Positions 1 to 64,000 of a stretch of 64,000 nt of DNA are shown here, piece by piece. A model generated the notes under the pieces. It was not told where the DNA came from and searched no databases. It saw only the letters and a program-made list of their open reading frames with translations. Each line of letters opens with the position of its first letter. Within the stretch, counting starts at the first letter, position 1. The stretch covers positions 35,822 through 99,821 of IMG/VR virus record IMGVR_UViG_3300018080_008375. One strand, written 5' to 3'. The DNA comes from a virus. Made by a program: the position numbers and the translations under genes.

Positions 1-54
1 TATGACCATGAGCGGTTTCTGGGCGTTCTGACGGAAGTGTAGAAAGGAAAGCGA

Positions 55-618
55 ATGAAGTATATGCTTGCAGTGGACCTGGAGACTACCGGGCTGAATC
101 CGAGGCATCATGAGATCACGCAGATAGGCGCGATCCTGCTGGACAGGGAGTTGAAGGAACTCGGCGAGTTCGAGACGCTTGTTAAGATCGACTATCCGGA
201 GCGCGGGCTTGAGGGCGGCTTTGATGTGTTCAAATACACCGGTATTACGCAGGACAGTCTCAAAGACGCTCCGACGCTGAAGAAGTCCCTGCGCGCCATG
301 GAGGTGTTCGTTAGGTCCAAGATCGGCGGGTTTAGCCTGGAAAGCGTGGCGGTGTTCGGCCAGAACCCGCGCTTCGATGTCGGCTTCCTGGAGGAGGCGT
401 ACAGGAGCCTCGGATGGAAGTTTCCGTTCGATTTCCATGTCATCGGCCTTGAGAGTGCGTATGTGTTCTATAGCCTCAAGAAGAACGGAACGCTGCCGGT
501 CGGTCTCCGCCTGAAGGACATCTGTAAGAAGGCGGGAATCAAGAATGCGCAGGAGCACAATGCCATAGCAGACATTCGTGCTACAGTCGATTCGCTCAGG
601 GCGCTTTTGGAAAAGTAG
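55..618 (+). CDS. DEDDh 3'-5' exonuclease (DnaQ/epsilon-like)
   Basis: ExoI DLETTG, ExoII QNPRFD, ExoIII HNAIAD motifs. Confidence 0.9.
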   Translation: MKYMLAVDLETTGLNPRHHEITQIGAILLDRELKELGEFETLVKIDYPERGLEGGFDVFKYTGITQDSLKDAPTLKKSLRAMEVFVRSKIGGFSLESVAVFGQNPRFDVGFLEEAYRSLGWKFPFDFHVIGLESAYVFYSLKKNGTLPVGLRLKDICKKAGIKNAQEHNAIADIRATVDSLRALLEK

Positions 619-653
619 GGTGCTGAAATTGGGGTGATGAAAGGAGTTGTTCC

Positions 654-1079
654 ATGGAAGTTTTTTTGCTTATCGTTGTCGTAGCGATTGCTTTGCTGCT
701 GATGTTTCTGCCGCATTCCGGCAAGAAGAAGTGGGCCGAGTCGCATAGGAGGGGGTTGGAGGAACAATATGCTCCCTGGTCGGCACCACAGGAAGAAAAG
801 GAGCCGGAGGACCTACGGGCAGACTCCGATTTGGAGCCGTCAGAAGGTTTCTGTAACGGTACGCGCGTCGTCGCGCAGGCAGTGTTTCGAGTTGCCAAGA
901 CGACCCGTGGATGGGCTTTGTTCGACGGAAAGAAGACTATCCTCACGCGCAAGAAGAAGCGTGATGCCGTGGCTGAGGCAAGAAGCGTTGCCAATGCGCG
1001 TCAACCGTCACGGCTGGAGATCTACAAGGCGGACGGAGAGTGCCAGGTGTCGCACGAATACGGAAAGAGCAAGGGGTAG
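654..1079 (+). CDS. Membrane-anchored protein with C-terminal DUF2188-like domain
   Basis: N-terminal hydrophobic helix; C-terminal GW...KRDAVAEARSVA...LEIYKADG pattern; SD AAGGAG upstream. Confidence 0.55.
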   Translation: MEVFLLIVVVAIALLLMFLPHSGKKKWAESHRRGLEEQYAPWSAPQEEKEPEDLRADSDLEPSEGFCNGTRVVAQAVFRVAKTTRGWALFDGKKTILTRKKKRDAVAEARSVANARQPSRLEIYKADGECQVSHEYGKSKG

Positions 1080-1183
1080 CGCAAGTGCTGGGGCTGGCAG
1101 GTGCGCAATGCTAATGGTTTTGTGTTTTTGTGCGCGTGGTTTTGAGTTTCTCGACCACGGCTTTTATCTAGGAGGTTGTTTCA

Positions 1184-1423
1184 ATGTCACAGAGCATTAC
1201 ATGGGACGACACGGCTGTCGGATGGGTTTACAACACCGGCATGTGGGGCGATTTGCTGAACGAAATGCTCGATGACGAAGACGAGGAGAGCGGGAAACCT
1301 TCTGAAGAAGCCGAGCCTGAAAACAACGGCAACCGCGAACTGTGCTGGTGGTGCGGAAGGCGCACTGAAGTGCGCGCTTTGTTCACCGGAACATGCCGCA
1401 TTTGCTCGTCGTGTAACAAATAA
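1184..1423 (+). CDS. Small hypothetical protein with CxxC...CxxC Zn ribbon
   Basis: SD AGGAGG upstream; CWWC and CSSC. Confidence 0.6.
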   Translation: MSQSITWDDTAVGWVYNTGMWGDLLNEMLDDEDEESGKPSEEAEPENNGNRELCWWCGRRTEVRALFTGTCRICSSCNK

Positions 1424-1497
1424 GGCTCCGTGTGCTAACTGGCATAGCATCTCGATTTAAAATCGAGCGTTTGGGGGTTCGAATCCCTCCGGGGCCA
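1424..1497 (+). tRNA. tRNA-Leu(UAA) with short (class I-like) variable loop, no encoded CCA
   Basis: Acceptor GGCTCCG/CGGGGCC+A73; D stem TGCT/AGCA; anticodon stem CTCGA/TCGAG with loop TT-TAA-AA; T arm GGGGG-TTCGAAT-CCCTC. Confidence 0.85.
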
Positions 1498-1508
1498 TCG
1501 GAGGAAAG

Positions 1509-1766
1509 ATGGACGAAAACAGAATGGGAAATTACAACCGGGAGAAGAGTAGCCCGAGCGCCAAACAGTTGCTGCGGCAGCTGAGAGAGATGAAAACGCT
1601 GTTCAGGCGCGAGAGGGACACGGTGCGCAAGAACATCGCCCTGCTGACGGCGAACATGGGAGAGTTCGCCGTCGCCATTGACGCCGCCCTGGAAAAGACC
1701 AAAGGCAGCCTGGAAGAGCTGCGGGCGTACAGGAAGGCGATGGAGCGGAGGTCGGACAGGAAATGA
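1509..1766 (+). CDS. Hypothetical coiled-coil protein
   Basis: SD GGAGG upstream; heptad-like composition. Confidence 0.6.
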   Translation: MDENRMGNYNREKSSPSAKQLLRQLREMKTLFRRERDTVRKNIALLTANMGEFAVAIDAALEKTKGSLEELRAYRKAMERRSDRK

Positions 1767-1803
1767 CTTGGGACTACCAGCACTGGAACTAGGGAGATGC
1801 GAT

Positions 1804-2307
1804 ATGGAGCGGACACTGCTCTTGAGCCAATCGTACGAGCCGATTGCGACCATATCCTGGCAGAGGGCCATATGCCTGCTGATGCTGGGCAAGGTGGAGA
1901 TAGTCGAGGAGTACGACCGCAGCGTGCGCTCCGTGTCGGTGGTTTTCAAGATGCCGGCCGTCGTGCGCCTGGTGAATGCTTTCAGGCGCCACAAGAAGGG
2001 CGTCAAGTTCAGCAAGCAGAATGTTTTTGCGCGGGACAGGTGGAAATGCCAGTATTGCGGCATCAAGAAACCAGCAACTGAACTCACATATGACCATGTT
2101 GTTCCAAGGTCTCGAGGTGGCAAGACATGCTGGGAGAACATTGTCACGTCGTGCTCGGAATGTAATTCCAAGAAGGGCAACAGGACTCCGCAGCAGGCCG
2201 GAATGAGGCTGAAGAGGGTTCCGGTCAGGCCTGACTGGGTGCCCGTGTTCGCCGTGCAGGTGAGCCGCGACATGCCCGATGCGTGGCGCAACTACTGCTG
2301 GAGTTAG
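1804..2307 (+). CDS. HNH endonuclease (McrA-like)
   Basis: RDRWKCQYCG, TYDHVVPRSRGG, NIVTSCSECNSKKG; start moved to ATG 1804 (MERTLLL). Confidence 0.9.
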   Translation: MERTLLLSQSYEPIATISWQRAICLLMLGKVEIVEEYDRSVRSVSVVFKMPAVVRLVNAFRRHKKGVKFSKQNVFARDRWKCQYCGIKKPATELTYDHVVPRSRGGKTCWENIVTSCSECNSKKGNRTPQQAGMRLKRVPVRPDWVPVFAVQVSRDMPDAWRNYCWS

Positions 2308-2323
2308 TTTTTTACTAGCATTT

Positions 2324-2367
2324 TCTACCAATATTCCTGTATGTACACACATATGGAATATTGGAGG
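2324..2367 (+). promoter_or_regulatory. Putative phage promoter motif inside an RBS-sequestering hairpin
   Basis: TCTACCAATATTCCTGTAT; inverted repeat CCAATATTCC (2328-2337) / GGAATATTGG (2355-2364) overlaps SD GGAGG (2363-2367). Confidence 0.6.
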
Positions 2368-2375
2368 TTCGAATC

Positions 2376-3110
2376 GTGAAGGGTCAAACCAAGTATGAAA
2401 AGGAAATTGTAGAAAATGCTGTTCAAAACGCGCGATCTTTAAGAGAAGCCATTGAGAATCTTGGTCTAAAACCCAACAATGGCAACTACAGGTTTATTTC
2501 TGCAAAAGTAAGGCTGTACGGCATATCCATAGAGCATTTTGTAAGACACGCAACGCGTGGGTGTACGGCACACAATAGCCAAGCAATAAGGAATGTTCGA
2601 AACCAGTTGCGATGGACGGATGATGAGTTGTTCAGAAAATCGTCTGTATATGTTTCTGGTTCGAGACTGAGAAAACGTTTGTTGGAAAAGGGGTGGGAAT
2701 ACAAGTGTGCCATATGCGGGCATGATCCCATATGGAACGGGAAAAAGCTTACTTTACAAGTAGATCATATCAACGGAGATAGCATTGATAACAGGTTGGA
2801 AAATCTGAGGTTTTTGTGTCCGAACTGCCATTCCCAAACGGCAACTTTCGGGAACAACAAAAATCGTGCTACAAAGCCTGAGAAAACCTGTAACATATGT
2901 GGTCGACCTGTCCATTACAAAAACAAAAGCGGACGGTGTCGAGGCTGTAGCAACAGACTTAGTGGTTGTCAGCGGCGTGGGCAAAACACAAAAATAAAAT
3001 GGCCGCCGCACGCACGGCTTTTGAAAATGGTCGAAAAAACTTCATTTTCGGCTGTCGGAAGAAAGCTTGGTGTTTCTGATAATGCAGTTCGCAAGCATCT
3101 TAAAATATGA
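2376..3110 (+). mobile_element. Free-standing HNH homing endonuclease gene in the tRNA cluster
   Basis: CAICG...LQVDHINGDSIDNRLENLRFLCPNCHSQ; C-terminal Zn finger and HTH (VGRKLGVSDNAVRK); visibly more AT-rich than flanks; ends 2 nt before tRNA-Pro; GTG start 8 nt after SD. Confidence 0.8.
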
Positions 3111-3112
3111 GA

Positions 3113-3186
<74 letters not shown>

Positions 3187-3303
3187 CAGATAGGGTCCTG
3201 GCGCGGACCCTGGCGCAGTTTGCGTACATGGCTTTTTGCGGAGCTAGCCTGCCGGGGCGTTGTACCGGATCGTTTCATCCGCCCATGCTTTCATACGCGC
3301 CAT

Positions 3304-3384
3304 GGAGGGTGCCGCCAAGGTGGCAACGCCGGCTTGAACCCGGTGGGGGCTTGGTCGCTCGGGGTTCGATTCCTCCACCCTCCG
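3304..3384 (+). tRNA. tRNA-Ser(UGA) with 8/4 fold
   Basis: 8-bp acceptor GGAGGGTG/CACCCTCC+G73; 4-bp T stem GGGG/CCTC with TTCGATT loop; 6-bp anticodon stem with loop CT-TGA-AC; variable arm GGGC/GCTC. Confidence 0.8.
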
Positions 3385-3399
3385 CCCGAGGAGAAAGAC

Positions 3400-3576
3400 A
3401 TGAAGGAAGCCAGATGCCCCGTGTGCGGGAGAACATGGGAGCTGTCCGTCCGCTCCAAAGACGACAAGCTCCCCCAATGCGGGTGTTTTGACCTGATGTC
3501 GGGCGTATGCTGGACATGCTGTCTCCTACACAGCATGTCATGTCCCGCAGAGGCATCCGAAAGGGAAGAACAATGA
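3400..3576 (+). CDS. Small Cys-rich hypothetical protein
   Basis: SD GAGGAG; CPVC and further Cys; ATGA overlap with next gene. Confidence 0.5.
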   Translation: MKEARCPVCGRTWELSVRSKDDKLPQCGCFDLMSGVCWTCCLLHSMSCPAEASEREEQ

Positions 3577-4118
3577 GTTCCGTAGTTCGCCTGGTTCTTG
3601 ACGGACCGGCAAAGCCGGACAGCGGTGTTGATATTCTTCTGGAGGCTTTCAGGCGCTGGCCGAGGGACCTGGAATCCGACTACATGCTAGTCTACATGAT
3701 CACTCCCGGCGGCTTTATGGAGTTTCCCCTGCCAGACTCGTGGAGCGGTTGCTGCGGCTGCCACGACCTGAACATCTTCAGTCCGAGAGCGAAGGCGAAC
3801 AGGAAGCCTGGGTCGCCCAGAAGCAGGCGGGCGATAGAGATGAAGTCCAAGGTGTCATGGAAGGAGCCGGACGTTGTGCTGCACCACCCCCACGCCACGG
3901 ACACGCCCATGGCATGGCAGCTCGGATGGTCGGGGCTGGTGAAAGAATTCGAGCCCGTTGTGTGCGCTTCTGCCATAGGATACTACTCGTACGAGCATTC
4001 GACTCCCAGGTGCACGCTCAAGAGCGTGCTCGACGGAACGCATCCGGGGACCGAGGTGTGCGACATCGTGATCGACACGTCTCCATACCGGTCCAGACCC
4101 GGAATGTACATGAGATAG
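3573..4118 (+). CDS. Hypothetical protein, possible C-N hydrolase-like fragment
   Basis: TPGGF and GCHDLNIFSPR motifs; coupled start. Confidence 0.45.
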   Translation: MSSVVRLVLDGPAKPDSGVDILLEAFRRWPRDLESDYMLVYMITPGGFMEFPLPDSWSGCCGCHDLNIFSPRAKANRKPGSPRSRRAIEMKSKVSWKEPDVVLHHPHATDTPMAWQLGWSGLVKEFEPVVCASAIGYYSYEHSTPRCTLKSVLDGTHPGTEVCDIVIDTSPYRSRPGMYMR

Positions 4119-4128
4119 CGGAGCCCAG

Positions 4129-4788
4129 ATGAGAGATCCGGAGAGAATACCAGTAATATTGAGCAGGATCGAGGAGATCTGGAAGAAGAATCCGGACATG
4201 CGCCTCGGACAGCTGCTTTCAAACCCGTTTGTAGATCTAACGCCGCTGTTCTATTCGGAGGACGATGCCTTGGTGGGACGGCTTGAGGACCTGTATGTCC
4301 GCGGAAAGCAGCTGGAGAAAAGCCACAGGTGGTGGATGGAAAGGATTCGCACTCCGAAGATAGGGGCGGCCGGCATTGTCGAAAGCAACCGCGGAAACCT
4401 GCTTGTGATAGAGCGCGGAAATCCCCCGCTCGGTTTCGCATTTCCAGGAGGATTCGTGGATATGGGCGAGACGGTTGCCGAGGCAGCCAGGCGCGAGGTT
4501 TTGGAGGAAACCGGCATCAGGACACTTCCTGCCTGCGCCGGCCTGTTGCGCTTGTCATCAAGGCCTTCCGACCATCCCGCGGATCATTTTGTTACTGTGT
4601 TCATGGTGATGTATGCTTTGGGCGAAAGCGATCCGCAAGCTGGAGACGATGCCTTGGACGCATGGTGGATGAGCCCTGACAACTGCATGTCGTCGATAGG
4701 GGAGTTTGCGCCTGTGTACGGAGATGCTCTGAGGATGTATATGGGCTGGACTAAAAGCGGTCGTCCGAGGCTTCCAGAGGCGGCATAG
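4129..4788 (+). CDS. NUDIX hydrolase with extra N-terminal helical domain
   Basis: Nudix box GGFVDMGETVAEAARREVLEETG; N-terminal MRDPERI...WKKNPDMRLGQLL. Confidence 0.85.
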   Translation: MRDPERIPVILSRIEEIWKKNPDMRLGQLLSNPFVDLTPLFYSEDDALVGRLEDLYVRGKQLEKSHRWWMERIRTPKIGAAGIVESNRGNLLVIERGNPPLGFAFPGGFVDMGETVAEAARREVLEETGIRTLPACAGLLRLSSRPSDHPADHFVTVFMVMYALGESDPQAGDDALDAWWMSPDNCMSSIGEFAPVYGDALRMYMGWTKSGRPRLPEAA

Positions 4789-4796
4789 GAGGATAC

Positions 4797-5255
4797 ATGG
4801 GAAACAAGCCGTGGTACGGAGACTGGCACCTGCTGTACGAGCTTAGCAACAGCGGGGGACCGTATCCCTCCCCGCCCGCGCCGGGCGCCAAGGCGGTCCC
4901 GTTCGGATTCGAGGTTCCGAAGCATCCGTGGCCCGAGTGGCTGGACGGCAACTACAAGGTCCTGTCCAACCCGGCGTACAGGTCGTCGTACGACAGCAGC
5001 TCAGCGAGCGGCTCGATCGGAATATACAGCTTCGAGATCCGGGTGGTCCTCAAGGACGGCGTGAGCGAGGAAGCGGCCGTCGAGCGCCTGTACGCGTCGG
5101 GATGCGACGACGCACTGTTTGCCGTGTGCGACGGGGGCGTCAGGCTCGATTTCGACAGGGAAGCCGATTCTTTAAGCGAGGCGCTGGATTCGGCCTGCGC
5201 CGATATCATGAAATCCGGCGTTGCGCTGATGTGCGGCAGCAAAAAGATACGATAG
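4797..5255 (+). CDS. Hypothetical protein
   Basis: SD AGGAGG; C-terminal LYASGCDDA...LDFDREADSL domain. Confidence 0.55.
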   Translation: MGNKPWYGDWHLLYELSNSGGPYPSPPAPGAKAVPFGFEVPKHPWPEWLDGNYKVLSNPAYRSSYDSSSASGSIGIYSFEIRVVLKDGVSEEAAVERLYASGCDDALFAVCDGGVRLDFDREADSLSEALDSACADIMKSGVALMCGSKKIR

Positions 5256-5266
5256 GAGGTTTCAAA

Positions 5267-5990
5267 ATGACAAACACAAGGAGGTCTCTTTGACAAGGCT
5301 CTTGTCGAGATAAGGGCCGCAGAAGGTGGAGACGACGCGAAGCTGCTTGTCTCGGACCTGTTCCAAGTCTACATGAAGTGGTGCCGCCGCCGCGGCTTCG
5401 AGGCTGACATGTCGTTCAGCGCCGAGGCTGGAGGCGGTTTTTCTTTGGTTGAATTCGTGGTGTCCGGAGACGGCGCGCGCGATGCGTTCATGAACGAAGC
5501 CGGAGGCCACAGGTTCCAGAGGGTGCCGCCAACAGAAAAGCGAGGAAGGAGACAGACATCCACGGTGACGGTGGCAGTCCTGCCGATAGCGTCCGAGACA
5601 GAAATGAGAATAGACCAGTCAGAGTTGTCATGGGAGGTGAAGCGCGGGAATGGAGCCGGAGGCCAGCATCGCAATGTTACCGAAAGCGCCGTTAGGGTGA
5701 CGCATGTTTCTACAGGCATTTCAGCCACATGCCAAGACGAGCGGTCCCAGCACCGCAACAAGAAGAGGGCGCTTGAGATACTGCGCGCCAGGCTTTTTGA
5801 CAAGGTGGAATCGGAATCCGCAGCTGAGGAAAATGCCAGGAGAAAGAAGCAGGTTGGGTCAGGAATGCGCGGGGACAAGATCAGGACCTACCGCTACCAG
5901 GACGGAAGGGCGGTGGATCACAGGACTGGCAGGAAGGTGAGGCTGGAAGATGTTTTGTCTGGAAACCTGGATGTTTTTCGAAAGGGCTAG
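5267..5990 (+). CDS. Class I peptide chain release factor (RF1-type PxT, no domain 1), expressed via +1 programmed frameshift; about 240 aa
   Basis: SD AGGAGGT + ATG 5267, 8 codons to CTT TGA C; +1 frame continues DKALVEIRAAEGGDDA...HRFQRVPPTEKRGRRQTS...GAGGQHRN...GMRGDKIRTY. Confidence 0.88.
5279..5294 (+). promoter_or_regulatory. prfB-type +1 ribosomal frameshift cassette
   Basis: AGG AGG TCT CTT TGA C versus E. coli prfB AGG GGG TAT CTT TGA C: internal SD, 3-nt spacer, slippery CTT-T, weak UGAC stop. Confidence 0.85.
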
Positions 5991-7150
5991 TTGTCCACTT
6001 TTTTGCCGGATCTCCACTGATAGCATGACCAGTACTTCGCCTTTGTCTTGTCTTTGGCGGATTCGCTGTCGCATTTGTGCCGAGAACGGAAATTTCTCCT
6101 GCGTTCCGGGTCGTCGCGCCTGATTTCCATTTCCGGGTCGCCAAACTGTATTTTGCGCACCTTCTTGGTTTTCGGGTCCTTTACAAAGACATGAAACTTT
6201 TTCTTGTTTCCTGGCGGGTTGCGAACCGGGTCGTTCAGCTTGATCTTTTTTCCTTGGTATTCGGCAGCCGACACATGTAGGCTGCTCTTTTTGGGTTTGG
6301 AGAATTCCTGGATCTTCCTGAACGATGCCTCGAATTCTTTTTCCATATCGATGATGGCTTGTTTTTTGTCGGTAATTTCTTGTTCAAGTTCTTCCCATCT
6401 GGGAGAGAGCCTGGAGCGTATCTCCTGGATCTCTTTGGCGCGCGGGTTTTTTCTCTCTATGCGCAGCATGCGCGCGTATTCGGGACGCATTTTTTCCCTT
6501 TCGATGTTGAGCGTTTTCAGCTCCTGCCTGGCTCTTGGAATCATCTCCTCGCTAAGCTGGCGGGCGGCGTCTATTTCGCGCTCGAGCCTTGACCCCTTGG
6601 CCATTTTGGCGATGTCGGATATTTTCCAGGCGGCGTAGTGAAGCTCGTTGTCGAATGCGTGGAACGGCTTGAGGCCTTTTGACATGACATAGTTTATGAA
6701 CGACTCCTTGTCCGTGAAGCCTAGGAGGCGCGTGGCGGCATAGGTGGTCGTGTATATCTTTTCTCCATTTCGGGTGTTGCGCTGGACAAAATCGCGCAGG
6801 CGCCCTGACACAGAGCGCGGAAGCTCTGAGAGGGGCATCTTGTACAGCTCCTCTTCCACGAGTTTGACCTCGTGAGGGGACAGCGGTTCGCCTCGGTTCA
6901 TTTTCTCTTTTAATTCCGCAGCTCTCCTGGCACATTTTGGACATTGCGACATATTGGGCGGAATTTCTTTTCCGCATATGCGGCATGATGGTCTTTTTTC
7001 AGGTTTTTTTTCTTTGCGTTTTGTTTTGTGTGCGGACATCGGTCTGTCCGGGCAGTTTGGGCAGGTTGAAAGGTTTGCGGAAAACTTTCCGCCGCATTTC
7101 GGGCAGATGCGCCATCTGCCGGCTCGTTTGAACATGGGGCGTGTTGTCAT
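5987..7150 (-). CDS. Hypothetical protein with N-terminal Zn ribbons and a conserved-looking viral C-terminal domain
   Basis: Only convincing minus-strand gene; SD AGGAG; AEYQGKKIKL...KKFHVFVKDP...FGDP...FRSRHKC...KYWSC resembles a domain I recall from large-phage proteins. Confidence 0.7.
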   Translation of the reverse strand: MTTRPMFKRAGRWRICPKCGGKFSANLSTCPNCPDRPMSAHKTKRKEKKPEKRPSCRICGKEIPPNMSQCPKCARRAAELKEKMNRGEPLSPHEVKLVEEELYKMPLSELPRSVSGRLRDFVQRNTRNGEKIYTTTYAATRLLGFTDKESFINYVMSKGLKPFHAFDNELHYAAWKISDIAKMAKGSRLEREIDAARQLSEEMIPRARQELKTLNIEREKMRPEYARMLRIERKNPRAKEIQEIRSRLSPRWEELEQEITDKKQAIIDMEKEFEASFRKIQEFSKPKKSSLHVSAAEYQGKKIKLNDPVRNPPGNKKKFHVFVKDPKTKKVRKIQFGDPEMEIRRDDPERRRNFRSRHKCDSESAKDKTKAKYWSCYQWRSGKKVDN

Positions 7151-7181
7151 GTCGCACTCCTACTGATGGTCAGTTATATCT

Positions 7182-7200
7182 ATTCGTGATTATTGATAGA
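7182..7200 (-). promoter_or_regulatory. Putative phage promoter motif
   Basis: Minus-strand TCTATCAATAATCACGAAT about 30 nt upstream of the 7150 start; matches the copies at 2324, 36653 and 58987. Confidence 0.55.
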
Positions 7201-7224
7201 ATTTTGCCTAACAAGGATGGGACA

Positions 7225-7992
7225 ATGCTGTTCAAAGAGTTTGATGCGCGGATGCGCGTATACGAGACGGCGCACGACCAATGTGTTCTTCCTGGGGTAT
7301 ACATGGTTGCACGCCTTGATGGAAGGTGTTTTACGCGCCTTACAAAGGTACAAAGGTTTGAGAGGCCGTTTGACGTCGATTTTCGCGACCATATGGTCGC
7401 CGTTGCGTGCCACTTGATGCGCTGTGGATTCAACGCAACATACGCTTACATACAGAGCGACGAAATTTCGCTGCTATTTGATTTGGCAGAAAACACTTTC
7501 GGTCGCAAGCTGCGCAAGTTAAATTCCGTGCTGGCAGGGGAGGCAAGCGCTAAGTTCACAAAATGCCTCGGCGGAGGGGACATGGGAGTGTTCGATTGCC
7601 GCATTTCCCAGCTGCCGCGCACAGGCGATGTGGTTGATTACTTTCGCTGGAGGCAGGAGGACGCTTATCGCAATGCGCTACATGGTCACTGCTATTGGAT
7701 GCTTCGCGGCGATGGCAGGAGTGCTTCCGAAGCTACGAGCTTGTTAAGCGGCAGTTCGTCCTCCGACAAGCAAGAGCTGCTGTTTTCCAATGGGACGAAC
7801 TTCAACGGCATTCCATTGTGGCATAAGCGCGGAACTGGGATATATTGGGAAACATACAAGAAGAAAGCTGCCAATCCAGTTACCGGCGACAAAGTGGATG
7901 TCGAGCGCAGGCGCATTAGAGTTGATTTTGAGTTGCCGATACATGATGAATATGCGTTGTTCGTGCGCCGTCTGATCGGCGTTTTGACATGA
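7225..7992 (+). CDS. tRNA(His) guanylyltransferase Thg1-like protein
   Basis: RMRVYE, ARLDGRCF, YIQSDEISLL, FDCR, YFRWRQEDAYRN, KRG motifs. Confidence 0.92.
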   Translation: MLFKEFDARMRVYETAHDQCVLPGVYMVARLDGRCFTRLTKVQRFERPFDVDFRDHMVAVACHLMRCGFNATYAYIQSDEISLLFDLAENTFGRKLRKLNSVLAGEASAKFTKCLGGGDMGVFDCRISQLPRTGDVVDYFRWRQEDAYRNALHGHCYWMLRGDGRSASEATSLLSGSSSSDKQELLFSNGTNFNGIPLWHKRGTGIYWETYKKKAANPVTGDKVDVERRRIRVDFELPIHDEYALFVRRLIGVLT

Positions 7993-8010
7993 AGGAGGGT
8001 TAGGGGATTG

Positions 8011-8544
8011 ATGGAAGTTCACTGGATAGCCGCTATTTCCGCCATCTTGCCCATGGCGTTTCTGCAGAGCGTCATACACCAGCTGTCGCACGGACTGGCA
8101 ATGCGGATTGGATGGAAGTGGGGGTTTAAAATACATCCGCTCCCATCCAAGGGGGCGTCTGGCGTTGTATGGCCGCATGTGACATACAGGATGTGTAGTA
8201 AATCGTGCGATCTGGACATGTTCGGAAAGGCTATCGCATCTATTGCGCCAAAAATAGCGAATGTCGTCTTGGTCATGGCATCTGGCATTGCCATAACTCA
8301 GTTGCTTAATCCAACGCTTCTGACCCTTCTGCTCATGTTCGCCTTGGCGAACACAGTCGACTTCATGTCTGCGTTGTCAATATTTCGCAAAAGCGGCACT
8401 TCGGACATATGGAGGTTTTCCAACTACACCGGAATCGAAACCAGTCATGTAAGATGGTTCGTGGCTGCAATTTCATTTTTGCTGCTGCTGCTAGTTGTCG
8501 TGTCTTTTTTCGGTCGGGTGCTTCCACAGACGGGAATATTATGA
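8011..8544 (+). CDS. Integral membrane protein
   Basis: Several hydrophobic segments; HQLSH (degenerate HExxH). Confidence 0.55.
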   Translation: MEVHWIAAISAILPMAFLQSVIHQLSHGLAMRIGWKWGFKIHPLPSKGASGVVWPHVTYRMCSKSCDLDMFGKAIASIAPKIANVVLVMASGIAITQLLNPTLLTLLLMFALANTVDFMSALSIFRKSGTSDIWRFSNYTGIETSHVRWFVAAISFLLLLLVVVSFFGRVLPQTGIL

Positions 8545-9650
8545 ATCGCATCATTAGGTCGAGAGTGCGCGGCGCCATTGTCGGAACGGCGATAGGCGAT
8601 GCGCTCGGGATGCCCGCGGAGGGCATGACGCCACAAGCCATAGCCCAGATGTACGGTCGCCTTCGTTCTTTTGCGAATCCTAAAGGGGGGACCTGGGCGC
8701 ATACACATCATCAGCTTGGGCGAGGGCAGTGGACGGACGACACGCAGCTTATGCTCGCCATTGGCGAATCGCTTTTGGCAAAGAAGCATGTCGATTTCCG
8801 GGACATCGCGGACAGGCATATATCCGCGATGGCGGAAAAGCGCGGATGGGGCGGATCGACGGTCACCGGCGTTTCCAAGATACGCGCCGGAGTGAATTGG
8901 TGGAACTCCGCCAAGCCGGAAGGCGCAGGCAACGGAACGCCCATGAAGATTGCGGCTGTCGGAGCGGTTGCCGGATTAGGTTTCCTCAAGCCGTTTGACA
9001 TGGCGTCGACGGTGATCAACATTTCTCGCATGACGCACGGCGACCCGCGGTCTGCGATAGCCGGCATCATCCAGGCTGAAGCCATCGCCATTGCAATCAA
9101 GGGAGGACCAGCGGCCCTCCGCTTGTATCTTGCCCAAGCCGATCAGAGAGCCGAAAGCTGGGAGCGCTGCGTCGGCTCGCAGGCTCCGCTTCTCAGCGCC
9201 AATATGTCTGCCGGTCAGAGTATCATCATGCGCGGCGGCGATCTTGAAAACCTTAGGTCCGCGCTGCGAGCCGGATGCTTCGTGGTGCAGTCGTTCCCAT
9301 TCACAATTTCGGCCGTTCTCCTGATGTTCGACCTGCCGCCCGACGAATGCCTGTCCAGGATCGTCGAGCAGGGGGGCGATACCGACACTACCGGCGCCAT
9401 GGCTGGCGCGGTGCTTGGGGCGGCGCATGGCATGGCGTCGTTCCCGGCGCGGCTCAGGCGCGGACTTGAGGGCTATAAAAGGCTTATTGCTCTTGCTGAC
9501 GGACTGTGCGCGATGACGGACATGTCGGAGCGTCCATGCGTAAGCGGGAAGTCGTTTTCCAGACCAAAGATTTCCTTTTCGCGCGGCAACGAAAAGCCAA
9601 AGACCTGCCAGCCTTTGGCTGACCTGGCGTTGTCAGCGGAGGGGATGTGA
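8541..9650 (+). CDS. ADP-ribosylglycohydrolase (DraG/ARH family)
   Basis: GTAIGDALG, GQWTDDTQ, GNG, THGDP, GGDTDTTGAMAGA. Confidence 0.92.
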   Translation: MNRIIRSRVRGAIVGTAIGDALGMPAEGMTPQAIAQMYGRLRSFANPKGGTWAHTHHQLGRGQWTDDTQLMLAIGESLLAKKHVDFRDIADRHISAMAEKRGWGGSTVTGVSKIRAGVNWWNSAKPEGAGNGTPMKIAAVGAVAGLGFLKPFDMASTVINISRMTHGDPRSAIAGIIQAEAIAIAIKGGPAALRLYLAQADQRAESWERCVGSQAPLLSANMSAGQSIIMRGGDLENLRSALRAGCFVVQSFPFTISAVLLMFDLPPDECLSRIVEQGGDTDTTGAMAGAVLGAAHGMASFPARLRRGLEGYKRLIALADGLCAMTDMSERPCVSGKSFSRPKISFSRGNEKPKTCQPLADLALSAEGM

Positions 9651-10453
9651 TGTACCATTACGATCTTCAGCTCAAGCGCGGCGGCAATCTCGTATGTATG
9701 GAATGGTCGCGCGAAAATGAAAGGTACGAAGAGCGCATCCTGGATAGCGAGGAGATTCCGTTTCACCTCACGAGCACATTGTGCACCGAGCGTGGGGCGA
9801 CATTGCGCGACATCCTGCGCGTGACCGGAAGGCACCCTGAAATTTTTGCCGCAGTGACCGACTGTCCGGCGTTACAGATGTTCGTGGACGAGGCTTTCGA
9901 GGACAGGGGCGAGGACGAGTGCTGCTGCGGCAGCCTGATGGCGCTGGAGCTGGGATGGGTTGCGTTGGCGGACGCTGAGAACGGGGAGATCGTGCTTTAC
10001 GAGCATATGAATTTTCAAGGAAGGGCGCACGACGGAGACGCCATAGGTTTGGAATTTTCGCATGTCGGCGACCTGGCCGATGTGCCGATAGAGATAGACG
10101 ACACCATGATGGTTCGGGAGGGCAGCAATGCCGAAAACATACTGTTTTCGGCAAGAAGGCCAATGACGCTCGAAGAGGTTGCCAGAGGCATCGTGGGCGA
10201 GCTGGCGTTTTTCGGAACGCCGGAAAACAGGGCGAAAGAGGCGGAAGGCTTGAAAAGAGCGGTTGAGGAGGTTGACTCGGGCTCCGCCAAGCTATATAGT
10301 TTGGAAGAGGTAATGAGCAGGATTGAGGCAAGGGCTGATGGGGAAAAGCGTAAGTTTCCGTGCCGCAAGTGCGGGAAAGATTCGCGCTGCGCTTGCTTCG
10401 GCAAGCCTGCCGACATTTGCCACGAATGCTTTACAAAAATGGAGGAAGACTGA
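9647..10453 (+). CDS. Hypothetical protein
   Basis: Translationally coupled ORF; C-terminal Cys cluster. Confidence 0.6.
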   Translation: MMYHYDLQLKRGGNLVCMEWSRENERYEERILDSEEIPFHLTSTLCTERGATLRDILRVTGRHPEIFAAVTDCPALQMFVDEAFEDRGEDECCCGSLMALELGWVALADAENGEIVLYEHMNFQGRAHDGDAIGLEFSHVGDLADVPIEIDDTMMVREGSNAENILFSARRPMTLEEVARGIVGELAFFGTPENRAKEAEGLKRAVEEVDSGSAKLYSLEEVMSRIEARADGEKRKFPCRKCGKDSRCACFGKPADICHECFTKMEED

Positions 10454-10935
10454 TGAGCAACAAGGAAAAGACAGAAGGGTTGGGAATCAAAGAAACTTTC
10501 GATGTACTGCTGGTGGACGCCATCAAAGCGAACGACACGAAGACAAAAAATTTTATTAGGCAGATGCGCGCCAAGGTGTCCGAGCACTGCCTGGCAAACA
10601 ACCTTCCGCGAGACTCGGCTGACCAGGATATCTGGCTCAAGGTCATGAGCGTTTACAAAAAGTCTATCGCAAAGGCGTTGGAACTGATGGAACGCCGCGG
10701 GGCGGGAGACAGCGAACTGGCTGAAGAGTACAAGTTCGAGGTGGATTTCTGTAACAAGTACCTGCCCAGGCCGCTCGGCTATGACGAAGTGCTTGGGCTT
10801 GTCAAGCAGGCTGTGTCAGATATCGGTCCAAACGCAAAGGTTGGTCAGGTTGTGGGCGTTGTGGTGAATGGTTCCGTACCTGGCACCGTAGATGCTGTTC
10901 TGGCAAAAAGGGCGGCAACGGAAATTCTAGGCTGA
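10453..10935 (+). CDS. GatB/YqeY-like domain protein
   Basis: E...YLPRPL..DEV..LV...GQVVG pattern of YqeY. Confidence 0.7.
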   Translation: MSNKEKTEGLGIKETFDVLLVDAIKANDTKTKNFIRQMRAKVSEHCLANNLPRDSADQDIWLKVMSVYKKSIAKALELMERRGAGDSELAEEYKFEVDFCNKYLPRPLGYDEVLGLVKQAVSDIGPNAKVGQVVGVVVNGSVPGTVDAVLAKRAATEILG

Positions 10936-11405
10936 TGGGCGACGAGCTTACTCGTAAAGAAGCGAAGAGGGTAAGGGCTTTCCGCAAGGAGCTTGAGCAC
11001 TGGAAAGAGATCCTTATGATGGATCCTCTTTGGGACATACGCTTATCGGTCGTCAGCGACGACAGTAAAGCGTTCAGCAAGTCGGCCGTCGAGCGAAGTG
11101 GCAAAAAATTCATTAAGAGATCGTTCTGCGATTTATCCAAGACGGAATACTATTCCGGCGACATAGGGCTAGCCAGAAGTGCGCTGTCCGTTCCGGAATC
11201 CGAAGCCGAGCATATGAGGCGTGACACGATGTCGCACGAGATGATCCACTTCCTGACCGCAGACTATCATCGGGCAGCCCTGGCGGCCGCTGGAGGCGAC
11301 CAGAGGGTGATAAACGAGCTGGCATACAGGTACGAACAGCTGGTTGTGCGCATTGCCGCGATAGTCTGTGCCTTGGATGCCGAAATACGCGACGAGGGCA
11401 AGTAA
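10935..11405 (+). CDS. Hypothetical zincin-like protein
   Basis: HEMIH motif. Confidence 0.5.
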   Translation: MGDELTRKEAKRVRAFRKELEHWKEILMMDPLWDIRLSVVSDDSKAFSKSAVERSGKKFIKRSFCDLSKTEYYSGDIGLARSALSVPESEAEHMRRDTMSHEMIHFLTADYHRAALAAAGGDQRVINELAYRYEQLVVRIAAIVCALDAEIRDEGK

Positions 11406-12079
11406 TGGACGACCATCCGATATATAGTTTGCGCCAGGCGTGCTATGACTGTCGCGACTGTCCGCTGGGAAACCGTCTTGTGAATGGCTTGGATCCGCAT
11501 GTGTTCGCGGGCGGAAACATACATGCCAGCATAATGTTCGTGGGCGAGGCTCCGGGAGCGGAGGAGGTCAGGCAGAAAAGACCTTTGGTGGGGCGGTCCG
11601 GATGGTTTTATGAGAACCACATACTTGCCGGAGCAGGTTTGTTCAGACGCAGTGTATATACCACCAATGCTGTGTTATGTCGACCCGACGAGAAAAACCG
11701 CACGCCGAATTCGTCGGAAATAGACGCATGCCGCAGGCATTTGGACGCCCAGGTGCTATTTGTGAGACCCAAGCTGATTGTGACTCTCGGTAACGCGCCG
11801 CTGTACGCCCTGTGCGGAATAGGCGGCATAACCAAGTATCGCGGAAAGCTCCGCAACTCGAACCCATGGTCTGACGGAAGCATTACCAAGGTGTTTCCGA
11901 TGTTCCATCCGGCATACTGCCTGAGGGGGAGCGGTCTGAAGGAGACCAAGGAGGACTACGAGGCGCTGGGCAGGATGGCGCTGGAGTTCGAGCAAAGCAT
12001 AGCCGGCAAAGAGGACGTCAGGTGCGTGCAGGAGTTGTACCGGGTCGCAGAGGAAGGCAAAGGCAATGGGAGAGCATGA
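11405..12079 (+). CDS. Uracil-DNA glycosylase, family 4
   Basis: CRDCPL, FVGEAPG, TNAVLCRP, HPAY. Confidence 0.92.
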   Translation: MDDHPIYSLRQACYDCRDCPLGNRLVNGLDPHVFAGGNIHASIMFVGEAPGAEEVRQKRPLVGRSGWFYENHILAGAGLFRRSVYTTNAVLCRPDEKNRTPNSSEIDACRRHLDAQVLFVRPKLIVTLGNAPLYALCGIGGITKYRGKLRNSNPWSDGSITKVFPMFHPAYCLRGSGLKETKEDYEALGRMALEFEQSIAGKEDVRCVQELYRVAEEGKGNGRA

Positions 12080-12482
12080 TCAAAAAAGCGGAAAATTTGT
12101 TGTAAAGGTTTCTGGTGACAAACAAAAGTTTGCTACAGGGGCGCAGCGCGACCGGCAAGAAGGCAAGGGAAGGTATGACTTGGTGAGCATATTTGCTTTG
12201 AGAGAAATTGCGCATGTTTATGAAGCCGGAAGCCTTGCGTATGGCGAGCGCAATTGGGAAAAGGGCATGAATCTCAGCAGATTTTTGGACAGCGCACTTC
12301 GTCACACTTTTCAGGTGATAGAGGGCAAGCGGGATGAAAATCATGCTGCGCAAGCCGCCTGGAATCTCATGGCTTTTATTCATACGCGCGAAATGATAAG
12401 CCGCGGCATTCTTCCAAAGAGCTTGGACGACCTTCCGGACTATATGCCAAAATCTGTAGACGAGGATGAAGGGTGCGGATGA
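12066..12482 (+). CDS. DUF5664 / dATP-dGTP diphosphohydrolase-like protein
   Basis: GAQRD..EGKGRYDL, YGERNWEKGM, HAAQAAWN. Confidence 0.8.
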   Translation: MGEHDQKSGKFVVKVSGDKQKFATGAQRDRQEGKGRYDLVSIFALREIAHVYEAGSLAYGERNWEKGMNLSRFLDSALRHTFQVIEGKRDENHAAQAAWNLMAFIHTREMISRGILPKSLDDLPDYMPKSVDEDEGCG

Positions 12483-12691
12483 TGTATGTTTTCTTTATAC
12501 TTGTGGTGGCCTATGTATACGCATGTGCTCTTGCTACAATGTGGTTTTATGACAAGCGGTGGTGGGGAAAAAGTAAAAGGGGTAGAGCCAGGCTTAGGCT
12601 TTGTGTCCATTTGTTTTCGCCATCTCTTCCATGATTTTTCTATTTTGCTGGCTCAAAAGGAATATTTCCGACGCTTTCGGTAAAGAATGAC

Positions 12692-13081
12692 ATGGGATAT
12701 GTTCAGTACATCATAGTCCGCAAGGACCTGGTTACGGAGATGGGAATTGGAAAGACGGCCGCCCAGGTAGCCCATGCGTCGTTGGGCGCGATCCTGGACA
12801 AGGGGAAGCTGGTTGACGACCCCGCAGTGCGCGGGTGGCTGACCGGAGCTTTCACCAAACTGGTGGTGTACGCCAAGACCAGGCAGAAGCTCTTGAATCT
12901 TATAGGGAAATGCCGTGAAGCAGAACTCCGTGTTAAGCCGATTTACGATGCGTGCCGCACCAAGTTGGAACCGGAGGAGCCTGACGGCACCACGCTGACT
13001 TGCGTGGGGCTGTCTCCAGTGCGCGCCGATGAGGTGCCAAAGTTTCTCAAAAAGCTCAGGTTACTGGATGGTGAAAAATGA
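12692..13081 (+). CDS. Peptidyl-tRNA hydrolase, Pth2 type
   Basis: IIVRKDL, GKTAAQVAHA, KLVV, DACRT, TCVGLSP, LRLL. Confidence 0.9.
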   Translation: MGYVQYIIVRKDLVTEMGIGKTAAQVAHASLGAILDKGKLVDDPAVRGWLTGAFTKLVVYAKTRQKLLNLIGKCREAELRVKPIYDACRTKLEPEEPDGTTLTCVGLSPVRADEVPKFLKKLRLLDGEK

Positions 13082-13743
13082 ATGACAGCGAAAGACCAAG
13101 GTGGGACGACACATTTTTGAACATTGCGAGGGAGATTGCCAGGAGGTCCAAGGACCCGTCCACCAAAGTTGGATGCGTCATTGTCGGTCCGGACAATGAG
13201 GTCCGCTCAGTCGGGTACAACTGTTTTCCCAGAGGCATTCGCGACAGTGAGTCAAGGCTTAACGACAGAAGGGAAAAGCTCCTCTTTGTTGAGCATTCCG
13301 AAAGAAACGCCGTGTACAATGCTGCTAGGGCGGGCATTTCTCTAAAGGGCTGTAGGATATACCTTCCTTGGCTTCCGTGTTCCGACTGTGCCAGGGCTAT
13401 AATACAGTCCGGAATAGTAGAGGTTGTTACTGACAATCCCAATGTGCCAGCCAGGTGGCGCAGGGATTTTGCCGTATCGCTGACGATGTTACATGAGGCT
13501 GGCGTGCTGATCAGACGGCCCGGAGGCCGGCCTGTAAATATCTGCGCAGTTATGGGGCGAGCATGGGTAGGCAAAACTATAAAAACGCGCGATGGAGAAA
13601 AGCGTACGATCAAGTATGTTTATTTTAACGCTAGTGGCGAGATTATTGTGTCGTTCAAAGAAGTTGCCCTGCTTGAAACAGCCAGGTCTTTCGCCGACGT
13701 CGAGCGGCGCATTGTCGAACCGGAGGCGGCTATTGTCCCTTGA
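13078..13743 (+). CDS. dCMP deaminase
   Basis: RSKDPSTKVG, HSERNA, PCSDC. Confidence 0.9.
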   Translation: MNDSERPRWDDTFLNIAREIARRSKDPSTKVGCVIVGPDNEVRSVGYNCFPRGIRDSESRLNDRREKLLFVEHSERNAVYNAARAGISLKGCRIYLPWLPCSDCARAIIQSGIVEVVTDNPNVPARWRRDFAVSLTMLHEAGVLIRRPGGRPVNICAVMGRAWVGKTIKTRDGEKRTIKYVYFNASGEIIVSFKEVALLETARSFADVERRIVEPEAAIVP

Positions 13744-13759
13744 AAAGGGTGTGAGATGA

Positions 13760-14110
13760 ATGCGCGTTGTTTTGTGTCTCGGATGCTGGGGAGCTGTTCA
13801 TGGCGACGGATTCGTCATGTGCCCCGGCGTTTCCAATGAAATATTGGATATAACTGGCGGAACAAAGAGGAATGCGGATATAGTTGACCATCTGGACTCG
13901 CATTACGGTTTGTTCGACAAGCCGCTGCTCAACAATGTGCACACTGCTCTGTTCGGGCTGAAGGAGAAGTTCAGCACGGCGTCCAGCCCGCTGTTCGGAG
14001 AAAAAGAGTTCCGAAGGCTGGAGCGGTTCTGCGTGGCGCATGCAAAATGCGGCCTGTTCCTGCGGCTTGAGATGAAAGGAAACGGGGATGAAGAAGGTCC
14101 TGGTGGTTGA
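13760..14110 (+). CDS. Hypothetical protein
   Basis: Fits the gene packing. Confidence 0.5.
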   Translation: MRVVLCLGCWGAVHGDGFVMCPGVSNEILDITGGTKRNADIVDHLDSHYGLFDKPLLNNVHTALFGLKEKFSTASSPLFGEKEFRRLERFCVAHAKCGLFLRLEMKGNGDEEGPGG

Positions 14111-14582
14111 TATTGACGGAACCATGGTTGACAACGATCACAAGGTCAGGGAGTTGTCGGACAGGTTCGGAAAAGGTCCGAACCATTGGGATGAGAAAAT
14201 GTGCGACGAGTTCTTCTCCGAGTGGTTCTATCCGTTTGCCGGCGCTTTGCTTCTGCCACAGACGGCGAAGCGGATGGGGGCGGAGTTTGTCTTTCTGACA
14301 GGAAGGTCCGAATGCTACAGGGGGCAGACGGAGCAGATGCTCGACAACGATTTTAAACTCGACTGCGACCGGACCCCCCTGTTCATGAGGTCCGACGGAG
14401 ACCGGCGGCCGAGCCATGTCGCCAAGACGGAGCTTGCCGAGCGGACCGTGGTGCCGATATACAGGGACAGCGTGCTCGTGTTCCTGGACGACGACGAAGC
14501 GTGCCTTGGGGAGTACAACAAATACGGGGTCGCCCTGAAGGCACCAAGATGCTGGGACGCCTTGGCATTCTGGACGGACTGA
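14088..14582 (+). CDS. HAD-family phosphatase (PNKP 3'-phosphatase-like)
   Basis: DIDGT, LTGRSE, LFMR..GDRR, FLDDD. Confidence 0.8.
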   Translation: MKKVLVVDIDGTMVDNDHKVRELSDRFGKGPNHWDEKMCDEFFSEWFYPFAGALLLPQTAKRMGAEFVFLTGRSECYRGQTEQMLDNDFKLDCDRTPLFMRSDGDRRPSHVAKTELAERTVVPIYRDSVLVFLDDDEACLGEYNKYGVALKAPRCWDALAFWTD

Positions 14583-14592
14583 GAGGGAGCAG

Positions 14593-14946
14593 ATGCAGTC
14601 AAAGCTGACAGACAGAAACATAGATGTCAAAAACATCACAAAAGCCGTTGTAAAGGAGCTGGGACTGCTTGCCGCCCAGCAGGACGGCAGCCTTACGCTG
14701 ATCAACAAGCTGCAAGCCATGTCCTCGGATGGTCTTGAGCATCTGGACAGCCGCGAAGCTGTCATGCAGCTGACGCATGCTGTCGGCAACCTGTCGTTTG
14801 ACACCCTTGGCAACAGGGTTAGCGAGCGAATGATCGCTCCGGTGGCCATATGGCTGCTAAGGCTGTGCTCGGCCAACAGCATCAGGTTCGAGAATGTCCT
14901 GAAGGTTACGAGGGATTGCCTGGGGAGCAAAAAAGTGTCGACCTGA
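14593..14946 (+). CDS. Hypothetical protein
   Basis: SD GGAG; gene packing. Confidence 0.5.
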   Translation: MQSKLTDRNIDVKNITKAVVKELGLLAAQQDGSLTLINKLQAMSSDGLEHLDSREAVMQLTHAVGNLSFDTLGNRVSERMIAPVAIWLLRLCSANSIRFENVLKVTRDCLGSKKVST

Positions 14947-15050
14947 GCGTCCCGGCACAATGGTAATGGGTACGGCCTCCTGGAGCCGGACCAGGGAATA
15001 ACCCGGATTTGTGGTTGACGCGTAGCTGTCCGGGAGGCCCATCCAAAAAC

Positions 15051-15284
15051 ATGAACAAACACGCCGACTTCCTGATTGCCTTGGCGGACGCCCTCGACGA
15101 GGAGGGCGAATTCGAAAAGGCCGACATAATCGACAAGGATTTCGAGGAGTTTTTGAAGCTTCTCGAAAGCGGCGAGCTTGTGTTCGACGAGCAGTTCTCC
15201 GGAGGCGCAAGGGACCCGAGGGGTCCCTATAGTTCCTGGGGGCGTACCGACACGCCAGTCTTCGGAATATCCGGACCGCAGTAG
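15051..15284 (+). CDS. Small hypothetical protein with LxxLADxLDxxG motif
   Basis: Motif shared with ORF 62103-62768. Confidence 0.55.
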   Translation: MNKHADFLIALADALDEEGEFEKADIIDKDFEEFLKLLESGELVFDEQFSGGARDPRGPYSSWGRTDTPVFGISGPQ

Positions 15285-15326
15285 AAAGACCATCCCGCCT
15301 TCATGGCGGTCCGTGAAAGACAACCA

Positions 15327-16097
15327 ATGAAAATTTGTGCAATAGACGAAGTGGGCTGTGCTTCCCTATCTGGGCCGGTATTCGTCTGCGCTGTCATAGT
15401 AGACAGTTGCGTGAAGCCCGTCCCTGGTATCGCTGATTCCAAGCAGCTTACAAAGAAGAAGCGTGAAGTCCTATTCCCAGCTATTGAAGAAGCTGTGGAC
15501 GACTTCGCGTACGGAGCGGCAGGTCCGAGAAAGATTGAGGAGCTGAACATCCACCACGCCAAGCTCCTGGCCATGAGGCAGGCCGTCGAGAAGCTTCTTG
15601 CGCGCGGTCACCATCCGAAGCGCACCATAGTCGATGGCGGCTTCACGGTGCCGGGACTGCCCCTCTACATCAACCAGGAAGCCGTACCGAAAGCCGACAG
15701 GGACTTTTGGGAGGTTTCTGCCGCATCAATATTGGCCAAGGTCACGCGCGACCGCCTGATGGCCAACCTCGCTTCCCGCCCTGGTCTGGGGCATTACGAT
15801 TGGGAGAACAACGCCGGATACTACACCGCCAAGCACCGGGACGGCATCGTTCTTCACGGACTCACCGCATACCACAGAAAAACATTCGACATGGTGAAAT
15901 ACTGCGCGTTTCTGCGCGCGGAATACAAGGAATGCCTTGAAAAAGGCGACCCCGAGGAATACTTTGAGGAGGAGTCCCGCAGGATCGAGCGTTTCGGAAG
16001 CGGTCCGTACTGCGGCTACAGGGCCTGGAAGCGCGGGGAGTTCAACACCTGGAAGCCGGTAATGGCAGGGAGCGAAGACAATGAAGAAGAAATCTAG
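15327..16097 (+). CDS. rnhB: Ribonuclease HII
   Basis: IDEVGCASLSGP, DSKQL, VDG, KAD, AASILAKVTRD, HRKTF. Confidence 0.92.
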   Translation: MKICAIDEVGCASLSGPVFVCAVIVDSCVKPVPGIADSKQLTKKKREVLFPAIEEAVDDFAYGAAGPRKIEELNIHHAKLLAMRQAVEKLLARGHHPKRTIVDGGFTVPGLPLYINQEAVPKADRDFWEVSAASILAKVTRDRLMANLASRPGLGHYDWENNAGYYTAKHRDGIVLHGLTAYHRKTFDMVKYCAFLRAEYKECLEKGDPEEYFEEESRRIERFGSGPYCGYRAWKRGEFNTWKPVMAGSEDNEEEI

Positions 16098-17211
16098 TAT
16101 TGTTGCGGCTCTTTTGGTCGCGCTTTTTCTGGCGTCTTGCGCCGTCGTTGTCCGCATGGGCGTCTGGGACGAGTACGAGCGACAGGCAGCCGCCAACCCC
16201 GAGATGACATGTACGCCCAGCATGTTTGGCGAGGCGTGGCACAGGCTGAAATCAGACCACCTGACCAAGATGACGGACGCTCAGCTCATGAGGGGTGCCA
16301 TGGGCGGTCTTGAGAGGGCGGCGGAGAAGTCGGTGGAGATGACTGACCGAGCCCTGTACAATCCGTCCGCCAACGCGTTTCTCGATATTCTGCGTGTCAT
16401 CAGCTTTGAGGCGTCGACATACGAGGCGCTGTGCTATTCTTCGATCAGGGGGATGCTGAAAGCCGCCCAGGACAGGTACTCTTATCTGGTGGAGGCCAGG
16501 CTGGGCAGGCAGTGGCTTGAAGACTCGCTCGGTGGCAAATGGATCGCCGGCAAGACCGAGCGGTCCATTCCATCCTGTAGCATGAAGCATGGCGTGCCGT
16601 ACTGCTGGATACCCGCTTTCGGCGCAGGAATGGCGGACATGCTGGCAGACAGAATGCGCAGCACTTTCGGCGTGTGGCCGGGAGCCATCATAATCGACCT
16701 GCGGTCCAACGGCGGCGGCTTCATAGAGTCGGCGGCGGCGGTGGCGAGCAGGTTCTGGCTAGGCAGGAAAACCTCCGCGTACCTTGTCGGTCGCAAGGTG
16801 ACAAGGGCTACGAACGGCGGGGTCATCGCGGTGAGCGGAAAGTATCGCAGGCCGCTCCTCAGAAGTTCGCGCACGGTCGTGCTGGTGGACGGGAACACCA
16901 TGTCAGCAGCCGAGATGCTTGCTGCCGCGCTCAGGGCGTACGGCATGGCGACTCTGGTTGGGCGGACCACCGGCGGCAAGGGGGAAATCCAGACCCCCGA
17001 GTTTATCGAGGGGGCCGTGATGGTACATACGACGATGCGCTTTCTGGACCCCCTCTACAACGAGGTTGGGGGCACGGGCGTCCGGCCGCACGTGCGGTCC
17101 GTTCTGAGGCTGGGCGACCTTCAGTTCTACGGGCATGACAGTCAGTTGGCTGAGGCAGCCAAGATACTCAGTGATGGACATCAAGATAATCTCGAACGGC
17201 AAGGAGCATGA
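16081..17211 (+). CDS. S41 C-terminal processing protease (CtpA-like, no evident PDZ)
   Basis: N-terminal anchor; IDLRSNGGG, TMSAAE, GRTTGGKG. Confidence 0.85.
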   Translation: MKKKSSIVAALLVALFLASCAVVVRMGVWDEYERQAAANPEMTCTPSMFGEAWHRLKSDHLTKMTDAQLMRGAMGGLERAAEKSVEMTDRALYNPSANAFLDILRVISFEASTYEALCYSSIRGMLKAAQDRYSYLVEARLGRQWLEDSLGGKWIAGKTERSIPSCSMKHGVPYCWIPAFGAGMADMLADRMRSTFGVWPGAIIIDLRSNGGGFIESAAAVASRFWLGRKTSAYLVGRKVTRATNGGVIAVSGKYRRPLLRSSRTVVLVDGNTMSAAEMLAAALRAYGMATLVGRTTGGKGEIQTPEFIEGAVMVHTTMRFLDPLYNEVGGTGVRPHVRSVLRLGDLQFYGHDSQLAEAAKILSDGHQDNLERQGA

Positions 17212-17467
17212 GGCAAAAGCCGTTCCGGTGTCTGACCTGGAAAATCAGATGGTGGTGATCAGAGCCAGGTCGGCGGAGGACGCAGAAAAGATACAGGAGG
17301 CGCTGGAAGACATTGAGGTGCTGAACAGCTGCAACAATGTCAGTTTTCTGATCCTGGATGGAAAAATCGAGATCGAAACCGTCCGTCCGACGGACTTCAG
17401 GTCAATCCCGAAGCCGGTCTTGCGCAAAAGGCTGTCCAGGGCATGGCAGGTGTTGAAAGGATATTGA
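17174..17467 (+). CDS. Hypothetical protein
   Basis: Gene packing. Confidence 0.5.
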   Translation: MDIKIISNGKEHEAKAVPVSDLENQMVVIRARSAEDAEKIQEALEDIEVLNSCNNVSFLILDGKIEIETVRPTDFRSIPKPVLRKRLSRAWQVLKGY

Positions 17468-17468
17468 A

Positions 17469-18419
17469 ATGGTCGGAATCAAGATAGTCGAGCCGCACGC
17501 TGAAATCATCACCCCGCGTTTTTGGCCCGATTGGAAGCAGGGAAGCCTGCGCATGATCGAGGAGTGCGGAAGGGTCAGCCACAAATCCGAGGGGCGCATC
17601 AAGGCAGACTCGGCAGAGCCGTTCATCGACAAGGTGGCGCTAGGCATGGGGCACGAATCAATTATTGAGCATGCGAACTTCACCGTGTGCTTTGTAGGTT
17701 CGAGATCCATGAGCCACCAGCTTGTTAGGCACAGGCTGGCCGCTTATACCCAGGCCTCACAAAGGTATTGCGATTATTCGTCCGAAAAGAAGTTTAATGA
17801 TATCCTCCAAGTAATCATGCCGCCCACCATCCTTGGATCGAAGATCCTGTGGGGCAAAACCGTGACGGTAAATGGCGATAACCTGGTCATCTCTGGGAAT
17901 GATGGCAAGGACGCTCCTCTTCTTTCCTATTTGTCCGAAAGGTTTTCGGATGAGTGGGCGCGCGGTGGGTATGACTGGTGCCACGATCAGATTAGATCAT
18001 ACCAGTCGTACAGGCGCGAGCGCGTTCGTGGAGTTCCGTCCGAAGATGCCCGGTCGCACCTGACGAACGCCTGCAAAACCGAGGTATACACGACCTACAA
18101 CCTGCGCACCTGGAGGCATGTTCTGGAGATTCGCACGGACAGCCACGCCCAGTGGGAGATTCGCATGATCATGAACCAGGCGCTTGATTTCTTCATGGAG
18201 CATGTTCCGTTCATGTTCGACGACATCGGCAAGCGCGTAACCTTCAGGCCCAAGGAGTTGAGGGTGCTACAGGATCTTTTCAACTCGTGCTATATCCAGC
18301 TGTCCGGCAAAAGCCACAAGGATCTGGGGCTTTCCAAGACGGAATTCAAAACTTTGGAAAAGAAGATCTCCAAGGCGGTTGTGGCAGCCGGAGAATGTCG
18401 CTGGCCGGGACCGTTTTAG
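17469..18419 (+). CDS. thyX: Flavin-dependent thymidylate synthase
   Basis: GHESIIEH, SHQLVRHR, SQRY, EDAR, AQWEIR. Confidence 0.93.
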   Translation: MVGIKIVEPHAEIITPRFWPDWKQGSLRMIEECGRVSHKSEGRIKADSAEPFIDKVALGMGHESIIEHANFTVCFVGSRSMSHQLVRHRLAAYTQASQRYCDYSSEKKFNDILQVIMPPTILGSKILWGKTVTVNGDNLVISGNDGKDAPLLSYLSERFSDEWARGGYDWCHDQIRSYQSYRRERVRGVPSEDARSHLTNACKTEVYTTYNLRTWRHVLEIRTDSHAQWEIRMIMNQALDFFMEHVPFMFDDIGKRVTFRPKELRVLQDLFNSCYIQLSGKSHKDLGLSKTEFKTLEKKISKAVVAAGECRWPGPF

Positions 18420-18429
18420 GAAGCGCTGG

Positions 18430-19038
18430 ATGATTAAGATCTACACCTTGGATGGTCCTCTGAATGTTGACAGGACCGACGAGCTCATAAAGATGCTTGA
18501 GAGCGTGCGTTTCCATCCTGAGATGGGAAAGTCACTGGACCATGCCCTCTCCGTACAGAGGGTGGTGTTCTACCTGAAGAATCCGGCCATGTGGTGGCGC
18601 GACCAAGGGGTCGGAATACTGGAGCGCAGGCTTGCCGGCGCAAGGAACCATGTGGGCGATCTTCTTGAGCACGAGGACATGAGGGACAGCATATTCTACG
18701 GGCGGCTCCGGAATGCGCTAAAAGCGACCGCCGACCTGCTGCGGAATCCCGCCCCCAGGGCATGGGACACGTCCTCGGACAGCGATGTGCTGAGATGCCC
18801 GCTATGCCTCGCGAGAGTGCCGGGCTGTAACCCTTGGAGGACGGACAAGGACACCGTCGAACCCATGAACGCCTTCGCCGTTCATGCGGACAGCATCTAC
18901 AGCTGCGGCGTCGCTTACCAGTGTCCCGGATGCCATGCCATGCATTCGGCGGTCAACATGGATGGCAAGCCGCCGGCAAAGACCTACAAGCCGGGCGAGA
19001 AGCGCGACGAGGTTGTGCTGATGCCAGTGGAAGGGTGA
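18430..19038 (+). CDS. Hypothetical Zn-ribbon protein
   Basis: CPLC, CPGC. Confidence 0.5.
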   Translation: MIKIYTLDGPLNVDRTDELIKMLESVRFHPEMGKSLDHALSVQRVVFYLKNPAMWWRDQGVGILERRLAGARNHVGDLLEHEDMRDSIFYGRLRNALKATADLLRNPAPRAWDTSSDSDVLRCPLCLARVPGCNPWRTDKDTVEPMNAFAVHADSIYSCGVAYQCPGCHAMHSAVNMDGKPPAKTYKPGEKRDEVVLMPVEG

Positions 19039-19041
19039 ATT

Positions 19042-19650
19042 ATGGCACGCGAAAAACACACGAAATGCGACAGGTGCGACAGGTGCGGGTTCGGCCTGGA
19101 GGACGGTCGGTCCGTACAGTGGTTCAGTAAGGACGGCTCGCTGATAGAGACGGTGTGCGAGGAGTGCGATTCGGACGAGAGGAAGCTGGAGTACCGCAAG
19201 ACCGGTCGCATCACCAGCAGGCTGCATTTGGACGCCGTCGTAAGGCGCGGCATAACCAGGGAAAACTGCCGCATCGACAGGACTTACCAGGCTGTGCTGG
19301 ACGACATGGAGAAGGTTGGGGAGGTCGCCAAAGGCTTCAACAAGAATGTGTGGCTGTCCGGCCTGCGGAAAAGGTACATGGATGCCAAGGAGAACGGGCA
19401 CAGCGCCAAGGCGGGCACCACGAAGTTCATGGTGTTCTGTATGGCTGGCAGGATACTGCTGACATTCGAGCGCGAGGGAGGGGACTACCTGACGCTCATA
19501 ACGTCCGACGAGGAGCCGCCGCGCGGTCTGGGGGTGCAGGGCATCGGATGCCGCGAGTATGTTGCCAGGGACATGATTTGTGATGTGTCCGTGGCATGGG
19601 AGGTTGGAAAGTTGGATTTTAAGCCTGATTCTGAGGTCAGTCTTATCTGA
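19042..19650 (+). CDS. Hypothetical protein
   Basis: CDRC, CEEC; coupled to next gene. Confidence 0.5.
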   Translation: MAREKHTKCDRCDRCGFGLEDGRSVQWFSKDGSLIETVCEECDSDERKLEYRKTGRITSRLHLDAVVRRGITRENCRIDRTYQAVLDDMEKVGEVAKGFNKNVWLSGLRKRYMDAKENGHSAKAGTTKFMVFCMAGRILLTFEREGGDYLTLITSDEEPPRGLGVQGIGCREYVARDMICDVSVAWEVGKLDFKPDSEVSLI

Positions 19651-19964
19651 TGGGCAAATCCTGGGCGGATGCCGCCATTGATAAACTGGCTGGCGGCGAA
19701 TCGGCGGATATCAGGCCGCATGGTAATTCCATGAAGGGAAAGGTCGAGAGCGGGCAGCAGGTAACGGTATCCCCGTGCGACGAGAGCGGGCTGGCTGCCG
19801 GCGACATGGTGCTCGTGCGCGTGAAGGGGCGCGTGTACCTTCATCTTGTCAAAGCCGTTCGCGAAGGCAAGGACGGAAAAAGGAGGTTTCAGATAGGCAA
19901 CAATTGCGGTGGTATAAACGGCTGGGTTGGAGCCAAGGCGATCTACGGAAAAATGGAGGGATGA
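19650..19964 (+). CDS. S24/S26 peptidase-like small protein
   Basis: GNSM, GDMVLV...LHLVKA, GNN..INGW. Confidence 0.6.
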   Translation: MGKSWADAAIDKLAGGESADIRPHGNSMKGKVESGQQVTVSPCDESGLAAGDMVLVRVKGRVYLHLVKAVREGKDGKRRFQIGNNCGGINGWVGAKAIYGKMEG

Positions 19965-20041
19965 TCCATAGGGGTTGGTGCCGGATACGGTCCGGGAGCC
20001 GCTGCGGCGGTTCAGGGGTTCGATTCCCCTTCCCTCCGCCA
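19955..20041 (+). tRNA. tRNA-like RNA with Ser-type acceptor and long variable arm, aberrant anticodon arm, encoded CCA
   Basis: GGAGGGA/TCCCTCC+G+CCA; T arm AGGGG-TTCGATT-CCCCT; variable arm GAGCCGC/GCGGTTC; anticodon arm CCGGA-TACGG-TCCGG. Confidence 0.75.
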
Positions 20042-20049
20042 ATCGGGTC

Positions 20050-20400
20050 ATGATGGTCCGAAAAATGGCCCAAAAGGAAACAATAATGCCGTACACGGAA
20101 AGGATCAAGAAGATAGCTCGGGCGGCGTACCACGGTCTTATTGACAAGGAGTGCGGTCCCGAATGGCTCATCGAATGCATGACCGATCGTTATTGGGACG
20201 ACATGGTACTTTGGAAAGAGAATGGCGTGGATCCCCCGCCTGACAGGCATGAGGCAATGGTGGCGATAGGATGCATGCTGCGCGACGGAAGGCTTGTCGC
20301 GGACGAGGAAGGAATGCTGTGGGCTCCGGCCTACTATCCCAACACTGTGGCGGATATCCGCAAGCGCAAGAGGCGCCCGAGGCGCAAATTTGAATGGTGA
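20050..20400 (+). CDS. Hypothetical protein
   Basis: Start uncertain (20050, 20065 or 20086). Confidence 0.45.
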   Translation: MMVRKMAQKETIMPYTERIKKIARAAYHGLIDKECGPEWLIECMTDRYWDDMVLWKENGVDPPPDRHEAMVAIGCMLRDGRLVADEEGMLWAPAYYPNTVADIRKRKRRPRRKFEW

Positions 20401-20403
20401 TTC

Positions 20404-20934
20404 ATGGAATGGTTTACTTCTGATACGCATTTCGGTGCTCAGCGTACGCTGGAGCTGAGCAGGCGACCCTTCGATTCCGTGGCGTGCATGGACTGGACCA
20501 TCGTGCGGAACTGGAACAGTATTGTGGGGCGCTCGGATACGGTCTATCATCTCGGAGATTTTGGCAACTGGTCCATGCTGGGCTATCTCAACGGCAACAT
20601 TATCCTTCTTCCAGGAAATTATGACGAGCCGATAGACGTATACCGGTCCGGAGTCAGGACGATCAAGAGCGGTCATGTCCAGTGGTTCAACGACGTGCGG
20701 CTCAAGATGGTGCATGATCCGCTGTCGGCCAAAAAGAGTCTGCCGGAGCAGTCGACGATGGATGAGGACCCGTTCTATCTGTTCGGTCACATACACAAGC
20801 TGCAAATGGTGAAGGAGAACGGTCTCAACGTGGGCGTGGACTGTCACAACTTCTGCCCCATAGACTTGGATACGGTACTGTTTTATCGCAATGCCATCAT
20901 CAATCATTACGACGAGAACGTGTTTTGCCCATGA
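20404..20934 (+). CDS. Calcineurin-like metallophosphoesterase
   Basis: SDTHF, HLGDF, PGNYD, GHIH, NVGVD. Confidence 0.9.
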   Translation: MEWFTSDTHFGAQRTLELSRRPFDSVACMDWTIVRNWNSIVGRSDTVYHLGDFGNWSMLGYLNGNIILLPGNYDEPIDVYRSGVRTIKSGHVQWFNDVRLKMVHDPLSAKKSLPEQSTMDEDPFYLFGHIHKLQMVKENGLNVGVDCHNFCPIDLDTVLFYRNAIINHYDENVFCP

Positions 20935-21794
20935 GAAATGCGACAGTGAAGATCATGAAGTTTCTGGTTGTCCTGGCTGTGCTCCTGTATTCCGTGAGCG
21001 CATCGGCGGAATTCACGCCGTTCTTTTTCATACAGCTGTCGGATCCGCAGTTTGGATGCCACGGCAAATCCCTGGAGAAGGAGACGAGAAACGCCGAGCT
21101 GGTCGTCAAGGTCATGAACAAGCTCGGACCTAGGTTTGTCGTTATCACCGGCGACCTCGTCCACGCTTTTCCTGGCCACAAAGGGAGGAAGGAGCAGGTC
21201 AGGCGCTTCTGGAAGGTGTTCTCCAAGCTTGAGCGCCCGCTGTACCTGGTGCCCGGCAACCACGATGTCGGAAACTATCCCACGGCGCGGAGCATAGCGC
21301 AGTACAAGCGCGAGTTCAGGACCAAGGACAGGTACGTTTTCACGGAGAGCGGCGTGAAGTTCATGGCGCTCAACTCAAGCCTCATATGGATGAACAGGGG
21401 CGCTGAGTCCAAGAGGCACGAGAGGTGGATGAAGAAGAACATCGACGATGTGCGGCTGGTATTCCAGCACCACCAATGGTTCATCTATAGTCCGCACGAA
21501 AAGAATGGGTATTTCAATCTGCCCAAAAGAAAGAGGTGTTGGCTGCGGGTTTTCGGCAATGCCGGCGTTGATGCCGTTCTGGCAGGTCATTTTCATCACA
21601 ACATAGCACAGACCATTGACCATACATGGGTGATATCAACATCGTCTTTGTCGTGCCCTCTGAAGCGGCGCGGTCTGGACAGCAAGAGGAGAGTGTACAA
21701 GCCCGGTTTCAGGGTTGTGACTGTGCGCCGTGACGGCATGGAGCACATGTTCTACGATCTGTGGAACTATCCGGAGGAAAGTGATTTCATATGA
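20931..21794 (+). CDS. Secreted metallophosphoesterase (CPPED1-like)
   Basis: Signal peptide ending ASA; SDPQFG, TGDLV, PGNHDVG, GHFHHN. Confidence 0.85.
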   Translation: MRNATVKIMKFLVVLAVLLYSVSASAEFTPFFFIQLSDPQFGCHGKSLEKETRNAELVVKVMNKLGPRFVVITGDLVHAFPGHKGRKEQVRRFWKVFSKLERPLYLVPGNHDVGNYPTARSIAQYKREFRTKDRYVFTESGVKFMALNSSLIWMNRGAESKRHERWMKKNIDDVRLVFQHHQWFIYSPHEKNGYFNLPKRKRCWLRVFGNAGVDAVLAGHFHHNIAQTIDHTWVISTSSLSCPLKRRGLDSKRRVYKPGFRVVTVRRDGMEHMFYDLWNYPEESDFI

Positions 21795-22249
21795 GTGATA
21801 TCAAGAGAATGTGCGTCGGATTTGCGTTTGACAAGGAAACGCACGATCGAGTCCTAATGATTAGGAAAAACAGACCAGAATGGCAGAAGGGCAAGCTCAA
21901 TGGAGTGGGCGGGCATATAGAGGATGGGGAGAAGGAGCATGATGCTATGGCGCGCGAGTTTATGGAGGAGACCGGCTTGTCCGTGCCCGCTGAAAATTGG
22001 CAGCTTTTTGTCACCATGGCGGGAAAAGGGTGGGTCCTGTACACCTTCTGTGCTGAAATCAGCTATAAGAATATGCTGGGTGCTAGGACGACGACAGACG
22101 AGGGGGTTGATGTGTGGCTTCTGGAAAGCCTTTTGTTGGGTGGAACAGCTCGGGAGTGTGTACCGAACTCGGCATGGTTATTGCCTATGGCGCGCGACTT
22201 CCTGACTAACAAATACGGTCCCATGTATGCCAGGGTGTATTATGGATGA
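21791..22249 (+). CDS. NUDIX hydrolase
   Basis: GGHIEDGE...AMAREFMEETG. Confidence 0.88.
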   Translation: MSDIKRMCVGFAFDKETHDRVLMIRKNRPEWQKGKLNGVGGHIEDGEKEHDAMAREFMEETGLSVPAENWQLFVTMAGKGWVLYTFCAEISYKNMLGARTTTDEGVDVWLLESLLLGGTARECVPNSAWLLPMARDFLTNKYGPMYARVYYG

Positions 22250-22520
22250 AAAAAAGATGCGAAAATGGAGCGAAATCAGGAAGTCGATAGCTGAGGCGGA
22301 ACGGCAGGGGTTGTACGAGCTTTCTGAGCACGCCACATGTGACTTGGATATATGGGACCGGGAGTTCGTATGCTCCATATGCGGAAAGCCCTTGGTTTCA
22401 GATAAGCACAATCCGTTCTGCTCCGAGAGATGCCGGATGGTGGACCTTTACAACTGGCTCAACGACGAATACTCCTTGCCTGTCGCAGAGCACAAGGAAT
22501 GGAGCGGAGAGGATGTCTGA
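22242..22520 (+). CDS. yacG: YacG-like DNA gyrase inhibitor
   Basis: CSICGK...PFCSERCRMVDLYNWLNDEY matches the YacG signature. Confidence 0.8.
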   Translation: MDEKKMRKWSEIRKSIAEAERQGLYELSEHATCDLDIWDREFVCSICGKPLVSDKHNPFCSERCRMVDLYNWLNDEYSLPVAEHKEWSGEDV

Positions 22521-22878
22521 CGCCAAATGTCCGGATTGCTGGAAAAGCGCGGTCGTCACCAGCACGGTTGACCGCCTGCAGAAGCAGCTCAAGCTTCTGG
22601 CGGACAGGGGATACGGCGACCGCGACCGCCTGTTCCGCAAAATGGTCGAGGAGTTCGGAGAATACGCGGAGGCAATAGAGTACTACAACGGATCCACCAG
22701 GAAAAAGAAGAAGCTAGGGGGCCTGGATCCGGTGGCGAAGCTGCGCGAGGAGGTGGCGGACATGCTGATGATCACCTTGGCGCTCGCCAAGGTTGAGGGC
22801 ATGGACATCGTCAGGGCGTGCGACATGGCGGCGTCAAAGCTGGAGCAGCGGACGAAGGAGCACAATGAGCGCAAGTAG
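22513..22878 (+). CDS. MazG-like nucleotide pyrophosphohydrolase
   Basis: KMVEEFGEYAEA, LREEVADML. Confidence 0.85.
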   Translation: MSDAKCPDCWKSAVVTSTVDRLQKQLKLLADRGYGDRDRLFRKMVEEFGEYAEAIEYYNGSTRKKKKLGGLDPVAKLREEVADMLMITLALAKVEGMDIVRACDMAASKLEQRTKEHNERK

Positions 22879-24097
22879 CAAGAGGTTCGTCAGCCTGTTT
22901 TCGGGAGCCGGAGGCCTGGACCTGGGCTTCATGGCCGAGGGGTGGTCCCCGGTGATGATGGTTGACAACTGGGATCCTGCGGTGCGGACGCTGGAGGCCA
23001 ACCATTCGAAGGCGCTCGTGGTGAACTGGGACCTGGCGACTGTGTCTGGGAGCCTGATCAAGGACGCCGCGGAGAGCCAGGGGGTCGGGTTTTACGAGGT
23101 CGATTGCGTAATGGGCGGGCCGCCGTGCCAGCCATTCTCCCGCCTCAACCAGAACCAGCTGTTCGATGGCGGGGAAAACACGGAAACGAACATGAACGAT
23201 CCGAGGCGCAGCCTGTTCATGTCTTTCATCAGGATTGTCAGGCTGATCAAGCCGAAGTTCGTCGTGATGGAGAATGTGTTTGACCTCGCCAACCGAAGGC
23301 TGGGAGGAAGCGGGCCGGAGAAGGACCGCATGATCGTCGGAGTGATAGCCGAGCAGTTCGAAAACGCCGGATACAATGTCTCGTTCGGGGTTCTCATAGC
23401 CGCGCAGTACGACGTTCCCCAAATGCGCAAGAGGCTGGTTTTCATCGGTGCGCGCAAGAACCTTGGAGTGACGCCGTCAATGCCGGAACCTGTGACGCTA
23501 AGGACATCGGTGGCGACGGAGTTTTCCAGAATACAGCCACATCACCCGAATCAGGACAGAAAAAAGCATACGAAAACATGGGTTGAGCGGGCGCGGCATG
23601 TTCCGAAAGGCGGGTACTACAATGATCTGCCGCTTGAGCACAAGGTACTGAAGCCGGTCGACCTGGATTTTGTCGGCTCCTATGACGGTCAGGCGCGGCA
23701 CTACGCTATCAGTCGCAAAGACGGGTCATGGGACGAGTTCAAGTGGGACCTCCGCAGGGAGATTGCCGTGTTCTCCGGCAGGTACGAGGGGTGGGAGCTG
23801 GGCATGGCGCAGCTTGAGTGCGACACGGATGGATGCCAGATATACCGGGTGATGCCGCGCATGGGGACGTACCTGCGGCGCATCAGGTGGGGTATTTCCC
23901 ATACGGTCACGCGCAATCCCCTGATCCACCCCGACGAGCATCGGGAGATCACCGTGCGGGAGAAGGCAGCCATACAGACGTTTCCACCTGAATACGAGTT
24001 CGTTGGCAAGCTCCAGGACCAGCATGTCCTGGTGGGAAATGCGGTTCCAGTCAACCTCGGGCGTTCGATTGCCAGGCACGTGGGAGGGATGCTCTGA
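22865..24097 (+). CDS. DNA (cytosine-5) methyltransferase 1
   Basis: SLFSGAGG, GGPPCQ, ENV, QMRKR, GNAVP. Confidence 0.93.
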   Translation: MSASSKRFVSLFSGAGGLDLGFMAEGWSPVMMVDNWDPAVRTLEANHSKALVVNWDLATVSGSLIKDAAESQGVGFYEVDCVMGGPPCQPFSRLNQNQLFDGGENTETNMNDPRRSLFMSFIRIVRLIKPKFVVMENVFDLANRRLGGSGPEKDRMIVGVIAEQFENAGYNVSFGVLIAAQYDVPQMRKRLVFIGARKNLGVTPSMPEPVTLRTSVATEFSRIQPHHPNQDRKKHTKTWVERARHVPKGGYYNDLPLEHKVLKPVDLDFVGSYDGQARHYAISRKDGSWDEFKWDLRREIAVFSGRYEGWELGMAQLECDTDGCQIYRVMPRMGTYLRRIRWGISHTVTRNPLIHPDEHREITVREKAAIQTFPPEYEFVGKLQDQHVLVGNAVPVNLGRSIARHVGGML

Positions 24098-24993
24098 TGT
24101 ATGAAACGACAAACCTTCTTGTGCGGCTGTGTAACATAGCGGATGAGGGTCGCAGGATGCCGTCGGCCAACATGTCACTTCCCCTATTCAGAAGGGGAGA
24201 GAGTCTTGAAAAAGAACTGGGGAGATTGTCCGTCCGCCCGGAGCGTCCGGACTACGATCCGGTTGCCTACATATCCGAAAACTCCAGTCCAATAGACCTG
24301 ATATGCTCCGGATCAGACGCGGAGGAGATGAAGGCTCTGCGTGGCAGCCCGAGAATGATAGCGTGGAACAGCAGCCATATCGTCCCGATGGTTGGTCTGG
24401 ACTACCCAAGCCTTACGAAGCGTGCGGCGGAGTCGTGCTCGGAATGGCCAAAGCCGTTTCTGATAAACTCTTTGGAAGGCGGGGTTCTGTGGTCCGTGTA
24501 CGGGGAGACGTTTCTGGCCGCCTCCAGGTCGGACGCAGTGCCGGTGTCGATGGTGAAGAGGGCGCTGGAGAAGCTCATCAGGCAGCATGGACTGGAGGCT
24601 ATCAGGCGCGAGATTGTTTCGAAATGCGGTGCTGGCGCATGGGAGTCCTACAGGAAAGACATTTTCCTGCTGCCGAAAAAGAATACCCTCGGGGAGCTTG
24701 CGCGCTTTTCCGCGGGCGGCAGCACCAGGGTGAGGATGCGCGCCATGACCGAGGAAGAGTCCATGTCCAGCAGGTTTGCCGGCAAGTTTAAAAAGATGTT
24801 CGGCATGAAGGGCGGATGGCTGGCATGCGCAATGGTTCCGGAAAGGATATATTCCATGTATCCGCAGAAGGACAAGGAGCGCCTAGTTTCCTATATCGAC
24901 CGCAGGGGTGTGCGATTCAGGTGGTGTCGCATCAGGGGAAAGATACATGCGGCCATCGCCGTTTTGGGGAGTTGTAAAGGAGAGTGCGCATGA
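24097..24993 (+). CDS. Hypothetical protein
   Basis: Coupled between two MTase genes. Confidence 0.55.
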   Translation: MYETTNLLVRLCNIADEGRRMPSANMSLPLFRRGESLEKELGRLSVRPERPDYDPVAYISENSSPIDLICSGSDAEEMKALRGSPRMIAWNSSHIVPMVGLDYPSLTKRAAESCSEWPKPFLINSLEGGVLWSVYGETFLAASRSDAVPVSMVKRALEKLIRQHGLEAIRREIVSKCGAGAWESYRKDIFLLPKKNTLGELARFSAGGSTRVRMRAMTEEESMSSRFAGKFKKMFGMKGGWLACAMVPERIYSMYPQKDKERLVSYIDRRGVRFRWCRIRGKIHAAIAVLGSCKGECA

Positions 24994-25975
24994 GGATAGT
25001 TTCCTTGTTTTCCGGATGCGGCGGTCTGGATTTGGGATTCAAGCGCGCCGGCTTCAAGATCGTCTGGGCAAACGAGTTCGACAGGTCGATCATACCCACC
25101 TTCAGGAAGCAGTTTTCGAAAACGGAACTCGATTCCAGGAGCATATCGGATATAGATATTTCCGACATTCCCGATGCTGACGGGATAGTCGGAGGTCCTC
25201 CATGCCAGTCCTGGAGCGAGTTCGGGTCAAAGCGCGGCATCGACGACGATAGGGGAAAGCTGTTCCTGAGGTATGTAGATATCATAGAAGAGAAGAGACC
25301 GAAATTTTTCCTGGCGGAGAACGTTTCCGGAATACTTGCCAAGAGGCATTACGATGCGCTGGACAGGATACTCGCCAGCCTGTCCTCGGAATACGAGGTT
25401 CGGATGGAACTTCTGAACGCCGCGGATTTCGGCGTGCCGCAGGACAGGGAGCGCGTCATTTTCATCGGATACAGGCGCGACCTGAAAAGGGCGTTCGACT
25501 TCTCCGGAGTCAGGAGGACCAAGAGGACGACCCTGCGCGACGCCATCTGGGACCTGCGCAAGTCGGCTGTGCCGGCTGCCGTTGTCGGCGGGCGGAGGAA
25601 TCGCGCAAACGCGTCGTTGGCGGTTCCCAATCACGAATACTTCAAGGGCACGTACTCGCCGCACTACATGTCGCGCAACCGTGTGCGCGGATGGGACGAG
25701 CGCTCCTTCACGATCCAAGCGGGGGCGCGCCACGCCCCTATGCATCCGCAGGCCCCAAAGATGGTCAGCGTCGGAAAGGACAAGTTTGCGTTCGACGGCG
25801 ACGAATCGCTGTACCGCAGGCTTTCCGTGAGGGAATGCGCCAGGGTGCAGACGTTTCCGGACAGTTTTGTGTTTGTTTACGATGATGTCGCATGCGGGTA
25901 CAAGATGGTTGGGAATGCCGTCCCAGTTAGGATGGCCAAGGCTCTTGCGGGGGCGATAAAGAGGGATTTTTCCTG

Positions 25976-25976
<1 letters not shown>
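24990..25976 (+). CDS. DNA (cytosine-5) methyltransferase 2, M.HaeIII-like (probably GGCC)
   Basis: PCQSWSE..SKRGIDDDRG, MSRNRVR, HPQAP, LYRRLSVRECARVQ resemble M.HaeIII. Confidence 0.9.
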
Positions 25977-29735
<3,759 letters not shown>

Positions 29736-29736
29736 A

Positions 29737-30126
29737 ATGAGAGCGAAAGGTTTTTTCATGGCGCTTCTGGCTGCGCTGATCATGGCGTTTTCGGGATGCG
29801 CGACGACTCTGTCGCAGAGCGAGACCGAAAGCCTGGCTGGTTGGGTGGGCATTGTTGACATATGGGGCGGGCATGACAGGACGATTGGCGAACGGCCCGT
29901 TTTAGGCCTTTCGGATGTTACGCCGCTCAGGGGCGTTACGGTTGTGGTTGCCAACCCCACGAAAGCGGACAGTACTGTTACTATATCGTGCAAGTTCAAG
30001 TCCGACGGCGTAGTGTTCGGTAGTGCGTCCAAGGTTGTCAAGGCCGGGCACAAGAGCAGGATTCTCGTCAGGGGATTTGCGCGCATCATGGATAATGTTG
30101 TAACCTGCGAAGCCTCGTCTAAGTAG
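29737..30126 (+). CDS. Putative lipoprotein
   Basis: Signal peptide with FSGC lipobox. Confidence 0.6.
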   Translation: MRAKGFFMALLAALIMAFSGCATTLSQSETESLAGWVGIVDIWGGHDRTIGERPVLGLSDVTPLRGVTVVVANPTKADSTVTISCKFKSDGVVFGSASKVVKAGHKSRILVRGFARIMDNVVTCEASSK

Positions 30127-30162
30127 ACGCGGTTGACTACTGGCGCAGGGAAAGAACTAACG

Positions 30163-30190
30163 GGGCTGCCGCTCGCACGGGCGGCAGCCC
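30163..30190 (+). terminator. Strong intergenic hairpin, possible terminator
   Basis: GGGCTGCCGCTC-GCAC-GGGCGGCAGCCC followed by a pyrimidine-rich tail. Confidence 0.5.
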
Positions 30191-30211
30191 TCTCCTTTAG
30201 CAAAGGTCAAC

Positions 30212-30799
30212 ATGTCCAAGCAGAGACGCAAGGCGGCAAAGAAAAAGCGCAAAAAGAAAAGAACCAGGAAGCCCAGCCTGCCAAGGGCCACTTTGTCGGC
30301 AATACACAAGTGCTGGAAGGAGACGGACACCCGCAAGGAGTGTCTTGAGCTGCTGGCTGAAAGGGTCCCTGACATCCCCCCCCCGAAGGCTTGGGGGATT
30401 ATACGGAAGCTGTCGAAGACGGAAAGGCAGTGGGTCCTAACTGCGCGGGAAAAGGAAAGGGCCAAGGAGGCTCTTGAGAAAGAGAAGGAGCGCAAGCGGA
30501 AGGAGCGCGTTCGCAATCGCGAAAAGCGCGAGAAGGAAAAAGCGCGCAGGAGCAGGAGTGGCGAGATAGGCGACCGGCTCAAGCCAGAGCATTTTCCGCT
30601 GCTGTCGGATTCGCTGGGCAACGACTTCTTTTTCTGCCCGGATGTGCGTCAGCATGTGACGGTTCCGTCATGCGTTTTTCGCGTGTTTTATGTGGACGAG
30701 GCGTACGGCTTCTCGCCCGGCGGTCCGTGCCTGAAATGTAGGCGAATGGACAAGCACATACCTGAGATAGAGAAGGCAATCGGAGGTGCGGAACAATGA
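30212..30799 (+). CDS. Basic hypothetical protein
   Basis: K/R-rich; C-terminal Cys cluster. Confidence 0.55.
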   Translation: MSKQRRKAAKKKRKKKRTRKPSLPRATLSAIHKCWKETDTRKECLELLAERVPDIPPPKAWGIIRKLSKTERQWVLTAREKERAKEALEKEKERKRKERVRNREKREKEKARRSRSGEIGDRLKPEHFPLLSDSLGNDFFFCPDVRQHVTVPSCVFRVFYVDEAYGFSPGGPCLKCRRMDKHIPEIEKAIGGAEQ

Positions 30800-31314
30800 C
30801 AGACCAACCGCCCAAGCGCAAGAAGTTGGAAGACATCCGGCCGGCGAATGTCGGTGTGAAAGTAAAGCCCAGAAGATCAAGGAGAAAGGAGCCGCCAAAG
30901 CAGAAGCATCCGCCCATCATACGGCGAAATGCGGCCCCCCCCGAAACTCCAACCCCCCCACCTTCCGACGAGGCGCTTAAGACCGCAGTGCGCAGCAACA
31001 AGGCGCAGGAGCGGCTCATGGAGGCGATAAAAGAAATCAACCGGCTCATGAATGTAACGGTGTTGCCGGAGAACAAATCGGTCGCCGAGAAGGACCGCGA
31101 CCGGGCTGCCGTTGCGAGTCTGGTTTCCGCGGTGCAGGATGTGGAGGCGATCAGCCCCGGCGAGGGGATCCTGGCGATGGCCATTCTGACCGTCAGGCAG
31201 GGAATGTCCCTTCGCGATGCGGGAAACCGTTTGGCTTACATGGGACAGCAGATGGAAGACAGGCTGAGTGCGGTAGAGGCAGTCGTTGCGGAGGACAGTG
31301 ATGGCGAAAAGTGA
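30796..31314 (+). CDS. Hypothetical protein
   Basis: SD GGAGG; ATGA overlap. Confidence 0.55.
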   Translation: MTDQPPKRKKLEDIRPANVGVKVKPRRSRRKEPPKQKHPPIIRRNAAPPETPTPPPSDEALKTAVRSNKAQERLMEAIKEINRLMNVTVLPENKSVAEKDRDRAAVASLVSAVQDVEAISPGEGILAMAILTVRQGMSLRDAGNRLAYMGQQMEDRLSAVEAVVAEDSDGEK

Positions 31315-31531
31315 AAGCCGCATTCTGACGCAGTGCGCTGCCAAGCAGGCGGTGGACCATGTTGTTGCCCAGGTCATTGCCAGGCTCAACAGCCAGCTTG
31401 CGGAATACCGCAATGCGCGGTCCCGTTACCATGGAAAAAAGGATGTCATGGCTGAGATAATGCACAGAAACATGCGGGAGCTGTGTACGGAGATCGGGGA
31501 GGAGATAAAAAGGGAGCTGGACAAAGCATGA
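31301..31531 (+). CDS. Hypothetical protein
   Basis: SD GGAGG; overlaps neighbours. Confidence 0.5.
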   Translation: MAKSESRILTQCAAKQAVDHVVAQVIARLNSQLAEYRNARSRYHGKKDVMAEIMHRNMRELCTEIGEEIKRELDKA

Positions 31532-32589
31532 GCGCGGAGTTTCTGCAGGGCGTTCTCGATCAGCTTAAGCTGAAGTGTAAGGTCTGCTGCTGCAGGCGCG
31601 AGGGTGCGTTTCTGATATGCGATATGGCGCTTAAGCCGGGAGGGACGGTGTCAAGGATAGAACGCCACGGGATGGAGATGGCGCTTGCCATGATGGCGCT
31701 TGATGAGCCGCTCATATATCCGGTGCCGTCCAAGGGAATCGTGCGCATGGAACTCATGATGGAGGAGCAGGGCGATGTTCCGTTTGGCGAGGTGTCGTCA
31801 AGTCCGGAGTTTCTGGGTAGCGGGCAGATGCTTCCGCTTGCCTTGGGCAAAACCAGGCGGGGTAACATCATGGTTGCCGACCTTGCCGCAATGCCGCATC
31901 TCCTAGTTGCTGGAACCACCGGCTCCGGAAAGTCGGTTATGCTGCATTCGTCCATATGTAGCCTTCTGATGCGGCGCCAACGGCGCAAGGTGTTTGTGGC
32001 GCTGATAGACCCGAAGCGCGTCGAGTTTTCCCATTATGAGGGCATACCGCAGCTGTGGGCGCCCATAGCGCACGACGCCGAGGAGGCGCTAGGACTGCTT
32101 TCCGGGCTTGCCGGCGAAATGGACAGGCGATTTGGCATTTTACAGAGAAGCAAGTGCCGTGACATTACATGCTATCGCGGGCGCATGCCGTACATAGTGC
32201 TCGTAATGGACGAGCTGGCAGATCTTATGATGACTGCCAAGAAGCAGGTGCAGGATCTTGTGTGTCGCCTGGCGCAGAAGTCAAGGGCATGCGGAATACA
32301 TCTGATCGCAGCAACGCAGCGTCCGTCGGCGGACATTGTGACCGGAATCATCAAGGCGAACTTCCCTTCCAGGCTGAGCTGCCAGGTAAGTTCGGCAACC
32401 GACAGCCGCGTCGTGCTCGACCGGAACGGGGCGGAGAAGCTCGCGGGAAACGGAGATGCCATACTTGATGCGCCTGGATATCCGTTCGTGCGGTTAAAAG
32501 GCGCATACCTGTCCGAGTCAGACATAGCGTCTGTGGTTAGGCGCCATGCCGGTCGCCCGTGGTGGAGCAGGATATGGATTGGTTCCTGA
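31528..32589 (+). CDS. FtsK/SpoIIIE-type DNA translocase motor domain
   Basis: PHLLVAGTTGSGKS, IDPKRVE, MDELADLMM, ATQRPS, DSRVVLD..GAEKL. Confidence 0.92.
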   Translation: MSAEFLQGVLDQLKLKCKVCCCRREGAFLICDMALKPGGTVSRIERHGMEMALAMMALDEPLIYPVPSKGIVRMELMMEEQGDVPFGEVSSSPEFLGSGQMLPLALGKTRRGNIMVADLAAMPHLLVAGTTGSGKSVMLHSSICSLLMRRQRRKVFVALIDPKRVEFSHYEGIPQLWAPIAHDAEEALGLLSGLAGEMDRRFGILQRSKCRDITCYRGRMPYIVLVMDELADLMMTAKKQVQDLVCRLAQKSRACGIHLIAATQRPSADIVTGIIKANFPSRLSCQVSSATDSRVVLDRNGAEKLAGNGDAILDAPGYPFVRLKGAYLSESDIASVVRRHAGRPWWSRIWIGS

Positions 32590-33215
32590 AAGATGACCCG
32601 GACATGCTGTGGCGGTGTATTGATATCGTCAACCGAAGCGTTCCGATAGTTGACATATTGCGCGGATGGGGCATCGGTCTCCAAAAAAGCTCCGGAAAGT
32701 TCGAATGGAAGGCGAAATGTCCGCTTCCTAGTCATGTTGGAAAGGGGACCGGGGGGCAGGAGCGCACTCCGTCATTCTGTGTGTCCAGCGACAACCGCTT
32801 CTACTGCTTCGGCTGCTCAGGTTTCGGAGGACCAGCCGACCTTGTAAGTTCGGTCCAGGGCATTCCCATGACCGAGGCTATCAGGGCACTTGCCGTGCGT
32901 GCGGGAATACTGGACGGCGATGGCAACTGGAACGAAGATGTGCTGGCTAGCGTTCCGGAGAAGGCGAGGCACCGGTGCGATCCCGAACAAACGGTTGAGC
33001 CCCACATTCTCAGGGCGTCTGCCGCCCTGCGCGACCATGTGAGGTCGTTTGCCGGGACCTGCTCGTTCGATGGGGAGTTTGGCTGGGCGGAGCTGATGGG
33101 GGAGAAAATGGATGAACTGATCGATCATATAGGGCACGAGGACTGGGAATATGCCAAAAACATGTGCGACAAGGTGCTGGAAAGCATAAGGCGCAGGAAG
33201 GAGAGGCTCGCATGA
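32574..33215 (+). CDS. CHC2 zinc-finger (DnaG ZBD) protein
   Basis: CPLPSH...ERTPSF...FYCFGC; no TOPRIM domain. Confidence 0.8.
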   Translation: MDWFLKDDPDMLWRCIDIVNRSVPIVDILRGWGIGLQKSSGKFEWKAKCPLPSHVGKGTGGQERTPSFCVSSDNRFYCFGCSGFGGPADLVSSVQGIPMTEAIRALAVRAGILDGDGNWNEDVLASVPEKARHRCDPEQTVEPHILRASAALRDHVRSFAGTCSFDGEFGWAELMGEKMDELIDHIGHEDWEYAKNMCDKVLESIRRRKERLA

Positions 33216-34432
33216 AGCTCGTTGTCCTGGGAGACCCCCATTTTGGAGGCGGATACGCGCTTGGAAGGATAGATCCGTATAGGCGCGTGAATTCGAGGCT
33301 GATGGACCACGAAAACACAATGGGCCATGTGGTGGACTTCTGCGCCGATCATGACGTGTCGGCGCTTGTGATCACAGGGGACATATACGAGCACAGGCGC
33401 CCTGATGCTTCACAGATTTCCGCGTTTTCAGAAAAGCTGGCGGTTCTTACCGACATCGGGGTCGACACTCACATAGTGGTAGGAAATCACGATTTGGTTC
33501 GGGCGCACAAGACGACGACGATAGACATGCTGAAGCATCTGAGGCTTCCGAATGTACATGTCTGGTCGGAAATTGATAGCGTGTATTGCGAGGACCCTCG
33601 CGGCGGAACCGGGATCAACCTTGCCTTTATGCCGTTCAGGACGCGGCAGATGCTTGATTGCTCAGACAATGCGTCGGCGGTGGAAAGGCTGAAGGACAGG
33701 CTACAGTTCGAAGTGCTTGGCATGGAGAGACCTGGTCCGAAAATAGTTGTTGGCCACCTGGCGCTGGAGGGGGCGCGCAACAAGGGCATCCTGCTGGACC
33801 AGTACATGGTTTCAGAGATTGTGCTGCCTGTGTCCATGTTCGGGGGAATGGATCTGGACGCAGTTGTCATGGGCCACATACATCAGCACCAGGTGCTTTG
33901 TAAAGATCCGCTTGTGGTCCATGTGGGAGCGATGGAGCGGTCGGATTTCGGAGAGGCCAGCCAGCCGAGGTACTTCCTGGTTGTGGACACTGATACGGAC
34001 CCGCCGTCGTACAATTTTAGGCCGCTTCCGGTGAGGGGGCTGTATGACATCGCGGTCAACAGGTCGTCCGTTTCGCCGGACGACAGCAGCATCATGGACG
34101 GTATCCTGGACGAGATAAGGGGATATGCGTCGCAGCGAAAGCTCTCGGGATGTATAGCGCGGGTTGACATCTCAGTAAATGACGCTGTTGTGGGGCGCAT
34201 AGATTCCGAACGCATAAAGAGCCTTTTAATGAAAGAGCTGGGCATCCATCACTGTACTGGTGTGTCGGTTACGGTTGTGTCGAAACGGCAGCTTCGAAGC
34301 TCAGAGATTACCGAAAGGGTCAAGCCGAAGGAGGCGTTTAACAAATGGCTGGAGCTTGTGGACGACGACGGGCTGCGCGAAAGGCTGCGCAGGCACGGAA
34401 ACAAGATAATAGACGAGTTTGGGAGCGTGTGA
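33212..34432 (+). CDS. SbcD/Mre11/gp47-like nuclease
   Basis: GDPHF, TGDIY, GNHD, GHIH, DFGE. Confidence 0.9.
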   Translation: MKLVVLGDPHFGGGYALGRIDPYRRVNSRLMDHENTMGHVVDFCADHDVSALVITGDIYEHRRPDASQISAFSEKLAVLTDIGVDTHIVVGNHDLVRAHKTTTIDMLKHLRLPNVHVWSEIDSVYCEDPRGGTGINLAFMPFRTRQMLDCSDNASAVERLKDRLQFEVLGMERPGPKIVVGHLALEGARNKGILLDQYMVSEIVLPVSMFGGMDLDAVVMGHIHQHQVLCKDPLVVHVGAMERSDFGEASQPRYFLVVDTDTDPPSYNFRPLPVRGLYDIAVNRSSVSPDDSSIMDGILDEIRGYASQRKLSGCIARVDISVNDAVVGRIDSERIKSLLMKELGIHHCTGVSVTVVSKRQLRSSEITERVKPKEAFNKWLELVDDDGLRERLRRHGNKIIDEFGSV

Positions 34433-34433
34433 T

Positions 34434-36638
34434 ATGATTCCTGTTTTCCTTCGCCTTGAAAACTTCATGTCCCATGCCAGGTCGGTGGTAGACTTCAGTC
34501 AGTTTGATGCGGCTCTGATAGTCGGCTCGCACGACGGTGATACGGATGTTTCCAACGGCGTGGGCAAGACCGCAATCTTTAGCGCAATAGTGTGGTGTCT
34601 GTACAATAAATGTAGGTTCCGCAAAAAGGAAAAGGTTGTCAAACGCGGTCGGAACGGATGTGCTGTGGAATTCGTTTTCAATCTCGACGGAACGCAGTAC
34701 AAGGTTGTGCGCAAGCTCGGCAAAAGATCAGGCTCAAGCGAAGTGACATTCCATGAGTCCGGTTCCGGCGGCTGGAAGGATATCACATGCGACACGCCAA
34801 CGCTGACCAGCCGCAAAATCATGGAAACAGTGGGGGTCAATTACGACACGTTCGTCAATTCGGTGTATTTTAGGCAGAACGACCTGTCGCTGTTTGCGAC
34901 TGCAACTGCGTCGGAGCGCAAGGAGGTTCTAAAGGATCTGCTGCAGATAGGGATATGGGACAGGCTCAAGGACAATGCCAAGGCAAAGGCCAAGGTATTT
35001 TCCGACAAGAAGGATACTGCCGACGAGAGGATAAGGGCGCTTGGAGATGTTGCGTCAGAGGAAGATGTAAACAGAAAAGCCATGGCGGCACTCAACTTGC
35101 GCATAAACGATGCGGAAAGGGAGCTTGCGGGCGCCGAAGGCATCCTGGATGCGGCAAGGGACGAGCTGAGCAAAGTCCGCGCAGCGGAATTGCGCAGCGG
35201 GGCGGACGAGATTCGCAACATCAGAAGGAGGCTGTCCCAGATATCGTCCAGGGGAAGGGAGATAGTCGGCAGGCGCGATGTCATCAAGGGGGAGTTCGAG
35301 GCAAACGAGCTGGTTGTTAAAGAGGCCACAGCGCAAGCTGTTGTCGCAGAGAAAGAAGCGGAGAGGCATGCGAGGGAGGTGCTTCGCGTCGAAAGCCATT
35401 CGGAAAGGAAGTATGCCGAACAGGTTGTGAACGATCAGGACAGCATTGATGAATGCCTTGACGCGTATTACGGGGTTGACTCTGAGGTTGCCAACAAAAG
35501 GGAGGCGCTTGAGACGGCTGAAAGGGCACGCATGTCGTACAGCCAGAGGATTAGTCAGCTGGAGGCGCTTGAGCCGGGAAAAAAGTGTCCAACATGCTTT
35601 CAGCAGGTTGGCAATTTGGAAGATGTTCTTCGCGATAGGCGCAGCTTGATTGCAAAATCCCGCGCCGGCTTTGACGATTGTACAAAAGCAATAGCAGAAA
35701 TAAGGGGATGGCTGGCGGAGGCGGAAGCCGTCCGCAAGCGGGCGGACGATTCCGCAATAGCCATGAAGCGCTCCGAGCTTCGGTGCAAGGAGTGCGCGCA
35801 GCAGCGGCTTGCCGCCAATAAGGCTAATGTGCGCCTGAGGGACGAGCTTGGCCTGCTGGCGCGCGAATGGGGCGACCTGAAGAGCGAAAAGGACTGGTTG
35901 GTCAAAAAGCTGGAACTCTTAGGCGACAGTGTGGATTGTCAGGATGCGCTGTCCAAGGCCGAGAAAGCCGCGGAGTTGGCTGCTAGCCGTGTTGAGGAAC
36001 TGCGTAAGTTGCGCATGGATCTCGGCGTCGAGTATGGAAGTTTGCAAGGCCGCGCCGAAGTCATACAGAGAAAACTGTCTGAGCGCACTGCGCTACTGTC
36101 CAGGAAGAAGGCCATGGCCGACAGCCAGGATGTTCACAAGAGGCTTGTCAAGGCTTTTGGAAAAAACGGCGTCCAGGCGATCATCATGGAAAATGTAACC
36201 GAGGACCTTAGAAACTATGCGAACGGCGTGCTGTGCCAGATATGTAACGATCAGATGAGCGTGGATTTCTTAACGCAGAGGCAGACGGCTTCCGGTTCAT
36301 GGTCAGAAACATTCGATATCAGAGTGTGCATGTCGGACGGTGTCGTAGACTTTGAGGATTTGAGCGGTGGTGAGCAGGTTCGCGTGTCGATAGCCATTAG
36401 GCTTGCTCTTAGCAGAATACTCATGCGCAGGGTCGGAAGCCAGCTCAGAGTTCTTCTGCTGGACGAGGTCGACCAGGCTCTCGACCGCAAGGGTTTACAG
36501 GCGCTTGCCGATGCGATACATATTCTGTCCAGCGAGTTCAAGATTCTTGTAATCACTCACAATGAAAACATGAAGGACCGGTTCGACCATGTTCTGACCG
36601 TCCAGAAGGGCGCCGGCGGCAGCACGGTTACTCAATAG
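34434..36638 (+). CDS. SbcC/Rad50/gp46-like ATPase
   Basis: ENFMSH, NGVGKT, coiled coil with CPTC hook, LSGGE, LLLDE, ITH. Confidence 0.92.
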   Translation: MIPVFLRLENFMSHARSVVDFSQFDAALIVGSHDGDTDVSNGVGKTAIFSAIVWCLYNKCRFRKKEKVVKRGRNGCAVEFVFNLDGTQYKVVRKLGKRSGSSEVTFHESGSGGWKDITCDTPTLTSRKIMETVGVNYDTFVNSVYFRQNDLSLFATATASERKEVLKDLLQIGIWDRLKDNAKAKAKVFSDKKDTADERIRALGDVASEEDVNRKAMAALNLRINDAERELAGAEGILDAARDELSKVRAAELRSGADEIRNIRRRLSQISSRGREIVGRRDVIKGEFEANELVVKEATAQAVVAEKEAERHAREVLRVESHSERKYAEQVVNDQDSIDECLDAYYGVDSEVANKREALETAERARMSYSQRISQLEALEPGKKCPTCFQQVGNLEDVLRDRRSLIAKSRAGFDDCTKAIAEIRGWLAEAEAVRKRADDSAIAMKRSELRCKECAQQRLAANKANVRLRDELGLLAREWGDLKSEKDWLVKKLELLGDSVDCQDALSKAEKAAELAASRVEELRKLRMDLGVEYGSLQGRAEVIQRKLSERTALLSRKKAMADSQDVHKRLVKAFGKNGVQAIIMENVTEDLRNYANGVLCQICNDQMSVDFLTQRQTASGSWSETFDIRVCMSDGVVDFEDLSGGEQVRVSIAIRLALSRILMRRVGSQLRVLLLDEVDQALDRKGLQALADAIHILSSEFKILVITHNENMKDRFDHVLTVQKGAGGSTVTQ

Positions 36639-36652
36639 CTAATATGCTAAGA

Positions 36653-36671
36653 TCTATCAATTTTCCAGCAT
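36653..36671 (+). promoter_or_regulatory. Putative phage promoter motif
   Basis: TCTATCAATTTTCCAGCAT in an intergenic gap. Confidence 0.55.
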
Positions 36672-36687
36672 TCTTGAAGGAAGGCGC

Positions 36688-37275
36688 ATGGCAGCTAAGA
36701 TAGTCATGGGAATAGTCGGTCCCACAAGGTCCGGAAAAGACACAGTTGCGGAATGGCTGGTAGAAAATCGCGGATACAGGCGGTTTGCCATTGCCGACCG
36801 CATAAAGGATGAATATTTCAGCAAAATAGCAATAACTTCACAAAAGTTCGAGCAGTTCAAAGGTACGGACCGCGAACAGGAGCTGAGGGACGGGCTGTGG
36901 CAATACAGCGACAGCGTAAAGGCTAAGCATGGCAAGGATTGGTTTGTCGACCGCGTGTTTGACGAGATATCCGGATGCGAGGACCATGCCATTATCACGG
37001 ACATCAGGACGCAGACTGAACTGAATGTCGCAAGGTGGCGCGGGGCAGCCATACTTCTGGTGTTCGGAAAGCAGCATGCGCCGCCAGGAGATAGGAGTGA
37101 GACCATTCCGGGCTCGCGCTTGTTTTGGAACCAGGTCAAGCCGCACTTCCAGATAGCTAACACGGGAACGATTGAAAGACTGTACGAAAAGGTAAAGAAT
37201 CTTCATGAGGAGATCGATAATGTCCGAAATGTCCGAAACGGACGAGAGCTACCCATCGATATCGCACATACTTAG
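36688..37275 (+). CDS. Deoxynucleoside monophosphate kinase-like
   Basis: GPTRSGKDTVA, FAIADRIK, ITDIR. Confidence 0.8.
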   Translation: MAAKIVMGIVGPTRSGKDTVAEWLVENRGYRRFAIADRIKDEYFSKIAITSQKFEQFKGTDREQELRDGLWQYSDSVKAKHGKDWFVDRVFDEISGCEDHAIITDIRTQTELNVARWRGAAILLVFGKQHAPPGDRSETIPGSRLFWNQVKPHFQIANTGTIERLYEKVKNLHEEIDNVRNVRNGRELPIDIAHT

Positions 37276-37330
37276 GGGCTGTCCGGTATAGGTCCAAGCG
37301 CGATCGCCGGGTGGTCCGAGGAGGTGCCCG

Positions 37331-37513
37331 GTGATAGAGCGCGAATTCATCGGCAGAGACAAGGCCAGAGCAGTCAGGAAAGCCATGGATTTCTGGTACC
37401 GTCACTTCAGGGACAGGATGACGCTCAGAAAGTTCCTGTCGCACTGTACATGGAGACAAGAAGAAAGAGGCATCATTGTCAGATGCAACATTACAACGAA
37501 GGAGCTGATTTAG
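37331..37513 (+). CDS. Small hypothetical protein
   Basis: SD GAGGAGG before GTG. Confidence 0.45.
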   Translation: MIEREFIGRDKARAVRKAMDFWYRHFRDRMTLRKFLSHCTWRQEERGIIVRCNITTKELI

Positions 37514-37520
37514 CACAGGC

Positions 37521-38429
37521 ATGGCAGTCATCTCGATAACAGCCACCGGGCTCGGACCTGAGCTGGTTGCGGGCATACCGCAGCTGGTCGGGCTGTCAAC
37601 CAACATTCCGGCACTGGTATTCTATACGCTGGACGGCTCGGAGCCGGACTCGGAGTCGCCAGTGTATGTCAGCCCGATTGAGATGCCGGGTTGCTCCACG
37701 CGATTGCGCGTTCTTGCCGTAAGCGGACCGGACAGGGGTGCGCTGGACATTACATTCTATGTGGACGCCCTGCCTGAGTTTCTCGTGTCGCCGCGTGGCG
37801 GCAGCGCTGTGTACGCGGACGCGTACGATGTTGTCAATGCGGTCGAGGACGGGTACGGTCCGGACGCCCATGGCGTCCTGGATGTCGTGGTGCGCGGCAC
37901 GGACGACGAACTGATTGACTATGATTTTAGGCAGTCGCCGTCTGACAGGTTCGGAAACCCGCCCGGCCTGTTGATATCCATAGGGTTTCCAGATGCAGAG
38001 GCGTTTTCCAGGGAGAAGAGGCTCGGGGTCGATTTCGAGCCCAGTTCTCCGAACAATCAGAATGTGTTTTTCAACCCGCGGTCGCTGTACATAACAATCG
38101 ACGCAAGGGACGGGTACGGGGACCAAGTACAGGACGGATACAGGATTCTCAACAGGACATTCATGAGCACCATGGATGTGACGCGCTATCTGGGCGGCAA
38201 GATTATGTACGAGCCGCACCCGTACATATCCGGAGGTTTCGTGCGGTCTTTTCGCAATCCGGCAACAGGCGTGGAAGTGTTCTATTATTTCGACCACAAC
38301 GAGACGCGCTGGATAAAAAGCATACAGCGGTACGACCCTTCAGCGCTGCCGGTCGGAGTCGGACTGCAGGCCCCTGGCGGCTTGCCGCGCGTCATTCCGT
38401 GGATATACAACAAGCGCAGCATGATTTAG
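37521..38429 (+). CDS. Hypothetical protein with chitobiase/FN3-associated-like domain, possibly virion-associated
   Basis: FYTLDGSEP..ESPVY..PI motif. Confidence 0.6.
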   Translation: MAVISITATGLGPELVAGIPQLVGLSTNIPALVFYTLDGSEPDSESPVYVSPIEMPGCSTRLRVLAVSGPDRGALDITFYVDALPEFLVSPRGGSAVYADAYDVVNAVEDGYGPDAHGVLDVVVRGTDDELIDYDFRQSPSDRFGNPPGLLISIGFPDAEAFSREKRLGVDFEPSSPNNQNVFFNPRSLYITIDARDGYGDQVQDGYRILNRTFMSTMDVTRYLGGKIMYEPHPYISGGFVRSFRNPATGVEVFYYFDHNETRWIKSIQRYDPSALPVGVGLQAPGGLPRVIPWIYNKRSMI

Positions 38430-38437
38430 GGAGATGT

Positions 38438-39235
38438 ATGACGAAAAGGGAAAGGCGGTGCGCATCGCGCAGGTTCACAGATCTTGTCGGTCAGACGAAG
38501 AAAACGAGAGAGCATGTTGCCAGCGGCGCGAGGTTTTTCAGGCGACAGCCGACTGTTGCAGAAGCAGACGAGGCGTGTCTTTACGCGATTGAGCGCGCAG
38601 AGTATGTGCGTATCGGGTCGTGCGGTTTGGTTTCGGACGGCAAATGGAATAAAACTGTGAGTGCGTGCTTCGACCTGCATGAAAAAGTGAAGGAATGCGG
38701 CAGGCTTGCCATGTTCATGGGCGACGACAAGCGTTCTGGGGCAAGGTATTATTTGAACTGGCTCCAAGGGCGTTTCATGGAGATTGCGTTTTGCGAGATG
38801 TTTGCCCAGCATATGTTTCCTGGCGCGCTTTTCAGAATGGCTGGGGCTGACGCCGACCCAAGCTCCTTATTGTTTTCAAGAGATCATTCTGCGGACATTG
38901 AAGTTTCTGTGGAAGAGTCGACAATTATGGTGGAAGTACAGTCCGGAAGCCAAAGCCGGTTCAGCGACGTCAAGGGCGGCAAAATAGAAGAGGCTGTCAA
39001 GAGGGCTGTTAGCGGAGTGGAAACGGTTCTTGTACATTTCGACATTGTTGGAAATTCTGTTGCCGTGGTGCGAAACCTGGCAAATGCCAGGTGCGGATCC
39101 AGAAGGGCGCAGTGGGGAGGTCGCGCTGTGTGGGAAATACCAGACAGGTTTTTTCACGAGTTGTGCTCGCATCCTTTTCCCTCATGGCCCAGCATTCCGT
39201 CTCCAGGAAAGGAGAAGCAGTTGTGTACAGGGTAG
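38438..39235 (+). CDS. PD-(D/E)xK nuclease-like protein, possible restriction endonuclease
   Basis: ADIEV...VEVQSG; overlaps MTase 3. Confidence 0.5.
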   Translation: MTKRERRCASRRFTDLVGQTKKTREHVASGARFFRRQPTVAEADEACLYAIERAEYVRIGSCGLVSDGKWNKTVSACFDLHEKVKECGRLAMFMGDDKRSGARYYLNWLQGRFMEIAFCEMFAQHMFPGALFRMAGADADPSSLLFSRDHSADIEVSVEESTIMVEVQSGSQSRFSDVKGGKIEEAVKRAVSGVETVLVHFDIVGNSVAVVRNLANARCGSRRAQWGGRAVWEIPDRFFHELCSHPFPSWPSIPSPGKEKQLCTG

Positions 39236-40311
39236 CTGACCTTTTTGCTGGTGCCGGAGGGCTGTCTTTGGGCTTTTCGGAATGCGGGGGGTTCGAGGTT
39301 GTGTTTGCGAACGACATAGACCAGGACGCCGGGCAGACATTCGCGTACAACCACCCCGGAGTTGCCACATATGTGGGCGACATAAAGAAACTCACAAAAA
39401 AAAGAGTGGAATCTGACATTGGGCGTTCCGACATCGATGTGGTGGTGGGCGGTCCTCCATGCCAGGCATATTCAACAGCTGGAAAGAGGCTTCTGTCTGA
39501 CGGCAGGGCATGGATGTTCCGGCAGTATCACCGGATTCTTGAGGAATTCAGGCCAAAAGTGTTTCTGTTCGAAAATGTGACTGGCCTTTTATCTATGCGC
39601 GCCAAGGATGGTGGAGAGAAGTTGTTCGACCATATCGTGGGCGTTTTGGGCAATTTGGGATACGATGTGTCGTGGAAGGTGCTTGACGCCTCTGAGCACG
39701 GTGTTCCGCAGAAGCGCCGCAGGGTTTTTGTGGTTGGCACCAGAACAGGGGCGGGCTTCGAGTTTCCACCACCCCTTTCTGAAAGAAAGCTGACCTTGCG
39801 CGATGCGCTAGGAGATCTTCCTGTTAACGCACCGCCGCGCGGAAAGCGTGCGGGGTACGCATCTGGACCTTCCAACGCGTTTCAGGAATCCATGCGCAGG
39901 GGGGCTCCAGGCAGTATACTGTACCACTCAGGAAGTTCGCACGGCGAAAGCCTCATGAAAGTTATTCGGGCCATACCCAAGAACGGAGGAAGGGCTGTTG
40001 ATGCGCCTGGCACCATAAGGCCGTCCAGCGGGTTTGGAAACTCGTATGCCAGGCTATGGTGGGACCGCCCGTCAACGACCATTACGAGAAACCTTGGAAC
40101 TCCGTCGTCGGCAAGGTGTATACATCCGGAAGCCGACCGTGCGCTTACGACACGGGAGGGGGCTAGGCTCCAGTCTTTTCCCGACAGGTACAGGTTTTTC
40201 GGAACTCCGTCTTCAAAGAACCTACAGATAGGAAACGCAGTGCCTCCGGTTCTGGCCGGCAGGATGGCCGAGGCGGTGCTCAGGCACCTGGAAGGGAGAA
40301 AGAATGTGTAA
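39223..40311 (+). CDS. DNA (cytosine-5) methyltransferase 3
   Basis: DLFAGAGG, GGPPCQ, ENV, QKRRR, RLQSFPD, GNAVP. Confidence 0.93.
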   Translation: MYRVADLFAGAGGLSLGFSECGGFEVVFANDIDQDAGQTFAYNHPGVATYVGDIKKLTKKRVESDIGRSDIDVVVGGPPCQAYSTAGKRLLSDGRAWMFRQYHRILEEFRPKVFLFENVTGLLSMRAKDGGEKLFDHIVGVLGNLGYDVSWKVLDASEHGVPQKRRRVFVVGTRTGAGFEFPPPLSERKLTLRDALGDLPVNAPPRGKRAGYASGPSNAFQESMRRGAPGSILYHSGSSHGESLMKVIRAIPKNGGRAVDAPGTIRPSSGFGNSYARLWWDRPSTTITRNLGTPSSARCIHPEADRALTTREGARLQSFPDRYRFFGTPSSKNLQIGNAVPPVLAGRMAEAVLRHLEGRKNV

Positions 40312-41068
40312 ATTCGAAAAGGCAAGGAAGCCGAAGCTAGTGCTGTCGCCAAGCAGGGTGGACATGTTCAAACAGTGCCGCAGGAGGTACTACAACCGCT
40401 ACATAGCGCGCATGCCGCTGAAGCAATGGCCGCACTTCAGGCTCGGAACATTTGCCCACGGCGCTTTGGAGAACTTTCACCAGTATCTTCTGGACGGCGA
40501 AAAGGATGGCGCGCCGAAGCTGATGAAGCGGGCATGCCTCAGTTTTCACCGGCAGATGGAGAGGGAAGGCAGGCAGCTTCTGGACGGCGACCAGGCAAAA
40601 GAGGCGCATGCAATGCTGGCTGCCTACCTTAGGCAGGCGGACCTTGAAGGGAAGCAGTCGAAGGTCCTGGAGCTGGAGAAAAAGTTTACGATCAGGCTGA
40701 ACAACGACTACGATCTCACAGGAATCGTCGACAGGCTAGACATGGACGCCGACGATGTCTATCACATCAAAGATTACAAAACAAGCAAGAACGCAAGGTA
40801 CATGAAGCCGTTCCAGCTGAACGCATACGGCATTTGGCTCCTAGAGGAGCATCCCGAGGTAGAGCGATTCCGAGGGTCGTACATCATGTTGAGGCTGAAC
40901 AGCGAACTGGTTTCGTACGATTTTACGCGCGAGGATGTGGACAAGTGCAGGCAGGAGCTGATAAAGACGGCAGACGACATCATGTCTGAGGAACGGTGGA
41001 TACAAAACCAGGGAAAGCTGTGTAACTGGTGCGATTTCCAGGAAGTGTGCTTCAATTCATGGTGCTAG
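40304..41068 (+). CDS. Cas4/RecB-family PD-(D/E)xK exonuclease
   Basis: LSPS..C, GIVDRLD, DYKT, QL..Y, CNWCDFQEVC Fe-S Cys set. Confidence 0.85.
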   Translation: MCKFEKARKPKLVLSPSRVDMFKQCRRRYYNRYIARMPLKQWPHFRLGTFAHGALENFHQYLLDGEKDGAPKLMKRACLSFHRQMEREGRQLLDGDQAKEAHAMLAAYLRQADLEGKQSKVLELEKKFTIRLNNDYDLTGIVDRLDMDADDVYHIKDYKTSKNARYMKPFQLNAYGIWLLEEHPEVERFRGSYIMLRLNSELVSYDFTREDVDKCRQELIKTADDIMSEERWIQNQGKLCNWCDFQEVCFNSWC

Positions 41069-41080
41069 GAGGCTTGTAAT

Positions 41081-41626
41081 ATGGCCAGTCGCGAGTATTT
41101 CGCGGGTAAAGTCATGGTGTACGGCGACGAGGTGTTCATCAACACGCGCGACGGAACCGGATTCGTAGAGGTGCTTGAGATGATGTCGGGATTTCTGGAC
41201 AAGTTCTCAAGACGGCGGTCGCATGAAGATACATCGGTTGAGGACTGCGATATCAGGCAGGACGCGCGCCTTGCCGCAATAGAGGGGATTTTGGCATACC
41301 GGCCGCGCGATGGAGCGCGGCTGTCGACATTCTTACACGGGCATGTGCGCAATCGCATGATAGACTCCGGTCGCAAGCGCCGCGTACAGTGCATTCCGTT
41401 TGAAGAGGGTGCTGACGCCTTGCTGACCAGGGGAATCGCTCCTGAGGACCGCATAGCCGTAATGCGCGTGGTAGAGTCGTGGAGTCCTAGGTGGCGGCGC
41501 ATCATGTTTCGCATTCTGGTCAAGCAGGACCGCGTCAAAGATGTGGCGATGGATGAAGGCATGTCCGCATGGGGGCTTACCAGAGCAGCAAAAAAGCGCA
41601 TTGAACGCGCCCGCGAAATGATCTGA
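41081..41626 (+). CDS. Sigma-70-like RNA polymerase factor
   Basis: DIRQDARLAAIE..Y......LSTF....VRNRMID (region 2) plus C-terminal HTH. Confidence 0.7.
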   Translation: MASREYFAGKVMVYGDEVFINTRDGTGFVEVLEMMSGFLDKFSRRRSHEDTSVEDCDIRQDARLAAIEGILAYRPRDGARLSTFLHGHVRNRMIDSGRKRRVQCIPFEEGADALLTRGIAPEDRIAVMRVVESWSPRWRRIMFRILVKQDRVKDVAMDEGMSAWGLTRAAKKRIERAREMI

Positions 41627-41639
41627 CAGAAAGAGGAAG

Positions 41640-43607
41640 ATGAAAAACCTCGACGAAGAAGCTAGGCGTTGGCTGGAAACATATGCCGACGAGTTCGATT
41701 TGGAAGAACTGCCGTCAGAAAGTAAAAAGGCGGAATCATCGTCCGCTGTCATGTGGCCGAATCCGGAAATAGTCCCTGGACTTGGGAAGCTGAGAGAAGT
41801 TTCGTCCGAAGACGGCTTCAATCGCATTGTGGGAAACCCCTCAAACTGGTCGAGGATTCTCGGAGACAAGGCGGCTCTTGACAGATGGGTGAGTCCTAAT
41901 GCCGTCGTCATTTTCGGCAAGAGCTGGTTCGACTGCATGAAGTGGAAAAGCACGATCCAGCGGTCTGCCGAGCTTCCTCTTTTTTCCGCCGAGGAAAAGG
42001 AGGCGGCGCACTCCTCTGGCGTGCCCTTGGAAAACACGCCGTCCGGCAAGTCCAAGATTGCAAGAATCATATCCCGCGTCGATCATGCTGTGCGCATGTA
42101 CCTGAATGGCGGCGGCCTGTCGTCTTCCGGTCGGATCAAACGACCCGGCGGATACATTATCAACTCCATAAAAAACGAATTCATATCGGACATAGGAGCC
42201 GATGAGGGGTACAAGCTCATACACGAGCCGGTGTGCCCGTACTGCCTTGGGGCATATGCCGGGCGGGGAATGCGCTGCAAGGTTGTAATGAAGTCCCTGG
42301 GCGACGGATTCTATGAATGCGAAAGATGCTCCGATGTGGCTAGGTCGATTGAAATGTCTGGAGAGCCGGATCAGGCCGAGCTGAGGCGGCGCAGGTGTTT
42401 CTCAAGAGTCAGCCATACCACCATCGTGTGTCCGTCAGACAGATGCCGAGGCAGGTTCGTTCCTGTTGGGTTCGTTTCCGACAGGGAATGGCTGCTGACG
42501 AAAAAGGGGCGGGCGGCTTTGTTTGCAGCATCGCGCATTCGCCCTCCCAGAAGCGTCCGCAGCTTTCAGGACCCGCCGGATGAGATGCTTGACATGCCGC
42601 TCGAATGTCCGCATTGCGGTGAGAATTTCACGCCGAGGTCTGCGCTAGCTAGGAAGTCTGGATTCAAGGGTCGCGGGGGAATGGTTACGGGGTTGCCTAC
42701 TATGGCGGTTTGGTGGAGACCAGAGGTTATGTCCGGGTCCGCCATCGCAAATTTCGTCCAAGATGGGGACGATGATCCGTCTTTAAGCATAGAGCATGAG
42801 CAGCATGTGGGGATTTTGAAAGGCGAATTGCTTGTCAGGATAGCCGACTTGGCATGCCGCAACACGGAGCACTCCTTGATCCTGAGGTATTTTTACGAAG
42901 CTGCGGCAGAATGGATGGAGAACAACAAGGGCGATGCGTCAAGATACTTTTTTGGGTGGCGCGCGGTGGAACGGGCTACGACGAAGAAGGAGCAGGCTGC
43001 TGGGCGGTCCGGATCTGTTTTGTTCACAGAAGTGGAAAGAGGTCAGGAGTCAGCGGTTCACCAATCGATTTTTTATGCCTGGATGCGAAAAATGTCTGAA
43101 AATATTGGAAAAATACGCGCCACTGGAGGGACTGTCAGGCGTCTGGACGATTTGGCGTGGTTGTGCAGAAAGCCCAAGCACAGCAGCGGTCCAAGGTCGC
43201 TGTTTACATCGGCAGTCGAAAGCGACATGTCCGTGCCGAACCGCAGCGCGATAAGCGGCAGTCCAAAACCGCGAATAGCATGGGTGCTGTCGGCCACACA
43301 TGCGGACAGCGGCATGGATGTTTTGCCGCTCATAAGCTCTTGCGAATGGCAGGCTGTGAGGATAAGTAAGCATCCGAATATATGTGTTGGTGACATGATA
43401 CGCATCAAGGCGCTAATGATGCCTGGTCACCACAGCCATGCGCCCATCAGGAGGATAATGCGCCTGCGTACGGACATTTTGGCTGGCGTGATAGGCGCCG
43501 TCAGGAAAGAGGAGCAAAGCGGAGAGACAAACGCCAGGTTCTGGAGCGCTTGGAGAAAGCGCGTCGGGGAGGCCAAGGCAATGCTTGAAAGTAGAGAGGT
43601 ATCATGA
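41640..43607 (+). CDS. Large hypothetical protein with several CxxC motifs
   Basis: 655-aa ORF; CPYC, CERC, CPHC. Confidence 0.65.
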   Translation: MKNLDEEARRWLETYADEFDLEELPSESKKAESSSAVMWPNPEIVPGLGKLREVSSEDGFNRIVGNPSNWSRILGDKAALDRWVSPNAVVIFGKSWFDCMKWKSTIQRSAELPLFSAEEKEAAHSSGVPLENTPSGKSKIARIISRVDHAVRMYLNGGGLSSSGRIKRPGGYIINSIKNEFISDIGADEGYKLIHEPVCPYCLGAYAGRGMRCKVVMKSLGDGFYECERCSDVARSIEMSGEPDQAELRRRRCFSRVSHTTIVCPSDRCRGRFVPVGFVSDREWLLTKKGRAALFAASRIRPPRSVRSFQDPPDEMLDMPLECPHCGENFTPRSALARKSGFKGRGGMVTGLPTMAVWWRPEVMSGSAIANFVQDGDDDPSLSIEHEQHVGILKGELLVRIADLACRNTEHSLILRYFYEAAAEWMENNKGDASRYFFGWRAVERATTKKEQAAGRSGSVLFTEVERGQESAVHQSIFYAWMRKMSENIGKIRATGGTVRRLDDLAWLCRKPKHSSGPRSLFTSAVESDMSVPNRSAISGSPKPRIAWVLSATHADSGMDVLPLISSCEWQAVRISKHPNICVGDMIRIKALMMPGHHSHAPIRRIMRLRTDILAGVIGAVRKEEQSGETNARFWSAWRKRVGEAKAMLESREVS

Positions 43608-44958
43608 ACACCGAAGAGAAGATGGAAGAGCAAGAGGCTCTCGAAGAGCAGCAGTGGCACCATGTTGCAAAGGTTGAGAACTTGGGCGACCTTCGCCGCA
43701 GGATCAATGTCACATACGATGCTGAGGCGGTCAAGATGGCGATGGACAAAGCCACAGATCTTGTTGGAAAAAAAACGGCCGTTAAGGGGTTTCGAAGGGG
43801 CAAGGCGCCCGGCCGTTTGGTTCGCGCGTTTTGCAGCAAGGAGATAGAGGCCACAGCCAAGACCATGCTAACCCAGGAGGGATATCTGCACGCCTTGTTC
43901 GAAAACAAACTACAGTCCCTGACAGAACCAGATGTGGACCGCGCAGAGTTCAACCGGGATGGCACATTCGAATGTTCCATAGAGGTGGATGTCCGACCGA
44001 AAATTGAGTTGTCCGATATGTCGGCCTCGCGCTTACAGAGCCGGACTTCGATACCGAGGGGGTGGAGGTTCGGCTGATCGAGGAGTTGCGCGGCAGGTTT
44101 TCCGAAACGGAGGAGCGCGACGAGGTACAGGTTGGTCGCACGGCGATCATAGATTTCGAGACGCGCGTGGGGGACGAGGTGGTCATTTCTCAAGAGGGCC
44201 AGCCATTTATGATAAGAAGCGGCCAGCCGCTTCCGTTCGGGGAAAACCTGTGCGGGCTGAAAGTCGGAGAGGAGATTGATGAAAGGATAACACTGCCGGG
44301 CGATTTCAAGAAGCACGGCGGCAAGGAAGCCGTGGTGTCGATAACCGTGCGCAAAGTGACGGAGCAGGTGCCAGCCACGGACGAGCAGCTGGTGGAAAGG
44401 ACAGGTCTGGAGTCTTTCAACGAGATTGCGGCGCAGGTGCGGGAGCAGGCTGTGCTGCTAAAGGACCAGAATGCCAGGCAGTATCTGGAGGAGCAGGCTG
44501 TAGACGCACTCCTTGAAATGCATGACTTTGAAGTTCCGAAAAAATGGATTGACAAGGAGCAAAAATACATTTCCTCGCAGCTCGGGTTCTCTGGAACGGA
44601 CGCGGAGACAGAGGAGGAGCTGAAGAACATGGCTTTAAGGAATGTCAGGCGTGCTTTTATCATGGATGCCCTCCAGGACGCCGAGCCGTCGCTAGCAGCT
44701 ACGAAGGAGGAGCTGGACGACTTGATCAGGACCGAAGCGAAGCGCTTGAAAACTCCGGCGGTTAAACTTCGCAAGCAGCTTCAGGCGCAGGGACGCCTGG
44801 ACGAGGTACTGACGACGATCAGAAACAAGAAAATGATGGATTTTCTGCTTGCCAGCGCCAGAATAGAATCTCCGGCGCAGCAGCAGGACGGCCAGGATTC
44901 AGGCGCGGAAGAGGTGACCCATGTCGAATTCGAGCCGATGCCGATAGAAGAGGAGTAG
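43604..44958 (+). pseudogene. tig: Trigger factor, interrupted by a 1-nt frameshift near 44016
   Basis: GFRRGKAP ribosome-binding loop in ORF 43604-44077; FKBP and C-terminal domains in ORF 44062-44958; a -1 shift restores PKIELSD-YVGLAL. Confidence 0.8.
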
Positions 44959-44963
44959 GAAAA

Positions 44964-45176
44964 ATGGCGAAGAACCCGAAGGTGCAGCCCGTACAGGGCT
45001 TCAAGGTCAAGGATTTCGTGAGCAAAAAAGATACGCTTGAACTAAAGCTGATTGCCGACAAGGAAGATGTGAGGGCCGGGACCATGGATCTTGGAGATGT
45101 GCTTGGAATGCTTGAGCTACACCAAACATCGGACTATACGGTCGAATTGGCTTTGGTGAAACGGGACGAGGAATGA
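44964..45176 (+). CDS. Hypothetical protein
   Basis: Gene packing. Confidence 0.55.
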   Translation: MAKNPKVQPVQGFKVKDFVSKKDTLELKLIADKEDVRAGTMDLGDVLGMLELHQTSDYTVELALVKRDEE

Positions 45177-45481
45177 CGGGCGGATGGAGGCGCCGCCGCG
45201 GGCGGTGCGCCTCCGGATGCCAGTCGTTCGCTTACGATCTGGATGAAAGGGTCGGAGAGGATATCCTTCCGTTTCTTGAGCGTTTTGGAAAGCCGGTCCT
45301 GCCTTTTGGGAGCACATCGCTCCTGAAAGTCAGGGGACCGGCTTTTTTCATTACCGGCATAAAGCATCTGAAGGAAATCAGGCTTGTGGCGGATCGGGGG
45401 ATCGATCCGGAGACATACCTGACTGAGTTAGAGGAAGCGTTGACCGAATGGGTAGGATTTAGGAAAGGCACAGTTGAATAA
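45173..45481 (+). CDS. Hypothetical protein
   Basis: Coupled at both ends. Confidence 0.55.
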   Translation: MTGGWRRRRGRCASGCQSFAYDLDERVGEDILPFLERFGKPVLPFGSTSLLKVRGPAFFITGIKHLKEIRLVADRGIDPETYLTELEEALTEWVGFRKGTVE

Positions 45482-48400
45482 TGGCATTCGCAAACCTGCA
45501 TGTTCATACGAGCATGGGGTCCATGCAGGACTCTCTGATAGAAATAGGCGCACTTTTCGACCGGGCGACCGAAATGGGGCAGGATTCCGTGGCCGTTACG
45601 GACCACGGGACAATGGCTGCGGTTTATGACGGGTGGAAGCAGTGGAAGCGCACCGGGGTAAAGTTCATACCGGGCTGCGAGGGGTACTTCGTACATCATT
45701 ACGGCAAGTCGGAAAAGGATTTCGGCGGACGGAAGAAGATGGCTTTCGAGACCAGGAAGCATATCACGCTGCTTGCTTCGAACCAGGAGGGGTACCGCAG
45801 CCTGCTGAAGGCCAGCTATGAGGCGTACAAGCAGCGCGAGGTAAGCATGGGACAGGTGTTTCCGCGCCTCGGCTGGGAGATCCTGGCGAACCATAACAGA
45901 GGAATAATATGCCTGTCGGGCTGCGGCGCCGGCATTGTTGCCGAGAAGCTGATGCTGGGCGACGCGGAAGGCGCCGAGGAGATGGTGTCGCGCCTGTCAG
46001 AGCTGTTTCCGGGCAGGCTGTACCTGGAGCTGCAGCCGCATCACATCAAAGATGTCCGCATCGACCAGGAGCTGATCAACGAGGGCCTGATAGAGATATC
46101 GCGCAAGCTCGGAATACCCTTGGTGGCGACCGCCGATTCTCATTACCTGACGCGCGACGAGTACAAGTACCACGAGATGCTTCTCGCCATCAGGTCGAAA
46201 AAGGCGCTGGGCGACGACAGGAGGCTTTCGTACGGCGTCGACGAATTCTATCTGAAGTCCGAAGAGGAGGTGTTCTCGTTCCTGGCCGAGCACTACGGCA
46301 GGGACGTAGCTGTTGAAGCCGTCGGAAACGCCCAGGAGATTGCCGACAGGTGCGAGGAGCCGACCTATCTTGAGCCGTCCGGCAACCATCTTCCGGTATT
46401 CCCGTGCCAGGACGAGCCGGACTACCAGGAGTTCTTGGAATGGAAGTCGAAAAGCGGGTCCGACAGCCTCGACGAGGCGGCCGCCTTCATGCGCTTCAGG
46501 TGCTTCAAGGGGTTCCGGGACAGGTTCTCGCACCTCGGCGCGGACGACCGGAGGAAATACTGGGACCGCATAAAATACGAGGTTGGCATACTTGAGAAGA
46601 ACAGCTTCTCAAGCTACATGCTGGTGGTGTCCGACTACATACGCTGGGCCAAGCGCAACGGGATTGTCGTCGGGTGCGGGCGCGGAAGCGTCGGCGGGTC
46701 GCTTGTTGCGCATCTTCTGGACATCCACGGCGTCGATCCGTTCGAGTACGGGCTGCTGTTCGAAAGGTTCCAGAACGCCGAGAAGAAAAGCCTGCCGGAC
46801 ATCGACACGGACTTCGCCTCTGCCGGAAGGGACGCGGTCGAGGGCTATGTCAGGGAGAAGTACGGCTACGACAACTGCGCTCTCGTCTCCAACCTCACCA
46901 CCTACAAACCAAAGAACACCATAGACGATGTCGCCAGGTCCCTGCGGATAGGCGACGATCCGTCGAACCCGGACAAGAAGAACTACTTTTTCATCGCCAA
47001 GCTGATCAAGGACTCGATTCCGGAGGACGCCGACGATTACGACGAGGCGCTGGAAAAGTCCCCCAAGTTCAAAGAGTACATGGAAAAGTACCCGGACCTG
47101 CTGGACTATTCCAGAAGGCTCCTGGGCGTGGAGAAGGGCTATTCCACGCACGCCGCCGGCATGGTGGTGTCCAACATTCCGATAGCCGAGTTCGCCCCGC
47201 TGAGGATCGACAAGAACGGCATCGTTGCCGTGCAGTTCGAAAAGGAGCGATGCGAGGAGAACGGCCTTGTCAAGATGGATTTCCTGGGCCTGTCGACGCT
47301 CGACGTGATCGGCGGTGCGCTGAAGAACATAGAAAGGCTTGGCGAGAACGGACCGTCCTGCGTCGACGACATTCCAATCGACGATGCCGAGACGTACGAG
47401 ATGATCTCCGGCGGGCAGACCAAGTGCGTTTTCCAGCTGGGTCAGACATCCATGATGTCCGCGCTGTGTAAGAGGGTCAAGCCGAAGAACATCTTCGACA
47501 TCGCCATAGTCAACGCGCTGGGCAGGCCGTCGTCCGGCGAGCGCGTCCTTCCGGACGGGACGGTCTACAGCGAGCGCATAGAGTATGTTGCGCGCAGGGA
47601 CGGCGAGAAGCCGGTGACGTACATCCATCCCAGCCTGAAGTGCCTGGAGGAGACGTTCGGCCTCTGTATCATGGAGGAGCAGCTGATGGGCGTTGCCCAG
47701 CACTGCGCCGGGTGGGACCTGAACAAGACCGACAAGCTGCGCAAGTTCACAAAGAAGAAGGACCCCAAGCTGGCCGCCAAGATCTCCCCGGGGTTCATCG
47801 AGGACGTTAGAAAACACCTCGGCGTGGACGAGGAACTCGCATCGCGCATCTGGAAGGACATCGTCGAGATGTTTTCAGGATACGGCTTCAACCGCTCGCA
47901 CGCTGTGTTCTATTCCATCAACGGATACTACACGGCCTACCTGAAGAAGCACCATCCTGCCGCCCTCCTGGCATCGAAGCTGTCCGTTGAAATCATGCGC
48001 AACAGCATTACAAGCAACGACGAGATTGCTCGCGCCAAGCAGGAGTGCCGCAGGTTCGGCATCAAGATCGTGCCGCCGGATGTCAACCAGAGCGGAGCCG
48101 GATACGACGTGCTGGACTCCAAGACCATTGTGATGGGTTTGGCCGCCATCGGCGGCCTGGGAGAGAAGGCCGTGTCCAACATCGTAGAGAACCAACCGTA
48201 CGAGTCGTTTGTCGACTTTCTTGTGCGGACGAACGCAAGGATCGTCAACAAGTCGAAGATCGAGGCGCTGGCCAAGGCCGGCTGCTTTTCATGCTTCGGC
48301 GTGACGCGCAAGTTTGCGCACGACGAGGGAAAGAGCACCAGGGAGAAGGTAGGTAGGTTTCTAAAGAAGCGCGAGAAGGATGGTTACGATGTTGAAAGCT

Positions 48401-48867
48401 CTATTGCCGAGTTTCCCTTTTATCCAGGTCAGAGCGAATGGAGCACGAAAGAGCTGCTTTCGCACGAATGCGATGTTGTTGGCGAATGCCTGTCCGGAAG
48501 CCTGAACGATCTGTACAACGGTTTTTTCGGGGGGTACAATGTGACGCCACTGTCGAAGCTCGTCGCAATGCCAAACAGGGCGCACCTTGTTGTTGAGGTT
48601 TTGGTCAAGTCGGCAACCAGGGAGTTCACAATCAAGAAAAAGGGCAGGAACTTTGGGAAAAAGATGATTAAATACAATGTTGAGGACATTGAGGGCACGG
48701 CGACGGAACTGACGGTGTGGCCGCAGCAGTATGCGGTCGCCAAGAAGCTGCTGAAGGATAACACTCCGATCAGGGCAACATGCCAAGTGAGCGACTTCAA
48801 CGGGCAGAAAACGCTGATGCTGATGGGATTTCAGGCGATTTACGGAGTGAAAGATGGAATCAAATAA
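45481..48867 (+). CDS. dnaE: DNA polymerase III alpha subunit
   Basis: PHP domain LHVHT/TDHG, GRGS, PDIDTD, HAAG, KMDFLGL, YGFNRSHA; no intein. Confidence 0.96.
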   Translation: MAFANLHVHTSMGSMQDSLIEIGALFDRATEMGQDSVAVTDHGTMAAVYDGWKQWKRTGVKFIPGCEGYFVHHYGKSEKDFGGRKKMAFETRKHITLLASNQEGYRSLLKASYEAYKQREVSMGQVFPRLGWEILANHNRGIICLSGCGAGIVAEKLMLGDAEGAEEMVSRLSELFPGRLYLELQPHHIKDVRIDQELINEGLIEISRKLGIPLVATADSHYLTRDEYKYHEMLLAIRSKKALGDDRRLSYGVDEFYLKSEEEVFSFLAEHYGRDVAVEAVGNAQEIADRCEEPTYLEPSGNHLPVFPCQDEPDYQEFLEWKSKSGSDSLDEAAAFMRFRCFKGFRDRFSHLGADDRRKYWDRIKYEVGILEKNSFSSYMLVVSDYIRWAKRNGIVVGCGRGSVGGSLVAHLLDIHGVDPFEYGLLFERFQNAEKKSLPDIDTDFASAGRDAVEGYVREKYGYDNCALVSNLTTYKPKNTIDDVARSLRIGDDPSNPDKKNYFFIAKLIKDSIPEDADDYDEALEKSPKFKEYMEKYPDLLDYSRRLLGVEKGYSTHAAGMVVSNIPIAEFAPLRIDKNGIVAVQFEKERCEENGLVKMDFLGLSTLDVIGGALKNIERLGENGPSCVDDIPIDDAETYEMISGGQTKCVFQLGQTSMMSALCKRVKPKNIFDIAIVNALGRPSSGERVLPDGTVYSERIEYVARRDGEKPVTYIHPSLKCLEETFGLCIMEEQLMGVAQHCAGWDLNKTDKLRKFTKKKDPKLAAKISPGFIEDVRKHLGVDEELASRIWKDIVEMFSGYGFNRSHAVFYSINGYYTAYLKKHHPAALLASKLSVEIMRNSITSNDEIARAKQECRRFGIKIVPPDVNQSGAGYDVLDSKTIVMGLAAIGGLGEKAVSNIVENQPYESFVDFLVRTNARIVNKSKIEALAKAGCFSCFGVTRKFAHDEGKSTREKVGRFLKKREKDGYDVESSIAEFPFYPGQSEWSTKELLSHECDVVGECLSGSLNDLYNGFFGGYNVTPLSKLVAMPNRAHLVVEVLVKSATREFTIKKKGRNFGKKMIKYNVEDIEGTATELTVWPQQYAVAKKLLKDNTPIRATCQVSDFNGQKTLMLMGFQAIYGVKDGIK

Positions 48868-49252
48868 GATTTTGGAAACACTGATGAAGGCAAGGCTAAA
48901 CGGGAGACAGTGCTCGAATTTTCTGCGGTTTTTGTCTGCCGCGCGCAAGCATCATCTGGAAATGCGCGGTCTTAGGTACTATGATGCGTCATGGATGATA
49001 TCGTATTGGAACGGCAAGGTCCTGGCAGATCTTCAGATTTTTGAAAAAGCAGCAACACTAGTGATTACAAGAATTTCCAGCGATATGATGGTCGATATTG
49101 AGCTTAGCAGGCGTTTCGACAGCATAGACTGTATGAACCTGATTGCCGGCACGATTGCCAAACATATCAAAAAAAAGACCTTGACATTACAGCAGCCTCC
49201 GCATAACTTGTCTTCAGGAGGAGACAGATGCGTTGCGCAAATTGTGACATAG
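48854..49252 (+). CDS. Hypothetical protein
   Basis: Gene packing. Confidence 0.5.
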   Translation: MESNKILETLMKARLNGRQCSNFLRFLSAARKHHLEMRGLRYYDASWMISYWNGKVLADLQIFEKAATLVITRISSDMMVDIELSRRFDSIDCMNLIAGTIAKHIKKKTLTLQQPPHNLSSGGDRCVAQIVT

Positions 49253-49848
49253 AGATATCCCCAGAATTTTCGCATGCTTTCAGGCGCAACGAGTGCCCGG
49301 CATGCGGCGAGGAGATCCTCGACGAGGAGTCCCTGGCTATGATGGACGACATCAAGGAAACGATCTTGTCCGAAGTGCGCCTGAGGGACGAAGCAGTGGC
49401 GCGCATAGCGCTTGCGCTCGTCACCAACTATTCCGTTTCTCCGCTCGGGAGCGCAGCTCCCATGGCAAAGCGGGTGGCAAAGCATGCTCCGGCGGCCAAA
49501 AGGCCGCCCAACGAGGGCGTGATACGGCAGAAGGATCTTGTCGACGAAGGCGGCTCGCTCCTTTCGGAAGAGGAGCAGATGCGCATTTTCGAAGAGCGCG
49601 TAAAGGCGAGATACAATGTGGAGCTGGCTGGAGACAATGTTGTCAGCGCAAAGAAGAAGGACCTTTCTCCCGAACTGAAGCAGCTCAGCAGCGCCCTATC
49701 AAAGGAGCTTGTGAGCGATTCAGAAATGCTCAACAGCCCCGTGCTTGAGGCGCACAGGGCGGAGCGCCTTGCCAAGCAGCAGCGCAACCAGGTGAGCGGT
49801 CCGCCAAGCGCCAGGGCTGGCGCGATGGTGAGCCGGGCGGAGCCCTGA
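49228..49848 (+). CDS. Hypothetical Zn-ribbon protein
   Basis: SD AGGAGG; CANC...CPAC. Confidence 0.6.
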   Translation: MRCANCDIEISPEFSHAFRRNECPACGEEILDEESLAMMDDIKETILSEVRLRDEAVARIALALVTNYSVSPLGSAAPMAKRVAKHAPAAKRPPNEGVIRQKDLVDEGGSLLSEEEQMRIFEERVKARYNVELAGDNVVSAKKKDLSPELKQLSSALSKELVSDSEMLNSPVLEAHRAERLAKQQRNQVSGPPSARAGAMVSRAEP

Positions 49849-50135
49849 TGCCATTCAGGATCGTCGACCACAAGAAGGTCGACATGACTGATGAGGAGCA
49901 TGCCTATTACAGGAAGCTGGTCAACGCTTTCGAGGACGGACCGTCCAGCTTCCGCGACCTGTTCGATGTCGATGCCGACGGGTGTATAAGCTTCATCAGG
50001 CCTCCGGTGGGAAGGCAGGTGCCGTGGGCCGTGATAATTTTCCTGCAGAACCTTATGATCAACCAGCACGAGCGCCGGAGAGACGCGATACTTGAACAGC
50101 GCTTGGCGGAAATCGAGAGGAGATTGTCGGAATGA
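49848..50135 (+). CDS. Hypothetical protein
   Basis: Coupled to neighbours. Confidence 0.55.
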   Translation: MPFRIVDHKKVDMTDEEHAYYRKLVNAFEDGPSSFRDLFDVDADGCISFIRPPVGRQVPWAVIIFLQNLMINQHERRRDAILEQRLAEIERRLSE

Positions 50136-50635
50136 CCAAACTGGGAGACGTTCTTGAGTTCGGCACGTTCGATCCAGAGGGCATGGACGTGTCGGAGCTT
50201 CAAGAGCTTTCGAAAAACATACCCAAGGACGGCCATGTGGATGTGGCGATCGCCGAGAACCTGGCGGTGCAGTTCCTGCGCGGAGCTGACAGGTGCTCGG
50301 AGATGATAGGGAAGCTCACCTGGTGGCTGGCTAGAAAAAAAGACGCCAGCCGCAGGGAGTACCAGATGGCGGCGCTTGTGCGCGCCAAGGGTCAGGGGTA
50401 CAAGTCCGCCGCGGAGAAGAAGCTGTACGCCGACGGCGACGATAAGTATCTGGACGCCTGCGCCGACGTCAGCAAGGCCGAGGCGATGCTGCAGTGGTGC
50501 AAGAACAAGCATTCAAGCCTCGTGAGCGCGCATTATCTCATGAAACAGATCGCCAGGGGCGAAGAGGGGCACGGACGCGCGTCTAATGTGACCGTGGGCA
50601 GCGGACCACTCTCGCACGGCGAGCAGCAGTGGTAG
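50132..50635 (+). CDS. Hypothetical helical protein, possibly UvsY-like recombination mediator
   Basis: KSAAEKKLYADGDDKY helical pattern; near SSB and RecA. Confidence 0.4.
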   Translation: MTKLGDVLEFGTFDPEGMDVSELQELSKNIPKDGHVDVAIAENLAVQFLRGADRCSEMIGKLTWWLARKKDASRREYQMAALVRAKGQGYKSAAEKKLYADGDDKYLDACADVSKAEAMLQWCKNKHSSLVSAHYLMKQIARGEEGHGRASNVTVGSGPLSHGEQQW

Positions 50636-50646
50636 GAAGAAAAAAA

Positions 50647-50943
50647 ATGCCAATCATAGAAGCAAACAAGTCGGACATCCTTAACCCGCGCGTGCCGGTG
50701 GCGCCAGCGCACCTGTATGCGGCGCACATGGCGTCGAAGAAGTTTCCGGGCCAGTATTTCGTGGTTGTTAAGAAGCAGGTGGACTGGCATCAATCGTATT
50801 TCCACGGCGTGGGCTACTGGACCGACACACATCCCAACAAGGAGGGCGCATCGCCGCCGGACCACGGCGAAGTTAAGGACGCCTACATCCCGTGGCACAA
50901 CATTACATTCATCGAAAACACACAGTACCGCTACCACGGGTAG
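50647..50943 (+). CDS. Hypothetical protein
   Basis: Gene packing. Confidence 0.5.
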   Translation: MPIIEANKSDILNPRVPVAPAHLYAAHMASKKFPGQYFVVVKKQVDWHQSYFHGVGYWTDTHPNKEGASPPDHGEVKDAYIPWHNITFIENTQYRYHG

Positions 50944-51042
50944 CGGGGCGGGCAAGTTCGACGCCGAAAAGCAGGAAGAAAAATCCATCAGGCGCCCGAT
51001 AGAGCCCAAGAGAGGCCAAGGGCAATCACGGAGGAAAAAAAA

Positions 51043-51705
51043 ATGACAGAGTACAAGTACGGAGAACTGGCAGACTGGAACGACGCGGATACCAAGAGCC
51101 GCAGCGATTTCATGAGGCTGACGCAGGGTGACAACATCGTCAGGATTTTCACCCTTCCATTCCAGTTTCATGTGTGCTGGGTGAAGGACGCATCGGGAGC
51201 GAACCGCAAGCTCAGGAGCGCACTCAAGGATTGCCCGCTCATCAAGCGCGGTGAGAAGCTCCAGACGCGGTGGATGCTCGGCGTTATCAACCGCGAGACC
51301 AACAGCGCCGAGATTCTTGAGATCGGAAGTCAGATTTACAACGGAATTAAGAAGCTGATCAACGACGGCGCGTGGGGCGACCCGCGAAAGTACGATCTCA
51401 ATATCGTGCGCGGAAAGCCGAACGACAATCCGCTGTACACGGTCCATCCGCGTCCGCCAACGGAGCTTTCAGACGCCGACAAGGCAATGGTCGAGGAATT
51501 CATGGGCAATACCGAACTCGGCAAAATGACCCAGCCGCCCACTGCTGAGGAAGTTTCACAGCGGCTGGCCGAGATCGACGGTCTTCAGCCGCCGCAGCGG
51601 GGAGGAAACGGCTCCCAGCAGCAGCGGCAGCAGCAGGACAATCAGTCTCAACAGCAGCCCCCGATCGACGAAAATACATTCAACTTCGATCAGGACCAGT
51701 TGTAG
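51043..51705 (+). CDS. Phage single-stranded DNA-binding protein (gp32-like)
   Basis: FMRLTQGDNIVRI, CPL, YDLNI..., acidic/Q-rich tail ending FNFDQDQL. Confidence 0.7.
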   Translation: MTEYKYGELADWNDADTKSRSDFMRLTQGDNIVRIFTLPFQFHVCWVKDASGANRKLRSALKDCPLIKRGEKLQTRWMLGVINRETNSAEILEIGSQIYNGIKKLINDGAWGDPRKYDLNIVRGKPNDNPLYTVHPRPPTELSDADKAMVEEFMGNTELGKMTQPPTAEEVSQRLAEIDGLQPPQRGGNGSQQQRQQQDNQSQQQPPIDENTFNFDQDQL

Positions 51706-51714
51706 CCAGAACGA

Positions 51715-51750
51715 CCCGCCGGCGAAGTGGTCGTCGCCGGCGGGCTTTTT
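51715..51750 (+). terminator. Rho-independent terminator
   Basis: CCCGCCGGCGA/TCGCCGGCGGG stem followed by CTTTTT. Confidence 0.8.
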
Positions 51751-51754
51751 CAAC

Positions 51755-52387
51755 ATGGAGAAGACTATTTCAGCCAATCTTGTGGACATCGGACCGAAGT
51801 ACAAGGCATGGTACTTCGAATCCAGCCCTCCGCGCCTCGAAGTGGCGATCACATTCGATGCTGACAATTACAGCCGCAAGCTGCTGTTCCGGCTTATGGA
51901 CATTACGCATAGCCACGGATTCGCCTGCGCCGCCCCCCGCTTCGTAGAAGATGCCGAAGGAGAGCAGCAGATGCTCTTCAGCATAGGCACCAACCTTCCA
52001 TCATCAAGGTCACTCAAAAAATACTCCAAAAAGCTGTGCGCGTGCCTGGACGATGTGTTTGCGTTCAATGACGAGTTTGTTCGCCAGCTAGACTTTTCGC
52101 TTCTGGACATGTCCATGTTCGACGGCGTGGACCTGTACGAGTTCGATCCAATGACAATGGCCACGATTCGCGACCAGCACTACAGCGGATCGTGGGACGA
52201 GTTCAGGCAGGACATGCTTGATGACGACCGGAAGGACGACGCGGAGCTGATAGACAGGTGCGAAAAGTTCGAGAAGGTCAACGAAAAGGACATGGCGCTT
52301 GTGGGGGCGCATCTTGAGCATCTTCTGGACCACATGCTGGTGCGCGATGCGGAGGAGCAGGAGTCCGGAGAGAGAGAAGTAAACTGA
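51755..52387 (+). CDS. Hypothetical protein
   Basis: Gene packing. Confidence 0.55.
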   Translation: MEKTISANLVDIGPKYKAWYFESSPPRLEVAITFDADNYSRKLLFRLMDITHSHGFACAAPRFVEDAEGEQQMLFSIGTNLPSSRSLKKYSKKLCACLDDVFAFNDEFVRQLDFSLLDMSMFDGVDLYEFDPMTMATIRDQHYSGSWDEFRQDMLDDDRKDDAELIDRCEKFEKVNEKDMALVGAHLEHLLDHMLVRDAEEQESGEREVN

Positions 52388-52980
52388 TGATGGCGCGCAA
52401 TGTGGGGCGGACGGTTGAGCTGCGCAGTGTAACTTCTGGGGAAAAGAAAGTTCTTGGTCTGGATGTAAGTTCACAGACTGTCGGATGGGGTCTCGTAAGA
52501 GCGGGTCGCCGACCTGCCCTGATTGCGTACGGTCACATTCGCCCCCTTCCGTCCAGCAGAGGTCTCATGGAGCGGCTTGACAGCTTGTACGACGACATAA
52601 AGCGCCTGTGCGAAGAGTTGAGTCCCGACGTCGTGGCTGTGGAAGACTGTGCCCTGTTCATGCATGGGCGGAAATCCAACGCCAAGACCATGATGACGCT
52701 GGCTGTGTTCAACAGGGTGGTTTCGTTGGCGGCGTACCGCAAGACCGGAGATGTGAGGTTCTATCCGGTAGGCAGCATCAGGAAGGCGGTTAGGATGGCG
52801 TCGGCCCTTGATCATGCTCCGCACAAAGAAGAGATTCCCGGTATCATACGCCGGTGTCTGGATGGTGAATTTTCAGATGTGGAAAAGCGCGGCGGCGGAA
52901 CAGCCGTGCAGACGTATGACGAAGCGGACGGTATTGCTGCGGCATGGTGCGCTGCGTTGGATTGTGGCAAGGGAAAATGA
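52387..52980 (+). CDS. RuvC-like Holliday junction resolvase
   Basis: LGLDVS...GWG, VAVED, DEADGIA. Confidence 0.8.
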   Translation: MMARNVGRTVELRSVTSGEKKVLGLDVSSQTVGWGLVRAGRRPALIAYGHIRPLPSSRGLMERLDSLYDDIKRLCEELSPDVVAVEDCALFMHGRKSNAKTMMTLAVFNRVVSLAAYRKTGDVRFYPVGSIRKAVRMASALDHAPHKEEIPGIIRRCLDGEFSDVEKRGGGTAVQTYDEADGIAAAWCAALDCGKGK

Positions 52981-53984
52981 AAGATCCGTACGAAGTGCTT
53001 GGTGTTTCGCACGATGCGACTGACGACGAAATCAAGAAGGCATATAAGAAAATGGCCCTTGAATGGCATCCGGACCGGCACGGGGGCAGCAGCGAAGCCG
53101 AAGATAAGTTCAAGGACATAAACGCCGCATTTCAGGCGATTGGGGACCCCGAAAAACGCGCCAGGCACGACATGGGCGGAAGGTCTAACGGATTTCCCAG
53201 TTTCCACGATGTTTTCGTCCATTCTTCGTTCGAAAGCATGTTTGGGGGACAGTTTGGGGGTTTTCGCGTACATCGGTCGTCCGCTGCTTCGAAAAGGATT
53301 GTGGCATCCGTGTCGCTTGAGGAAGCGTATGCGGGCACTGAAAAGGTGCTTGTGGTTCGGGAGAATCGCAAATGCGCCGCCTGCGGCGGCCTTAGCGCGA
53401 AGCAGAAGAACGAGCCGTGCCCGGCGTGCGGCGGAACCGGGCACATCAGCTCCACCTCCAGCACCGCAGCTTTTGTGTCCATAATGTCAACATGTATGGC
53501 ATGCAGGGGAAGCGGGCGCAAGCTGGGGGACCAGTGCGCCGCCTGCGGCGGCCGGGGGAGCGCAGTTGAAGAAAAGCGCGTGAGAGTTGTTGTTCCCCCA
53601 GGCATGCCGGATGGCGCTACGATTCAGGTCGCCGGCTTCAGCGTGGAGATACGCCATGAGCCGCATGACGACCTGACTCAGATGCCGATGAGCCTGGACA
53701 TCACGAATGAGAGGACGGTAGATGTGTTTGATGCAATCCTGGGGGGCAGGATTGCCGTAAACACTCTGGCCGGGGAAATGGACGTCAAGGTGCCTCCGGG
53801 TTTCAAGCCGGGGATGTATCTGCGCATCAAGGGCGCCGGAATGCGCGACAGGAACGGACGGCGCGGTGACCATTTGGTCCAGGTGAATGTTTTCGTTCCA
53901 AAGCTGAATGAGGAGCAGACCAGACAGCTCGAACTCCTCAGAGACGAAATAAGGAGACCTGATGAAGAGGACGACAATGATTAA
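52977..53984 (+). CDS. dnaJ: DnaJ chaperone
   Basis: J domain with HPD; four CxxCxG repeats; C-terminal domain. Confidence 0.93.
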   Translation: MKDPYEVLGVSHDATDDEIKKAYKKMALEWHPDRHGGSSEAEDKFKDINAAFQAIGDPEKRARHDMGGRSNGFPSFHDVFVHSSFESMFGGQFGGFRVHRSSAASKRIVASVSLEEAYAGTEKVLVVRENRKCAACGGLSAKQKNEPCPACGGTGHISSTSSTAAFVSIMSTCMACRGSGRKLGDQCAACGGRGSAVEEKRVRVVVPPGMPDGATIQVAGFSVEIRHEPHDDLTQMPMSLDITNERTVDVFDAILGGRIAVNTLAGEMDVKVPPGFKPGMYLRIKGAGMRDRNGRRGDHLVQVNVFVPKLNEEQTRQLELLRDEIRRPDEEDDND

Positions 53985-54738
53985 GGCGCTTTTGCTTTCG
54001 CTGCTTTTGGTGCTTGCAGGATGTTCGACAGCCGGGCAAGTTCGTTACGGCCAGGCAAGCGGAATGAAGGCGCAGGCTTCTTCCATACAAAAAAAGGTTG
54101 ACATAATGGACATGGTTTCGTCCACTGTCGTTGTCAACAGGGGCGGAAGCGGAGTGGTGATACGGAAGGACAATGAAGGCACATGGATACTGACGGCCTG
54201 GCATGTCGTCAACAAGCTCGTCGGAACTCCCCAGTTTACCAAGGAAGGAGTCGTTTTTCCAAAGATGAAGCCCGTTCCCGTGTCGTACGGCGTCATGGAC
54301 AGGTACGGCGGAAGGCTAACAACTATCAGCTACGAGGGGAAAATACATACCTCTTCGGCTTTGGGCGATCTTGCCATCGTGATTGTTCCGGACAGGATAC
54401 CGGCCAAGGTCGCGGAACTGGGCAGCGTTCCCTTGGCGTTCGGTGACGGGGTGGTCGTGGTCGGGCATCCCCTGAGCCTATCGTACACTGTCACAAACGG
54501 AATCGTCAGCAATCCCATGAGAATAGTTCCTAAGATTACCGGCGTGTTCATGCAGTTTTCGGCTCCGGTCACTTTCGGAAACAGCGGAGGCCCGATATTC
54601 AATGAAAGGGGTCGGGTCGTCGGCATCGTGCTGATGGGCTTCAAGCACATAGCGCTTTCCCCTACGCTGGGCTTCATGAAGGCGTTTGTCAAGGTGTCTC
54701 TTCCCGAGGGAAAAAATGGCAAAGAAAAAGACAAGTAG
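53977..54738 (+). CDS. Trypsin-like serine protease lipoprotein
   Basis: LAGC lipobox; LTAWHV, GDLA, GNSGGP. Confidence 0.88.
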   Translation: MIKALLLSLLLVLAGCSTAGQVRYGQASGMKAQASSIQKKVDIMDMVSSTVVVNRGGSGVVIRKDNEGTWILTAWHVVNKLVGTPQFTKEGVVFPKMKPVPVSYGVMDRYGGRLTTISYEGKIHTSSALGDLAIVIVPDRIPAKVAELGSVPLAFGDGVVVVGHPLSLSYTVTNGIVSNPMRIVPKITGVFMQFSAPVTFGNSGGPIFNERGRVVGIVLMGFKHIALSPTLGFMKAFVKVSLPEGKNGKEKDK

Positions 54739-55900
54739 CAACCCGGTAGCTGACATTTTCGCGGAAGTCGACAAGGAGTTCGGTCCTGACGGGCTGTTCA
54801 ACGGCGACGACGACTTCATAGCCAATGTGGAGACGATTACGAGCGGAAGCGCGTCGCTTGACGACGCGATGGGTCTGTGGGGGCTGCCGAAGGGCAGGGT
54901 CGTGCAGTATGCCGGACCGGAAAGCAGCGGCAAGACCCTCATGGCGTTCATGGCGATCAGGGAGTGGATGAACGCCGCTCCGCATCATTGGGCCGCCTTC
55001 TACGATGTCGAGGGGACATACGACGGCACTTGGGCTTCCGCCCTAGGAGTCGACACCAGCAGGCTGAAGGTGTCGAAGAAGACGATGGCGTCGGACATTT
55101 TCAACAACCTGTGCGGAATCAAGGCGGCGAACAAGAAGACAGGAAAGGTGACGCAAAAGAAGCGAGGCCTGCTGGACATCATCGAGGACCGGGGCGGGGC
55201 TGAGAAGTCGGGATGCGGCATTATCGTCGTCGACAGCATTCCGTCGATGCAGGCGCCGATCGAGGAGGTCTCCGCCGCGGGCAAGATAAATGTCGCTCCG
55301 ATGGCGCGCTTTCTGCCGCCAGAGCTTCGGAAGATCACCCCCAAGCTCGGACGCACGGGAGTGGTTCTGCTGGCCATCAACCAGATACGCGTAAAGATCG
55401 GAGCCATGTACGGGAATCCCGAAGACACTCCCGGCGGGCGCGCATGGAAGCACGCATGCTCCATGATGGTGAACTTCGGTGCGGTTTACAACAGCGAGTC
55501 GTTCATCACGGACGACCTGGATGAGAAGATCGGTCACAAAATCAAGGCCAAGATAGTGAAGAACAAGGTGGCACCCGCGCACAGGAACGCCGAGTTCGAG
55601 ATCAAGTATTTGTCCGGCATCGTCAACAGGCACCGCGAGGTGTTCGAGCTGGCGGTCAAGTACGGCGTCATTGAGCGCCCGAGCACGGTGTCGTACGCGC
55701 ACGGCGGAAAAACCGTGGCCAAGGGACGCGACAATGCGATTGAATGGTTTGCAAACCAAGGGTCTGCGTTTCATGAGCAGGTTATGCTCGAAGTCATGGC
55801 GGCAAAGGCGGAGAGAGTGAAGATCGTCAGCGCCGGCGAGCTGGAACGGATGAAAAAGGACGACGCGGCGGAAGACGACGACGATTGGAGAGAGAAATAA
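54716..55900 (+). CDS. recA: RecA recombinase
   Basis: GPESSGKT, VVDSI, INQIR, GNPEDTPGG, VKNKVAP. Confidence 0.93.
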   Translation: MAKKKTSSNPVADIFAEVDKEFGPDGLFNGDDDFIANVETITSGSASLDDAMGLWGLPKGRVVQYAGPESSGKTLMAFMAIREWMNAAPHHWAAFYDVEGTYDGTWASALGVDTSRLKVSKKTMASDIFNNLCGIKAANKKTGKVTQKKRGLLDIIEDRGGAEKSGCGIIVVDSIPSMQAPIEEVSAAGKINVAPMARFLPPELRKITPKLGRTGVVLLAINQIRVKIGAMYGNPEDTPGGRAWKHACSMMVNFGAVYNSESFITDDLDEKIGHKIKAKIVKNKVAPAHRNAEFEIKYLSGIVNRHREVFELAVKYGVIERPSTVSYAHGGKTVAKGRDNAIEWFANQGSAFHEQVMLEVMAAKAERVKIVSAGELERMKKDDAAEDDDDWREK

Positions 55901-56241
55901 TGCTTATACGGTGCAGTTCAAAAGGGTGCTACAAGGAGTCGCACGCGCAAATCAACAAGCAGACCGGCGAGGTCGTGTGCCTGGAGTGCGGAAAGCCCAT
56001 TGGAAATGTGTCGGACTATACGAAGCGCACGCTGCTGTCCATCGGTCAGACGCTGCGCAGCGCCGAGCAGAAGGCGTTTCAGGTCCATTGTCCGGACTGC
56101 CGGGGAAAGCGCAGCGTGTCGCTGGTCGATGGCGGCAAGGGCGGAGCCGTGTGCTCCGCGTGTGGGCGCGAGCTTGAGGTGTCTGCGGCGCTCCTTCATG
56201 CCATCAAGGTGTTCAGCCAGGAAGAAGAAAAGAAGGAATGA
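55900..56241 (+). CDS. Zn-ribbon hypothetical protein
   Basis: Four Cys pairs. Confidence 0.6.
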   Translation: MLIRCSSKGCYKESHAQINKQTGEVVCLECGKPIGNVSDYTKRTLLSIGQTLRSAEQKAFQVHCPDCRGKRSVSLVDGGKGGAVCSACGRELEVSAALLHAIKVFSQEEEKKE

Positions 56242-57005
56242 ACAAGCCGGAGATTCTGCAAAGAGTGGCTCAAGAATGCCACAATAGGCTGTGGGACGAC
56301 GAGGAAAAACTCTCGTACCTGAAAGAGCGCGGAATTTCACATGAAACGATCTCACGGTTCATGCTGGGGTCGTTTCCGTCGGACCTGCGGCATCTGTTCA
56401 AGGTCGTGCCGGCGGGAGATCTCAGAAGCGCCGGCGTAATCAAGAACGCCACGAAAAGCATGTTCAGGACATGGAATCTCCTGATACCGGTAGCAGACGT
56501 ATGGGGAAAGACCGTTGCCCTTGCCGGCAGGACGCTCATGCCGACCGAGAAACGCGAAAAGCGCGGCCTGCAGAAGTATGTTAACACGATCTATACCAAG
56601 TCGCATCACCTGTTCGGTCTGTATTTGGCAAAGAGAGCGATAGCGGAAAGCGGTACGGCACATGTCGTCGAAGGGTACATGGAGATACTTGCGGCGCACC
56701 AGGCTGGTATGGACAATGTGGTGGCGAGCTGCGGGACAGCCTTCTCGAACCGCCAGCTGGCCCTTTTGGCCAGGTATGCGGAGAGGATCGTGTTTTTGTA
56801 CGACAACGACGAGCCCGGTCAGAAGGCCGCCGCGAGGCATGTGGAAAGCAAACAGTGCCCGGAGGTATCGGTGTCCGCAGTCAATCCGTTTCCGCCGGCT
56901 AACGACCTCGACGAGTTTCTTCAAAGCAGGACGGTTGGGGAACTGAAAAGGATCATGGGGCATGGTGGCAATGGATACGAGCATGTCGTCGCTCCATCAT
57001 GGTGA
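56238..57005 (+). CDS. DNA primase catalytic core (TOPRIM) lacking the ZBD
   Basis: YLKERGI, AGR, KYVN, VVEGY, GTAF, YDNDEPG, DLDEF. Confidence 0.88.
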   Translation: MNKPEILQRVAQECHNRLWDDEEKLSYLKERGISHETISRFMLGSFPSDLRHLFKVVPAGDLRSAGVIKNATKSMFRTWNLLIPVADVWGKTVALAGRTLMPTEKREKRGLQKYVNTIYTKSHHLFGLYLAKRAIAESGTAHVVEGYMEILAAHQAGMDNVVASCGTAFSNRQLALLARYAERIVFLYDNDEPGQKAAARHVESKQCPEVSVSAVNPFPPANDLDEFLQSRTVGELKRIMGHGGNGYEHVVAPSW

Positions 57006-57015
57006 GGTGACAATC

Positions 57016-57486
57016 ATGGCAAGGAAGAGGAACAAGTCCGATTCCTACCAGTACAGAATGGTCGAGATAGCCGTCGATCCGCATGTTCTGTCAGACTTTT
57101 CCGACGAGGACGGGTTTGCGGAACAGGTGCGCATGTCCGCATATTCAGAAGCGGTCCTTGAGCTTAGGAAGCAGCTGATGAAAGAGGTCAGGCGCATGAT
57201 AGAGACAGTCCTGACCGTTCGCCAGCGAGAAGTGATAAATTTGCGCTTGGAAGGGCATACGCAAGTGGAGATAGCCGATTTCCTCGGCATTCATCAGACG
57301 ACTGTGCACAAGACGATAAGCGGCAACATAGACTACAAGAACAATGCCGCAAAATACGGTGGGGCGATAAAGAAGCTGCGCAAGGCATGCCTAAAGGACC
57401 AGAGGGTACTTACGATCCTTAAAAGAATTTCCGAAGCCAAGGCGGAGGCGATGGGTGAGGGGGATGATGAAGCCGAAAATGAATGA
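57016..57486 (+). CDS. Sigma region-4 HTH protein
   Basis: LTVRQREVINL..EGHTQVEIADFLGIHQTTV. Confidence 0.75.
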   Translation: MARKRNKSDSYQYRMVEIAVDPHVLSDFSDEDGFAEQVRMSAYSEAVLELRKQLMKEVRRMIETVLTVRQREVINLRLEGHTQVEIADFLGIHQTTVHKTISGNIDYKNNAAKYGGAIKKLRKACLKDQRVLTILKRISEAKAEAMGEGDDEAENE

Positions 57487-58834
57487 TCGGCTCGCATTGC
57501 GGCAAAACTGGCCGGAGCCGGAGTACAAAGACATCATACTTAGGCGGATACGCCAATGCAATGCGCGCGTGCTCGTGGTGGGTGCCGGATATGTCGGGCT
57601 GCCGTTGGCATGCCGCTGCGCCGCATCGGGGCACAGGACGACCGTGCTGGATCCCGATACAAAAAAGGTGGAGTCGATCAGGAGGGGCGAGTCGTACATC
57701 AGCGACATTTCCAGCGGTGTTCTGGAATTCCTGGTAAACACCGAACCTGAAAAAGGGACAGGACACAACCTGAAAGCTGTCAGCAAGTGGTCTGACGCCC
57801 CGTGCCCCGATGTCGCGATCATATGCGTTCCGACGCCGCTGAACAAAGCCAAAGAGCCGGACATATCAATCGTCATGGATGTCGTCGACCGCCTGCCGGA
57901 CACATGGCCCTGCGGATGGAATCCGCTTGTGGTCCTGGAGTCAACGGTCTATCCAGGTTTTACGCGCGAAATGGTACATGATAGGCTGCGTGTTCCCACT
58001 GCGTTCTCTCCAGAAAGGGTGGATCCCGGAAACAGGAAGTACGGAATCAGGAACACGCCGAAGCTGGTCGGCGGAGTTGACGCCGTTTCCTCTCTCCTTG
58101 CGAATGAGTTTTACAGAACGATTGTCAACGAAGTTGTGCCCGTCAGTTCGTGCGAGGTTGCCGAAATGACTAAGGTTTTTGAGAATACATTCCGCATGGT
58201 GAATATTGGGCTGGTCAACGAGGCTGCTCTTATGTGCCGTGCGCTGGGCATAGATTCCAATGAGATGATAGATGCGGCGGCAACCAAGCCTTTCGGATTT
58301 ATGCCTTTTCGTCCCGGACCGGGCGCTGGCGGAAATTGCGTTCCTTTGGATCCGCACTATCTCGCATGGAAGCTCAGGACGGTGAAGTATCATTCTCGCT
58401 TCATTAGCCTGGCTGACCAGGTGAACTCCTCAATGCCGCGCCATGTGGTTGACCTTATCGTGCGCGCGCTGAATAAGAATGAAAAATCCGTTAAAAATTC
58501 AAAAGTTCTGATTGATGGCGTATCTTACAAGCCCGGAGTTGGTGACCTTAGCGAATCTCCAGCCTTGGATATCATTGAAATTCTTTGTTCTGAATACAGC
58601 GCGGATGTGTGGTATTTTGACCCGTTCGTTGACAGCATGACTTTGAGCAGCGGACGCGGAATACCGCGCATTACGAAAATGCCCGAACCTGGAGAATTTG
58701 ACTGTCTCGTGATAGCGACAAACCATCCGAATGTGGACCATGGCGAGCTTTGCCGTCTTGCTGGCGCAGTCGTGGATACCCGCAATGTAACCAAGGATTT
58801 TCGCAAAGATATTAGCAATATCGAAGTTCTATAG
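57479..58834 (+). CDS. UDP-N-acetylhexosamine 6-dehydrogenase (WecC/WbpA family)
   Basis: GAGYVG, CVPTP, ESTVYPG, SPER, KVFENTFR, GGNCVPLDP, VVDTRN; start may be 57464. Confidence 0.92.
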   Translation: MNDRLALRQNWPEPEYKDIILRRIRQCNARVLVVGAGYVGLPLACRCAASGHRTTVLDPDTKKVESIRRGESYISDISSGVLEFLVNTEPEKGTGHNLKAVSKWSDAPCPDVAIICVPTPLNKAKEPDISIVMDVVDRLPDTWPCGWNPLVVLESTVYPGFTREMVHDRLRVPTAFSPERVDPGNRKYGIRNTPKLVGGVDAVSSLLANEFYRTIVNEVVPVSSCEVAEMTKVFENTFRMVNIGLVNEAALMCRALGIDSNEMIDAAATKPFGFMPFRPGPGAGGNCVPLDPHYLAWKLRTVKYHSRFISLADQVNSSMPRHVVDLIVRALNKNEKSVKNSKVLIDGVSYKPGVGDLSESPALDIIEILCSEYSADVWYFDPFVDSMTLSSGRGIPRITKMPEPGEFDCLVIATNHPNVDHGELCRLAGAVVDTRNVTKDFRKDISNIEVL

Positions 58835-58908
58835 CATCCCGCCTTCCATTCCCGCCTTCTTTCCTTCTTTTCACCATAAAAATCCAGTTTTTACCTGGCA
58901 TTGAACGC

Positions 58909-58934
58909 CGGCGGACACATGCGTCCGCCGTTTT
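58909..58934 (+). terminator. Rho-independent terminator
   Basis: CGGCGGAC-ACATGC-GTCCGCCG-TTTT. Confidence 0.65.
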
Positions 58935-58986
58935 CGCAATCATCTTCCTTCCTGGCATCGGCTGTGCTGCGCATGTATTGATTTAT

Positions 58987-59005
58987 TCTATCAATATTCG
59001 CGTAT
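58987..59005 (+). promoter_or_regulatory. Putative phage promoter motif
   Basis: TCTATCAATATTCGCGTAT after a terminator, heading a new gene block. Confidence 0.6.
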
Positions 59006-59070
59006 TGTCTTGAACAGCCCGACCTGTAATGTTCCGGGTTGCACGCTTCAGCGCAAGGAGGGTGTCCGAA

Positions 59071-60294
59071 ATGGACGAGTTCAAGCTGGATTTTTCCTAC
59101 CTTCAGAAAGCGGTCGAACGCAGTCAGGACCGCATTTATGTCAAGGGCAACGAGCATATGATCAAGCGGTTCGCATTCGACCTTGTCCGCATGGACAGCG
59201 AACCCGAAACGCTTTGGAAAGTGCAAGCCGACGACGACGGCAACGAATTTCTTGTACGCACATACACGATGCCGGAGGACAAGGAGGCCGCCGCAAGCGA
59301 CTGGTCGGTGGACGCTGACAAGAAGCAGGCAAACCTCACGGTGTCCTACAAAGGCGCTCCTCTTCACAGGCTGGTGGCTGCCGAATACGGTGCCTGCTCG
59401 CCCGACGAAGCCGACCTCCTAGCCAAAGTCCTTCGCCGCAAGCTGGCCGTCGATTCGGAATTTGCCGGAAAGCTGCTTGCCTCCCTCCCCGTTCCCAAGC
59501 TGCGCGCTGTCGCCGCAGCGTTTCCTGAACTCAAGATAGCGGCAAAGGCAAGGTCGAAAGAAGAGAGGGCAAAGCTGTGCCTGCCCATGTGGAAGCTTAT
59601 TCCTGACGACAGGCGCGACATGATTCTGCCCGATTGGGAAAAAATGACGGTTCGTCAGATAATGGAAGGCCTTGTCGGTCTGGACGACATAGGATGGCTT
59701 GATTTCGAAGAAACGGCCTGGAAGCACGGGCATCGGATTCCGAGCGAGGGTTTGTTTGGATCGGAAAGCAAGTCCGAACTGAAGGTCGAAGCGTGGGATC
59801 CGGAAGAGCCGCGCCGCCAGCGCCCCACCGAGGAGATTTCTCAGGAGCAGCTTGACGAGCTGCTACATCAGACCCGCCATACCCGCCCAACCGCCACCTA
59901 CCTTGCCGTAGGGCATCCCGAGACCGAAGAAAAAAAACAGAAGTTTATGCAGTCTCCCGAGTTTGCCGACGCGTTCGCAAAGTGGCTGTCCGAGACCGCC
60001 GGTGCCGAGGAAATGCCCGGCGAGGAGGCTGTAGCTGCGTTCATGGCGGTTTTGGAGAAACAGGGGCAATTCGATCCTGAAGACGGATGGAGAACTGCCG
60101 TCGACGGCGGCGATATTGTGATAGCGCGGGGCAAGGCGCAGGTCGTCAGGCTTGCCGCCTCGAAATACGGCGCGGAAATGCCTGAGGATGTGGAGCTGTT
60201 CAGGCTTCTCGTACAGTCAAAGCTCGATTCGCAGGACGAGGATTTCCTGCGCGCGGCCATCGTGAGCGTGGCGGCAGAATCTGACAAGGAATAA
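59071..60294 (+). CDS. Hypothetical protein with internal domain repeat
   Basis: SD AGGAGG; two W.V.....RL.A..YGA..P.E..L...L..KL units. Confidence 0.65.
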   Translation: MDEFKLDFSYLQKAVERSQDRIYVKGNEHMIKRFAFDLVRMDSEPETLWKVQADDDGNEFLVRTYTMPEDKEAAASDWSVDADKKQANLTVSYKGAPLHRLVAAEYGACSPDEADLLAKVLRRKLAVDSEFAGKLLASLPVPKLRAVAAAFPELKIAAKARSKEERAKLCLPMWKLIPDDRRDMILPDWEKMTVRQIMEGLVGLDDIGWLDFEETAWKHGHRIPSEGLFGSESKSELKVEAWDPEEPRRQRPTEEISQEQLDELLHQTRHTRPTATYLAVGHPETEEKKQKFMQSPEFADAFAKWLSETAGAEEMPGEEAVAAFMAVLEKQGQFDPEDGWRTAVDGGDIVIARGKAQVVRLAASKYGAEMPEDVELFRLLVQSKLDSQDEDFLRAAIVSVAAESDKE

Positions 60295-60324
60295 TGGCCG
60301 CCAAGGCCTTCGGAGGAGAATCTC

Positions 60325-61989
60325 ATGAATAAGTACACCGAACTCAAGCGTCAGGCGGAAGCGCTGCTGTCGCAGATGGACCGCGGCAAAGAGTTCATCA
60401 TCGGTCATGTCAGCGGAAGGCTCGCGAAGGCGGCGGACGAGAATCCGCAGGACAAGGTCATTTGCGCAGTGTCCCATGTGGTTGAAAGAATGAGTCGCAA
60501 GGACCCGTCGCGCGTCATCAGTCAAGCAGAGCTGGAGAGCGTGTACCAGAAGCTGGCGGGCATCGACCGAAGCGGAACAAGATTCAGGGAACTGCTTGGC
60601 GACCTGCTGATAACGGCTGGACCGCAGCCAGTGCGGACAGGAAAGGAGTATGCCGAAGCCAAGCGCGACATTTTCGACGAGGCGGTGTCCGAAATCAAGC
60701 CGGAAACGCGCGATGGGCTGTCGCAGCTTTTCGAGCATGCCGAAGACAGGCTTGATCCCAAAGCCGCAACAGATGCTCAGGGGCGCGTAGAGCTGGAGCT
60801 GAAGTCTATGGGCTTCAGGTCGAAAGCAAAGCTGGAAGGCGGCAATGCGAGGCATCTGGTGTTCGCAGCGCAGGTGCAAACAAATCGCGGACAGGTCACA
60901 TTCCATGTGCCTGTCGAGGCGTCCTCCGGACGCCTGCCGAGCGTTTTCGTGTCGCAGGGCAGGTTTCTTCCGCTGAGCCGTCAGGAGCTGTCGAAGCAGG
61001 CGGAAGAGATTGCTGGGTGCAGGCTGGATCCGCCAAGCGTTCCGGCGATCCTGGATGCTCTCGACAAGCTGTCCGGATCGGAGGCGAAATCCGCAAGCGA
61101 CGAACAGGTGGAGAGCATTGCCGGGTCCCTGCCTCAGGACGACGGCAGCGGCGGCCTATCGGCCGCACAGCTGTATGCTTCAATAGCGCAGAAAGAGGAT
61201 GCCATCAGGGACATCGAAGTGCCGCGGACCGAAGTTCCGGAGCCGCTTAGAGCAATTGCTTCGGAAGTCGAGGAAAGCGTGGCGGAAGCTGGCATCGGAT
61301 ATCCGCAGGCAGCGGTTAGGCTTGCCAAGCGTATGCTGAATGCCGAGCTGGTGTCCATGGGATTCAGGAGCGCCCAGGTGCGCGCCGTGTCGCCCACGGG
61401 CGACGGCATGCTGTGCCAGGCCGTTCTGGACACTCCGAAGGGCAAAGTGGCTATTGAGGTGCCGATTGAGATGAAGGGCGACAGGCCTCTTATGCCGTCG
61501 GTTTTTGCGCACGGCGACATTGTGGACGATTTCACGGCTGACAAGCTGAAAGCTTTCGTGTCGCGGGATCTGGACACGCTTCCGACTGCCGTAAGGCGCG
61601 ATAGCGCCCTGCTGTCTAAGAGTTGGGGCGAGCTTAAAAGCGACCTTATAGATGCGGTGGCGCGCGACGACCACGATGCGTGTCACGAGATTATCGAAGC
61701 AATAGCCGAGCAGTTCGGCAGCGATATGCACAAGCAGGCGATCCAGGGGTACAAGGAGCTTCTCAAGCACAAGGCGGCATGGCACGAAAGCCGCAAAAGC
61801 CGGTGCAGCATGGTTATAAAGAGCGCCAATTCAATATATGACATGTGCGGGCACCTGATGGTGCCGCTTCATAAGGTGGTGCAGGACGAGATGGGCAGAT
61901 GCCATCTGGCTTCGACATACCGGGCAAGGCAGAGCCAGGATGAGGAGGGCGCCTTCTTCAGCAACGCCAAGGTGCTTGTCAACGACTGA
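60325..61989 (+). CDS. Hypothetical protein with internal domain duplication
   Basis: Two EL.SMGFRS...G.V...VP.E...PSVF..G units. Confidence 0.7.
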   Translation: MNKYTELKRQAEALLSQMDRGKEFIIGHVSGRLAKAADENPQDKVICAVSHVVERMSRKDPSRVISQAELESVYQKLAGIDRSGTRFRELLGDLLITAGPQPVRTGKEYAEAKRDIFDEAVSEIKPETRDGLSQLFEHAEDRLDPKAATDAQGRVELELKSMGFRSKAKLEGGNARHLVFAAQVQTNRGQVTFHVPVEASSGRLPSVFVSQGRFLPLSRQELSKQAEEIAGCRLDPPSVPAILDALDKLSGSEAKSASDEQVESIAGSLPQDDGSGGLSAAQLYASIAQKEDAIRDIEVPRTEVPEPLRAIASEVEESVAEAGIGYPQAAVRLAKRMLNAELVSMGFRSAQVRAVSPTGDGMLCQAVLDTPKGKVAIEVPIEMKGDRPLMPSVFAHGDIVDDFTADKLKAFVSRDLDTLPTAVRRDSALLSKSWGELKSDLIDAVARDDHDACHEIIEAIAEQFGSDMHKQAIQGYKELLKHKAAWHESRKSRCSMVIKSANSIYDMCGHLMVPLHKVVQDEMGRCHLASTYRARQSQDEEGAFFSNAKVLVND

Positions 61990-62102
61990 TCCGCGCGCCT
62001 GAAGGCGCGACACGGCCGGCTGATGCTTCGCAACAAGGCTGCGGCTCCCGTCGGGAGCTCGGTCGGCAAGCGCAGCCGGCTGTTTTTTAGGAGGGCACTC
62101 AC

Positions 62103-62768
62103 GTGAACATGCGCAGGGAAGCGGCGCTGTGGCCGTCGGCCAGAGAGGCGCGGGAGGAAGTCAAGGCGGAATACGAGGCGAAGCTCAGAGCCGCTCTCGA
62201 AGAACTCAGGCAGCTGAAGGCAGACAATGAAGCGCTGAAAAGCAAGCTGGGCATGAGTCTTGATAAAAGAAGGGATGTCGAGAAGCTGGCTTCTTTGGCC
62301 GGCATGATGGACGATTTGGGGGCGCACGCCACTGCCGACATCCTGGACATGGCCGCGCTACAGGTCAGGGACAGGAGCGCAAGGGGGTCGCTGATGAGCA
62401 GGATTGTCGGAATTGCCAACGATTTCGACAGCCGCGGCGACCATCTCATGGCAGATGCCATGGACAAGGCGGCTGAAGTGGTGTCTTCCGAGGAAGCGGC
62501 GACTGTTGTAAAGCCTGGTAACATGATTCCGCTGTCTTCCAGGTACTGCCCGGATCATCGCGGCGTTCAAACCTTTAGGGTCGACGAGAATGCGCGCCAA
62601 TGCCCGATTGACGGGCGCATATACAACTACGAAACGGGATATTCTGACTATGCCGGAATGATAGTTCCAGGAGGCAGCGTCGCCGGGCAGACGGAGTCGG
62701 CCACTCCGTACGCCGTTCCGCACAGGATATTCGACACGCGCGAGAATATCCTGAACGCCATACACTAG
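62103..62768 (+). CDS. Hypothetical protein
   Basis: Two LAxxxDxxG..ADxxD motifs; RYCPDH..G, CPIDG..YNYE.G. Confidence 0.65.
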   Translation: MNMRREAALWPSAREAREEVKAEYEAKLRAALEELRQLKADNEALKSKLGMSLDKRRDVEKLASLAGMMDDLGAHATADILDMAALQVRDRSARGSLMSRIVGIANDFDSRGDHLMADAMDKAAEVVSSEEAATVVKPGNMIPLSSRYCPDHRGVQTFRVDENARQCPIDGRIYNYETGYSDYAGMIVPGGSVAGQTESATPYAVPHRIFDTRENILNAIH

Positions 62769-62778
62769 CAGAGGTTAC

Positions 62779-63510
62779 ATGGCTTTTCCAAAGGTTCTCA
62801 CCCACCCAAACAAGGACATGATCGTAAAGCTGCTGACTGACGGGAAGGGCGTGCGCTATGTTTCCAAGGTGCTGAAGGAGATGTATCCGGAAGAGCCTTC
62901 CAAAAGGATATCCGTCCAGACCCTGCAGGCGTTTCGAAAAGAGCACCTGAAGCTGGAAGGGGATGTGCTGGAGGACATCAAGAAAACAAAGAGGCTCAAG
63001 GAGAGAAAGAGGGAGTCGAAGAAGGAGCACACGCTTGTCAAGCATCTTCCCAGCTACAAAAGGAAGCTCGAGGAAGTGGCAGACATGCATCTCGACATTC
63101 GCACAAGCCTGGCGCAGGTCGATACGCTCATCAAGGCGAGGCTTGAGAACTTCTTTGACATGGCGCAGGCTGGTCAGGCAACAAGGGACGACGAGAAGCT
63201 ATTGCAAGGATACTTCGACAGGTATTTCACCGTCATCCAGCACTGGGCGAAGTATGTTGAGAACATGGCGGACCAGCGCATAGACCACAACATAAATGTC
63301 ACTGTCGTCAACGAGCAGATGGACATGCTGAGGACCGCTGTAGTTCGCGTGCTGCAGCGCATGGATCCGCAGGAGGCGCTCAAGTTCATGGAGGAGTTGG
63401 ACAAGGAAATGAACAGCCTGTCGTACCGGCCGGACGGCGCGCCGTCCCTGCAGGAGCTGAGCGTTGGAGCTCTTCAGATCGCTTCGGCAGAGGACGCGGA
63501 GGTTTCATAA
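62779..63510 (+). CDS. Hypothetical helical protein
   Basis: Gene packing. Confidence 0.6.
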   Translation: MAFPKVLTHPNKDMIVKLLTDGKGVRYVSKVLKEMYPEEPSKRISVQTLQAFRKEHLKLEGDVLEDIKKTKRLKERKRESKKEHTLVKHLPSYKRKLEEVADMHLDIRTSLAQVDTLIKARLENFFDMAQAGQATRDDEKLLQGYFDRYFTVIQHWAKYVENMADQRIDHNINVTVVNEQMDMLRTAVVRVLQRMDPQEALKFMEELDKEMNSLSYRPDGAPSLQELSVGALQIASAEDAEVS

Positions 63511-64000
63511 TGCCTTATGTAGAAGACATGCTTTCCGAATGCTATGACGGTCTGAACATGGAACTCAGGCAGATGGCTTTGGACGACGCAGAGATGCTGG
63601 AAAACCTCGGCGTTGAGAGCGATAGGGAACGCAACCTGGTATTTTACATAGATAATTTTCTTGACGACCTGTGCGACGAAATGGGCGTTCCGGTTCCGGA
63701 AAACAGGGGCGAAATCGTACGCGGGGCGTTCCGCAATCTTCGCAGCACCGACGAGCCCGGTCTTGCCGATATCAGGCGCGCAGTTGCATTCTCCTTGGGA
63801 ATTCTCGGGAAGAGAAAAGTTGCATATCCGAACATATCTGGAGCCATGGAGTCGAACAGAAAACAGGTAAGGGACATAGACAAGTGGGTCAGGACGCTCG
63901 GAGACATATACGCGGCGGCGCGGGCGGGCGAAGGTCCGCTGCAGGCAACCAACAGGCTAACGGAGGGATGGGATCCCGTGGAGCAGCATGAATTCCAGCA
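63510..64000 (+). CDS. Hypothetical protein, truncated by the window end
   Basis: TAATG overlap; open to the end (MPYVEDMLSEC...). Confidence 0.55.
   Translation, partial: MPYVEDMLSECYDGLNMELRQMALDDAEMLENLGVESDRERNLVFYIDNFLDDLCDEMGVPVPENRGEIVRGAFRNLRSTDEPGLADIRRAVAFSLGILGKRKVAYPNISGAMESNRKQVRDIDKWVRTLGDIYAAARAGEGPLQATNRLTEGWDPVEQHEFQ

Follow-up and report, generated by a model that had tools for sequence, protein, structure and literature searches.

A prfB-type +1 frameshift cassette at the 5' end of a phage gene for a short RF1-type release factor

Background

Programmed +1 frameshifting at a site that consists of a Shine-Dalgarno (SD)-like element, three nucleotides and CUU-UGA-C is a textbook case of translational autoregulation, and it is tied to one gene, prfB, which encodes release factor RF2. 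In Escherichia coli, the prfB cassette reads AGG GGG UAU CUU UGA C. The stop codons that a class-I release factor reads follow from a tripeptide rule, by which a PxT-type loop recognizes UAA and UAG only.

For the RF1 gene, prfA, no programmed frameshift has been reported: neither a survey from 2025, which covered more than 12,000 genomes, nor a 2016 review of recoding knows of an RF1 counterpart or of a UAG version (PMC12421855; PMC5009743), and TAG was never present in the 8,164 prfB motifs surveyed (PMC12421855). The original prediction from which this work started held a prfB-type gate on an RF1-type phage gene to be undescribed, in agreement with these papers. Both RF1 and RF2 genes are carried by huge phages and by stop-codon-recoded phages (PMC7162821; bioRxiv 10.1101/2021.08.26.457843).

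In this work, we describe such a gate in a huge phage, on a stretch of 64,000 nucleotides of its DNA (positions 35,822 to 99,821 of IMG/VR record IMGVR_UViG_3300018080_008375), which we call the window. Judging from the sequence, we consider it probable (roughly 0.6) that a real programmed +1 frameshift gates a phage class-I release factor of RF1 type without domain 1, and that the yield of this factor is coupled to slow termination at UGA and hence to host RF2.

Structure of the locus

The features of the locus are listed in Table 1. Every element of the predicted cassette is present letter for letter, and together they form a complete prfB-type site: an SD-like element, a 3-nt spacer, CUU followed by U, and the stop UGA in a weak context, C. 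In addition, the +1 frame encodes a conserved protein that is otherwise unreachable, with invariant residues at 5307-5342.

Table 1. Features of the release-factor locus in window coordinates
Feature	Position	Strand	Details
Shine-Dalgarno AGGAGGT	5254..5260	+	Serves the leader ORF; overlaps the TAG stop (5253-5255) of ORF 4797-5255
Leader mini-ORF, 0 frame	5267..5293	+	ATG ACA AAC ACA AGG AGG TCT CTT TGA = MTNTRRSL + stop
Internal SD-like AGGAGG, frameshift stimulator	5279..5284	+	Spacer TCT 5285-5287 (3 nt) to the shift codon
Shift site CTT TGA C	5288..5294	+	CTT 5288-5290; TGA-C 5291-5294; P site CUU, A site UGA, +4 = C
Main ORF, +1 frame	5292..5990	+	GAC first codon; 232 codons + TAG; RF1-type release factor, domains 2-4
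Conserved segment EIRAAEGGDDA	5307..5339	+	Start of helix alpha5 in RF1; 5' of the first in-frame ATG 5373
PPT tripeptide (CCG CCA ACA)	5526..5534	+	RF1-type PxT 'anticodon' motif, inside RFQRVPPTEKRGRRQTST; residues 79-81 of P0001 (window protein)
GGQ catalytic motif (GGA GGC CAG)	5658..5666	+	Residues 123-125 of P0001 (window protein)
Own stop TAG of the release-factor gene	5988..5990	+	In palindrome CTAG 5987-5990, which also holds the stop of the minus-strand ORF 5987-7150, convergent with this gene

By translation, the predicted full product comprises the 8 leader residues and 232 residues from the +1 frame, 240 aa in total. The ORF scan shows that this frame is closed on the 5' side by TGA 5268-5270 and that its first ATG, GTG or TTG is ATG 5373 at codon 28. 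A start there would remove 27 residues, which in the family alignment include the invariant E6, R8, E11, G12, G13, D15 and K17. Since EIRAAEGGDDA lies 5' of this ATG, the segment must be translated via the shift, and the predicted need of the full protein for a prfB-style +1 shift is borne out by the frame structure. A search of the +1 frame behind the internal SD-like element found no alternative start at a workable distance.

The pattern RGGRGG-N3-CTTTRR matches once on both strands of the window (0.13 matches expected), exactly where the +1 shift is needed; at least one match was found in 11 of 100 shuffled windows. An Rfam search for a stimulatory RNA structure in the cassette region gave no match, and the RNA fold of 5240-5360 has a z-score of -2.2. 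A 6-bp hairpin, GACAAG-GCT-CTTGTC (5292-5306), was set aside as a stimulator: it would lie inside the ribosome at the moment of the shift, and it is absent from the two relatives compared at the DNA level (see below).

The product

By score and motifs, the predicted product is of RF1 type. Its NCBIfam scores are 268.6 and 264.2 bits with the RF1 models and 189.9 bits with RF2; the RF1 values do not reach the curated cut-offs of 400 and 423.25 bits (NF001859/TIGR00019). Against the chains of solved structures, it scores about 200 bits with RF1 and about 141 with RF2, and in Pfam it matches PCRF (positions 101-194) and RF-1. An AF2 model (pLDDT 82.5) superposes on the compact crystal forms of both RF1 and RF2 with a TM score of 0.82-0.86. 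The match to the RF1 model covers positions 106-333 of 347, and N-terminal to the aligned segment, which begins at RF1 residue 107, there are just the 8 leader residues: domain 1 is missing, as had been predicted along with the RF1-type assignment. The upstream ORF 4797-5255 has no Pfam match.

The decoding region departs from that of the compared bacterial RF1 proteins at several positions. The motif GRIHTS of bacterial RF1 is GRRQTS in the window protein, a change from His to Gln; this His is present in all eight bacterial RF1 controls and in a full-length phage copy (L095). The alpha5 motif GTGGDE has become AEGGDD in the phage family (Thr to Glu, Glu to Asp), and some members have PPN instead of PPT. 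We take the substituted positions in GRRQTS and AEGGDD to be among those at which RF1 touches the codon in its solved structures. Since these residues are conserved in the compared bacterial RF1 proteins, the specificity of the family may differ from that of textbook RF1, and the changed decoding residues make this domain-1-less factor a candidate for an unusual choice of stop codons. The family of the window protein also keeps tripeptide residues 1 and 3 (P..T) as well as the Gln and Thr with which RF1 reads the third base. From PPT and these Gln/Thr motifs, the factor should act on UAA and UAG. An RF1-type product behind a UGA gate would thus, by its motifs, not be a reader of its own gate codon.

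Cassettes in related genes

Two relatives in the clade of the window gene, L081 and L001, were compared at the DNA level. Both have a leader cassette: AGGGGG-TGT-CTT-TGA-C in L081, a UGA gate, and GGGAGG-TAT-CTT-TAG-T in L001, a UAG gate. Their leaders, M(NM)TRGCL and MNKFGRYL, have the same size as the MTNTRRSL of the window and another sequence. In a further phage gene, L128, two cassettes stand in tandem. In the protein database, 10 annotated homologues carry GG.F[DS] directly ahead of LVEIR in the +1 frame, N-termini that we read as the footprint of the cassette; note that the cassettes of these homologues (P0004, P0007, P0014, P0033 and others) were deduced from the +1-frame N-termini alone. 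The cassette is thus conserved at the 5' end of homologues, a point that the original prediction had asked to be tested. Other close relatives (P0005, P0008, P0013 and L082) have a plain ATG start, so that gating is dispensable.

A pattern scan of IMG/VR for the 5' leader type matched the contig of L081 only, and the same pattern had no match in 185,579 bacterial and archaeal genomes. When the bacterial and archaeal genomes were scanned for the family, the best 80 loci were bacterial RF1 with at most 49% identity. A family scan of IMG/VR with a single protein gave no match; a query in the form of an alignment was required.

It might be supposed that no frameshift takes place and that the locus reflects an assembly or sequencing error, a decaying pseudogene, a non-standard start, or re-initiation at ATG 5373, which would give 205 aa. 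Gene callers do annotate shortened proteins in the window clade, namely P0002 (181 aa) and P0012 (204 aa). We nevertheless regard this explanation as very improbable. The cassette recurs with other nucleotides in independent contigs from other samples, among them L081 and L001, so that an assembly error in the extra T is very unlikely; the stretch 5292-5372 is open and encodes invariant family residues; the +1 frame offers none of the three usual start codons 5' of 5373, and the candidate non-standard starts are not conserved among the window, L001 and L081. A run of three T is also too short for transcriptional slippage. The gated genes also reveal a systematic annotation error, in which gene callers shorten them or assign false N-termini to them.

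In a separate clade of the same phage protein family, the cassette occurs inside the gene. An internal CGG-AGG-NNN-CTT-TGA/TAG was found in 30 of 82 phage loci, 22 with UGA and 8 with UAG, at a position homologous to the window residues RRGF|E. Among the 30 distinct cassettes of the family, CTT is the P-site codon in every one; GGAGG lies exactly 3 nt 5' of CTT in 22, and a GGAGG or GGGGG element and a 3-nt spacer are each found in 24. Across the family, the gate stop is TGA or TAG, mostly with C next. On the tree, the 5' cassettes, except that of L128, all fall in the window clade (99 SH-aLRT), and the internal ones all fall in another. Because the two kinds occupy separate clades, the device arose at least twice, and on this phylogenetic reading the 5' leader is a second, independent placement of the cassette within the phage family.

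On the family tree, gates were gained or lost at least 13 times. Among 39 gated genes, the gate codon has changed between UGA and UAG at least nine times, swapping even between close relatives (for example, L090 versus L121/L123). No covariation of the gate codon with the decoding-loop residues (H/Q, PPT/PPN) was found, with too few independent contrasts available; likewise, the gate codon shows no link with stop-codon usage in the flanks, which is the same in both groups, again over few independent contrasts. Since the codon switches without a change in the loop and with the same flank usage, its choice may not track a particular host factor. The UAG gates of sister genes and the frequent changes of gate codon do not fit a strict mirror image of prfB, and they do not fit simple sensing of host RF2 either.

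These changes bear on another explanation, namely that the phage factor has broadened its specificity to UGA, UAA and UAG and regulates itself, so that any gate stop reports the activity of the factor, as in prfB. The free interchange of UGA and UAG among close relatives, unlike prfB motifs, would be expected from this, as would the departures from bacterial RF1 in the decoding region, and the phages examined lack an RF2 of their own, though TGA is the ORF end they use most. We consider such autoregulation unlikely. The retained P..T and Gln/Thr imply UAA and UAG only under the tripeptide rule, the gate codon covaries with no residue of the loop, and reading UGA while rejecting UGG would be hard on an RF1 scaffold.

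Genome context and genetic code

In a crude count, the ORFs of the window end in TGA (67), TAG (33) and TAA (21), so that UAA and UAG together make up about 45%. Reassignment of a stop codon was rejected as an explanation of the locus: homology runs on in the +1 frame, not in the 0 frame, and the standard code gives a coherent gene set with 88 of 121 ORFs on the + strand and all three stops in use. No suppressor tRNA was found among the 31 tRNAs.

For five other gated phage contigs, a phage-encoded RF2 was also rejected as the factor that is sensed: they hold one class-I release factor each and no RF2, and a UGA gate there cannot, therefore, sense a phage RF2; the 99.8-kb record of the window likewise has just one class-I release factor. 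The neighbours of the release-factor gene include ribosome- and tRNA-related genes, namely Pth2, Thg1-like and YqeY, with a tmRNA nearby.

Proposed mechanism and significance

In the mechanism that we favour, frameshifting coupled to UGA termination, ribosomes would initiate at ATG 5267, translate eight codons and pause once CUU occupies the P site and the A site has reached the weak stop UGA-C. The AGGAGG three bases 5' would pair with the tail of 16S rRNA, and peptidyl-tRNA-Leu would re-pair from CUU to UUU. This slip would bring GAC into the A site, and translation in the +1 frame would then yield the 240-aa protein MTNTRRSL-DKALVEIR... Since termination and slipping compete at one codon, slow reading of UGA, as when host RF2 is scarce or busy, should raise the yield.

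The result would be a cross-regulatory circuit in which a low capacity for UGA termination leads to more of the RF1-type factor, which would take over UAA and UAG and free RF2 for UGA. In sister genes with a UAG gate, the circuit would be truly self-regulating. That such a cross-circuit is beneficial is argued here, not observed: a factor unable to read UGA gives no direct relief of an RF2 shortage. One of the two readings in the original prediction, that the factor is made only when host RF2 activity falls, was overstated, since prfB-type sites shift at a substantial rate even when RF2 is at its normal level. Graded control by the gate is therefore more likely than on/off switching.

Alternatively, the cassette may be a fixed attenuator, which keeps a factor whose excess does harm at a low and constant yield, with the identity of the stop and any sensing being incidental. 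The many changes in gate presence, a gate codon tied to no measured trait, and an 8-codon leader that contributes nothing to the protein would suit this explanation, and overproduction of RF1 and RF2 lowers fitness in Bacillus subtilis (PMC12421855). Weakening the SD or the start codon, however, would be a cheaper means of attenuation, and a complete prfB-type signal has been assembled at two or three separate places and doubled in L128. Moreover, the mechanism ties yield to the termination rate whether this was selected or not. We therefore think a fixed attenuator quite unlikely and retain the coupling to UGA termination.

What is new, as read from these sequences, is a prfB-type device on an RF1-type phage factor, with UGA or UAG, at either of two unrelated positions and, in one gene, as a tandem pair. 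These placements and the two kinds of gate indicate that the cassette is a transferable module, which evolution has invented more than once. This raises the question of what a virus gains from tying its own termination factor to the termination capacity of the host, and it provides natural UGA and UAG sensor cassettes for use in reporters. A bolder proposal, which we put forward only as speculation, is that huge phages use a portable sensor of termination stress, about 30 nt long, in which a release-factor ORF lacking a start codon is reached solely by a +1 slip at the stop of a leader. The sensor would have two or three independent origins and could be used in tandem copies to steepen the response, and the gated factor may be omnipotent or UGA-reading despite its PxT-type loop. 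If so, it would be a natural class-I factor of the bacterial type that reads all three stop codons.

Comparison with known systems

The closest described system is bacterial prfB, with which the window shares the SD-like element, the 3-nt spacer, CUU, UGA with C at +4, the post-shift codon GAC, and a class-I release factor as the gated gene. The L081 cassette, AGG GGG TGT CTT TGA C, is one base apart from that of E. coli prfB. In contrast to prfB, which gates RF2, the window gate controls an RF1-type factor, and by textbook specificity the loop is not closed with UGA. The window gate is at codon 9 in a leader outside the mature fold, whereas that of prfB is at about codon 26 within domain 1. 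Unlike prfB, the gene is carried by a phage, and the cassette has arisen at two or three positions, with one gene having it twice; relatives use UAG, which is absent from the surveyed prfB motifs (PMC12421855).

The internally gated phage genes (L086-L160) share with the window gene the family, the cassette, the alternation of UGA and UAG, and an origin from phage contigs, which reach 467 kb. In these genes, the conserved codons RR.L, near codon 37, contain the cassette, whereas the window has CGC CGC GGC TTC at this site, with no stop, and its cassette lies in an added 8-codon leader instead. Bacterial RF1 (prfA; NF001859/TIGR00019) has in common with the window protein domains 2-4, GGQ and a PxT-type tripeptide, at an identity of 42-49%; the window protein differs in its lack of domain 1, its score below the family cut-off, GRRQTS and AEGGDD.

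As in the window, the release factors reported in phages are class-I factors found among genes for tRNAs, tmRNA and other translation functions, and the two reports mention neither a frameshift nor a loss of domain 1 (PMC7162821; bioRxiv 10.1101/2021.08.26.457843). In contrast to the recoded phages, the window phage shows no sign of stop-codon reassignment.

Finally, PrfH (RF-H) and ArfB are, like the window protein, relatives of class-I release factors without domain 1. The window protein scores 98.4 bits with PrfH (TIGR03072, cut-off 166.65) and 31.8 bits with ArfB (NF006718, cut-off 100), where only residues 102-136 match. Unlike PrfH, which has neither the PxT nor the SPF motif, and ArfB, in which domains 2 and 4 are missing, the window protein retains the complete loop for reading stop codons.

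Leader, gate and product

The Shine-Dalgarno-like (SD) element, start codon, leader and CTT TGA C shift site described in the original prediction match the window sequence letter for letter. In the 0 frame, the leader encodes MTNTRRSL and then stops. The +1 frame is open for 232 residues from the gate onward, is closed upstream of the gate by a TGA, and has its first ATG, GTG or TTG inside the gene (see table). The pattern RGGRGG-N3-CTTTRR occurs once on the two strands of the 64-kb window (expected, 0.13), and this lone match sits at the site that needs the +1 shift. It is very improbable that no frameshift occurs at all.

From the second base of the gate stop codon onward runs a perfect 6-bp inverted repeat, GACAAG-GCT-CTTGTC. 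This repeat is absent in L001 and L081, the relatives compared, would sit within the ribosome at the shift, and is probably due to chance. At the other end, the TAG of the factor gene and that of a convergent ORF overlap by two bases within the palindrome CTAG; the convergent ORF encodes 387 aa with zinc-ribbon-like repeats and matches phrog_7595.

The product of the +1 frame is an RF1-type class-I release factor that consists of domains 2, 3 and 4, carries GGQ and PPT, and is without domain 1, as had been predicted. This assignment follows from four comparisons. Pfam matches the RF-1 domain and PCRF, the latter over its C-terminal half (profile positions 101-194). The NCBIfam RF1 models score 268.6 and 264.2 bits (model positions 106-333 of 347), against 189.9 for RF2, 98.4 for PrfH and 31.8 for ArfB, every score being below its cut-off. 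Against solved structures, the score is about 200 bits for RF1 chains, aligned from their residue 107 on, and about 141 for RF2 chains. Finally, the AlphaFold2 model (mean pLDDT 82.5) superposes on compact RF1/RF2 crystal forms with TM 0.82-0.86. The upstream ORF matches no Pfam family and does not supply the missing domain 1.

Features of the window, its record and the leader-gated relatives (window positions unless stated otherwise)
Feature	Position	Strand	Remarks
RNase T-like	55-618		
NUDIX	4129-4788		
Upstream ORF	4797-5255		ends in TAG
Leader SD	5254-5260	+	AGGAGGT; overlaps TAG of upstream ORF
Leader and gate	5267-5294	+	ATG ACA AAC ACA AGG AGG TCT CTT TGA C
TGA closing +1 frame	5268-5270	+	
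Inverted repeat	5292-5306		
Factor ORF (+1 frame)	5292-5990	+	GAC 5292 to TAG 5988-5990
First start codon in +1 frame	5373	+	ATG
CTAG palindrome	5987-5990		
Convergent ORF	5987-7150	-	
Thg1-like enzyme	7141-7992		
ADP-ribosylglycohydrolase	8409-9650		
YqeY	10360-10935		
Pth2	12692-13081		
S41 peptidase	16081-17211		
tRNA-Arg(ACG)	19955-20041		87 nt
tmRNA	record 34615-34961		tag ANEQFAMAA; ~0.9 kb before window
L081 leader			ATG ACT AGG GGG TGT CTT TGA C; 65% identity to window
L001 leader			ATG AAT AAG TTT GGG AGG TAT CTT TAG T; 60% identity to window
L128 start	L128 2900		SD, ATG, then 15 codons
L128 gate 1	L128 2936-2948		AGG GGG CGG CTT TGA C (CTT TGA C 2942-2948), then 12 codons in +1 frame
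L128 gate 2	L128 2973-2985		AGG GGG TGT CTT TGA A (CTT TGA A 2979-2985), then 229-codon factor in next frame

Family and gate classes

A search of 5.8 billion proteins yielded a family of short RF1-like proteins of 221-252 aa. Scanning IMG/VR with the family alignment gave 322 matches; most of the best 80 are on phage contigs, which reach 467 kb. Scans of metagenomes and bacterial genomes returned almost exclusively ordinary full-length RF1 (at most 49% identity), which served as controls.

Frame analysis sorted 82 phage loci into four classes: a plain ATG just before (I/V)EIR without a gate (47), an internal frame change (30; 22 TGA and 8 TAG), a 5' leader gate (4: the window, L001, L081 and L128) and a full-length RF1 (1: L095). 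In all 30 loci with internal gates, residues 1-36 lie in one frame and the remainder in the +1 frame. The junction, which corresponds to RRGF|E of the window protein, reads CGG AGG NNN, then CTT TGA or CTT TAG, then usually C. Among the 30 distinct cassettes of both gate types, CTT is invariant, and GGAGG stands exactly 3 nt 5' of it in 22.

The original prediction proposed looking for the cassette at the 5' ends of homologues; it was found, with other letters, in L081 and L001. The leaders comprise 6-8 codons and have nothing in common beyond the letters that the cassette forces. The start-less ORF behind an 8-codon leader is a second architecture beside the internal gates. In L128 (2900-3672 on a 256-kb viral contig), two gates stand in a row, so that two successive +1 shifts are needed; such a stacked gate is hard to explain otherwise than as a working device.

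Ten annotated homologues (P0004, P0007, P0009, P0010, P0014, P0017, P0027, P0033, P0035 and P0056) have N-termini of the form GG.F[DS] or ..VF[DS] just before (A)LVEIR, which is what a +1-frame read through GGNGG-NNN-CTT-TGA (FD) or CTT-TAG (FS) would be expected to give. Note that P0027 is not an extra case, because it is identical to the L001 product. About 20 further calls in the window's clade begin at the V or L of LVEIR or at a Met within the gene, and the calls for the window (P0002) and L081 (P0015) likewise start inside the gene; this is the expected output of a gene caller for a frame without a start. Systematic truncations, or false GG.F[DS] N-termini that come from reading through the cassette, are seen in P0002, P0012, P0015, P0018 and P0022-P0032. 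Public annotations of this family are unreliable at the 5' end.

Distribution of gates on the tree

A quick IQ-TREE analysis (LG+G4, 105 rows), with the root placed on bacterial RF1, unites the short phage factors in a single group (SH-aLRT 98). The window's clade (23 rows; 99) contains all the 5' leader gates except that of L128, mixed with direct starts, and none of the internal gates, all of which fall in a separate 34-row clade (88). The members of a third clade all have direct starts, and L128 stands apart, with a direct start as its sister. These separate positions argue that the same cassette has been assembled at two, and probably three, separate places. Gate presence changes at least 13 times on the tree and the gate codon at least 9 times.

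Carrier genome

The window makes up the right-hand 64 kb of a virus record of 99,821 bases, in which the factor gene is the sole class-I release factor. The record has 31 tRNA genes, none of them a suppressor, and a tmRNA; genes of the window include those for a phage-type DNA polymerase, topoisomerase II and SbcCD. Around the factor gene lies a cluster of genes for RNA and translation care (55-17211; see table). ARAGORN also reports a tRNA-Arg(ACG) of unusual length and layout, its anticodon being at position 33.

Under the standard code, the crude ORFs (121, of which 88 are on the + strand) form a coherent set and end in TGA (67), TAG (33) or TAA (21). Reading TGA or TAG as sense was rejected, since it gains antisense ORFs only. 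TAG is usually the rarest stop codon in bacteria; here it ends 27% of the ORFs, and gated relatives show 24-29% in their flanks, ORF calls being crude in this count. Such a share would be in keeping with phages that supply a UAG-reading factor of their own.

Gate codon and stop-codon specificity

UGA and UAG exchange freely as gate codons in the phage family, unlike in prfB, and three readings therefore arise. We favor, with a probability of about 0.6, a sensor that responds to termination load in general and can use either weak stop. A factor with broadened stop-codon specificity is unlikely, and a gate that is a mere attenuator is still less so.

Eight bacterial RF1 sequences served as controls for the decoding regions. 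The alpha5 motif is EIRAGTGGDE in the controls and EIRAAEGGDD(A/S)K in the phage family; the recognition loop is RVQRVPxTExQGRIHTS and R(W/F/V/I)QR(V/I)PPTE(K/R)(K/R)GR(V/R)(Q/H)TST, respectively. The family keeps the Pro and Thr of the tripeptide, together with the Gln and Thr that we take, from T. thermophilus RF1 structures, to read the third base. Gln replaces an otherwise invariant His in most gated members, the window included. Nine internal-gate members (L088, L094, L097, L102, L104, L105, L131, L143 and L160; seven with UGA gates, two with UAG) have PPN instead of PPT. As hydrogen-bond donor and acceptor, the tripeptide Asn, at the reader of the second stop-codon base, could be a lead on altered specificity. 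No link between these residues (His/Gln, PPT/PPN) and the gate codon was seen, the independent contrasts being too few for a test. UGA-gated and UAG-gated phages differ little in the stop codons of their flanks (TGA 50% vs 46%, TAG 24% vs 29%), and five other gated phage contigs each carry a single class-I factor, the short one.

Comparison with known systems

The window has the complete signal of bacterial prfB, and the most economical reading would be that it works in the same way: the ribosome would pause at the weak stop, SD pairing would push, and tRNA-Leu would slip from CUU to UUU, with a yield inverse to the speed of termination at the gate codon. A UGA gate before a PxT-type product would couple output in the window to host RF2 activity and not to the product itself; with a UAG gate (L001 and the eight internal cases), the loop would close on RF1-type activity.

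Among prfB motifs, TGA accounts for 98.6% and TAG for 0 of 8,164; the same study reports no demonstrated case of programmed frameshifting for prfA and found no conserved elements in 34 prfA pseudogenes (PMC12421855). A 2016 recoding review knew of no counterpart with UAG and RF1 genes (PMC5009743). RF1, RF2, tmRNA and SmpB are listed among huge-phage genes (PMC7162821), and TGA-recoded Jade phages are reported to carry RF1, TAG-recoded phages RF2 (bioRxiv 10.1101/2021.08.26.457843); neither paper mentions a frameshift. In a literature set with few subscription journals, searching by phrase for a phage release factor turned up nothing further; an older description may exist. The gated RF1-type phage factor is a genuine finding and out of the ordinary. 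In the literature searched, this variant of a known device is undescribed; beside the internal gates, it adds the start-less ORF behind an 8-codon leader and, in the relative L128, the tandem double gate.

Follow-up and report, generated by a model that had tools for sequence, protein, structure and literature searches.

A tRNA-like gene at positions 19955-20041 of the window (the whole 64,000-nt stretch of viral DNA that was analyzed) raises a question of what an RNA with a serine-type body but a short, arginine-like anticodon arm could do in a phage. The window belongs to a 99.8-kb IMG/VR record, a huge-phage fragment that represents about 25% of the genome, for which CheckV estimates a full size of about 400 kb. 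We find that 19955-20041 is a genuine gene of tRNA shape, which follows the canonical bacterial 7/5 frame of tRNA-Ser and has an anticodon arm 2 nt short. Its parts are as follows.

19955..20041, + strand: whole tRNA-like gene, 87 nt with encoded CCA (ARAGORN, tRNA-Ser covariance model, Rfam tRNA-Sec)
19955..19961, + strand: acceptor stem 5′ strand GGAGGGA, preceded by U at -1 (19954) and followed by U8 and G9 (19962-19963)
19964..19979, + strand: D arm, 3-bp stem AUC/GGU and 10-nt loop CAUAGGGGUU, from the covariance-model alignment
19981..19995, + strand: anticodon arm CCGGA-UACGG-UCCGG, 15 nt against the usual 17, with the ACG triplet at 19987-19989
19996..20013, + strand: G44, variable arm and C48, with a 6-bp stem AGCCGC/GCGGUU and loop UGCG
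20014..20030, + strand: T arm AGGGG-UUCGAUU-CCCCU, read from the sequence
20031..20041, + strand: acceptor stem 3′ strand UCCCUCC, G73 and encoded CCA, read from the sequence

An earlier sequence-only reading had claimed a perfect 7-bp acceptor stem with G73 and encoded CCA, and a perfect T arm. Both hold, since GGAGGGA and UCCCUCC form seven Watson-Crick pairs and the T arm has a 5-bp stem and a canonical loop. The variable arm, given there as 6-7 bp, has six pairs, or seven if G44 and C48 pair too. The acceptor/T branch is 7/5; an eighth pair would oppose U8 to U, while A49-U65 pairs. The D stem consists of A10-U25, U11-G24, and C12-G23, and the D loop keeps A14, G18, and G19 and carries U in place of G15 and A21. 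In the minimum-energy fold the D arm becomes a 5-bp stem with the tetraloop AUAG, while the tRNA-Ser model prefers the 3-bp stem. Both anticodon-arm forms that had been proposed can be read, namely 5 bp closing the 5-nt loop UACGG and 4 bp with the 7-nt loop A-U-ACG-G-U, and the minimum-energy fold adds a third form with 6 bp and a 3-nt loop. The energies of these conformers are -5.9 (4 bp, 7-nt loop), -7.2 (5 bp, 5-nt loop) and -8.3 kcal/mol (6 bp, 3-nt loop).

Running ARAGORN, as had been suggested, we obtained a call of tRNA-Arg(ACG) that uses the 7-nt register. The Rfam tRNA model gave no match to 19955-20041. Its best Rfam match, tRNA-Sec, reached 33.4 bits against a cut-off of 47, about as much as the phage's own tRNA-Ser(CGA). 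The 7/5 branch, G73, and an anticodon that is neither UCA nor GUA led us to reject a tRNA-Sec, tRNA-Tyr, or tRNA-Leu identity. The covariance model that had also been proposed was trained on 16 canonical bacterial tRNA-Ser genes that had been selected by their match to the T arm and 3′ acceptor strand of 19955-20041. It scores the gene at 59.4 bits (E 6.6e-11), a value that this selection inflates and makes partly circular; the orthologues sought along with it were not found. In the model alignment, 26/26 pairs are standard across five helices, with no non-standard pair, and the only gaps are 2 nt in the anticodon loop (UACGG) and 1 nt in the D loop.

We compared the body with 22 bacterial genes, 16 of which make up the covariance model, that were retrieved by the target's T arm, 3′ acceptor strand, and G73, with one T-loop base left free. 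Twenty-one of the 22 genes sharing these elements are tRNA-Ser. All 22 start with GGAGGGAU, as 19955-20041 does, and this start was unforced by the search pattern. U8, G9, A49, C48, and CCA, equally unforced, recur in most of them, and the T arm differs from theirs solely at the pattern-free loop base. Among 80 viral long-arm tRNAs with GGAGGG...CCCUCC-G73, ARAGORN called 52 as Ser and two as Glu(UUC) (L106 and L108) and left 26 uncalled, one of which (L127) shows a GAU loop by eye; Leu and Tyr anticodons were absent from the called tRNAs of this set. The frame is thus serine-type by 21/22 bacterial genes and by a viral set without Leu or Tyr calls, in agreement with the serine identity that had been claimed for the body. 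The variable-arm layout (1 nt, 6 bp, 4-nt loop, 1 nt) is also that of a canonical bacterial tRNA-Ser such as L183. SerRS identity, according to PMC5389517 and PMC6827378, consists of G73 and the long arm, and the anticodon is not read.

The divergence from tRNA-Ser is concentrated in the D arm and the anticodon loop, and all helices are intact. The pairs 10-25 (A-U) and 31-39 (A-U) are changed on both strands relative to the common tRNA-Ser, and pairing is kept. The intact helices and these two kept pairs support the argument, made already from the letters, against simple decay. Set against a functional tRNA-Ser, the gene has the 7-bp acceptor, G73, the 5-bp T stem with canonical loop, and the tRNA-Ser variable-arm geometry; it lacks a 7-nt loop, a Ser anticodon (NGA/GCU), C11-G24, pairing of G15 with C48, and A21. 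In E. coli, C11-G24 is a serine identity pair; this RNA has U11-G24 there. Because of this U11-G24 pair and the lost G15-C48 and A21 tertiary contacts, folding and serylation could be impaired.

The broken anticodon arm noticed in the sequence-only reading is 2 nt short of every comparator examined. In 0.9 Mb of phage tRNA clusters, 33/33 other long-arm tRNAs have a 5-bp stem and a 7-nt loop. Searching IMG/VR for the GGUG-CCGGA...UCCGG arm with loops of 3-9 nt, we recovered as real tRNAs four Ser(UGA) and three Tyr(GUA), each with a loop of 7 nt; none of the 5-nt-loop matches was a real tRNA. Loop-closing pairs at 32-38 / 33-37 are predicted by nearest-neighbor folding in 9/30 other ARAGORN tRNAs of the phage as well, and we therefore dropped the predicted closure as proof of non-function. 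As the closure is so widely shared, it is no argument by itself, and the real defect is the missing length, worth one base pair. We also considered that the 7-nt register might be fixed by the CCGG/CCGG stem that the gene shares with the phage's 8/4 Ser tRNAs, an idea weakened by the canonical 7/5 frame alignment, which places CCGGA/UCCGG at positions 27-31 and 39-43. The short loop is not an assembly slip, because the Logan assembly of the source run, made by an independent assembler, is identical across 19700-20300; an assembly error was rejected on this ground.

The record holds 31 ARAGORN tRNAs, among which only 19955-20041 and tRNA-Asp encode CCA. All four Ser isoacceptors, Ser(CGA), Ser(UGA), Ser(GCU), and Ser(GGA), are present, so the RNA from 19955-20041 is not needed for serine decoding. 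Three of these four Ser tRNAs fold 8/4 and none encodes CCA; in two, a mismatch at 27-43 leaves the anticodon stem with just four standard pairs. Among the anticodons of the record, ACG alone occurs three times, all others being single-copy, and a canonical Arg(ACG) gene was not found there. The two other ACG copies are themselves odd.

Genome 12301-12380: odd ACG tRNA-like gene, perfect 5-bp stem, loop CUACGGA
Genome 20030-20176: odd ACG tRNA-like gene, perfect 5-bp stem, loop CUACGAA

The gene lies in a same-strand gene array, between these two neighbors.

19650..19964, + strand: upstream ORF, 104 aa, with weak Peptidase_S24 similarity below the Pfam cut-off
20086..20400, + strand: downstream ORF, 104 aa, no family, starting 44 nt past CCA and preceded by AAGGA

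The last 10 nt of the upstream ORF (GAG GGA TGA), stop codon included, fall inside the tRNA 5′ strand, as had been seen. The separation of about 16 kb from the tRNA cluster likewise stands, with the nearest other ARAGORN tRNA at 3303-3387, 16.6 kb off. A simple scan detected neither a promoter nor a terminator proper to the gene. We rejected a phage attachment site carrying a tRNA 3′ half, as the cloverleaf is full and includes its own 5′ strand, and there is no integrase among the neighbors scanned. The phage encodes RNase T-like, Thg1-like, Pth2, and PNKP-type phosphatase proteins and carries its own tmRNA. A SerRS or ArgRS gene was not found in the record (about 25% of the genome). A phage TadA was considered and rejected, the sole deaminase in the record being of the dCMP-deaminase/ComEB type. 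The 9-mer GATACGGTC has three additional copies elsewhere in the record; this recurrence is probably chance coding sequence.

We looked for relatives in several collections. GenBank phages gave no match to the 10 kb around the gene or to the 87 nt alone. IMG/VR yielded 55 matches to the 15-nt anticodon arm, all chance matches in non-tRNA DNA, and nothing with the T arm of the phage's 8/4 Ser tRNAs. In JGI metagenomes, the D-stem/anticodon-stem/variable-arm pattern produced one chance match within a coding region. Relatives of the downstream phosphoesterase (28-47% identity) have no neighboring genes in common with this locus, and ARAGORN found a tRNA upstream of the phosphoesterase match at 0/9 loci. 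Five DNA-polymerase relatives (54-57% identity) sit on fragments of 33-161 kb that are 8-40% complete; 352 kb from four of them held no tRNA, and the 87 nt were unmatched in all five. For a 202-aa upstream protein, the search returned no homologue except itself; this protein is also carried by a 254.8-kb contig. Among the sequencing runs containing the stretch there was no RNA run, the only one being the probable source, a sediment metagenome. Since none of these searches found an orthologue or syntenic relative, we can only infer function, and selection is argued from one sequence.

What, then, might the gene make? The earlier reading had offered a decoy, a non-ribosomal serine donor, or a missense tRNA. 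Our best explanation, held tentatively and at somewhat less than even odds on the sequence, is that 19955-20041 specifies a tRNA mimic that is processed and can be charged with serine but has poor or no decoding ability. Serine loading is probable and normal codon reading unlikely, because the body is serine-type but the arm is two bases short and carries an Arg (ACG) triplet. The gene would be co-transcribed with its same-strand neighbors, and RNase P would excise the RNA, whose 3′ end would be trimmed to the encoded CCA; U at -1 and the CCA form the processing context. The host SerRS would then charge it with serine via G73, the acceptor stem, and the long arm, and the charged RNA would fit badly or not at all in the ribosomal decoding site. 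It might serve to engage or titrate a loop-reading host factor, for example TadA, the A34 deaminase, or a nuclease directed at Arg-tRNA. Such titration is plausible, since UACGG is the tRNA-Arg(ACG) loop core and two other odd ACG-loop genes occur in the record. The mimicry of Arg(ACG) would be imperfect, as the 7-nt register has A32-U38 against C32/A38 and the RNA is without A20; the same register offers U33 and a purine at 37, as in a decoder, which counts against the mimic reading. We know of no phage tRNA decoy demonstrated to date. The anatomy, the serine-type frame, the uniqueness of the short loop, and the threefold ACG are observed; processing, serylation, and poor decoding are what we infer, and the decoy role above all.

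The same arm could, alternatively, decode weakly, which we consider unlikely. Opening of A31-U39 would give 4 bp and a 7-nt loop and place Ser at CGU (and at CGC/CGA if host TadA makes inosine-34), causing low-level Arg-to-Ser mistranslation. ARAGORN accepts this 7-nt register, U33 and G37 flank ACG, and the 7-nt window differs from the loop of genome 12301-12380 at positions 32 and 38 only. The loop closure shared with 9/30 phage tRNAs and the two phage Ser tRNAs with four standard anticodon-stem pairs point the same way, and Ser-frame tRNAs with clean UUC loops occur in a Dehalococcoidia genome and in viral contigs. PMC5389517 describes allo-tRNAs of Ser identity with an Arg anticodon (GCG) and Ser-inserting allo-tRNAs that function in E. 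coli; it also reports E. coli killed by an induced Ser-at-Leu allo-tRNA, which speaks against this reading. Moreover, the D/anticodon helix is one pair shorter than in all comparators, which should misplace the anticodon, and folding energies favor the closed conformer over the open one by 2.4 kcal/mol. Efficient misreading would also harm the phage itself, because CGC, CGU, and CGA make up about 3.4% of its own codons by a crude ORF call. A bolder version, which strikes us as distinctly improbable, holds that the phage mistranslates Arg to Ser deliberately at CGU/CGC/CGA after A34-to-I editing, as a weapon that shuts off the host or as a means of making statistical proteins, while the two other ACG-loop genes give correct Arg decoding and protect phage proteins. 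If the gene is instead a neutral leftover, which seems to us as unlikely as weak decoding, it would be a functionless, decaying captured cellular tRNA-Ser, or a chimera of tRNA-Ser and tRNA-Arg(ACG) formed by out-of-register recombination at their common CGG/CCG stem bases. It is a singleton with no relatives found, redundant beside four Ser tRNAs, isolated from the tRNA cluster, overlapping an ORF end, and with no promoter detected; its 7/5 frame is unlike that of three of the phage Ser tRNAs and its CCA is lacking in all four, suggesting separate acquisition. A register-shifted arm swap from genome 12301-12380 into a CCGG stem should give exactly the 15-nt arm, and the conserved D-loop bases G15 and A21 are lost. 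However, 26/26 pairs are intact while the D arm and loop are heavily changed, and random decay should break stems too; 10-25 and 31-39 still pair despite both strands differing from the common tRNA-Ser state. Useless DNA is, besides, usually shed by phage genomes.

That the RNA is an arginine acceptor appears to us the least probable reading. It would be a long-arm tRNA-Arg(ACG), charged via C35/G36 by the host ArgRS or by a phage ArgRS from the unsequenced part, and would decode CGN together with the two other ACG elements. The ARAGORN call is Arg(ACG), and CGC ranks second in frequency among the Arg codons of the record, which has no canonical Arg(ACG) gene. Long arms also occur in phage clusters on tRNAs with Asn, Glu, Gly, Met, and Pro anticodons, and huge phages can encode up to 15 aminoacyl-tRNA synthetases (PMC7162821). 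Yet competition from SerRS is to be expected, since the acceptor, G73, and arm geometry are of the tRNA-Ser kind, and an ArgRS gene is absent from the record. A20 is a bacterial ArgRS determinant, and the D loop CAUAGGGGUU lacks an A after G18-G19, hence A20. In the phage clusters sampled, each of the 18 Arg(ACG) genes has a short arm, and long-arm non-Ser tRNAs elsewhere are without the Ser-type GGAGGG...CCCUCC acceptor. It is very unlikely, too, that the acceptor/T minihelix serves as an RNase P and 3′-end processing site that cuts or stabilizes a polycistronic mRNA and could strip the stop codon of the upstream ORF. The position inside a same-strand array with no promoter or terminator detected, the 5′ end within the last three codons of the upstream ORF, and the phage-borne tmRNA would suit such a mark; the precise tRNA-Ser variable-arm geometry, G73, and encoded CCA would not be needed for it.

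Among natural tRNAs, a mismatch between charging identity and anticodon is rare, and the known cases are mostly allo-tRNAs, whose acceptor branches are unusual. In 19955-20041 the mismatch sits on a fully canonical tRNA-Ser frame, in a phage richly equipped with genes for tRNAs and tRNA repair. If charged but non-decoding, the RNA would provide a naturally occurring tRNA mimic and a way to approach a host factor targeting tRNA-Arg(ACG); if decoding, it would represent phage-driven Arg-to-Ser recoding; and if a relic, it would record tRNA gene capture and recombination in huge phages.

Compared with the canonical 7/5 tRNA-Ser (L183:4515-4601, L199:2394-2478), the gene has in common the GGAGGGA-U-G start, 3-bp D stem, G26, 5-bp CCGG-type anticodon stem, 1 nt/6-bp/4-nt-loop variable arm, C48, T arm, G73, and CCA. 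It differs in an anticodon loop of 5 nt instead of 7, the lack of a Ser anticodon, a D loop one base shorter, D-stem pairs A-U, U-G, and C-G in place of G-C, C-G, and C-G, and U for G15 and A21. Bacterial tRNA-Arg(ACG) has in common with it the UACGG loop core and the adjoining CGG/CCG, as in genome 12301-12380, but is type I with a short arm, C32/A38, and A20, none of which is found here, where the variable region is 18 nt. U-ACG-G is present, while a 7-nt loop appears only by opening A31-U39, which leaves A32/U38 and a 4-bp stem.

In the allo- or irregular tRNAs described by Mukai et al. 2017 (PMC5389517), a non-serine anticodon, which may be that of arginine (GCG), is combined with a long variable arm and G73 or U73. 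Our gene shows the long arm, G73, and a non-Ser anticodon as well; both are caught by the tRNA-Sec covariance model. Some of the allo-tRNAs appear charged yet unused in translation. Their branch is 8/4 or 9/3, whereas ours is 7/5, and they have 7-nt loops and longer anticodon stems where ours has a shorter arm. As to a tRNA-Sec-like D arm and lengthened anticodon stem, the minimum-energy fold of our gene has a 5-bp D stem and a 6-bp anticodon stem, and the tRNA-Ser model prefers a 3-bp D stem. Allo-tRNAs often lie near toxin-antitoxin genes, but 19955-20041 lies among phage nucleotide-metabolism genes. Engineered mistranslating tRNA-Ser variants (PMC6827378, PMC8473984) likewise combine a tRNA-Ser body with a foreign anticodon and are still serylated, and second-site changes lower their activity; they were, however, built in the laboratory and keep the normal 17-nt anticodon arm. 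Phage tRNAs for which evasion of host tRNA nucleases by altered anticodon loops has been proposed (PMC10264068) resemble our case in an anticodon-loop oddity, and the phage here also has tRNA repair/maturation genes. Those tRNAs keep the 7-nt loop, cognate identity, and decoding and carry point changes where the nuclease recognizes them, whereas 19955-20041 breaks both the loop length and the match between identity and anticodon.

Performing sequence and fold analyses, we found that the tRNA-like gene at window 19955-20041 (+) forms a cloverleaf with a perfect 7-bp acceptor stem, G73, an encoded CCA, a perfect T arm and a variable stem of 6-7 bp. Its anticodon arm (CCGGA-UACGG-UCCGG) is 15 nt long, compared with the normal 17. 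This confirms the anatomy described in the sequence-only reading. ARAGORN, proposed there as a check, also detected the gene, with the anticodon ACG in the 7-nt-loop register. Three foldings of the arm were computed.

Computed folding energies of the anticodon arm
4 bp and 7-nt loop (ARAGORN's reading, anticodon ACG): -5.9 kcal/mol
5 bp and 5-nt loop: -7.2 kcal/mol
6 bp and 3-nt loop: -8.3 kcal/mol

The same sequence stands in a second assembly built from the source reads, which rules out an assembly error behind the short loop. The tRNA-like feature is real.

The window represents bases 35822-99821 of a single-contig virus record of 99.8 kb, with nearly all genes on the + strand. ARAGORN called 31 tRNAs and one tmRNA in the record, CheckV put its completeness at ~25%, and the DNA-polymerase relatives in IMG/VR are themselves fragments (33-161 kb, 8-40% complete). 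Thus, the record covers a portion of a huge phage genome; such phages are known to carry many tRNAs, a tmRNA and translation factors (PMC7162821). The 5′ end of the tRNA-like gene shares the last 10 nt of ORF 19650-19964, its end lies 44 nt before the next ORF start, and the closest other ARAGORN-called tRNA is 16.6 kb away; the overlap and the isolation of about 16 kb noted earlier both hold. The surrounding genes encode an S41 peptidase, ThyX, two phosphoesterases, a NUDIX hydrolase and Dcm methylases. Farther upstream lie five genes that jointly constitute a tRNA maturation and repair set.

Upstream tRNA maturation and repair genes
window 55-618: RNase T-like exonuclease
window 7141-7992: Thg1-like tRNA 5′-end polymerase
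window 8409-9650: ADP-ribosylglycohydrolase
window 12692-13081: Pth2
window 14088-14582: PNKP-type HAD phosphatase

No SerRS, ArgRS or TadA-like gene was found in the record, which covers about a quarter of the genome.

We compared the body of the gene with viral and cellular tRNAs. The viral pattern GGAGGG...long arm...GGTTCGATTCC....CCCTCC-G matched 80 tRNAs, which ARAGORN called Ser (52/80), Glu(UUC) (2/80) or left uncalled (26/80, among them locus L127, with a GAU loop by eye). When its T arm, 3′ acceptor strand and G73 were used to scan 185,579 genomes of bacteria and archaea, 22 genes from many phyla were recovered; all 22 start with GGAGGGAU, and 21 are tRNA-Ser. A covariance model was built from 16 of them, with the cloverleaf supplied by hand. 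The gene was the top match of the whole record at 59.4 bits, a score inflated because the training genes were selected through its own 3′ sequence; the phage's own Ser(CGA) scored 48.7 bits. The alignment had zero non-standard pairs, and its only gaps were two anticodon-loop bases and one D-loop base. The D stem, G26, anticodon stem, variable arm (1 nt, 6 bp, 4-nt loop, 1 nt) and C48 were colinear without being forced by the selection. These comparisons uphold the earlier serine call, and the body is serine-type, of the cellular kind. The proposed covariance-model check aligned the gene with tRNA-Ser; the homologue search found no orthologue or syntenic relative in GenBank phages, IMG/VR or JGI metagenomes.

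Searching the whole record for T arms accompanied by a matching 7-bp acceptor stem revealed four tRNA-like genes overlooked by ARAGORN.

Further Ser and ACG tRNA-like genes of the phage
genome 22046-22132 (before the window): Ser(GCU), 8/4 acceptor/T type, missed by ARAGORN
genome 22525-22612 (before the window): Ser(GGA), 8/4 type, missed by ARAGORN
window 3304-3387: Ser(UGA), 8/4 type
genome 12301-12380 (before the window): ACG element, arm CUCGG-CUACGGA-CCGAG, without a D arm, D-like hairpin at the variable position
genome 20030-20176 (before the window): ACG element, arm CUUCU-CUACGAA-GGAAG, ~85-nt D-loop insert

Such 8/4 tRNAs are reported for phages (PMC5389517). Since Ser(GCU) and Ser(GGA) accompany the other Ser tRNAs, serine decoding by the phage does not require the 19955-20041 gene. 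It has a 7/5 build, unlike three of the four Ser tRNAs of the phage, and an encoded CCA, which all four lack. In both ACG elements the acceptor, T and anticodon arms are perfect, and both were overlooked by ARAGORN and Rfam. ACG is the sole anticodon with three copies in the record, all of them in deviant bodies. In a crude call of + strand ORFs, the Arg codons numbered AGG 823, CGC 685, CGG 318, AGA 269, CGA 133 and CGU 133. The 9-mer GATACGGTC of the anticodon hairpin has three further copies in the record (window 20534-20544 (+) and 4857-4867 (-); G000:C1:26757-26767 (-), in whole-record coordinates) against ~0.8 expected, and these are probably chance coding sequence.

Among the comparators examined, the short loop is unique to this gene. 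In phage tRNA clusters totalling 0.9 Mb, the model picked out another 33 long-arm tRNAs, all with 5 bp and a 7-nt loop; the IMG/VR tRNAs sharing the GGUG-CCGGA...UCCGG arm, four Ser(UGA) and three Tyr(GUA), have 7-nt loops throughout. A simple 2-nt deletion from a Ser loop could not yield this loop, since pair 31-39 has also turned from U-A into A-U. In the D arm, G10-C25 became A-U and C11-G24 became U-G; U replaces G15 and A21, while A14, G18 and G19 are kept.

Nearest-neighbour folding predicts closure of the loop by 32-38 and 33-37 pairs. We rejected this closure as a sign of non-function, since 9/30 other ARAGORN-called phage tRNAs, e.g. Pro(CGG) and Ala(GGC), close likewise. In two Ser tRNAs of this phage, the anticodon stem has just four standard pairs. 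What sets the gene apart is length: its stacked D/anticodon helix lacks one base pair relative to all comparators. Judging by tRNA geometry, the anticodon would be expected to sit wrongly on the ribosome, so efficient decoding is unlikely.

Our leading but tentative explanation is a processed, serine-chargeable tRNA mimic that decodes poorly or not at all. In a simple scan the gene showed neither a promoter nor a terminator belonging to it, and it is probably transcribed together with its neighbours. U stands at -1 and the gene encodes CCA; release of the RNA would probably be by RNase P and trimming of the 3′ end. Serylation would be expected, with the altered D arm as a caveat, because SerRS recognizes G73, the acceptor stem and the long arm and leaves the anticodon unread (section 13 of PMC5389517; PMC6827378). 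The short arm should bar normal decoding, which together with charging would make the RNA a chargeable mimic. A release signal of this kind could instead serve as a pure processing mark, which we consider improbable. Serine insertion at CGN codons by a weak missense tRNA has a precedent in allo-tRNAs with Arg GCG anticodons (section 14 of PMC5389517); with the anticodon presumably misplaced, we regard it as unlikely.

A neutral relic or Ser/Arg recombination chimera is about as unlikely as missense insertion. The changes cluster in the D arm and anticodon loop with 26/26 pairs kept; as far as a single sequence can tell, this pattern is more in keeping with selection acting on the acceptor, T and variable arms than with random decay. 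An Arg acceptor, as the ACG triplet might imply, is the least probable reading given the serine-type body. For the chargeable mimic, the UACGG hairpin, which has its core in common with the two other ACG elements, suggests, speculatively, a role directed at a factor that reads the tRNA-Arg(ACG) loop, e.g. a nuclease or TadA. Phage tRNAs have been proposed to counter tRNA nucleases (PMC10264068).

The record holds other unusual tRNAs. All four Leu-anticodon tRNAs (window 1424-1497; G000:C1 26788-26862, 26866-26942 and 29294-29368) are short type I, 74-77 nt, with a 5-nt variable loop and A73, whereas cellular tRNA-Leu has a long variable arm. Their D-arm motif occurs at >119 IMG/VR loci; in a motif-biased sample of 99, ARAGORN called 131 short and 22 long Leu tRNAs. 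A tRNA-Asn(GUU) (G000:C1:5618-5741, before the window; 47.3 bits on Rfam tRNA) was found only after removing a 51-nt anticodon-loop insert. Directly after tRNA-Trp, G000:C1:11309-11394 (before the window) folds like a tRNA, with a terminal stem of 13 bp and the T arm GCGG-UUCGAAU-CCGC.

Mismatches between body and anticodon occur elsewhere. A Dehalococcoidia genome (L195:2446-2534) has a clean canonical 7/5 Ser body with the loop CUUUCAA (UUC, Glu). Serine-frame long-arm tRNAs with non-serine loops occur in the viral pair L106/L108 (CCUUCAU, UUC) and in viral L127 (GAU). Seven further viral loci (L237, L247, L263, L268, L272, L290, L294) carry long-arm tRNAs with Met, Asn, Glu, Gly, Pro, UAU and CUA anticodons, none with the Ser-type GGAGGG...CCCUCC acceptor. 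In Rfam, the top match of the 19955-20041 gene was tRNA-Sec, under the cut-off (33.4 bits), and the phage's Ser(CGA) behaved the same (35.9 bits). Allo-tRNAs were discovered as tRNA-Sec false matches of this kind, according to section 13 of PMC5389517. The gene is a variant within the known class of irregular tRNAs with mismatched identity and anticodon.
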